A stretch of 32,000 nucleotides of DNA from positions 4,078,661 to 4,110,660 of the forward strand of contig NZ_CP028324.1 of assembly GCF_003028855.1 (NCBI RefSeq), given 5' to 3'. This document shows positions 1-32,000 of the stretch, one piece after another (position 1 is the first letter of the stretch; every line of letters begins with the position of its first letter). The translations under genes and the position numbers were made by a program. The notes beneath the pieces are model-generated. The model ran no database searches. It was not told where the DNA came from and saw only the letters and a program-made list of their open reading frames with translations. Source of the DNA: Pseudoduganella armeniaca. GTDB taxonomy: Bacteria; Pseudomonadota; Gammaproteobacteria; Burkholderiales; Burkholderiaceae_D.

Positions 1-349
1 GATTATGGAACAGGCTCAGGCCGTTGACGATCAAAAACAGTACGCACGTGACGCACAAGACGGTCTTGTAGAGCGGCAGGCGCTGTTGCGGCCCTGCCTT
101 GACGGTGAAATACATCCTGAAGCATCCTTCGCTGAGGCGCGGCGGCAAGAGCAGGCTATTATAGACTGTCGAGCCAATTAATGCCTCGTGGAAAGCTCAT
201 TCGGCGCAAAAGTTGCGCTAGGGAACAACGAACGGGCACTGCATGACGCGTCGGCTGCGCCAACGGTGGAAGGTGAGGTCCGCAGCGGAGCGGACCGGAG
301 GGGAGCGCAAGCACGCGGCAAGACCGGAAGCCTCGCCGCGCTGCCGGGT

Positions 350-982
350 TCAGTCCAACAGGTTGTTCTTCATAGCGTAGTATGTCAGGTCGCTATTCGA
401 TTGCAAGCCCATTTTCTCCATGATGCGGGTGCGGTAGGTACTGACGGTCTTGATGCTGAGCGACAGCGCCGTGCCGATATCGGACACGGTGGCACCGCGC
501 GCCAGCCGCAGGAAGACCTGGAACTCGCGGTCGGAAAGTTCCGTATGCAACGCCGTATTCGGGTCGCGGTCGAAACTTTGCGCCAGCAGCTCGCCGACCT
601 GGGAACTGACGTAGCGGCGGCCCTGATAGACGGTGCGCACGGCCGTGATCAGCTCGTCCGCCTCGCACTCCTTGTTCAGGTAACCGTTGGCACCCATCTT
701 GAACAGATTCAGCGCGTACTGCTGCGCCGGGTAGCCCGACAGGATCAGGACCGGCAGGTCCGGCTGGCCCTGGCGGATCGTGCGCAGGGTGTCGATGCCG
801 CTCTGGTCCGGCATTGCAATGTCCAGCAGCAGCACGTCGCAGATCTCGCGCCGCGCGATATCGAGCGCTTCCCGGCCCGTACTGCCCTCCGCCACGACGG
901 AAAACTCGTCGGACGCCGAAAAAATCTGCTTGAAGCCTGCTCTAACTATCTGATGATCGTCACAAATGGCAACGCGTATCAT
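350..982 (-). CDS. Two-component response regulator, NarL/FixJ family (receiver + LuxR-type HTH)
   Basis: 210-aa ORF. The N-terminal receiver domain starts MIRVAICDDH and has the phospho-acceptor context VLLLDIAMPD. The C-terminal LuxR/GerE HTH reads LSDREFQVFLRLARGATVSDIGTALSLSIKTVSTYRTRIMEKMG. The + strand ORF 188..1018 is its antisense shadow. Confidence 0.9.
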   Translation of the reverse strand: MIRVAICDDHQIVRAGFKQIFSASDEFSVVAEGSTGREALDIARREICDVLLLDIAMPDQSGIDTLRTIRQGQPDLPVLILSGYPAQQYALNLFKMGANGYLNKECEADELITAVRTVYQGRRYVSSQVGELLAQSFDRDPNTALHTELSDREFQVFLRLARGATVSDIGTALSLSIKTVSTYRTRIMEKMGLQSNSDLTYYAMKNNLLD

Positions 983-1068
983 TGTTTTCCCTCGTATGTC
1001 CCTAGCTTGGGGAAGTAGTTCTGGAGCGCTCGCCGCTCCGGATCAGCGTCTGCATTTTCACTAGCAAA

Positions 1069-1074
1069 ATTATA
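1069..1074 (-). promoter_or_regulatory. Candidate sigma70 -10 hexamer (TATAAT on minus strand) upstream of the response regulator gene
   Basis: A perfect TATAAT on the minus strand (ATTATA on +) lies in the only AT-rich patch of the 983..1305 intergenic region, about 90 nt upstream of the ATG at 982. The -35 is weak (TTGGTG/TTTGGT at 15-16 nt spacing). Confidence 0.3.
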
Positions 1075-1305
1075 ACGTTGATATTGTATCACCAAACATT
1101 TAACGTTCTCGCGCATTGTCGCGCTGACATGAAATGCCCGCCGGGCGAAAAAAAAGACGCTGCCCGCGCCGCCCGACGCTGCCACGTCTTGTTTCCCGCG
1201 ACGCACCGTGACGACCTGAAATCCACCGTGCACGCCCGTCCAGCGCGTCATGCGACGGCTATCTGGTGCTGCACACGGCAGTTTTCAATACCGCAGTTCA
1301 TGCAA

Positions 1306-1719
1306 TCACTTCAACAGATCTAGAATTGCCTGCAACTCGCCGCGGATCATGTCGCGGTCCAGCGGCGGTAGGGTCTCGGCGCCCGCCTCGTCGGCGCTGC
1401 CCGAACCACCATCATACTCTTCCTGCGCGGCCGCGCCACGGCTGTCCAGCTTATTGCGCGCGCCACTGATCGTGAAACCCTGTTCATACAGCAGTTCACG
1501 GATGCGCCGGATCAACAGCACTTCATGATGCTGGTAATAGCGGCGGTTGCCGCGCCGCTTGACGGGCTTCAGCTGGGTGAATTCCTGTTCCCAATAACGC
1601 AACACATGAGGCTTCACGCCGCACAGTTCGCTCACTTCGCCGATCGTGAAATAGCGCTTGGCCGGGATCGGCGGCAGGCTCACCAGATCGGTCTTGCCGA
1701 TGCGATCGTTCATGTCCAC
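1306..1719 (-). CDS. MerR-family transcriptional regulator
   Basis: 137-aa ORF with an N-terminal MerR-type wHTH (YFTIGEVSELCGVKPHVLRYWEQEF...RRGNRRYYQHHEVLLIRRIRELLYEQGFTISGAR). It lies 7 nt downstream of ihfA on the same strand. Confidence 0.85.
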   Translation of the reverse strand: MDMNDRIGKTDLVSLPPIPAKRYFTIGEVSELCGVKPHVLRYWEQEFTQLKPVKRRGNRRYYQHHEVLLIRRIRELLYEQGFTISGARNKLDSRGAAAQEEYDGGSGSADEAGAETLPPLDRDMIRGELQAILDLLK

Positions 1720-1726
1720 CCTTTAA

Positions 1727-2074
1727 TCAGGCAGCACGTGCCAGCGCGGCACTTTCTTCCACCATCGCCTTGAGCTTCTGGCTGGCGTGGAAGGTGACGA
1801 CCCGGCGCGCCGTGATCGGGATTTCCTCGCCCGTCTTCGGGTTGCGGCCTGGCCGCTGCGGCTTGTCGCGCAGCTGGAAATTGCCGAAACCGGACAGCTT
1901 GACGGCCTCGCCCCGCTCCAGCGCGTTGCGGATCTCGTCGAAGAAGGTTTCGACCATGTCCTTGGCCTCACGCTTGTTCAGGCCAACCTGTTCGAACAGC
2001 AGTTCGGCCAGCTCGGCTTTCGTTAGCGTGGGCAAGTCTTTTTCAGCTTCCTTGCGTACCTTGGCAACCTGCAT
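1727..2074 (-). CDS. ihfA: Integration host factor subunit alpha
   Basis: Strong match to the IHF-alpha/HU fold: [86 protein letters not shown]. The start is ambiguous. The first ATG is at 2074, while the track ORF begins at a TTG at 2110. Neither has a clear SD. Confidence 0.9.
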
Positions 2075-2307
2075 GGCGCTGTGCAACTCGGCATCCAGCG
2101 CAGATTGCAATACCGCGGAATCGACGTCGTTGTTGTTAATTTTCTTGCCCTGCCTTTACAAAGTACATCGAGTCCGGCGGCGCCGGACTCGCGGGGATGA
2201 ACTGAACTGATGAGTGCGTGACTATACCTGCCGGCGCCGCTGACTTCACTTAATGACAACTTAATGTCGTCACCAGCGAAGTCATCGGCCGGACGGGGTG
2301 GCGCTGC

Positions 2308-4734
2308 TTATTTGCGTACCTTGGCACCCTGTTTTTGCGCCGCCGCATCGGCCAGCGCTGCCATCAGGGTGTCGACCAACTCGTCCTGCAGGGTGGTTTG
2401 AGTATCTTGCAAGCTAAAGCGGAAAGCAAGCGATTTTTCGTCCGCTTCCAACCCCTTGCCGCGATATTCATCAAACAAAACAATGGCTTGCACGATGCGT
2501 CCATGCTCGGCCGCGGCCACCGCGGCGGCAAACGCATCGAGCAGGTCCTGCGCCGCCACGTGCTGCTTGACCACCAGCGCCAGGTCACGCGTAGTACCGG
2601 GGAACTTGGAGATTTCCTGGTACTGCGGCACGCTGCGCTGCTGCAGCGCCTCGGCGTCCACTTCGAACAGCACCGGCGCTTTCGGCAGGTCGTATTTCTG
2701 CAGCCAGCGTGGATGCAGTTCGCCGACGAAGCCGATCACCTTGCCGTCCAGCGTCACCGAGGCGGCCCGGCCCGGGTGCAGCGCCGGGTGGTCCAGCTTG
2801 GCAAAACGCAGCTGCGCCGGCGCGAACAGCGCCTCCAGGTCGGCCTTGACGTCGAAGAAGTCGACGTCGCGGGTCGGCTGGCCCCACTGCTCGTCCGCCT
2901 GCGGGCCGTAGGCGATCGCGGCCACGCGCTGCGGCTGGCGGTAGCCGGCTACCGTCAGCGGGCCGTCCGCCACCGCGGCGTCGCGGTGGTACACGGCACC
3001 CACTTCGAACACACGCACGCGCGCTGCCTTGCGGTTCAGGTTGTAGCGCACGTTCGCCACCAGGCTGCCGATCAGCGACGAGCGCATTACGGAGAGCTGG
3101 CTGGCGATCGGGTTCTGCAGCTTGATCGGGTTGTCGTTGGCGGCGAAGTCCAGCTCCCACTGCGCTTCCACGAAGCTCATGTTGACCACTTCCTGGTAGC
3201 CCAGGTCGGCCAGCTGGTGGCGCACGGCGAAGATCGAACGGGTGTTTTCCGGCTCGATGCGCATCGTGTTCTCGGCCACCGGCGGACGCGCCGGAATGTT
3301 CTCGAAGCCGTACACGCGCGCCACTTCCTCGATCAGGTCTTCCTCGATCTCGATGTCGAAGCGGTAGCTCGGGCTGGTCACGGAGAACACGCCGTCTTCC
3401 AGGGTGAACGGCAGCGCCAGGCGGGTAAAGATGTCGGCCACGACCTCGTCGGTCAGCGGCACGCCGATGACCTTCTGGGCGCGGCTGGTGCGCATCTTGA
3501 CGGGGCTGCGCTGCGGCAGGCTGGCGACGATGTCGTCCACCGGGCCTACTTTCGTTTCAGGCGTGCCGCAGATCTCCAGGATCAGCGCGGTGATGCGCTC
3601 GATGTGTTCCACCGTCGTCGCATAGTCCACGCCGCGCTCGAAGCGGTGTGCCGCATCGGTCGAGAAGTTGTACTTGCGAGCCCGACCCTGGATCGAATTG
3701 GGCCACCAGAACGCCGCTTCCAGGTAGATATTGGTCGTGTCCAGCGACACGGCCGTCGCGTCGCCGCCCATGATGCCGGCCAGCGATTCCAGTTCCTTGT
3801 CGTCGGCGATCACGCCGACCCACTCGTCCACTGCCACGGTATTGCCGTTCAGGAGCTTGAGCGATTCGCCCGCCCTGCCCCAACGCACGTCCAGGCCGCC
3901 GTGGATCTTGTCCAGGTCGAACACATGCGACGGCCGGCCCAGTTCCAGCATCACGTAGTTGGAGATGTCCACCAGCGCCGACAGCGAACGCTGGCCGCTG
4001 CGCTCGAGGCGCTGCTTCATCCAGTCCGGCGTCGCCGCCTTGGCGTTCAGGTTGCGGATGACGCGGCCGGAGAAGCGGCCGCACAGGTCCGGCGCACTGA
4101 TCTTCACCGGCAGCTTTTCATCGGTGCTGACGGCCACGGGCGCGCATTGCGGCGCCTGCAGCGGGGTGCCGGTCAGTGCGGAGACTTCGCGCGCCACGCC
4201 CAGCACGGACAGGCAGTCGGCCTTGTTCGGCGTCAGCTTGATGGTGAACTTCAGGTCGTCCAGCGCGTAGTAGTCGCGGAAGTCGGCGCCCACCGGCGCA
4301 TCTTCCGGCAGCTCCAGCAGGCCGCCGTGGTCTTCCGACAGCTTCAGCTCGCGCGCGGAGCACAGCATGCCCTGCGACTCGACGCCGCGCAGCTTGCCCA
4401 CTTTGATCTCGAACGGCTTGCCGTCCGCTCCGGGCGGCAGCACGGCGCCGGCCTTGGCGCACACGACCTTCAGGCCCGGGCGCACGTTGGGCGCGCCGCA
4501 GACGATATTGAGCAGCGTCCCGGTGCCGACATCGACCTGGCACACGTTCAGGCGGTCCGCGTTCGGGTGCTTTTCCATCTCGCGCACGTGGCCGATCACG
4601 ACGTTCGAGAACGGCGGCGCGACCGGCTCGACTTCTTCCACTTCCAGGCCGGACATCGTCAGGAGGTGCGACAGTTCATCCGAAGTCATCTTCGGATCGG
4701 CCATGGTACGGAGCCAGTTTTCGGAGAATTGCAT
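2308..4734 (-). CDS. pheT: Phenylalanine--tRNA ligase beta subunit
   Basis: 808-aa ORF starting MQFSENWLR, with the tRNA-binding, B3/4, B5 and FDX-ACB domain order typical of PheT. It lies directly downstream of pheS. Confidence 0.97.
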
Positions 4735-4757
4735 ATTCAGCCCTCGGATTTATTCTT

Positions 4758-5786
<1,029 letters not shown>

Positions 5787-5795
5787 CTATGCTGG

Positions 5796-5834
5796 AAATG
5801 TAAAACGGGGCCCAGGTTGTTAGACCCTGCCCCG
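5796..5834 (-). terminator. Rho-independent terminator/attenuator-like hairpin between rplT and pheS
   Basis: The minus-strand RNA reads CGGGGCAGG-gtctaacaa-CCTGGGCCCCG followed by UUUUACAUUU. That gives 6 + 3 bp with a 2-nt bulge. It lies about 48 nt after the rplT stop and about 20 nt before the pheS ATG. Confidence 0.5.
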
Positions 5835-5881
5835 CTCTTCGTGCCGCCTTGCAGCGGTACGCAACATCGATCACTGATTAA

Positions 5882-6241
5882 TTAAGCAGCGATTTTTGCT
5901 TTCACGGCGTTGACAATCGCGGCAAACGCCGGCTTGTCCATCACAGCCATATCGGCCAGGACTTTACGGTCCAGTTCGATAGCGGCTTTCTTCAGGCCGT
6001 TCATGAAGACGCTGTAGGTCAGGCCGTGTTCACGCGAAGCCGCGTTGATACGGGTGATCCACAGGGCGCGGAAGACGCGCTTCTTGTTACGACGGTCGCG
6101 GTAGGCGTACTGGCCAGCGCGCATGACTGCTTGCTTGGCAATACGGTAAACCTTGCTGCGACGACCGCGGTAACCCTTGGCCAGATTCAGTACTTTTTTA
6201 TGACGGGCACGCGCAGTAACCCCACGTTTTACTCGAGGCAT
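5882..6241 (-). CDS. rplT: 50S ribosomal protein L20
   Basis: 119-aa ORF starting [39 protein letters not shown], a canonical L20. Confidence 0.98.
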
Positions 6242-6266
6242 AGTAGCTCCTTAGATGAGTGTGAGA

Positions 6267-6464
6267 TTAAGCGGACGGCATCATGCGCAGGACGCTCGTG
6301 ACGTCGGACGCATTGATGTTGCGGGTACCACGCAGTTGACGCTTGTTTTTGGTGGTCTTCTTGGTCAGGATGTGACGCTTGAACGCCATACCCGACTTGA
6401 CGGTACCACCTGGACGCACGCGAAAACGCTTCTTCGCGGAGCTTTTGGTCTTCATTTTTGGCAT
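6267..6464 (-). CDS. rpmI: 50S ribosomal protein L35
   Basis: The internal start [46 protein letters not shown] gives 65 aa inside the 110-aa track ORF 6267..6599. The ATG is the reverse complement of CAT at 6462..6464. The upstream 45 codons of the track ORF are not L35-like. Confidence 0.95.
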
Positions 6465-6471
6465 AACACAT

Positions 6472-6487
6472 CTGTCCTCGCGGACAG
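6472..6487 (-). promoter_or_regulatory. Hairpin overlapping the rpmI Shine-Dalgarno (candidate translational operator element)
   Basis: The minus-strand RNA reads CUGUCC-GCGA-GGACAG, a 6-bp stem with a GNRA-type loop. The only SD-like sequence for rpmI (GAGGA) spans the loop and the 3' arm, about 10 nt before the AUG. Confidence 0.35.
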
Positions 6488-6804
6488 CTCCAAAGTAACA
6501 GGATTGCAGGTGGCAACAACACGTTGCGCTTGGGTGCCTGCTTTCACTTGTTGATGCAGCGGCAGCGGGGCCACTACATGTTGCAGCTTGAGGCTGCAAA
6601 TTCTTGTTGCCGGGTGCAACTCGGCAGCCGGCAATTATAACCGATTTTCCAACAGCCGGGCTTAAACAACCGAGGCATAGTTGGAAAGAGGCCTCGGAAA
6701 ACCCGCACAGCGGGATGCAGTTCGGGCCTGCCGCGCGGAATCGTACGTTAGTACGATGAGCACGGCAGACCCGAAATGCGCCCGATTTGCGGGTTTAACG
6801 ACGC

Positions 6805-7326
6805 TTATTTCTTCTTCTTCGGCGCGATGACCATGATCATCTGGCGGCCTTCCATTTTCGGGAACTGCTCGACCTGGCCATGTTCTTCCAGGTCAGCCTT
6901 CAGACGCTCGAGCATGCGCATGCCGATGTCCTGGTGGGCCATTTCGCGGCCGCGGAAACGCAACGTGATTTTCGTCTTGTCGCCCTCTTCCAGGAACTTG
7001 ATCAGGTTGCGCAGCTTGATGTTGTAGTCGCCATCATCGGTACCCGGACGGAATTTGACTTCCTTCACGGAGATGACTTTCTGCTTCAATTTTGCTTCGT
7101 GCGCCTTCTTCTGCTCCGAATACTTGAACTTGCCGTAGTCCATCAGACGGCAAACCGGTGGCTGCGCCGTCGGCGCGATTTCCACCAGGTCAACGTTCGC
7201 TTCTTCCGCGAGGCGGAAGGCTTCGGCCAGGCTTACGATACCCAGCGGCTCATTGTTGACACCGGACAGGCGCATTTCCGGTGCCGTGATTTCGCCATTG
7301 ATGCGATGCGACTTGTCAGTAGCTAT
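6805..7326 (-). CDS. infC: Translation initiation factor IF-3, with non-canonical ATA start
   Basis: The track ORF starts at an internal Met ([14 protein letters not shown]). The frame stays open upstream and reads [22 protein letters not shown], which is the conserved IF-3 N-terminus. The ATA codon at 7324..7326 is preceded by AAGGAA 6 nt upstream. infC genes classically use AUU/AUA starts. Confidence 0.9.
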
Positions 7327-7400
7327 TGCAGTTTCCTTTAAGAAATTTGTTGGGTGTGGCCGGTTACGAATGCCCCAGTGACTAGCACCGGCGCGACCCG

Positions 7401-9308
7401 TCAGGCTTTGTTGGCGACATCCTGCTGGAGTCGCTCGACCAGGGCATCGATCGACATTACGCCGAGATCGACATTGCCCCGTGCACGCACGGCCACGGTA
7501 TTGGCATCCCGTTCCTTGTCGCCGATCACCAGGATGTATGGCAACTTTTGGACGGAGTGTTCGCGTATTTTATACGTGATCTTCTCGTTGCGCAAATCAG
7601 CCGTGACGCGGAAGCCCTGCTGGCGCAGCTTGGCGGCCAGCGCCGTCGCGTATTCGGCCTGGCTGTCCGAAATGTTGAGCACGGCAACCTGCACCGGCGC
7701 CAGCCACATCGGCAGCGCGCCCGCGTAGTTCTCGATCAGGATGCCGATGAAGCGCTCCATCGAGCCGACGATCGCACGGTGCAGCATGACGGGCACCTTG
7801 CGGGTGTTGTCGTCCGCCACATATTCGGCGCCCAGGCGCTCCGGCATGAAGAAGTCAACCTGCATCGTGCCGACCTGCCATGGGCGACCCAGCGAGTCCT
7901 TCAGGTGATATTCGATCTTCGGACCGTAGAAGGCACCCTCGCCCGGCAGCTCCGTCCAGGTCACGCCGCAGGCGCGCAGGCCCTGGCGCAGCGCGTCTTC
8001 CGCGTCGTTCCAGATCTCGTCGGTACCGATGCGGTTGTCCGGACGCAGCGCCAGCTTGACCTCGATATTGGTGAAGTCGAAGTCTTCATAGACTTCCATC
8101 GCCTGCTGGTGGAACGCCACGACTTCCGGCTCGATCTGCTCGTTGGTGCAGAAGATGTGGCCGTCATCCTGGGTAAAGCCGCGCACGCGCATGATGCCAT
8201 GCAACGCGCCGGACGGCTCGTTGCGGTGGCACTGGCCGAACTCGCCGTAGCGCAGCGGCAGGTCGCGGTACGAGCGCATGGCCGAATTGAAGATCTGCAC
8301 GTGGCCCGGGCAGTTCATCGGCTTCAGCGCATACGAACGGTTTTCCGACTCCGTCACGAACATGTTTTCGCGGTAGTTGTCCCAGTGGCCGGTCTTGCCC
8401 CACAGGCTGGCGTCCAGGATCTGCGGCGCCTTGACTTCCTGGTAGCCGTTGTCCTGGTACTTCTTGCGCATGTACTGCTCGACCTGCTGCCAGATCGTCC
8501 AGCCCTTCGGATGCCAGAACACCAGGCCCGGCGCCTCGTCCTGGAAGTGGAAGAAGTCCAATTGCTTGCCAAGCTTCCTGTGGTCGCGCTTTTCCGCCTC
8601 TTCCAGCATGTGCAGGTACTGCTCCTGGTCTTCCTTTTTCGCCCAGGCAGTGCCGTAGACGCGCTGCAGCATCTCGTTTTTCGAGTCGCCGCGCCAGTAG
8701 GCACCGGCCAGCTTCATCAGCTTGAAGACCTTCAGCTTGCCGGTGGAGGGCACGTGCGGGCCGCGGCACAGGTCGGTGAACTTGCCTTCGCTGTACAGCG
8801 ACACGTCCTCGCCCGCCGGGATCGAGCTGATGATCTCGGCCTTGTACGCTTCGCCGATGGACTTGAAGTAGGCAACGGCTTCGTCGCGCGGCAGCACCTT
8901 GCGGGTGACCGGCTCATCCTTCTTGGCCAGCTCGGCCATTTTCTTCTCGATCGCCACCAGGTCGTCCGGGGTGAACGGGCGCTTGTACGAGAAGTCGTAG
9001 TAGAAGCCGTTTTCGATCGTCGGGCCGATGGTCACCTGCGCGTCCGGGAACAGTTCCTTGACGGCGTAGGCCAGCAGGTGGGCGGTGGAGTGACGGATGA
9101 CGTCCAGGCCTTCCGGGTCCTTGTCCGTGACGATGGCGACATCGGCGTCCTGCTCGATCAGGAACGACGTATCGACGACCTTGCCGTCGACCTTGCCGGC
9201 CAGGGCGGCCTTGGCCAGGCTGTTGCTGATGTTCGACGCCACCTGGGCGACGGTGACCGGCGCCTCGAACTGGCGCACGGATCCATCGGGAAGTCGGACT
9301 GATACCAT
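7401..9308 (-). CDS. thrS: Threonine--tRNA ligase
   Basis: 635 aa from [24 protein letters not shown] (TGS domain), then the second additional domain, the class II core (motifs around FRGEDSHxF-type regions, e.g. [12 protein letters not shown]) and the anticodon-binding domain. A GGAGA SD lies 6 nt upstream of the ATG at 9308. The 36 extra N-terminal codons of the track ORF (to 9416) were rejected. Confidence 0.96.
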
Positions 9309-9382
9309 AGTGATCTCCAATCGGCACGAGGCCGCTAAGCTACTGCGAAAGTATAGGGAACGAATGTACGAAAATGCGGACG

Positions 9383-9409
9383 AAAAAAAACGCGGACTAG
9401 CCGCGTTTT
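9383..9409 (-). terminator. Rho-independent terminator downstream of the tRNA-Val pair and upstream of thrS
   Basis: The minus-strand RNA reads AAAACGCGG-CUAGU-CCGCG followed by UUUUUUUU. The A-tract on the other side makes it potentially bidirectional. Confidence 0.6.
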
Positions 9410-9553
9410 CCTTCAATTGAAAAAGCCAAAGAAAGCCGGTCGACTAGCGTCACTCACCAAACCCTGCGGTCGTAGTTCGCGGTGTCATAACCGGTGTGCC
9501 TTTCTCGCTCTTACAAGATGAGAGCCTCGTTTGCGACGAGGCTCCTTGAATTC

Positions 9554-9630
9554 TGGTGGGCGGTGAGGAATTCGAATCCCCGACCCCTTGGATGTCGACC
9601 AAGTATTCTAACCAGCTGAACTAACCGCCC
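9554..9630 (-). tRNA. tRNA-Val (anticodon GAC), copy 1
   Basis: The reverse complement is GGGCGGTTAGTTCAGCTGGTTAGAATACTTGGTCGACATCCAAGGGGTCGGGGATTCGAATTCCTCACCGCCCACCA. It folds with a 7-bp acceptor stem (GGGCGGT/ACCGCCC), anticodon stem CTTGG/CCAAG, loop TC-GAC-AT, T-loop TTCGAAT and an encoded CCA. Confidence 0.92.
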
Positions 9631-9690
9631 GATGGTCCGAGGCAGTGATACTACGCGACATGCGTCACACAACAGCACTACCCTGGACTT

Positions 9691-9736
9691 TACTACTCTA
9701 CTGCATTACTACTCTACTGCATTACTACTGTACTGC
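9691..9736. repeat. Tandem 16-nt repeat (TACTACTCTACTGCAT x2 plus a 14-nt variant) in the spacer between the tRNA-Val copies
   Basis: Direct reading gives 9691..9706 and 9707..9722 as identical units. 9723..9736 is TACTACTGTACTGC. Confidence 0.9.
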
Positions 9737-9742
9737 TTGTTC

Positions 9743-9819
9743 TGGTGGGCGGTGAGGAATTCGAATCCCCGACCCCTTGGATGTCGACCAAGTATTCTAA
9801 CCAGCTGAACTAACCGCCC
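9743..9819 (-). tRNA. tRNA-Val (anticodon GAC), copy 2
   Basis: The 77-nt sequence is identical to copy 1. The identity extends a few nt into both flanks (ttctggtggg...ccgcccgatg). Confidence 0.92.
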
Positions 9820-9933
9820 GATGCCCAGCATTATAGGGAGGCAACGAGAGAAAAACAAGGGCCAACCTGAAATTGTTGGCACGGACGCATCCACGGCGGC
9901 GAGCACAGCAGCCATGCTATATTGGGTGTTGCC

Positions 9934-10413
9934 ATGAAACCCTCCCTGCCGTCCTTGTCGTCGCACATCCTGGCCTACCCGTTGCTGGCCTACGCAATGC
10001 TGTGTCCGGTAGTTGGCGCGGCGGCCGAGCCGGGCACGGCGGACGAAGCGCGCGCCATGGTGGACAAGGCCGCCACCTTGATGCGTGAGCTCGGTCCCGA
10101 ACGAACCATGGCCGAGATCAGCAATCCATTCGGTGCCTTCACCTACCGCGACCTGTACGTGACCGTCTACAGCACGCGCGGGCGCATCCTGGCCCACGGC
10201 ACCCAGCCGCAGCTGATCGGCCGCGATGCCTGGGACTGGCGCGACGCCAACGACAAATACTATGTGCGCGAGATCGTCACCCGTGCGCAGAAGGGCGATA
10301 CCGGTCCCGTACACTACACGCGGGTGCATCCGTTCACCCACCAGCTGCGCGTGAAGGAAACCTGGTTTCGCGCCGTGGACCGGTACGTCATCGCGTGCGG
10401 CGCCTACAAATAA
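9934..10413 (+). CDS. Secreted single-Cache (sCache_2-like) domain protein
   Basis: The signal peptide is MKPSLPSLSSHILAYPLLAYAMLCPVVGAAA. It is followed by a Cache-like pattern (YRDLYVTVYSTRGRILAHGTQPQLIGRDAWDWRDANDKYYVREIV...GPVHYTRVHP...KETWFRAVDRYVIACGAYK). The track ORF begins at a TTG at 9922; the ATG at 9934 is preferred. Confidence 0.75.
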   Translation: MKPSLPSLSSHILAYPLLAYAMLCPVVGAAAEPGTADEARAMVDKAATLMRELGPERTMAEISNPFGAFTYRDLYVTVYSTRGRILAHGTQPQLIGRDAWDWRDANDKYYVREIVTRAQKGDTGPVHYTRVHPFTHQLRVKETWFRAVDRYVIACGAYK

Positions 10414-10431
10414 TCCCTTGCATACCGTCTC

Positions 10432-11358
10432 ATGAACGCACCCAGCCACCTGCACGCCCACCTGAAGGGCGACGCCAAGTATCGTCACCAGCGCGCCGAC
10501 CGCAGCCTGTCCATCCTCGCGTGGGCGCTTGGCCTCACCCTGCTGTTCGCAGGCGTGGAGGTGGGCGCCGGCTTCATGTCCAACTCCCTTGCACTGATTT
10601 CCGACGCCGGCCATATGGTGACGGATGCGGCGTCGCTGGGTCTGGCCCTGTTCGCCCAGCTGATCGCGCGGCGCCCGCCCTCCTCCCGTTACTCGTTCGG
10701 CTTTGGCCGCGCCGAGGCGCTGGCCGCCTTCGTCAATGGCCTCGTGATGCTGCTGGTGGTGGGCTGGATCGTGTTCGAGGCGGTGCACCGGTTTACCGCA
10801 CCGCAGCCGGTGGCCGGCGGCACCGTGTTCGTCGTGGCCGCCATCGGCCTGGTCGTCAACCTGATCGTGGCCTGGGTGCTGTCGAAGGACCGCGACAGCA
10901 TGAATACCCGCGCCGCGCTGGTGCACGTGCTGGGCGACATGCTCGGTTCCGTGGCGGCGCTGATCGCCGGTGCCGTCATCTACTACACCGGCTGGATGCA
11001 GATCGACCCGCTGCTGTCGCTGATCGTCTCGCTGCTGCTGTTGAAATCCACCTACGGCATCCTGCGCGAGTCGGGCCATCACCTGATGGAAGGTGTGCCC
11101 GAGCACATCGACTACCTGCAACTGGGCGCGGACCTGGAACAGGTGGACGGCGTCGTCTCCGTGCACGACCTGCACGTGTGGGACATGTCGCCGGGTGAGC
11201 CGGCCCTGATCGGCCACGTCGAAGTCGCGGACCTGCAGCACTGGCCGCGCGTGCTGAAGGCGATCCGCATCATGCTGCTGGAACGGCATCGCATCGACCA
11301 CGTGACCTTGCAGGCCGAGGTGGCCGGGCGGCAAGGGCGCCCGGCTGGACATATCTGA
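10432..11358 (+). CDS. Cation diffusion facilitator family divalent-metal efflux transporter (CzcD/ZitB-like)
   Basis: 308-aa ORF with six hydrophobic helices. CDF metal-site motifs are present in TM2 (SDAGHMVTDAAS) and TM5 (HVLGDMLGS). The C-terminal cytoplasmic domain contains VHDLHVWDMSPGEPALIGHV. Confidence 0.9.
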   Translation: MNAPSHLHAHLKGDAKYRHQRADRSLSILAWALGLTLLFAGVEVGAGFMSNSLALISDAGHMVTDAASLGLALFAQLIARRPPSSRYSFGFGRAEALAAFVNGLVMLLVVGWIVFEAVHRFTAPQPVAGGTVFVVAAIGLVVNLIVAWVLSKDRDSMNTRAALVHVLGDMLGSVAALIAGAVIYYTGWMQIDPLLSLIVSLLLLKSTYGILRESGHHLMEGVPEHIDYLQLGADLEQVDGVVSVHDLHVWDMSPGEPALIGHVEVADLQHWPRVLKAIRIMLLERHRIDHVTLQAEVAGRQGRPAGHI

Positions 11359-11602
11359 TTGCTCTCTCCAGCGCGGCGTACTGCGGAGGGGCGCAAGCTC
11401 GTTCCGTGTTGCCGCGCTCGCTGGCCGCGCTGTGTCCGTCAAGCCGCGTTGGGATTGAGCCTGACCAAACAGGCGACCTATTCTTCTTGCCAGCTCGGCA
11501 AACATCCTACGATACGTAGCTGGAGAGGCCGCCCGGCCGTCTCGGTTGCACGCTTGTACTGCAAGAGTCCAAGGGCCAGCTACCTGGTGGGCGCTGCAGA
11601 CA

Positions 11603-11611
11603 TGCTAAAAT
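11603..11611 (+). promoter_or_regulatory. Candidate extended -10 promoter element (TGcTAAAAT) upstream of the Rhs gene
   Basis: TGCTAAAAT lies about 75 nt upstream of the Rhs ATG. No convincing -35 is present. Pattern match only. Confidence 0.25.
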
Positions 11612-11683
11612 AGCAACATCACCAAGCCCAGGCGCGTCCTACCCGCGCGCCTGTGCCTGTAGAAGAACACGAATAGCAGCGCC

Positions 11684-14600
11684 ATGACCGAACCCACGCC
11701 AAAGCCCACCGAACGCGCGCCCGAAGTCGCCGTCGCTCCACTCAACACGATCGACCAGCAAGATGTCGGCGCGGCAGCAGCAGCCTTCGACAAATGGCTG
11801 CGCAAGATCAGCCACGATTACGTCACCCTCGAGCGCCTGAGCACCGTGGCTGGCAGCCTGCCGGTGATCGGCAACATCATGGCACTGATCGATGCCATCA
11901 TGGACGTGGTCGGCGTGATCCAGAAATACATCGCCAAGAAGGAAGTCGATTTCCTGCAGTGGGTCAGCCTGGCCATCAACCTGATCGGCGTGGTGCCGCT
12001 GCCCGCGTCGAGCGCGGCGCGCATGTGCCTGCGTCCTACGCTGCATCTGGCGCGGCAAAAGCTCGCCATGGGCTTCAAGGATATCGGCGCGACGCTGGTC
12101 GAGGTGCTGGTGGTGCACCTGAATGCCCGGCTCGCCGGCGAGCTGGAGACCTTCGTCGACGGCGCGATGAGCAGGCTGTCCGGCATCCTGGACGAATGCG
12201 CCAAGGTGGCCGACGGCATCGTTGACGACCTGATCAAGATCCTCAAACGCTGCATCGGCAAGGAACCGCTGTTCGACGTGGCGCCCCCGGCGCAAGCGGA
12301 GAGCAAGCTGCACGACCCAAAGGTGCAAAGCAGCTGGCGCCGCATGCTGGGAGCCATCGACCGGCAATATAAAAGGGCCGCGAACTACGCCGCCGCCACC
12401 GCGGCGCGCCAGTTGCCGGAAAGTGCCGTAGCTGGCGTCACGGCCATCATCACGCACCTGACCGATTTCAAGCCGGCGTTCCGCGGCAAGCTGGCCGCCC
12501 TGGCTGACGAGAAGGCGCAGATGAGCATCAAGTGGATCCTGCTGCGCCTGCGCGACGCGGTCGTCAAGCACAAAAGGGACTATGCGGTCCTGGTGCCGTC
12601 CGCAAAAGGTGCGCAGCACAAGAAAGACAAAGCCGGCCACGAACTGGGCGCCGCCAGCCATCAAAGCCCGGCCACGGGCGACGCCAACGACTGCAAGCTG
12701 TGCCCCGCGAAAGCCGCCACCGCGCACTCGATCAGCTTCGCCACCGGCGCCGAAACCTTTACGCACAGGGACTTCGTGCTGGATGCGCCACTGCCGATCG
12801 AGTGGAGCCGCACCTACCGCAGCCAGCTGGTCGCCTACGATCGCGGCAACCTCGGCGCACGCTGGCTCACGCCGTACAGCACCCGCATTGATGTCGTCAG
12901 CCAGGGCAAGCTCACCGCCCTGCTCTATCACGCCGCCGACGGCCGCAGCCACCGTTATCCCTGGCTGGCGGTCGGCGAGAAGCATCACGATCCGGTCGAG
13001 CAAATCACGCTGACCCGCCTGAGCGTCACCTTGCTCACGCTCGACTTCGGCAAGCCGCTGCCCGAAGGCCAACCAAGCCCCTGGCGCGAAACCTATGAAT
13101 TGACCGACACGGTGCGCAGCAAGGCAGCCGAGATGGGCAAGCAGCACTTCCGCCTGATCTCCATCCACGCCAAGGACGGCGCCGCCCTCGGCCTGCGCTA
13201 CGACCACGTGGCCAATGGCGAGGCGGTGCTGAGCGACATCATCAGCAAGCAAGGCGACACCATCGTCGCCCATGCCGGCACCCAGATTGACGCCGCGACC
13301 GGCCAAATCGTCGCACTGTGGGAAATCAAGGATGGCCAGCTGGTGCGCCAACTGTCCGCCTATGACTATAACGAGCGCGGCGACCTGATCTACGCCCAGG
13401 AAGAAAACGCGGCCGCCTGGCACTACCAGTACGACCGCCACCTCGTCACGCGCTACACCGACCGTACGGGTCGCGGGATCAACCTGGCCTACGACACCAG
13501 CATCGACAGCGGCGCGAACGCGAAAGCGATCCGCGAGTGGGCGGACGACGGCAGTCATGACACCCGCCTCGAATGGGACAAGAACATCCGCCTGACCTAC
13601 GTCACCGACGCGCTGGGCCAGGAAACCCGTTACTACTACGACATCGCCGGCTACACCTACCGCACCATCTACCCGGACGGCCTGGAAGAATGGTTCTACC
13701 GCGACAACGCGAAGAACGTCATTCGCCACATCCACACCGATGGCAACAGCGAGCATTTCCGCTACGACGACCACGGCAACCTGCTGACGCACACCCGAGC
13801 AGATGGCAGCCAGGTCCACTTCGAGTACGACGCCCAGCACCGCATCACCGGCATCCTCGATCCCGAAGGGGGCACCTGGAAGCGCGACTACGATGCGCAA
13901 GGCCACCTGGTCGAGGAAATCGACCCGCTCGGCAGCAAGACCCAATACGCCTACGATAAGGCGGGCCGCCCCGTCGAGGTCACCGATGCCAAGGGCGGCG
14001 TCAAGAAACTGACCTATACGCCGGACGGCCAGCTCGCCAGCTACACGGACTGCTCCGGCCATAGCACCCAATGGCAATACGACGAGCGCAAGCGCCTCAT
14101 CAAACGCTTCGACGCCGCCGGCAACATCACGCGCTATCGCTACACGCCAGTCAATGTCGATACGCTGACACTGGCGCTCAGCGAGGAAACCGGCAATCAC
14201 CCAGGCCAGCTGGAAGCTGTGATCCACCCGGACGGCAGCGAAGAGCAACTGCGCCACGACGCCGAAGGCCGCCTGCTGGCGCACATCGATGCGCTGCAAC
14301 GCCGCACCGCCTACAGCTACACCGCCGCCGGCCTGATCGCGCAGCGAACGGATGCACTGGGCCACAGCCTGCGCTACCGCTGGGACGCGCTGGGCCGGCT
14401 GTCCGCGCTGGAAAACGAAAACGGCAGCGTCTACCGCTTCCAGTACGACCCGGTCGGGCGCCTGCTGCAGGAACAGGGCTTCGATGGCAAGACCACCGAA
14501 TACCGTTACCACGAAGGGACTGGCGTGCTGGCGGAAACCGAGGAAGCCGGCGTGATCACGCGACTCGAGTTCGACGCCATGGGCCGGCTCATGCAGCGCC

Positions 14601-16516
14601 GGGCGGCCGCGCCCGGCCAGCCCGAGCAAATCGAAACCTTCGCCTACTACGCCAGCGGACAACTGGCCGACGCGAAGAACGAACACGCCCGGCTGCAGTG
14701 GTTCTACGACCCCGCCGGAAACCTGGTACGCGAACACCAGCACTATCACGGCCCGTTCCATCCGGACAAGCGCACGGCAGTCTGGCATCACCGCTATGAC
14801 GAGCTGAACCAGCGCATCGGCACGACCCGCCCCGACGGTCACCGCATCGATTGGCTGACGTATGGCGCAGGCCACGTGCACGGCCTGCTGCTCGATGGGC
14901 AGGAACTGGTGTCGTTCGAGCGCGATGCACTGTACCAGGAGACCGCCCGCACGCAGGCCAACGGCCTGCTGCAAACGATGAAGTACGACCCGGCGGGCCG
15001 ACTGATCGAACAGCAGCTAGGCCGGAAGAACGTGGAGTTTCGCCCCGACCAGTACCGTCCCGACGCGCAGGTCGGCATGCAGGCAGCCATCCAGCGGCGC
15101 TACCGTTATGATCGCTCCGGCCAGCTGACGAGTATCGACGATACCCGGCGTGGCCATATCGAATACCGCTACGATCCGATTGGACGGCTGCTGGCGGCGA
15201 CCAGCGCCCTGGGCCATGAGACATTTGCGTTCGACCCGGCGGGCAATATTCAGGTGCCTAATACTGCGCAGCACCACCAGAGCATTGCCACCCGCGCCCC
15301 GCTGCCGAAGGTGCTGGACAACCTTCTGAAGGAATATGCGGGCACCAGCTACCGCTACGACGCTCGCGGCAACCTTATCGAACGCGTGCAGAATGGACAG
15401 CGCAATACGTTCGAATGGGATGCGTTCAACCGGATGACACGCGCTGTCACGAGCCATGGCGTTGTCACCTTCGCCTACGATCCGCTGGGGCGGCGTATCG
15501 CGAAGCATAGCCAGGCAAGCGATGGCACGACTCTCTGCGACACGACCCGGACAATGTACGGCTGGGATGGAGACACGCTGGCGTTGGAAAGCAGCGTTCA
15601 CCGCGGCTATGCAAACAACGTGCGGACGGTGCACTACGTGTACGAACGCGACAGCTTCGTGCCACTAGTGCAGGCGACACGAAGCCAGGCGCTTCAACTG
15701 CCGCCTACGACCGATGTCAAAGCGCTGATGGCGGCCCACTATGGGAAATATGATATCGCGCTCGATCCGTTGTGGAACGGCGAATACGAGCAGGAAGCCG
15801 CATCCTTCGGCGAGGATGAGATCGCGTTTTACCAGTGCGACCACCTCGGCACGCCTCAAGAACTAACCGACCATCAAGGCAAGGTCGGGTGGTCGGCTCA
15901 GTACAAAGCGTGGGGGCAAGCGTGGGAGGCGATCAATGAAGCTGCCTACAGGGCCGGGATTCGAAATCCGCTCCGATTCCAAGGGCAATACTTTGATGAT
16001 GAGACGGGGCTGCATTACAATAGGCATCGCTACTACGACACTCGCGTCGGCAGATTCATCTCCAGTGACCCCATCGGCCTCCTAGGTGGATTGAATTTCC
16101 ATCAGTACGCACCTAATCCTACACAGTGGATTGATCCGCTGGGCTTGGCGAAAGATTGCTCTTGCGGCTGCGGCCCATACTTGAATCAAGATGCGAAGTG
16201 GCGGGAAGTGAAGAACGATCCGAAAACGCCTGCCAATCTTCGTGGATGGATTAAGCATCAAGAGCGACAAGTCGCCTTCGGAAAACAAGCGCAAGTCTAT
16301 GCGCCGCCTGGCTACGATCTGAAGCATAAGAAGGGATGTGAAAGCGAGAGTGGCTTCGACTTTTCGCACACAGATCCAGCTCTGCGCGCAGACCATCAAG
16401 GGATACATCATCGCTACTACAGAAAGCGCGGCGGCTCGTGGACGGTAGCGATGCCGAAGTCGGGAACGCCCGGCACCGGGAAGCTAAGCCTTCCAAAACC
16501 TGGGACCTTACCCTGA
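11684..16516 (+). CDS. Rhs/YD-repeat polymorphic toxin: unrecognised N-terminal region, Rhs shell, PxxxxDPxGL boundary, HNH-like C-terminal toxin tip
   Basis: 1610-aa ORF. From about aa 350 (ISFATGAETFTHRDF...) there are dozens of YD-type repeats (YxYDxxGRL/GNL variants). The Rhs-associated core ends PNPTQWIDPLGL at 16133..16147. A 122-aa tip follows, with a colicin-DNase-like pattern YDLKHKKG...DHQGIHH. The long antisense ORF 11639..14974 is a shadow. Confidence 0.95.
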   Translation: MTEPTPKPTERAPEVAVAPLNTIDQQDVGAAAAAFDKWLRKISHDYVTLERLSTVAGSLPVIGNIMALIDAIMDVVGVIQKYIAKKEVDFLQWVSLAINLIGVVPLPASSAARMCLRPTLHLARQKLAMGFKDIGATLVEVLVVHLNARLAGELETFVDGAMSRLSGILDECAKVADGIVDDLIKILKRCIGKEPLFDVAPPAQAESKLHDPKVQSSWRRMLGAIDRQYKRAANYAAATAARQLPESAVAGVTAIITHLTDFKPAFRGKLAALADEKAQMSIKWILLRLRDAVVKHKRDYAVLVPSAKGAQHKKDKAGHELGAASHQSPATGDANDCKLCPAKAATAHSISFATGAETFTHRDFVLDAPLPIEWSRTYRSQLVAYDRGNLGARWLTPYSTRIDVVSQGKLTALLYHAADGRSHRYPWLAVGEKHHDPVEQITLTRLSVTLLTLDFGKPLPEGQPSPWRETYELTDTVRSKAAEMGKQHFRLISIHAKDGAALGLRYDHVANGEAVLSDIISKQGDTIVAHAGTQIDAATGQIVALWEIKDGQLVRQLSAYDYNERGDLIYAQEENAAAWHYQYDRHLVTRYTDRTGRGINLAYDTSIDSGANAKAIREWADDGSHDTRLEWDKNIRLTYVTDALGQETRYYYDIAGYTYRTIYPDGLEEWFYRDNAKNVIRHIHTDGNSEHFRYDDHGNLLTHTRADGSQVHFEYDAQHRITGILDPEGGTWKRDYDAQGHLVEEIDPLGSKTQYAYDKAGRPVEVTDAKGGVKKLTYTPDGQLASYTDCSGHSTQWQYDERKRLIKRFDAAGNITRYRYTPVNVDTLTLALSEETGNHPGQLEAVIHPDGSEEQLRHDAEGRLLAHIDALQRRTAYSYTAAGLIAQRTDALGHSLRYRWDALGRLSALENENGSVYRFQYDPVGRLLQEQGFDGKTTEYRYHEGTGVLAETEEAGVITRLEFDAMGRLMQRRAAAPGQPEQIETFAYYASGQLADAKNEHARLQWFYDPAGNLVREHQHYHGPFHPDKRTAVWHHRYDELNQRIGTTRPDGHRIDWLTYGAGHVHGLLLDGQELVSFERDALYQETARTQANGLLQTMKYDPAGRLIEQQLGRKNVEFRPDQYRPDAQVGMQAAIQRRYRYDRSGQLTSIDDTRRGHIEYRYDPIGRLLAATSALGHETFAFDPAGNIQVPNTAQHHQSIATRAPLPKVLDNLLKEYAGTSYRYDARGNLIERVQNGQRNTFEWDAFNRMTRAVTSHGVVTFAYDPLGRRIAKHSQASDGTTLCDTTRTMYGWDGDTLALESSVHRGYANNVRTVHYVYERDSFVPLVQATRSQALQLPPTTDVKALMAAHYGKYDIALDPLWNGEYEQEAASFGEDEIAFYQCDHLGTPQELTDHQGKVGWSAQYKAWGQAWEAINEAAYRAGIRNPLRFQGQYFDDETGLHYNRHRYYDTRVGRFISSDPIGLLGGLNFHQYAPNPTQWIDPLGLAKDCSCGCGPYLNQDAKWREVKNDPKTPANLRGWIKHQERQVAFGKQAQVYAPPGYDLKHKKGCESESGFDFSHTDPALRADHQGIHHRYYRKRGGSWTVAMPKSGTPGTGKLSLPKPGTLP

Positions 16517-16522
16517 TAGAAT

Positions 16523-16993
16523 ATGAGCAAAGAAAACGCACTGACCCTTATGTCCAAGGCAACCATGGGCCTGTCCAAGCTGCCCGTGGCTACGCTCAAA
16601 GAGATCGAGTCAACGGAAATCGAAATTGCGCGCCGTTTACCAGACTCGCTCAAGGATTTCTATGAAACGGCATCAAACGGCCTGAGGTTCGGTCGCCTGC
16701 AGATACTACCGGTAAAGTCGAGCACCAACTTGAGAAAAACAGGTGACTCAATCGCACGTCAAAACGATATCCGACACAGTATATGGTTCAACAATGACGC
16801 GGCAACGTTTGCTGAGTTCCTTATTTTCGCCACCGAAAACTCGCAGCGGTGCTTCGCATTCAAACGTGACTCCGAATATGTTTGGGAATGGAAGCAAGAC
16901 GAGGGGCAAGTCGTAGAACTCGACTACAGCTTCTGGGATTGGCTCGAGGAAAGCCTGCATCAAGAGCGAGACCTGCTACGCTTTAAATCTTAG
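16523..16993 (+). CDS. SUKH-superfamily (SMI1/KNR4-like) immunity protein for the Rhs tip
   Basis: 156-aa ORF starting 6 nt after the Rhs stop. The N-terminal pattern IESTEIEIARRLPDSLKDFYETASNG matches the SMI1/KNR4 signature (LP.dyk.f....nG). It has lower GC than the core genome and sits in the classic toxin-immunity position. Confidence 0.8.
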   Translation: MSKENALTLMSKATMGLSKLPVATLKEIESTEIEIARRLPDSLKDFYETASNGLRFGRLQILPVKSSTNLRKTGDSIARQNDIRHSIWFNNDAATFAEFLIFATENSQRCFAFKRDSEYVWEWKQDEGQVVELDYSFWDWLEESLHQERDLLRFKS

Positions 16994-17047
16994 CTCAACC
17001 AACACTGAGGCCAGCCCCGCCAAGTATCTCCAGGCGCTCGGGTCGGC

Positions 17048-18331
17048 ATGCAAGCAGCGACCCGGCGGCGCTACCCCTACGACCGAGTTTGGCAACTGAC
17101 GAGCATCGACGACAGCCGTCGCGGCCATATCGAATACCGCTATGATCTGATCGGACGGCTGCTGGCCGCAAACAGCGCGATGGGCCATGAGACCTTCGCG
17201 TTCGACCCGGCTGGCAATATCCAGGTGCCCAGTACTACCCGACACCAGAGCATTGCCACCCGCGCCCCGCTGCCGAAAATACTGGACAACCTGCTCAAGG
17301 AATACGCCGGCACTAGCTACCGTTACGACGATCGCGGTAACCTCATCGAACGGATGCAGAACGGCCAGCGCGATACATTCGAGTGGGATGCGTTAAACCG
17401 GATGACACGCGCCACGACCCGGTACGGCGTCACTACCTTCGCCTACGATCCCCTGGGGCGGCGCATTGCGAAGCACAGCCAGGCGAGCGGCGGCACTACT
17501 CTCCGAAATACCGCGCGAACCATATACGGCTGGGATGGCGATACGCTGGCGTTGGAAAGTAGTGTGCGTCAGGGCTATGCCCCTGCTGAACGGACGGTTC
17601 ACTACGTGTACGAACGCGACAGCTTCGTGCCACTGATGCAGGCCAGTCATGCCAAGGCGCTTAGCCTTGCGCCTACCACCGATGTGAAAGCGTTGATGGC
17701 GGCCAATTTCGGTAGGTACGATATTGCACTTGATCCACTTTGGAATGACGAGTACGAACGCGAAGCCGAACCGTTTGTGAAGGATGAGATCGCGTTCTAT
17801 CAATGCGACCATCTAGGCACCCCGCAGGAATTGACAGATCACGAAGGCAAGGTTGCATGGTCGGCGCAGTACATGGCGTGGGGACAGGCTAAAGAAGCGA
17901 TCAGCCAGGGAGCGCACGAGGCTGGGATGCGGAATCCCATACGGTTCCCGGGGCAGCACCTTGATGAAGAAACAGGACTTCACTACAACAGGCACAGGTA
18001 TTACGAGCCTTACTCGGGACGCTTCGTCAGCAGCGATCCGATTGGGCTACTCGGTGGACTGAATCTGCACAGATACGCACCGAATCCGTTGCAATGGATT
18101 GATCCGCTGGGCCTTGCTGGTGGCCCGGCTGTCGGCGTGGATTCGCACGGGCAATGGATCGATGCCTCGGGAAGCGCGGCAAGTGCTCCCAATGTTGCAA
18201 GCCTCCCAGCATTACGTGGCGCATCCATTCCGCAGGTGCGCAGTATTTTGAACGGTCAAGGATATTCGCTTCAAAATCCGGGCAATGCACGTAACGAACG
18301 GTGGAAGCATAGTGATGGTTCGGAAGTATAG
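17048..18331 (+). CDS. Orphan Rhs C-terminal fragment (3' core plus alternative toxin tip), truncated at an in-frame TAG
   Basis: 427-aa ORF. Its first 356 aa align collinearly with residues encoded at 15077..16147 of the full-length Rhs, and roughly four-fifths are identical by eye. The alignment includes the DPLGL boundary at 18101..18115, after which the sequence diverges completely. There is no Rhs N-terminus and no obvious SD. Confidence 0.85.
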   Translation: MQAATRRRYPYDRVWQLTSIDDSRRGHIEYRYDLIGRLLAANSAMGHETFAFDPAGNIQVPSTTRHQSIATRAPLPKILDNLLKEYAGTSYRYDDRGNLIERMQNGQRDTFEWDALNRMTRATTRYGVTTFAYDPLGRRIAKHSQASGGTTLRNTARTIYGWDGDTLALESSVRQGYAPAERTVHYVYERDSFVPLMQASHAKALSLAPTTDVKALMAANFGRYDIALDPLWNDEYEREAEPFVKDEIAFYQCDHLGTPQELTDHEGKVAWSAQYMAWGQAKEAISQGAHEAGMRNPIRFPGQHLDEETGLHYNRHRYYEPYSGRFVSSDPIGLLGGLNLHRYAPNPLQWIDPLGLAGGPAVGVDSHGQWIDASGSAASAPNVASLPALRGASIPQVRSILNGQGYSLQNPGNARNERWKHSDGSEV

Positions 18332-18541
18332 ATTCATAAATACGGCAATACGAACCTTACACCCCATAAATGCGGAAATAATGCTCATGCACATAAGTCG
18401 CTTGGTAGGCACGGCACCCCCAATGCTGTCGAATTGAGCGATCGAGCCAGGCCGGTAAGCCAGTATTCGTCTGACGCTCACATTGGCCTGAAGAACCCGG
18501 CGGACTACCCAGCTGTTGCGGGTAGACCTCACGGTAGCTAG
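18332..18541 (+). pseudogene. In-frame, stop-free continuation of the orphan toxin tip beyond the TAG at 18329..18331
   Basis: 69 further sense codons lie in the same frame (IHKYGNTNLTPHKCGNNAHAHKSLGRHGTPNAVELSDRARPVSQYSSDAHIGLKNPADYPAVAGRPHGS), ending at the TAG at 18539..18541. That is 22 nt before the next gene's ATG. This segment contains no ATG, which is why it is absent from the ORF track. Confidence 0.5.
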
Positions 18542-18563
18542 TTTGGATCAGAAAGGGAGAATT

Positions 18564-18887
18564 ATGGCAGCGGAATTTTATATCGTATTTGATGAGCCAT
18601 CTTGGTATGAAAGAAATCAGGGCGCAGTCAAGACGTTCATTAGATCATTAGGCACATTTAGAAAGGAAATCGACGCTAACGAGTATTGGTTACGAGGAGA
18701 TGAGCCTGGCGGCAATTGGACTTATGGTGTCAGAATATTCACTCGCCCTCGTGACATCCTTGTGGAGATTAGCAGTCATCCGGCTTCAATAGTCAATGAT
18801 CTAAGAGAGTTGAACCGTCTGATATCCGAACACGCTAAAATCAAAGTTGTCGATGATGACGGGGAACGCGTAGATGACTACGAATGA
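18564..18887 (+). CDS. Small hypothetical protein, candidate immunity protein for the orphan toxin tip
   Basis: 107 aa from MAAEFYIVFDEPSWYERNQ, with an AGGGAG SD 6-7 nt upstream of the ATG at 18564. The track ORF begins further upstream at 18516. The gene is AT-richer than the genome and acidic at its C-terminus. No family was recognised; the call rests on position only. Confidence 0.55.
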   Translation: MAAEFYIVFDEPSWYERNQGAVKTFIRSLGTFRKEIDANEYWLRGDEPGGNWTYGVRIFTRPRDILVEISSHPASIVNDLRELNRLISEHAKIKVVDDDGERVDDYE

Positions 18888-19193
18888 CAGGTAAAATAAT
18901 TATAAAGACCAGTCTGTGCATCCACATACTTAGTCCATTGCGCGGGAGATTTTCCCGTGATCCAGCCATCCTCTGTGCGTCAAAAGATCTTCGCAAAGGA
19001 ATTGCACTAAATATCCACGAAGCCGATCCAGTCGTGCATGGCACAGCCGGAACAATGTGTGATTTATATTTTTAGGACACATGATCAGCTAAGTATTTAA
19101 AGAGCCTCTATGGAGCGGCAAATCAAGCAGGGGAGAGGCTTCCTGAAGATGCTTGTAAGCTTCAAGCGCGGCGCCCTATACCCATAGGGCCCC

Positions 19194-22100
19194 TCAACCC
19201 GCCACAAAATCCCCCCGCACCTGCCGCAGCCGCTCAGCCAAATCCGCCTGCATACCCGGCCCTAACGCCTCGGTCGCGATATGCCGCCCCAGCCGCCGGT
19301 AGCTCTCGAACTGGTCCTCACCGTAGAACTGGTCCCCGGTCGATTCGTGCGGGAAGGCGGGATGCTCGGCGTGGTACTGGTGCAGCGAGGCGTCGCCCAC
19401 CGTGGGCGGCAGCGTCGCCTTCAGGTACACCAGCGTCCCCTCCCCTTCGGCCACGCCATCGGCATCGCGGTAGACGATGCGACCGACCACGCAGCTGCAT
19501 TGACTGAGACCGGTCTGGCCATCCCGCGCCAGCGGCGTCACGTCGATGTCGATGTCGGCGTTGAAGTCCACCTTGCATAGCCGGATCAGCGTGCCCAGTG
19601 CGCCGCAGCGCAGGGCCGGATCGCATTCTGCATCCACCGCCACGATCAGCGCGCAGCGCCGCCGCACCAGTTCGTACACGCCCAGGTTGTCGAAGTGGCC
19701 GCCGTCGGAAATCATCAGGTAGCGCGAACGCTCATTGGCCGATGCGAACAACTCCATCAACAGGCAGCCCGTGCTGAGGGCCGGCGACGTGCGCTGGCGC
19801 GGGAAGCGCGGGTTGGCGAACCAGCGGCCCAGCCGCACGTTAAACAGCGTCATCATGAACGCCACCGCCGGCGACGAGTGAAAGCCCTGGTTCGGGCTGG
19901 CCGCCGCGCCGGACACGGAGATCGCCTCGGCCAAGGTCAGCTCACCCGCCCCCGTGTCGTCGCACGGCTGGTGGCGCCGGTAGCCGATCTTGTCCGCCGG
20001 GCACTCGCCGTAGTCGCTGCCCAGCGCCAGCGGGCCGATCGTGAACGACGCGCCATGGCGGGTGTGCAGCGACAGGTCGCCTGAGCCGCCCAGGTTGACC
20101 GTACAATTGATCAGGTGCAGGGGCAGGGCCGGCGGCGCGTCCGGCCCCTCGCGCGGCTGCAGCGCGCACAGCGCGATATCGTCCTTCTCGTCGAACTGCG
20201 TGAAGTTCTGCGGCTTGCGGGCGCGGTGCGACGCGCCCAGGTAGCAGCGTGCCAGCCGGCTGCGGTAGAACGCATGCAGGCTGAATTCGTTGATGTCCAC
20301 GCGCCAGGCCAGCAGCAGGCCCACCAGCGCCACGCCCAGCATCACGGCGGCGATCAGGCCAGCCGACGGCGCCCAGCGCTGCGCCCAGTAGGGATCGAAG
20401 CAGGCCGTGCCGGTGCAGCGGCCGAAGTCGATGGCGATCGCTGCGCCAGGCACGGCGGCATACGTCATTACCACGTACAGCAAGGCGGAAACGCCGATCA
20501 GCAGGCCGACGATGAACAGCGGCGGCGCGATCTTTGTGAGCGCATCGAGCGCGATCATGGGCAAGGTCTTGCGCTTCGAGCGGATCGTATCGTCGCCGCC
20601 GGACGCGGACGAGTTGGCGGCCAGCAGGCCGGCCACCGTGGTGCCGATCCAGCCCACCACCGGCGTCAAGGCCTTCCAGTGGTCCAGGCTGGCCAGCCAC
20701 AACACCAACATCGGCCCGTACAGCGCCGACAGTGTCAGCACGTTCCACACCGAGGCATAGATCCACAGCCACGCCGCCAGCCGGCTCCACCATTCGCGCA
20801 TCCCTTCCAGCGAGGCCTTGCCCACCAGGCCGATCATCAACGTCACGGCCGAGGCGAACGCGGACAGGATCAGCGTCGGTCCCCAGATGAACGCATGCCA
20901 CGACTGCGCGTCCGTCCCCAGCCGGGCCTGGGCGCCCGCGTCGAACCAGTGCATCAACCACAGGATGCCGCAGAACATCGCGTGCAACGCCAGCATGCAG
21001 ACGGCCGACGCCAACGTGATCAGCACCACGTTGAACACCACGCGCGGCACCTGGTGCCGGCCGGTGGTGCCGCGCCAGCAGCGCAGCGAGCAGCAGGCCA
21101 GCATCACCAGCGCCGTGAACGCCAGCGCCAGCTGGAACGGCCAGGCGCTGGGCTGGTGCGTCAGCAGGTAGCCGTAGCCGACGTCCTCCGGCAAGCCGCG
21201 CGCGAGGTGCGCCAGCACGGCCGACAGCTCGACGCTCGTCAGCAGCATCGGCACCACGATCCAGCGCTGCACGGCGACCTGGCCGAAGTCGGGCCAGTCG
21301 CACTCGCTCTGGAACACGTTGCAACGCGCCAGCGCCGGCAGTGCGCACAGCGCGCCCAGCATCAGCAGCGCGGCGATCGGCACGGCCCAGGCGCTGACGG
21401 GCGCGGTCTCGAACGGATTGAAGCCGGTCACGCGCCACAGTGCCGCGCAGACCGACAGCAGCATCACGCTGACGCCGGCCCAGCGGCCCCAGTGCCGCGG
21501 GTGAAAGCGCCAGTCGCGCTGCAGCGGCGAAGGCTGCGCGCTGCCGCCCTGGTCGCGCCTCTGGCGCAGCTGGTTAGCCGCCAGGAGCACGACGGCACCG
21601 ACGAACAGGCCGATGGTGCCGCCCCGCACCAGCTGGTATTCGGGCCAGATGGCGAACCAGCGCATCGCCAGCTGCGGCACCAGCAGCAGCAGGACGATGC
21701 CGCAGATGATCGTCAGCTGCACCAGCGCGGCATTGCGCATCCAGGTGGTCAGCATGGTCCACGTGTCGGCGCTGAACAGGCCGACCTTGGGCGACAGGTA
21801 GTTGGAGAACTTGCTCAGGTGGGCGATCGACTGGCGCCACAGGCCGGCGCGCTCCGGCTCCAGCCACCCGCTGCCGTCGCGATGGCAATGGGCGCGCAGC
21901 CACGCCATGATGTAGCCGCCGCCGGACACAGATGACCAGTAATCGAAGCGGCGCAGCAGCTCCAGGTCGCGCAGCGCTTCCAGCACGCCCAGGCCGAAGG
22001 TGGCGCTGCGGATGCCGCCGCCGGACAATGCCAGCGCCGCCAGCGGCGCGTCATGGGCGACGCCGATGCGGTCGCGCCAGCGGTCGACTTGTTCGCGTTC

Positions 22101-22259
22101 GGCGCGCAGCACCTCGTCCGCGTCGAGCCGGCCATTGCCCAGCGCGGCCGGCGGGGCCTGCGGGGCCTGCGGGGCCGGCATGGCGGGCCCGGGCTGGAGC
22201 GGTTGAAGCGGTTCGTTCGGCTCGAAGGGTGGATTCGATGGCTGCGGTACGGCACTCAT
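19194..22259 (-). CDS. Patatin-like phospholipase with a large polytopic membrane insertion between the catalytic Ser and Asp motifs
   Basis: The preferred start is the ATG at 22259 (GGGAGG SD 6 nt upstream); the track ORF starts at a TTG at 22286. The N-terminal part carries ALSGGGIRSATFGLGVLEAL (oxyanion G-G-G-x-R) and WSSVSGGGYI (nucleophile elbow). About a dozen hydrophobic segments follow. The C-terminal part carries FYRSRLARCYLG, ISVSGAAASPNQG and YLMISDGGHFDNLGVYEL (the D-G-G catalytic Asp motif). Confidence 0.85.
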   Translation of the reverse strand: MSAVPQPSNPPFEPNEPLQPLQPGPAMPAPQAPQAPPAALGNGRLDADEVLRAEREQVDRWRDRIGVAHDAPLAALALSGGGIRSATFGLGVLEALRDLELLRRFDYWSSVSGGGYIMAWLRAHCHRDGSGWLEPERAGLWRQSIAHLSKFSNYLSPKVGLFSADTWTMLTTWMRNAALVQLTIICGIVLLLLVPQLAMRWFAIWPEYQLVRGGTIGLFVGAVVLLAANQLRQRRDQGGSAQPSPLQRDWRFHPRHWGRWAGVSVMLLSVCAALWRVTGFNPFETAPVSAWAVPIAALLMLGALCALPALARCNVFQSECDWPDFGQVAVQRWIVVPMLLTSVELSAVLAHLARGLPEDVGYGYLLTHQPSAWPFQLALAFTALVMLACCSLRCWRGTTGRHQVPRVVFNVVLITLASAVCMLALHAMFCGILWLMHWFDAGAQARLGTDAQSWHAFIWGPTLILSAFASAVTLMIGLVGKASLEGMREWWSRLAAWLWIYASVWNVLTLSALYGPMLVLWLASLDHWKALTPVVGWIGTTVAGLLAANSSASGGDDTIRSKRKTLPMIALDALTKIAPPLFIVGLLIGVSALLYVVMTYAAVPGAAIAIDFGRCTGTACFDPYWAQRWAPSAGLIAAVMLGVALVGLLLAWRVDINEFSLHAFYRSRLARCYLGASHRARKPQNFTQFDEKDDIALCALQPREGPDAPPALPLHLINCTVNLGGSGDLSLHTRHGASFTIGPLALGSDYGECPADKIGYRRHQPCDDTGAGELTLAEAISVSGAAASPNQGFHSSPAVAFMMTLFNVRLGRWFANPRFPRQRTSPALSTGCLLMELFASANERSRYLMISDGGHFDNLGVYELVRRRCALIVAVDAECDPALRCGALGTLIRLCKVDFNADIDIDVTPLARDGQTGLSQCSCVVGRIVYRDADGVAEGEGTLVYLKATLPPTVGDASLHQYHAEHPAFPHESTGDQFYGEDQFESYRRLGRHIATEALGPGMQADLAERLRQVRGDFVAG

Positions 22260-22310
22260 GGCGACCTCCCGGGCTTGTGCTTGCAACAGCGTAGCCCTGG
22301 CGGCGCCGGG

Positions 22311-22340
22311 AGATTGTCACGGATTGTCACCGTTTGTCGC
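22311..22340. promoter_or_regulatory. Three tandem 10-bp repeats (aGATTGTCAC / gGATTGTCAC / cGTTTGTCGC) upstream of the patatin-like gene
   Basis: Direct reading shows units exactly 10 bp apart (one helical turn), 52-81 nt upstream of the ATG at 22259. This looks like a phased transcription-factor binding array. Confidence 0.35.
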
Positions 22341-22377
22341 GGTGTGGTTTTTCTGCCATCTACGAACAGACGAGCTT

Positions 22378-22469
22378 GGGGTCTGTCCCTGCACGGGGAC
22401 CGACCCCGGTTTTCATCGATACCCAAACGGCGCGATAAAAACCAGGGTCAGTCCCGAAGGGACAGACCC
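22378..22469. repeat. Pair of REP-like imperfect hairpins in inverted orientation (GGGGTCTGTCCC..GGGGACCGACCCC and GGGTCAGTCCC-GAA-GGGACAGACCC)
   Basis: The left unit at 22378..22413 ends in TTTT and the right unit at 22437..22469 starts with AAAA. The two units are approximate reverse complements and flank about 23 nt. Confidence 0.6.
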
Positions 22470-22492
22470 TAAGCCTGATCCGCTAAACCCGA

Positions 22493-22545
22493 GGGGACAG
22501 GCACCTGTCTGAGGGTCGAAGACCCTCAGACAGGTGCCTGTCCCC
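22493..22545. repeat. 53-nt perfect palindrome (25-bp stem, 3-nt loop); likely relA terminator and member of a dispersed palindromic repeat family
   Basis: GGGGACAGGCACCTGTCTGAGGGTC-GAA-GACCCTCAGACAGGTGCCTGTCCCC lies 6 nt downstream of the relA stop. It is closely related to the palindrome at 31348..31400. Confidence 0.8.
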
Positions 22546-22551
22546 GTTGCT

Positions 22552-24795
22552 TCATGCGCGTCGGGCTTCGAGCACCCCGGTCACCTCGGAAATGGCCGCC
22601 AGCGCCTTCTGCAGCTGGGCCGTGGCCCCGATCTCGGCGGTGAAGGTCATGCGCGCCTGTCCTTTCGCGCTCTGCGTATTGACGCCGATGACGTTGATCT
22701 TCTCGCGCGAGAAGATCTCGGAGATGTCGCGCAACAGTCCCTGGCGGTCGCCCGCCAGCACGAACAGGTCGACCGGATAGACGGTATCGCCGCGCGTATT
22801 GCCCCATTCGGTGACGATGACGCGTTCCGGCGCCTTGGCGCGCATCTCGGCGAAGTTCTTGCAGGAGAGGCGATGGATCGACACGCCCTTGCCGCGCGTG
22901 ACGAAGCCGACGATCGGGTCGGGCGGCGCCGGCTTGCAGCAGCGCGCCAGCTGCGTCATCAGCCCTTCGGTGCCGACCACCAGCACGCCCGACTTGGCGC
23001 CCTGCTCGGTCGAGGAGGCGCGGCTCTTGTTGAGCACCACCGCGTCTTCCGGCGGCGGCGCCTCGGCCGGGTCGTGCAGCGCCTGCTCGACGTGGCGCAG
23101 GCTGAACTCCTCCTTGCCGACCGAGAGGAACAGGTCGTCGACCTTGCCGAAGCCCAGCTTCTGCGCCAGCGCTTCCAGGTTGACGGCCGTCTTGCCCTCG
23201 CGCTGCAGCGATTTCTCGACCAGCGCGCGGCCATGCGACAGGGTCTCCTGCATGTCGATCGCATGGAACCAGGCGCGTACCTTGGCGCGGGTGCGGTTGC
23301 TGACGGCGTAGCCGGGGCTGAGCCAGTCGCGCGACGGCCCGGCCGATCCCGGCGCGCCCTTGGCGGTGATGATCTCGCAGGTCTGGCCGCTTTTTAATGG
23401 GGTATTGAGCGGCACCATGATGCCGTCCACCCGCGCGCCGCGGCAGCGGTGGCCGACGTCGCTGTGCAGGTGATAGGCGAAGTCGATCGGCGTCGCGCCG
23501 ACCGGCAGCTCGAGCACGCGCGCCTGCGGCGTCAGGACGAAGATGCGGTCGTCCAGCGCGGCCGACTTGAGCTTTTCCACCCATTCGCGCTGCAGCTCCT
23601 CCTGGCCGACGACGGCATCGGCCACGTCGGTCTTCCAGGCCAGCAGCTGGCGCAGCCAGGCGATCTTCTCGTCGTATTTCTGACCCTGGAAGTTGGAGCC
23701 GCCCTCCTCCTTGTAGCGCCAGTGCGCCGCCACGCCATACTCGGCGAAGCTGTGCATCTCCTGGGTGCGGATCTGCACTTCGAGCGGCCGGCCGTCGTCC
23801 GCCGTCACCACCGTGTGCAGCGACTGGTAGCCGTTCGGCTTGGGGCGCGAGATGTAGTCGTCGAATTCCTTCGGGATCGGTGTCCAGATATTGTGCACCA
23901 CGCCCAGCACCGTGTAGCAGGTCTTCACGTCCGCCACGATGACGCGGAACGCACGCACGTCGTACAGCTCCGTGAAATCGAGCTCCTTGCCGCGCATCTT
24001 GTTCCAGATGCTGTAGATGTGTTTCGGCCGGCCGAACACCTCGGCCTTGATGCCGGCATTGGCCAGCTCCGTCTGCAGCCGTTCGATCGACTGCTCGACG
24101 AAGCTCTCGCGCATCATGCGCTTCTCTTCCAGCATCTTGGCAATGCGCTTGTAGTTTTCCGGCTCGATGAAGCGGAACGACAGGTCCTCCAGCTCCCACT
24201 TGATCTGCCAGATGCCGAGGCGGTTGGCCAGCGGCGCGTACAGGTCCAGCGTTTCGCGGCCGTAGGCGCGCGTCATCTCGTTGAACAGTTTCGCGTCCGC
24301 GAAATAGCGCAGCGTGCTGCAGCAGGAGGCCAGGCGCACCAGCACCACGCGCATGTCGGAGGCCATCGCCAGCAGCATCTTGCGCAGCGTTTCCATCTGC
24401 GCCACCGCCTGCTGCGCGGCGTTCTTGCCGCGCGTGGCGGCGGGACTGCCCTGGGTCAGCTCGCGCAGCCGGATCAGCTGGTGCACGCCCGTCACCAGGT
24501 CGGACACCTCCTTGCCGAACTTCGGCTCGATGGCGATGGCCTGGGCCGGGTCGAGCAGGCACAGCTCGAACATCAGGCCGGCGATACGGGTGGCCGCGTC
24601 GGTCCGCAGCAGGGCCAGCGTGGTGGCCACGCCGACGGCGAAATCGAAGGCGTTCTGGCCGCTGGTGGCGGTCTTGCCCGCATAAGCGTCGCTGGCGAAA
24701 TCGAGCGCCGCCAGCACGCGCACGCCATCTTCGTGGGACAGCCCCTGGACCAACTGGTCGGACGTTGCGCTGTTCAGCGCCGCGATGGAAACCAT
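22552..24795 (-). CDS. relA: GTP pyrophosphokinase / (p)ppGpp synthetase, RelA-type (hydrolase domain appears degenerate)
   Basis: 747-aa ORF. Synthetase motifs are present (DVRAFRVIV, YISRPKPNGYQSLHTVV, EVQIRTQEMH), along with a TGS domain (IFVLTPQARVLELPVGATPIDFAYHLHSDVGHRC) and a C-terminal ACT-like region. The N-terminal region lacks the HD metal-binding signature expected for SpoT. Confidence 0.9.
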   Translation of the reverse strand: MVSIAALNSATSDQLVQGLSHEDGVRVLAALDFASDAYAGKTATSGQNAFDFAVGVATTLALLRTDAATRIAGLMFELCLLDPAQAIAIEPKFGKEVSDLVTGVHQLIRLRELTQGSPAATRGKNAAQQAVAQMETLRKMLLAMASDMRVVLVRLASCCSTLRYFADAKLFNEMTRAYGRETLDLYAPLANRLGIWQIKWELEDLSFRFIEPENYKRIAKMLEEKRMMRESFVEQSIERLQTELANAGIKAEVFGRPKHIYSIWNKMRGKELDFTELYDVRAFRVIVADVKTCYTVLGVVHNIWTPIPKEFDDYISRPKPNGYQSLHTVVTADDGRPLEVQIRTQEMHSFAEYGVAAHWRYKEEGGSNFQGQKYDEKIAWLRQLLAWKTDVADAVVGQEELQREWVEKLKSAALDDRIFVLTPQARVLELPVGATPIDFAYHLHSDVGHRCRGARVDGIMVPLNTPLKSGQTCEIITAKGAPGSAGPSRDWLSPGYAVSNRTRAKVRAWFHAIDMQETLSHGRALVEKSLQREGKTAVNLEALAQKLGFGKVDDLFLSVGKEEFSLRHVEQALHDPAEAPPPEDAVVLNKSRASSTEQGAKSGVLVVGTEGLMTQLARCCKPAPPDPIVGFVTRGKGVSIHRLSCKNFAEMRAKAPERVIVTEWGNTRGDTVYPVDLFVLAGDRQGLLRDISEIFSREKINVIGVNTQSAKGQARMTFTAEIGATAQLQKALAAISEVTGVLEARRA

Positions 24796-24909
24796 AGTAA
24801 AACCTTAAACCATATCAATGCCGGCGTCAGCGTCGTTGCGACGTCCTTCCTGGGCCCGCGCCCCGCCACCGGCGGCGGGGAATGTGCTCCCACATGCGCG
24901 GGCCTGGCG

Positions 24910-25260
24910 TCAGCGCTGCGCGGCGACGACCACGATCTCGACCAGGCAGGCCGGGTTGGCCAGCTTGGCCTCGACGGTGGCGCGCGGCGGCGTGTGGCCC
25001 TGCGCGACCCAGGCGTCCCATTCCTCGTTCATCGCCGGGAACAGCGCCATGTCGCTGATGTAGATCTGGGTGGACAGGATGCAGCTCTTGTCGCTGCCGC
25101 TTTCGGCCAGCAGGCGGTCGACGTGGCCCAGCACCTCGCGCGTCTGGCCGGCGATGTCGGCCGTGGTGTCCTCGGCGATCTGGCCGGCCAGGTAGACGGT
25201 ATTGTTGTGGATCGCCACTTCGGACAGGCGCTTGCCAACGTGCAGTCGTTTGATTTCCAT
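24910..25260 (-). CDS. RidA/YjgF/TdcF family reactive-intermediate deaminase-like protein
   Basis: 116-aa ORF. NNTVYLAGQIAEDTTADIAGQTREVLGHVDRLL...RATVEAKLANPACLVEIVVVA matches the YjgF/RidA fold pattern. Confidence 0.85.
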   Translation of the reverse strand: MEIKRLHVGKRLSEVAIHNNTVYLAGQIAEDTTADIAGQTREVLGHVDRLLAESGSDKSCILSTQIYISDMALFPAMNEEWDAWVAQGHTPPRATVEAKLANPACLVEIVVVAAQR

Positions 25261-25277
25261 TCAGTTCTTCTTTCTCT

Positions 25278-26162
25278 CTACTGGTTCAACAAAAATTCGC
25301 GGATGACGGCGATCTGCTCGGGCTGGATCAGCATCGGCGCATGGCCGACGCCCGGGATTTCGACCAGCCGCGCGCGCGGACCGCGCCGCGTCATCTCCTC
25401 GGCCGTCGCGTGCGACAGCAGGTCGGACAGTTCGCCGCGCACCACCAGGGTGGGGCAGCGGATCGCATCGTAGGCGGCCCACAGCCGGCTGCCGTCGGCG
25501 GCCACCGATTCGGGCGTGGCGGCGCGGAACGGCAGGGCCAGGCCCATGTCGTAGTGGCGCACCCATTCGCCGTTGGCGTCCTGGCGCAGCACGTCGCGCG
25601 CCATCTTGTCCCACTGTTCGTCGCTGTGCGGGCCGAACGGCTGCGACACGTCGCGCACGAACTGCGCGCCCGCCTCGAAGGTGGGGAAGCGCAAGTCCTG
25701 CCCGATGTAGTCGCCGATGCGGTGCAGCGCGGCCGGATCGAGCACGGGACCGATGTCGTTCAGCACCAGGCGGTCGATCGGGCTGTCCGGCAGCGAGGCC
25801 AGGCCCATGCCGATCAAGCCGCCCATCGACGTGCCGAGCCAGTGCACCTGCTGCCGCTCGCCGTTGGCCAGCACGCGCGCCAGCAGGGTCACCATGTCGC
25901 TGACGTATTGCGGCACCACGTACAGTTCCGGATTGCGCAGCCGGCCGGAGCGCCCGCGCCCTACCACGTCCGGGCAGATCACGCGGTAGCGGTCGGCCAG
26001 CGCGCGCGCCAGGTCGTCGAAATCGTCCGACACGCGGGTGACGCCGTGCACGCACACCAGCACGTCCGGATTGGCCGGATCGCCCCATTCCTTGTACGCC
26101 ATCCGGTGCAGCCCGGCCGGCGAGATGCACTGTACTGACTTCACTGTTACCGGGTCGCTCAT
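25278..26162 (-). CDS. Alpha/beta-fold hydrolase
   Basis: 294-aa ORF with an HG oxyanion motif (VCVHG) and a nucleophile elbow GTSMGG. A strong GGAGGAGGA SD precedes it. It is divergent from bdhA. Confidence 0.85.
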   Translation of the reverse strand: MSDPVTVKSVQCISPAGLHRMAYKEWGDPANPDVLVCVHGVTRVSDDFDDLARALADRYRVICPDVVGRGRSGRLRNPELYVVPQYVSDMVTLLARVLANGERQQVHWLGTSMGGLIGMGLASLPDSPIDRLVLNDIGPVLDPAALHRIGDYIGQDLRFPTFEAGAQFVRDVSQPFGPHSDEQWDKMARDVLRQDANGEWVRHYDMGLALPFRAATPESVAADGSRLWAAYDAIRCPTLVVRGELSDLLSHATAEEMTRRGPRARLVEIPGVGHAPMLIQPEQIAVIREFLLNQ

Positions 26163-26293
26163 GCGTCCTCCTCCTGCCGAGTATTGGTTTTTGCGCTACA
26201 TTTTACCGTGCGCTGCGGATAAAATCCCCGGCAAGTGTAGCGCAGCGCATTTTGCAGGACCAAACCGAGCATTTCACTCAGTAAAGGACAACC

Positions 26294-27121
26294 ATGAGCA
26301 GCACTGCAAGCAACCCAGCCCAAGGCGCCAACAGCGGCGCGCTGGCCGGCAAGATCGCCCTCGTGACCGGCTCCACGTCCGGCATCGGCCTGGGCATCGC
26401 GCACGCGCTGGCGGCCCAGGGCGCGGACATCGTCTTCAACGGCTTCGGCGAGGCGCAGGCCATTGCCGCGCTGCGCGAAGAGACGGCGCGCCGCTACGGC
26501 GTGCGCACCGTGCACCACAACGCCGACATGAGCAAGCCGGCCGAGATCGAGGCGATGATGGCCTTCGCCACCGAGCAGTTCGGCGGCGTGGACATCCTCG
26601 TCAACAACGCCGGCATCCAGTACGTCGCCAACGTGGACGAATTCCCGGTCGAGAAGTGGGACGCCATCATCGCCATCAACCTGACCTCGGCCTTCCACAC
26701 CACGCGCCTGGCGCTGCCGGCGATGAAACAAAAGAACTGGGGCCGCATCATCAACCTGGCCTCGGCGCACGGGCTGGTTGGGTCAAGCGGCAAATCGGCC
26801 TACGTCGCGGCCAAGCATGGCCTGGTGGGCCTGACCAAGGTGACGGCGCTGGAAACGGCCACCACCGGCGTGACCGTCAACGCCATCTGCCCCGGCTTCG
26901 TGCTGACGCCCCTGGTGCAGAAGCAGGTCGACGACCGCGCCGCCAAGGAAGGCCTGTCCAACGAACAGGCCAAGCATGCGCTGCTGGCCGACAAGCAGCC
27001 TTCCGGCGACTTCGTCACGCCCGAGCAGCTGGGCGGCCTGGCCGTGTTCCTGTGCAGCGACGCCGCCGCCCAGGTGCGCGGCGCCGCCTGGAACGTGGAC
27101 GGCGGCTGGGTCGCGCAGTAA
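26294..27121 (+). CDS. bdhA: D-beta-hydroxybutyrate dehydrogenase (short-chain dehydrogenase/reductase)
   Basis: 275-aa ORF. Features include the SDR cofactor motif VTGSTSGIGLGIA, NNAGI, the catalytic S...YVAAKHG and the C-terminal VDGGW. End to end it is very similar to characterised 3-hydroxybutyrate dehydrogenases as I recall them (GADIVFNGFG, FVTPEQLGG). Confidence 0.9.
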   Translation: MSSTASNPAQGANSGALAGKIALVTGSTSGIGLGIAHALAAQGADIVFNGFGEAQAIAALREETARRYGVRTVHHNADMSKPAEIEAMMAFATEQFGGVDILVNNAGIQYVANVDEFPVEKWDAIIAINLTSAFHTTRLALPAMKQKNWGRIINLASAHGLVGSSGKSAYVAAKHGLVGLTKVTALETATTGVTVNAICPGFVLTPLVQKQVDDRAAKEGLSNEQAKHALLADKQPSGDFVTPEQLGGLAVFLCSDAAAQVRGAAWNVDGGWVAQ

Positions 27122-27300
27122 GCCGCAGCCTGCATTTCCGGCGCGCCGCACGGCGCGCCGCTTCCCCCGCGGCCCGAGCTATCGTGCGGGCGCCGCATAT
27201 CCAAGCACAGTAAACTTCGTTCCCCCTGCGCCGGCGCGTCCCTATACTTTTGCCAGGGAACGTGCGGGCCGCGCCTACCCTACAAGAACAAGGACAACCG

Positions 27301-29583
27301 ATGCACCAGCAGCCGCTTCACCAGCTTACCTTTGCCGTATTGTCGGCCATCGCCGCCATGGCGCATGGCGCCGACGCCGTACCCGGCGCTGCCCCGGTCT
27401 CCACCGACATCATCGAACGGGTCGAGGTCACGGCCACCCGCACCGGCGCGGTCGACGTGCAGCACGTGCCGGCCGCGATCAGCGTCATCAAGCCCGACAG
27501 CCTGACCCGCTACGGCCTGGGCAACCTGGCCGACATCGCCAATGTCGTGCCGGCGATGACGGTGCAGCAGCAAGGCGCTGGCGTCAACAACGTGACCATG
27601 CGCGGCCTGGTGGTGCGCGGCATCGTGCCTTCCGAGGTGCAGGATGCCTCGCTGGTGGCGGTCTACATCGACGAGATGCCCGTCACCCTGAAATCGGCCA
27701 ATCCGGACCTGAAGGTGCTGGACCTGGAGCGGGTCGAGGTGCTGCAAGGTCCGCAGGGCACCTTGTTCGGCGCCGGCGCGATGGCGGGCGCGGTGCGCCA
27801 GATCACGCGCAAGCCGGAGTTCAACGACCTGTTCGGCTCCGTCGAGGCGGTGGGCTCGCATACATCCGGCTTCGGCGGCAGCAACCACAACCTGCGCGGC
27901 ACGGTGAATCTGCCGGTGAAAGACGACGTGCTGGCACTGCGCCTCACGGGCTACACCGGCAAGGACTCCGGCTACATCCGCAATGCGTACAATGGCGCGA
28001 CCACCAACGATACTTCCACCAACCAGGGCCGCGTCGCCGCCCGGCTGCGCGCCAACCGCGACCTGCTGGTGGACGCCAGCGTCACGGCTTCCAACATCAA
28101 GGGCGGCATCAACGACGCCTACGCCGACCTGGCGCCCTACACCACGTTCGCGCTGCTGCCGCAAGCCAGCAACGACCAGCTGCAGCTGTACAACCTGACC
28201 CTGAACCAGGAACTGGGCACGGCGACGCTGGTCTCCTCCACCTCCTACCTGCACCGCAAGACCTGGTACGTGACCTCGGCCCAATATCCGGCCACGGCCT
28301 TCATCTTCGGCGGCCAGCCGCCGCTGATGCAGTCGGCCTACCGCATCGGCAACGCCATCGAGGACTTCGCCCAGGAACTGCGCCTGCAGTCGAAAGGCGA
28401 CGGGCCATTGAAATGGACCGCCGGCGCGTTCTATGAACAGGGCCGGCGCGACACGCGCCAGGACCAGCCCACCGCCGGCTTCGATGCCCGCTATGCCGCC
28501 ACCCGCAACTTCCCCGGCTACGACTCGCAGGTGAACGACCAGTCCTTCAGCCCGGACAACTACTTCTCCGGCTACCAGAACACGAATTCGCGCCAGCTGG
28601 CGCTGTTCGCCGAGGCCACCTATACGCTGTGGGACCGTCTCGACCTGACGGCGGGCCTGCGCCTGTTCCGCGGCACGCAGGACTTCGACCTGAAGTTCAC
28701 GGGCCTGTTCGGCAACCTCGTCACCGCCACGCCGGCCGTGCCGACGGGCCAGCCGGAGGTATCCTCCAGCAGCGCCACCGCGCGCGGCGCCAATCCGCGC
28801 TTCGCGGCCGCGTGGCGCGTCGACCAGGACCATACGCTGTATGCCTCGGCCGGCAAGGGCTTCCGCTACGGCGGCAACAACCAGCCGGTGCCGTTCAATT
28901 TCTGCGGCGTACAGGCACCGACGACCTTCGCACCGGACAGCCTGTGGAACTTCGAGGCCGGCTTGAAAAACACGTTGCTGGGCCGGCGCCTGACCGTCAA
29001 CGCCAGCGCCTACCTGATCGACTGGGACGACGTGCAGGTGTTCAACCGCCTGCCCTGCACTTACTACTTCACCCAGAACGCCGGCAAGATCCGCAGCAAG
29101 GGCGTGGAGCTGGAAAGCGCGTTCAAGCTGACGCGCCAGGCGTCGGTCGGGCTGAACGCTTCGTACAACCATGCCAGCGCCACCGACACCGTCGTCACCG
29201 GCATCCCGGCGCAGAACATCCCGGCCGGCAGCCGCGTGCCCTACGCGCCGCGCTTCGCGGCCAGCGCCACGGCCAGCTACACGATTCCGGTGGCCGCCGG
29301 CGATGAACTGGGCCTGTCGGCCAGCTACGCCTACCGCGGCGAGGCCTACACCAACTTCGCGGCCAGCCAGGGCAGCTATGCGCGCATTCCGTCTTCGAAC
29401 ACGCTCAACGCCACCGTCACGTACCGCACGCGCGGCATTGAAATTGGCCTGTTCGGCACGAACCTGACCAACGGCGCCAAGGTCAGCGACGTGGTCCCGA
29501 ACGGCATCGCCATCCAGCCGGGCAACCTGGTCTACCTGGTGCGGCCGCGCACCGTGGGGCTGCGCGTGAGCGCGCACTTCTGA
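27301..29583 (+). CDS. TonB-dependent outer-membrane receptor
   Basis: The start is the ATG at 27301 (AAGGA SD). The signal peptide is MHQQPLHQLTFAVLSAIAAMAHGA. A plug domain is present (VEVLQGPQGTLFGAGAMAGAV), followed by a long beta-barrel with a terminal aromatic residue (…RVSAHF). No Fur box was seen upstream. Confidence 0.9.
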   Translation: MHQQPLHQLTFAVLSAIAAMAHGADAVPGAAPVSTDIIERVEVTATRTGAVDVQHVPAAISVIKPDSLTRYGLGNLADIANVVPAMTVQQQGAGVNNVTMRGLVVRGIVPSEVQDASLVAVYIDEMPVTLKSANPDLKVLDLERVEVLQGPQGTLFGAGAMAGAVRQITRKPEFNDLFGSVEAVGSHTSGFGGSNHNLRGTVNLPVKDDVLALRLTGYTGKDSGYIRNAYNGATTNDTSTNQGRVAARLRANRDLLVDASVTASNIKGGINDAYADLAPYTTFALLPQASNDQLQLYNLTLNQELGTATLVSSTSYLHRKTWYVTSAQYPATAFIFGGQPPLMQSAYRIGNAIEDFAQELRLQSKGDGPLKWTAGAFYEQGRRDTRQDQPTAGFDARYAATRNFPGYDSQVNDQSFSPDNYFSGYQNTNSRQLALFAEATYTLWDRLDLTAGLRLFRGTQDFDLKFTGLFGNLVTATPAVPTGQPEVSSSSATARGANPRFAAAWRVDQDHTLYASAGKGFRYGGNNQPVPFNFCGVQAPTTFAPDSLWNFEAGLKNTLLGRRLTVNASAYLIDWDDVQVFNRLPCTYYFTQNAGKIRSKGVELESAFKLTRQASVGLNASYNHASATDTVVTGIPAQNIPAGSRVPYAPRFAASATASYTIPVAAGDELGLSASYAYRGEAYTNFAASQGSYARIPSSNTLNATVTYRTRGIEIGLFGTNLTNGAKVSDVVPNGIAIQPGNLVYLVRPRTVGLRVSAHF

Positions 29584-29587
29584 TGCC

Positions 29588-30547
29588 ATGACGCCGCCCA
29601 CCGCCCAACGTTCGGAGTACCTGGATGGCGCCCAGCGCGCCCAGGTGGCGGCCGAACGGGGGCGGCGGCTGTGGCTGGGCGAGTGGCCGACCTGGCTGCT
29701 GATCGTCGTCATTTACGGTGGCTGGTGGACGACGCTGGCCTGTTGGCGCGAGCTGGGCACGCCAGTGGCCACCGTGCTGATGGTGTGGTGGTGCGCCTGG
29801 TACATGTCGCTGCAACATGAGCTGATCCACGGCCACCCGACCCGCAAGCCCTGGCTCAATCGCCTGTTCGGCACGGCGCCGCTGGCGGTCTGGTACCCGT
29901 ACGCGCTGTACCGCGACAGCCACCTGCGCCACCACGAGGACGCGCACCTGACCTTGCCCGCATTGGACACGGAAAGCTGCTACCTGTCGCCGCGCGACTG
30001 GGCGCGGATGGCGCGGCCGCAGCGCGCCCTGTACTGGTTCAACAAGACGTTCTGGGGCCGGCTGCTGGTCGGCCCGGCCATCGCGATTGCGGGCACCTGG
30101 GGCGGCGCCTTGCGGGCGCCGCTGCGGCCCATGTGGCTGGGCCACTTCGCCATGCTGGCAGCCATGCTGTGGTGGCTGGACGCCTGTCGTGGCGTGAGCC
30201 CGTTGTACTACCTGCTGGCGATCGCCTACCCGGCCCAGTCGCTGGCGATGATCCGCTCGTACTACGAGCACCGCCCAGCCGCGCACCACAAGCAACGCAT
30301 CGTGCTGAACGAGGCGGGCTTCGTGCCGCGGCTGCTGTTCCTGAACAATAACCTGCACCTGGTGCACCACGACCTGCCGTCGCTGCCGTGGTACCTGCTG
30401 CCGCGCGTCTACCGGGCGCGGCGGGCCGACTACCTGGCGCGCAGCGGCGGCTTCCACGTGGCCGGCTACGGTGAACTGATGCGCCGGCACGGCTTCACGC
30501 CCGTCGATGCGCCCGTCCACCCCCACCTGCCGCAGGCGGCGACATGA
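29588..30547 (+). CDS. Membrane fatty-acid desaturase / hydroxylase family protein (di-iron, three His boxes)
   Basis: 319-aa ORF with hydrophobic N-terminal helices and histidine boxes HELIHGH, HLRHHE and HLVHH. It starts 4 nt after the receptor stop. Confidence 0.85.
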   Translation: MTPPTAQRSEYLDGAQRAQVAAERGRRLWLGEWPTWLLIVVIYGGWWTTLACWRELGTPVATVLMVWWCAWYMSLQHELIHGHPTRKPWLNRLFGTAPLAVWYPYALYRDSHLRHHEDAHLTLPALDTESCYLSPRDWARMARPQRALYWFNKTFWGRLLVGPAIAIAGTWGGALRAPLRPMWLGHFAMLAAMLWWLDACRGVSPLYYLLAIAYPAQSLAMIRSYYEHRPAAHHKQRIVLNEAGFVPRLLFLNNNLHLVHHDLPSLPWYLLPRVYRARRADYLARSGGFHVAGYGELMRRHGFTPVDAPVHPHLPQAAT

Positions 30548-31338
30548 ACTGGACGGTCGCGCTGCCGATGTACAACGTGTCGCCGCGGCTGCGTGACGGC
30601 TACGAAGCGTTCGCCGCCGCCCTGCTGCTGCAGGCGGAACTCGATCACGACACCACGCTGGTGCGCGACGTGCCCCTGCCCGGCTTCTGGGCGCGTGCCG
30701 GCCTGCTGCTCAGCCAGACCTGCGGCTACCCGTACGTGACCGGCTTGCGCGACGACGTCACCTTGCTGGCCACACCCTGCTACGACGTGCCAGGCTGCGC
30801 GGGCAGCGACTACCGCAGCGCGCTGGTCGTGCGCGCGGCCAGCGGCATCGCCACGCTGGCCGATGCGCGCGGCCGCGTCGCCGCCGTCAATGAGCCGCAC
30901 TCGAACAGCGGCATGAACCTGCTGCGCCATGCGGTCGCGCCGCTGGCGCGGGACGGGCGGTTTTTCGCAGAGGTGCAGTGGTCCGGCAGCCATGCCACCA
31001 GCGTGGCGATGGTGCAGGCCGGCGCGGCCGATATCGCCGCCATCGACTGCGTCACCTGGGCTTACCTGTGCGAGGAGCGGCCGGCGGACGTCGCCGGGCT
31101 GGCCGTGCTGGGGTATTCCGCCGGTGCGCCCGGGTTGCCGCTGGTCGCGGGGGCGGACGTGCCGGCTGCCTCGGTCGAGCGGCTGCGGGCGGCCTTGCTG
31201 GCGCCGGGGCCGGCGCTCGAGGCCACGCTGGCGCCCTTGCGCATTCTCGGGTTCGCGTATCGCGACGACGCGGCGTATGGCCGGATCGCGCAGCTGGAGG
31301 ACGAGGCTGTCCAACTGGGGTATCCGTCGCTAGCGTGA
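30544..31338 (+). CDS. PhnD-like (phosphate/phosphonate ABC-type) substrate-binding-fold protein, no signal peptide evident
   Basis: 264-aa ORF whose ATG overlaps the desaturase TGA (ATGA). The N-terminus MNWTVALPMYNVSP and the pattern LLSQTCGYPYV...AVNEPHSNSGMNLLRH...IAAIDCVTWAYL resemble the PhnD/PF12974-type binding fold. Family assignment is from memory only. Confidence 0.6.
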   Translation: MNWTVALPMYNVSPRLRDGYEAFAAALLLQAELDHDTTLVRDVPLPGFWARAGLLLSQTCGYPYVTGLRDDVTLLATPCYDVPGCAGSDYRSALVVRAASGIATLADARGRVAAVNEPHSNSGMNLLRHAVAPLARDGRFFAEVQWSGSHATSVAMVQAGAADIAAIDCVTWAYLCEERPADVAGLAVLGYSAGAPGLPLVAGADVPAASVERLRAALLAPGPALEATLAPLRILGFAYRDDAAYGRIAQLEDEAVQLGYPSLA

Positions 31339-31347
31339 GAAACCCGT

Positions 31348-31400
31348 GGTGACAGGCACCTGTTTGCGGGTCGACGACCCGCAAACAGGTGCCTGTCACC
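31348..31400. repeat. 53-nt perfect palindrome (25-bp stem, 3-nt loop), second member of the GACAGGCACCTGT palindromic repeat family; likely terminator
   Basis: GGTGACAGGCACCTGTTTGCGGGTC-GAC-GACCCGCAAACAGGTGCCTGTCACC lies 10 nt after the stop of the PhnD-like gene. It has the same architecture and shared core as 22493..22545. Confidence 0.8.
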
Positions 31401-31545
31401 GTGGGTCTTGCCTGCGGTGCCTAGTACGTAAAAACCCTGATAGGGCAAACCACAATGCGGATAATCACAATGGTGATATCTGAGATCGTTCGGCATGATG
31501 GCTCCATCGCAAAACCATGCAATTCCCGGGGAGCTGGAGACCATC

Positions 31546-32000
31546 ATGAAAAAACCGTTCTACAAAGTGCTGTACGTGCAGGTGCTGTTCGCCATCGCCG
31601 TTGGCGTGCTGCTGGGTATCTACCTGCCCAAGGACGCCGTCGCGATGAAGCCGCTGGGCGACGGCTTCATCAAGCTGATCAAGATGATCATCGCGCCGGT
31701 GATCTTCTGCACCGTCGTCACCGGCATCGCCGGCATGCAGGACGTGAAGAAGATCGGTCGCGTCGGCGGCAAGGCGCTGCTGTACTTCGAAGTGGTCTCC
31801 ACCTTCGCCCTGGTGATCGGCCTGTTCGTCGCCAACATCATCAAGCCGGGCGCCGGCTTCAACGCCGATCCCGCCACGCTCGACACGAAAGCCATCGCCC
31901 AGTACACGGAGAAGGCCTCGCACCAGTCCACCATCGACTTCGTGATGAACATCATTCCGAACACGGTCGTCGATGCGTTCGCCAAGGGCGACATCCTGCA
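31546..32000 (+). CDS. dctA: C4-dicarboxylate transport protein DctA (5' partial, continues beyond the window)
   Basis: Hand translation from the ATG at 31546 (GGAGA SD) gives [93 protein letters not shown]... This is near-collinear with E. coli DctA as I recall it. It is absent from the ORF track because no stop falls in the window. Confidence 0.92.

What the first reader, a model, noticed from the sequence alone, without database searches (positions are those of the whole stretch)
19194..22259. Patatin-like lipase whose catalytic domain is split by about a dozen transmembrane-like helices
Seen in sequence:
- The oxyanion motif (SGGGIRS) and the serine elbow (SVSGGG) lie within the first ~115 residues.
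- The matching catalytic Asp motif (ISDGGHFDNLG) lies about 730 residues later.
- The interval contains roughly twelve long hydrophobic segments. Examples are AALVQLTIICGIVLLLLVPQLA, WAVPIAALLMLGALCALPALA and LFIVGLLIGVSALLYVVMTY.
- A Pro/Gln-rich low-complexity N-terminus precedes everything.

Established knowledge: patatin/cPLA2-type lipases use a Ser-Asp dyad carried by G-G-G-x-[KR], G-x-S-x-G and D-G-[AG] motifs. These normally sit within one compact soluble domain a few hundred residues long. Patatin effectors are used as membrane-destroying modules in CBASS (CapV) and as toxins (ExoU).

Inference: here a polytopic membrane module is inserted into the lipase fold, or clamps its two halves. 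That would suit a membrane-embedded sensor or gate controlling a lipase, for example a single-gene abortive-infection or envelope-stress effector, or a membrane lipid-remodelling enzyme. I do not recognise this as a characterised architecture. The gene has host-like GC but abuts the Rhs accessory region and has its own phased repeat array upstream.
Basis: partly seen in the sequence, partly recalled or inferred. Interest (0 to 1): 0.72.

Follow-up and report, generated by a model that had tools for sequence, protein, structure and literature searches.

The report
Membrane-embedded split cPLA2-like lipase
This gene encodes a lipid-cleaving enzyme of the patatin/cPLA2 type whose catalytic domain is interrupted by twelve membrane-spanning helices; about a thousand bacterial protein clusters share this layout and I found no published study of it.

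Summary
The ORF at 19194-22259 (-) encodes 1021 aa. GGGIR (aa 80-84) and the serine elbow SVSGG (Ser112) lie at the N-terminus, SDGGH (Asp852) lies 740 residues later, and twelve TM helices (aa 166-654) lie between them.

The N-half matches cPLA2-delta by sequence. A separately modelled C-half matches the same PDB entry. Positive-inside counts place both halves in the cytoplasm. Ser-Asp proximity could not be measured.

The layout is a family hallmark. There are more than 3,298 full-length homologues, 990 clusters (50% identity) carry the TM module, and relatives occur in at least 593 species genomes across many phyla. There is no NCBIfam, PADLOC or Pfam model for the insert, and I found no paper on it.

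The defence reading is not supported for this gene. It sits in a conserved relA-X-CDF-thrS backbone slot, the Rhs cassette is a later insertion, there is no partner gene, and there is no phage copy. The "repeat array" is a set of REP-like hairpins after relA.

Two side findings:
- A 6-TM sister clade is flanked by ThsB/TIR genes in all 3 loci examined.
- About 12% of family loci carry haem dioxygenase or DyP peroxidase genes, and one homologue is a DyP fusion.

Best reading: an inner-membrane acyl hydrolase for membrane-lipid turnover. It is a new variant of a known kind.

The parts
19194..22259 (-). Complete CDS, 1021 aa plus stop: the split cPLA2/patatin-like lipase with a 12-TM insert
   Evidence: ORF list. 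GC3 is 0.91. More than 3,298 full-length homologues.
22265..22269 (-). Shine-Dalgarno GGAGG, 5 nt upstream of the ATG at 22259. It supports the ATG start rather than the upstream TTG at 22286.
   Evidence: Read from the sequence.
22131..22259 (-). Pro/Gln-rich low-complexity N-terminal tail (aa 1-43), predicted disordered and not conserved
   Evidence: pLDDT 31-39. Mean column conservation 0.10.
21765..22130 (-). N-terminal part of the lipase domain (aa 44-165): strand, Gly-rich loop, helix, strand, nucleophile elbow, helices
   Evidence: Pfam Patatin matches aa 76-121 at 31.9 bits (cut-off 27.7), profile positions 1-44 of 191. Aligns to cPLA2-delta residues 305-378. pLDDT is about 90 or above.
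22008..22025 (-). Oxyanion / phosphate-binding loop S79-G-G-G-I-R84
   Evidence: Invariant in 68 homologues. Aligns with GGGAR of cPLA2-delta.
21918..21932 (-). Nucleophile elbow S110-V-S112-G-G114. This is a variant, [ST]-x-S-x-G, of the canonical G-x-S-x-G.
   Evidence: S112 is invariant. It aligns with the Ser of GISGS in cPLA2-delta.
21759..21806 (-). Near-invariant junction motif S152-NYLSPxVGxFSADTW167, linking the lipase N-half to TM1. It has low model confidence and may be a hinge or lid.
   Evidence: At least 95% conserved. pLDDT is below 50 for aa 154-160.
20298..21764 (-). Inserted membrane module (aa 166-654) with 12 TM helices, N-in/C-in. It has invariant polar residues N176, Q181, N229, Q327, Q331, R488-E-W-W491, R493 and Y501.
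   Evidence: Hydropathy. AF2 helices. Positive-inside counts 13.7 versus 4.6 K+R. Conservation. 990 clusters carry this module. No Pfam model. No credible PDB fold match. No 6+6 internal repeat.
19197..20297 (-). C-terminal part of the lipase domain (aa 655-1021). It opens with the near-invariant junction motif RVDINEFSLxAFYRSRLxRCYLGA.
   Evidence: The C-half model (pLDDT 75, pTM 0.72) has cPLA2-delta 5iz5_B as its only credible PDB match: probability 0.98, E 8.9e-3, 362 columns, TMq 0.42. Mean conservation 0.72.
19695..19709 (-). Catalytic Asp motif S851-D852-G-G-H855, preceded by a beta-strand (aa 847-851)
   Evidence: Invariant in 68 homologues. It is the only DG[AG] in the protein. Strand assignment.
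22374..22545 (.). Cluster of GC-rich palindromes between the relA stop (22552) and the target. It includes a perfect 25-nt inverted repeat at 22493-22545. These are REP-like or terminator hairpins, not a phased array.
   Evidence: 7 of the 11 GGGACAGNCCC matches in the window fall here, against 2.9 expected for the whole window. No Rfam family.
22312..22331 (-). 10-bp tandem duplication GTGACAATC[C/T] x2, 53-72 nt upstream of the ATG. One copy is present at a similar position in the syntenic locus L005. It may be a promoter or operator element.
   Evidence: Function not tested.

Best explanation
The gene encodes an integral inner-membrane acyl hydrolase of the patatin/cPLA2 superfamily.

**Layout.**
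- One cPLA2-like alpha/beta domain is encoded in two pieces, aa 44-165 and aa 655-1021.
- The first piece carries the Gly-rich oxyanion loop and Ser112. The second carries Asp852.
- A conserved 12-helix membrane bundle is inserted about 50 residues after the nucleophile.
- Twelve is an even number of helices, so both pieces lie on the cytoplasmic face, where they are predicted to reassemble into one catalytic domain sitting on the bundle.

**Proposed mechanism (inferred).**
- The bundle takes over the jobs that the C2 domain and cap do in cPLA2.
- It fixes the active site at the inner-leaflet interface.
- It provides, and possibly gates, the path by which a membrane glycerolipid reaches Ser112. 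An acyl chain is then hydrolysed.

**Proposed role in this organism, a Pseudoduganella (inferred).** The likeliest role is endogenous membrane-lipid turnover or repair. This would be a built-in, Lands-cycle-type phospholipase A that may remove damaged or oxidised acyl chains. I consider phage defence less likely.

**Status of each step.**
- Shown: the motifs, the TM insert, the topology signal, the cPLA2 similarity of each half, the size of the family and the genomic context.
- Inferred: reassembly of the dyad, lipase activity, the substrate and the physiological role.
For: **Architecture**
- Motif positions and their invariance.
- The Pfam Patatin match stops at profile position 44.
- The N-half aligns to cPLA2-delta, VipD and ExoU.
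- Full-length model: pLDDT 81, pTM 0.79, with pLDDT around 90 or above for much of both lipase halves.
- cPLA2 alpha and delta are the top PDB folds for the full model.
- cPLA2-delta is the only credible fold for the C-half modelled alone.
- The first 50 residues of the C-half score much higher in the full-length model (pLDDT about 77-87) than alone (36-77), as expected if the rest of the protein stabilises it.

**Topology**
- Twelve TM helices.
- K+R counts are 13.7 on the lipase side versus 4.6 on the other side, averaged over 68 homologues.
- There is no signal peptide.

**The TM module is functional, not a mere anchor**
- Mean conservation is 0.61, with 39 positions at 95% or above, several of them polar.
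- Both junction motifs are near-invariant.
- The module was found only together with a patatin N-fragment in 8 of 8 distant hits sampled.

**Housekeeping-type context**
- Synteny relA-X-CDF-thrS holds in L001 and L005.
- GC3 is host-like.
- No conserved partner gene.
- No PADLOC or NCBIfam hit.
- Absent from 50,697 phage records.

**Link to lipid oxidation chemistry elsewhere in the family**
- RoxA-like di-haem enzymes and/or a DyP peroxidase lie beside homologues in 11 of 93 loci, from Acidobacteriota and from Alpha-, Beta- and Gammaproteobacteria.
- One homologue, P0062, is a DyP fusion.

**Precedents from the literature**
- PlaF is a membrane-anchored intracellular PLA used for phospholipid remodelling in P. 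aeruginosa (PMC9132575).
- The patatin enzyme iPLA2-gamma releases oxidised acyl chains (PMC8146845).
- Di-haem CcP-like enzymes act as fatty-acid dioxygenases (PMC4496055).
Against: - The Foldseek matches are modest: E about 3e-3 to 9e-3, TM-scores 0.2-0.4 and rmsd about 10 A.
- The elbow is [ST]-x-S-x-G, not the canonical G-x-S-x-G.
- No enzymatic or genetic data exist for any member.
- The gene is only 55% identical to its syntenic P. lurida counterpart, while the flanking genes are 86-93% identical. That rate is unusual for a housekeeping enzyme and is more typical of conflict genes.
- The haem-enzyme neighbours are absent from this window.
- A sister clade is TIR-linked.
Confidence: 0.6

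Rival explanations
1. It is a stand-alone defence or suicide effector. The TM bundle senses envelope or phage-induced perturbation and unleashes the lipase on the cell's own inner membrane, giving abortive infection.
For: - Patatin lipases are membrane-destroying effectors in CBASS (established knowledge).
- A sister clade with the same split design (N-extension, about 6 TM helices, C-half 36% identical) is flanked by ThsB/TIR genes in all 3 plasmid loci examined.
- A preprint lists phospholipases among predicted Thoeris effectors (10.64898/2025.12.03.692087).
- The gene diverges much faster than its neighbours: 55% versus 86-93% identity.
- One paralogous locus, L085, sits near HepT/NTase, JetD_C and T6SS genes.
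Against: - There is no sensor or signal-generating partner in the window.
- No conserved neighbour in 85 loci.
- No TIR-like ORF near any 12-TM member.
- No PADLOC hit.
- No phage copy.
- It sits in a conserved backbone slot next to relA with host-like GC3.
- The Rhs cassette is an independent insertion that is absent from the syntenic genomes.
Confidence: 0.17
2. It is the fatty-acid-releasing first step of a bacterial oxylipin or lipid-peroxide pathway. The lipase frees unsaturated or peroxidised acyl chains, which haem dioxygenases and peroxidases then convert. This would parallel the eukaryotic route from cPLA2 to COX, LOX or AOS.
For: - Eight of 93 loci carry a recurrent cluster beside the lipase gene: an 829-aa CxxCH protein, 418-, 443- and 144-aa proteins, and a DyP peroxidase that matches PDB 8re3 at 3e-40. 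Three further loci carry bona fide NF040606 RoxA-like di-haem enzymes. Together that is 11 of 93 loci.
- P0062 fuses a DyP-like domain to the lipase.
- The closest structural relative is cPLA2.
- Di-haem CcP-like enzymes are fatty-acid dioxygenases in P. aeruginosa (PMC4496055, PMC5155153).
- The only PDB hit of the 418-aa protein is coral allene oxide synthase, but it is not significant (E 0.48).
Against: - The association holds for only about 12% of sampled loci and not for this window. The nearest lipid gene here, a fatty-acid desaturase at 29588-30547, is 7 kb away and separated by unrelated genes.
- The 829-aa protein scores far below the NF040606 cut-off (31 versus 150 bits).
- There are no biochemical data.
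Confidence: 0.13
3. It is a transport-coupled enzyme. The 12-TM module is a lipid, lysolipid or fatty-acid transporter or flippase, and the lipase or acyltransferase domain processes its cargo. The LplT-Aas pairing is the analogy.
For: - Twelve TM helices is a typical transporter number.
- The bundle contains invariant polar residues.
- The weak Foldseek hits are all to transporters: Nramp, MATE, POT and M-PPase.
Against: - All those hits have probability 0.2 or below and rmsd of about 19-37 A.
- There is no 6+6 internal repeat (hhalign probability 1% or below).
- No Pfam transporter family matches, even at E up to 1.
Confidence: 0.07

Closest known systems
Metazoan group IV cytosolic phospholipase A2 (cPLA2 alpha and delta; PDB 1cjy, 5iz5)
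   Same: - It is the best sequence and fold match for both halves.
- It shares the GGGxR loop, a Ser nucleophile in an x-S-G elbow and an Asp partner.
- The Ser-to-Asp interval outside the insert is long, about 250 residues. From memory, not checked here, cPLA2-alpha has about 320 and potato patatin about 140.
   Different: - The window protein has no C2 domain.
- It does not match Pfam PLA2_B.
- It carries a 490-residue, 12-TM insertion after the nucleophile helix, so it is an integral membrane protein rather than a soluble one recruited by Ca2+.
- It is bacterial.
- The similarity is remote, at 11-14% identity overall and 27-28% in the N-terminal 115-144 columns.
Patatin/PNPLA family (Pfam PF01734), including the bacterial toxins ExoU and VipD and the CBASS effector CapV
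   Same: - The Pfam match is above the gathering cut-off.
- It has Ser-Asp dyad motifs.
- The N-terminal region aligns weakly with VipD and ExoU.
   Different: - Only profile positions 1-44 of 191 align.
- The domain is not contiguous.
- It is not secreted: it has no signal and is a polytopic membrane protein.
- There is no PADLOC CapV-type hit and no CD-NTase neighbour.
PlaF of Pseudomonas aeruginosa (membrane-anchored intracellular phospholipase A; PMC9132575)
   Same: It is a bacterial inner-membrane lipase thought to degrade endogenous glycerophospholipids for remodelling. This is the role I propose here.
   Different: - PlaF has an alpha/beta-hydrolase fold with a Ser-His-Asp triad and a single N-terminal TM helix.
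- It is not homologous to the window protein.
- The role proposed for the window protein is inferred, not shown.
TIR-linked 6-TM split patatin clade on rhizobial plasmids (L088, L089, L093; uncharacterised)
   Same: - It has the same split design, with 60% identity over the GGGIRSAT...SGGGY segment and 36% over the C-half.
- The hydrophobic insert lies between the Ser and Asp motifs.
   Different: - It has about 6 TM helices rather than 12.
- It has an extra N-terminal domain of about 195 aa.
- It is embedded among ThsB/TIR, SLOG and Nmad2 genes.
- Its TM region shows no significant similarity to that of the window protein.

Membership tests
Patatin/PNPLA (PF01734) | Pfam HMM score above the gathering threshold | tested here: met
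   31.9 bits against a cut-off of 27.7. The match covers only aa 76-121, which is profile positions 1-44 of 191.
Patatin/PNPLA (PF01734) | Gly-rich oxyanion loop G-G-G-x-[KR] | tested here: met
   G80-G-G-I-R84, invariant in 68 homologues.
Patatin/PNPLA (PF01734) | Nucleophile elbow G-x-S-x-G | tested here: inconclusive
   The motif is S110-V-S112-G-G, with family consensus T-V-S-G-G, so the first Gly is replaced. S112 is invariant and aligns with the cPLA2-delta nucleophile. Catalysis was not tested.
Patatin/PNPLA (PF01734) | Asp of the dyad in D-G-[AG], positioned next to the Ser in one compact domain | tested here: inconclusive
Patatin/PNPLA (PF01734) | Contiguous soluble catalytic domain of a few hundred residues | tested here: not met
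   A 12-TM module of about 490 residues separates the Ser and Asp segments.
Group IV cPLA2 (Pfam PLA2_B, PF01735) | Fold similarity to the cPLA2 catalytic domain | tested here: met
   Full model against 1cjy and 5iz5: probability 1.0, E 3e-3 to 9e-3. C-half alone against 5iz5_B: probability 0.98. The scores are modest.
Group IV cPLA2 (Pfam PLA2_B, PF01735) | PLA2_B HMM match and an N-terminal C2 domain | tested here: not met
   No PF01735 or C2 hit at E up to 1.
CBASS CapV-type or other known defence patatin effectors | Match to defence-system HMMs and an adjacent signal-generating or sensor gene | tested here: not met
   No PADLOC hit. The neighbours are relA, Rhs, a CDF transporter and an abhydrolase.
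Thoeris-like (TIR plus effector) systems | A ThsB/TIR gene in the same locus | tested here: not met
   No TIR in the window or in 85 loci of the 12-TM clade (the home-made HMM has limited sensitivity). The feature is met only in the sister clade, L088, L089 and L093.
Known transporter superfamilies (MFS, APC, MATE, Nramp) | Significant fold or profile match, or the internal 6+6 repeat typical of 12-TM carriers | tested here: not met
   Foldseek probability 0.2 or below. No Pfam family. hhalign of TM1-6 against TM7-12 gives probability 1% or below.

The most novel reading that the evidence does not exclude
The family may be a new class of intramembrane-coupled lipases. In this reading a dedicated 12-helix bundle with a previously undescribed fold extracts or gates bilayer phospholipids directly into a cPLA2-like active site.

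It would be the bacterial counterpart, and possibly a relative of the ancestor, of metazoan cPLA2. In part of the family it would feed haem dioxygenases and peroxidases in a bacterial oxylipin or lipid-peroxide-repair pathway. A sister clade would have been recruited as a TIR-controlled suicide effector.
Probability: 0.25. Interest if true: 0.8.

Novelty: new variant of a known kind. Interest (0 to 1): 0.6.

Why it matters
**What is unusual.** Patatin and cPLA2 lipases are understood as soluble enzymes that must be recruited to membranes. Here the catalytic domain itself is interrupted by a conserved polytopic membrane module. The family is large, with about 1,000 clusters at 50% identity and relatives in at least 593 species genomes across many phyla. 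I found no functional study of it.

**What it would open up if the mechanism holds.**
- It gives a candidate for the poorly known enzymes that degrade or repair endogenous bacterial membrane phospholipids.
- It provides a natural system for studying how a lipase is coupled to a membrane domain.
- It offers a structural link to animal cPLA2.

**Side findings that give entry points.**
- The recurrent pairing with RoxA-like di-haem and DyP enzymes points to bacterial lipid-oxidation chemistry.
- The TIR-flanked sister clade points to a possible new Thoeris-type effector.

Tried and rejected
**Structure checks that could not be run**
I modelled the C-half alone instead.
3. The spliced profile searched against PDB sequences still aligned only the N-half.
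4. Model coordinates are not exposed to the script sandbox, so there are no contact or distance measurements.

**Database and repeat searches that found nothing**
5. NCBIfam and PADLOC gave nothing for the target.
6. An internal 6+6 duplication of the TM module was rejected.
7. An Rfam scan of the upstream region gave only sub-threshold hairpin-like miRNA hits. I rejected these as meaningless.
8. The promoter scan found no sigma-70-like site.

**Interpretations rejected**
9. The idea that adjacency to Rhs is functional was rejected, because the cassette is absent from the syntenic loci L001 and L005.
10. A universal conserved neighbour was rejected by clustering all ORFs of 85 loci.

**Literature**
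11. Six literature searches found no description of the architecture. The library lacks most subscription-journal papers, so absence is not proof.

Full report

Yes. The window has one long ORF on the minus strand, 19194..22286 from a TTG. GC3 is 0.91, which matches the flanking housekeeping genes at 0.87-0.93.

- GGGIR at aa 80-84;
- SVSGG at aa 110-114;
- the only DG[AG] of the protein at aa 852-854 (ISDGGHFDNLG), 740 residues after Ser112.

Kyte-Doolittle scanning gives about twelve hydrophobic segments between aa 173 and 657. An AlphaFold2 model built on 68 homologues has mean pLDDT 81.2 and pTM 0.79, and it shows twelve long helices in that interval. The Pro/Gln-rich first 43 residues are modelled as disordered and are not conserved.

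This is not chance. The three motifs are invariant in the alignment. In 211 of 266 retrieved relatives, SGGGx[RK] and SDGGH lie 625-900 residues apart.

**2. Are the two ends parts of one lipase domain?**

*Sequence.*
- Pfam Patatin scores above its cut-off (31.9 versus 27.7 bits). It aligns only aa 76-121 to profile positions 1-44 of 191 and breaks off at the insert.
- A family profile searched against PDB sequences aligns the N-half to cPLA2-delta residues 305-378. Ser112 falls on that enzyme's nucleophile. VipD, ExoU and cPLA2-alpha match more weakly.

*Fold.*
- The best PDB matches of the full model are cPLA2-alpha (1cjy) and cPLA2-delta (5iz5, 5izr), all at probability 1.0.
- Foldseek's local alignments cannot bridge a 490-residue insert. 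I therefore modelled aa 650-1021 alone, giving pLDDT 75 and pTM 0.72.
- The only credible PDB match of that model is again cPLA2-delta 5iz5_B, with probability 0.98, E 8.9e-3, 362 columns and TMq 0.42. Apart from one 53-column fragment (probability 0.57), every other hit has probability 0.21 or below.
- So each half independently resembles the matching part of the same enzyme.

*Topology.* Twelve helices is an even number. Across 68 homologues, the loops on the same side as the lipase halves carry 13.7 K+R on average, against 4.6 on the other side. Both halves are therefore cytoplasmic.

*Supporting detail.*
- The first 50 residues of the C-half are modelled with much higher confidence in the full-length protein (pLDDT about 77-87) than alone (36-77).
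- Both junctions are near-invariant: SNYLSPxVGxFSADTW before TM1 and RVDINEFSLxAFYRSRLxRCYLGA after TM12.

**3. The membrane module**

- It is conserved, with a mean column identity of 0.61 and 39 positions at 95% or above between aa 166 and 654.
- The conserved positions include the polar residues N176, Q181, N229, Q327, Q331, R488-E-W-W491, R493 and Y501. I infer from this that the module does more than anchor the enzyme.
- It matches no Pfam family, even at E up to 1.
- It has no credible PDB fold match. The transporter hits have probability 0.2 or below and rmsd of about 19-37 A.
- It has no internal 6+6 repeat.
- Searched alone against 1.84 billion representative proteins, it finds 990 clusters at E 1e-3 or better and 346 at 1e-10 or better.
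- All eight distant hits that I scanned carry a Patatin N-fragment just upstream of the module. Many of them also have an N-terminal extension of 300-540 aa with no Pfam match.
- In that sample the module was never found apart from the split lipase.

**4. Family and distribution**

- There are more than 3,298 full-length homologues of about 930-1,100 aa. They are named only "patatin-like phospholipase family protein" or "hypothetical protein".
- Relatives occur in at least 593 species genomes. The phyla include Acidobacteriota, Alpha-, Beta- and Gammaproteobacteria, Bacteroidota, Nitrospirota, Planctomycetota, Verrucomicrobiota and Chlorobiota.
- 42 plasmid records carry a relative. They are mostly large, non-mobilizable replicons (27 of 42) of several hundred kb to over 2 Mb.
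- None of 50,697 phage records carries one.
- There is no NCBIfam or PADLOC model.
- Six literature searches found no paper on this architecture.

**5. Genomic context of the window gene**

The window carries, in order:
- a LuxR-type response regulator;
- pheT, pheS and thrS;
- a CDF cation-efflux gene (10432-11358);
- a full Rhs gene (11684-16516);
- an orphan Rhs C-terminal gene (17048-18331);
- a small low-GC ORF (18516-18887);
- the target;
- relA (22552-24795);
- an alpha/beta-hydrolase gene and an SDR gene;
- a TonB-dependent receptor gene;
- a fatty-acid desaturase gene;
- a phosphonate-binding protein gene.

In Pseudoduganella lurida (L001) and a Pseudoduganella MAG (L005) the order is SDR, abhydrolase, relA, target, CDF, thrS, with no Rhs. 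The Rhs cassette is therefore a later insertion beside a backbone gene, and the adjacency carries no functional weight.

Clustering every ORF of 100 aa or more from 85 loci found no neighbour shared by more than about 8 loci. Annotated contexts vary widely.

One oddity remains. relA, thrS and CDF are 92%, 93% and 86% identical to those of P. lurida. The target is only 55% identical: 66% in the N-half, 49% in the TM module and 65% in the C-half. Its catalytic halves are still 55-58% identical to homologues from Acidobacteriota. Either the gene diverges rapidly or it was replaced in situ by a xenologue. I cannot tell which.

**6. The "repeat array"**

The 292-bp relA-target spacer holds three kinds of feature:
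- a perfect 25-nt inverted repeat immediately after the relA stop;
- two further GC-rich hairpins sharing GGGACAGNCCC (7 of the window's 11 matches fall here, against 2.9 expected for the whole window);
- a single 10-bp tandem duplication, GTGACAATC[C/T] x2, 53-72 nt upstream of the ATG.

One copy of the duplicated unit recurs at a similar position in L005. There is no Rfam family and no sigma-70 consensus. These look like REP-type or terminator hairpins plus a possible promoter or operator element. They are not a phased array.

**7. Clues to function from relatives**

*(a) Haem enzymes.* Eleven of 93 loci carry haem enzymes beside the lipase gene.
- A five-gene cluster occurs in full or in part in Acidobacteriota (L002/L003, L004, L007), Crenothrix (L008), Chromobacterium (L064), a Gemmataceae MAG (L025), a Thiobacillaceae MAG (L071) and a metagenome contig (L087). 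It comprises a 144-aa protein, an 829-aa protein with two CxxCH motifs, 418- and 443-aa proteins, and a 476-aa DyP-type peroxidase that matches PDB 8re3 at E 3e-40.
- Bona fide NF040606 "di-heme cytochrome c peroxidase" genes, the RoxA/RoxB-related subfamily, occur in Rhizobium, Methylobacterium and L056.
- P0062 is a DyP-lipase fusion.
- Enzymes of the di-haem CcP type act as fatty-acid dioxygenases in P. aeruginosa (PMC4496055, PMC5155153).
- This suggests a link to oxidised or unsaturated acyl chains in part of the family. None of these genes is in this window.

*(b) A TIR-linked sister clade.* It sits on rhizobial plasmids, in Mesorhizobium (L088), Sinorhizobium (L089) and Rhizobium beringeri (L093).
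- It has the same split design, but with an extra N-terminal domain of about 195 aa and about six TM helices.
- The C-half is 36% identical to the window protein, and the GGGIRSAT...SGGGY segment is 60% identical.
- It is flanked by ThsB-like TIR genes in all three loci (PADLOC ThsB at 1e-49 to 1e-64), together with SLOG and Nmad2 genes.
- No TIR was detected near any 12-TM member.

**8. Most likely mechanism**

I read the protein as a cytoplasm-facing cPLA2-like acyl hydrolase built into the inner membrane. The 12-helix bundle replaces the C2 and cap functions of cPLA2. It holds the active site at the inner leaflet and supplies, and perhaps gates, substrate access.

Three invariant loops are modelled with low confidence: aa 154-160, 725-733 and 785-795. 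They are candidate mobile lid elements, which is an inference.

For this Pseudoduganella gene, the backbone position next to relA, the lack of partner genes and the absence from phages favour endogenous membrane-lipid turnover or repair. PlaF (PMC9132575) and iPLA2-gamma (PMC8146845) are functional analogies only.

My rough probabilities are:
- membrane-lipid turnover or repair: about 0.6;
- stand-alone suicide or defence effector: about 0.17;
- dedicated oxylipin-pathway enzyme: about 0.13;
- transport-coupled enzyme: about 0.07.

**9. Verdict**

The protein belongs to the patatin/cPLA2 superfamily, yet it fails that family's "contiguous soluble domain" criterion. It is best described as a new architectural variant of a known enzyme kind. 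The family is large, widespread and, as far as I could find, unstudied. Interest is 0.6.

Noticed in passing
L088 1-5926, L089 1-8060, L093 6001-14364 (rhizobial plasmids): A sister clade of split patatin proteins (858-890 aa) has an N-terminal domain of about 195 aa, a patatin N-half, about 6 TM helices and a C-half. It is flanked by several ThsB-like TIR genes in all 3 loci examined, together with Nmad2, SLOG-cluster2, ParA-TIR and WD40 genes. It looks like an undescribed Thoeris-type system with a membrane lipase as effector.
   Followed up: partly
L002 931-7972; also L004, L007, L008, L025, L064, L071, L087; L056, L090 491-2716, L092 2617-4425: Haem enzymes recur next to family members in 11 of 93 loci, across four bacterial classes. 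They include an 829-aa CxxCH protein, a DyP-type peroxidase, 418-, 443- and 144-aa proteins without Pfam matches, and NF040606 RoxA-like di-haem enzymes. P0062 (1442 aa) fuses a DyP-like domain to the lipase. None of these genes is in the window.
   Followed up: partly
window 11684-18887: An Rhs cassette comprises a full Rhs gene (1610 aa, with a weak sub-threshold Ntox8-like match near the C-terminus), an orphan Rhs C-terminal gene (427 aa, GC3 0.64) and a low-GC 123-aa ORF (GC3 0.43, no Pfam hit, possibly an immunity gene). The whole cassette is absent from the syntenic loci L001 and L005, so it was inserted between the CDF gene and the lipase gene.
   Followed up: partly
window 19194-22259 compared with L001 and L005: The lipase gene is only 55% (L001) and 45% (L005) identical to its syntenic counterparts, while flanking relA, thrS and CDF are 75-93% identical. 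Its catalytic halves are almost as similar to Acidobacteriota homologues (55-58%) as to same-genus ones (63-66%). It is unresolved whether this reflects fast divergence or replacement in situ by a xenologue.
   Followed up: partly
window 22374-22545: Three GC-rich palindromes share a GGGACAGNCCC core directly after the relA stop. One is a perfect 25-nt inverted repeat. They are likely REP-type or terminator elements. They produce only sub-threshold miRNA-like Rfam hits.
   Followed up: yes
window 22312-22331; L005 about 9768-9777: A 10-bp tandem duplication, GTGACAATC[C/T] x2, lies 53-72 nt upstream of the lipase start. One CCGTGACAAT copy occurs at a similar distance in L005. It may be a -35-like box or an operator. 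This was not tested.
   Followed up: partly
P0147, P0157, P0161, P0200, P0224, P0253 and others: Twenty-six of 211 family members carry N-terminal extensions of 300-540 aa before the Gly-rich loop. The four of them that were scanned (P0062, P0066 is shorter and excluded, P0147, P0224) show no Pfam domain there, apart from the DyP-like domain of P0062. These extensions may be sensor or regulatory domains.
   Followed up: no
window protein aa 154-160, 725-733, 785-795 (window 21780-21800, 20061-20087, 19875-19907): Three loops are invariant or nearly so across the family (YLSPxVG, GGSxDLxLHT, SGAAASPNxGxH) but are modelled with pLDDT below 50. They are candidate mobile lid or substrate-binding elements around the active site.
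   Followed up: no
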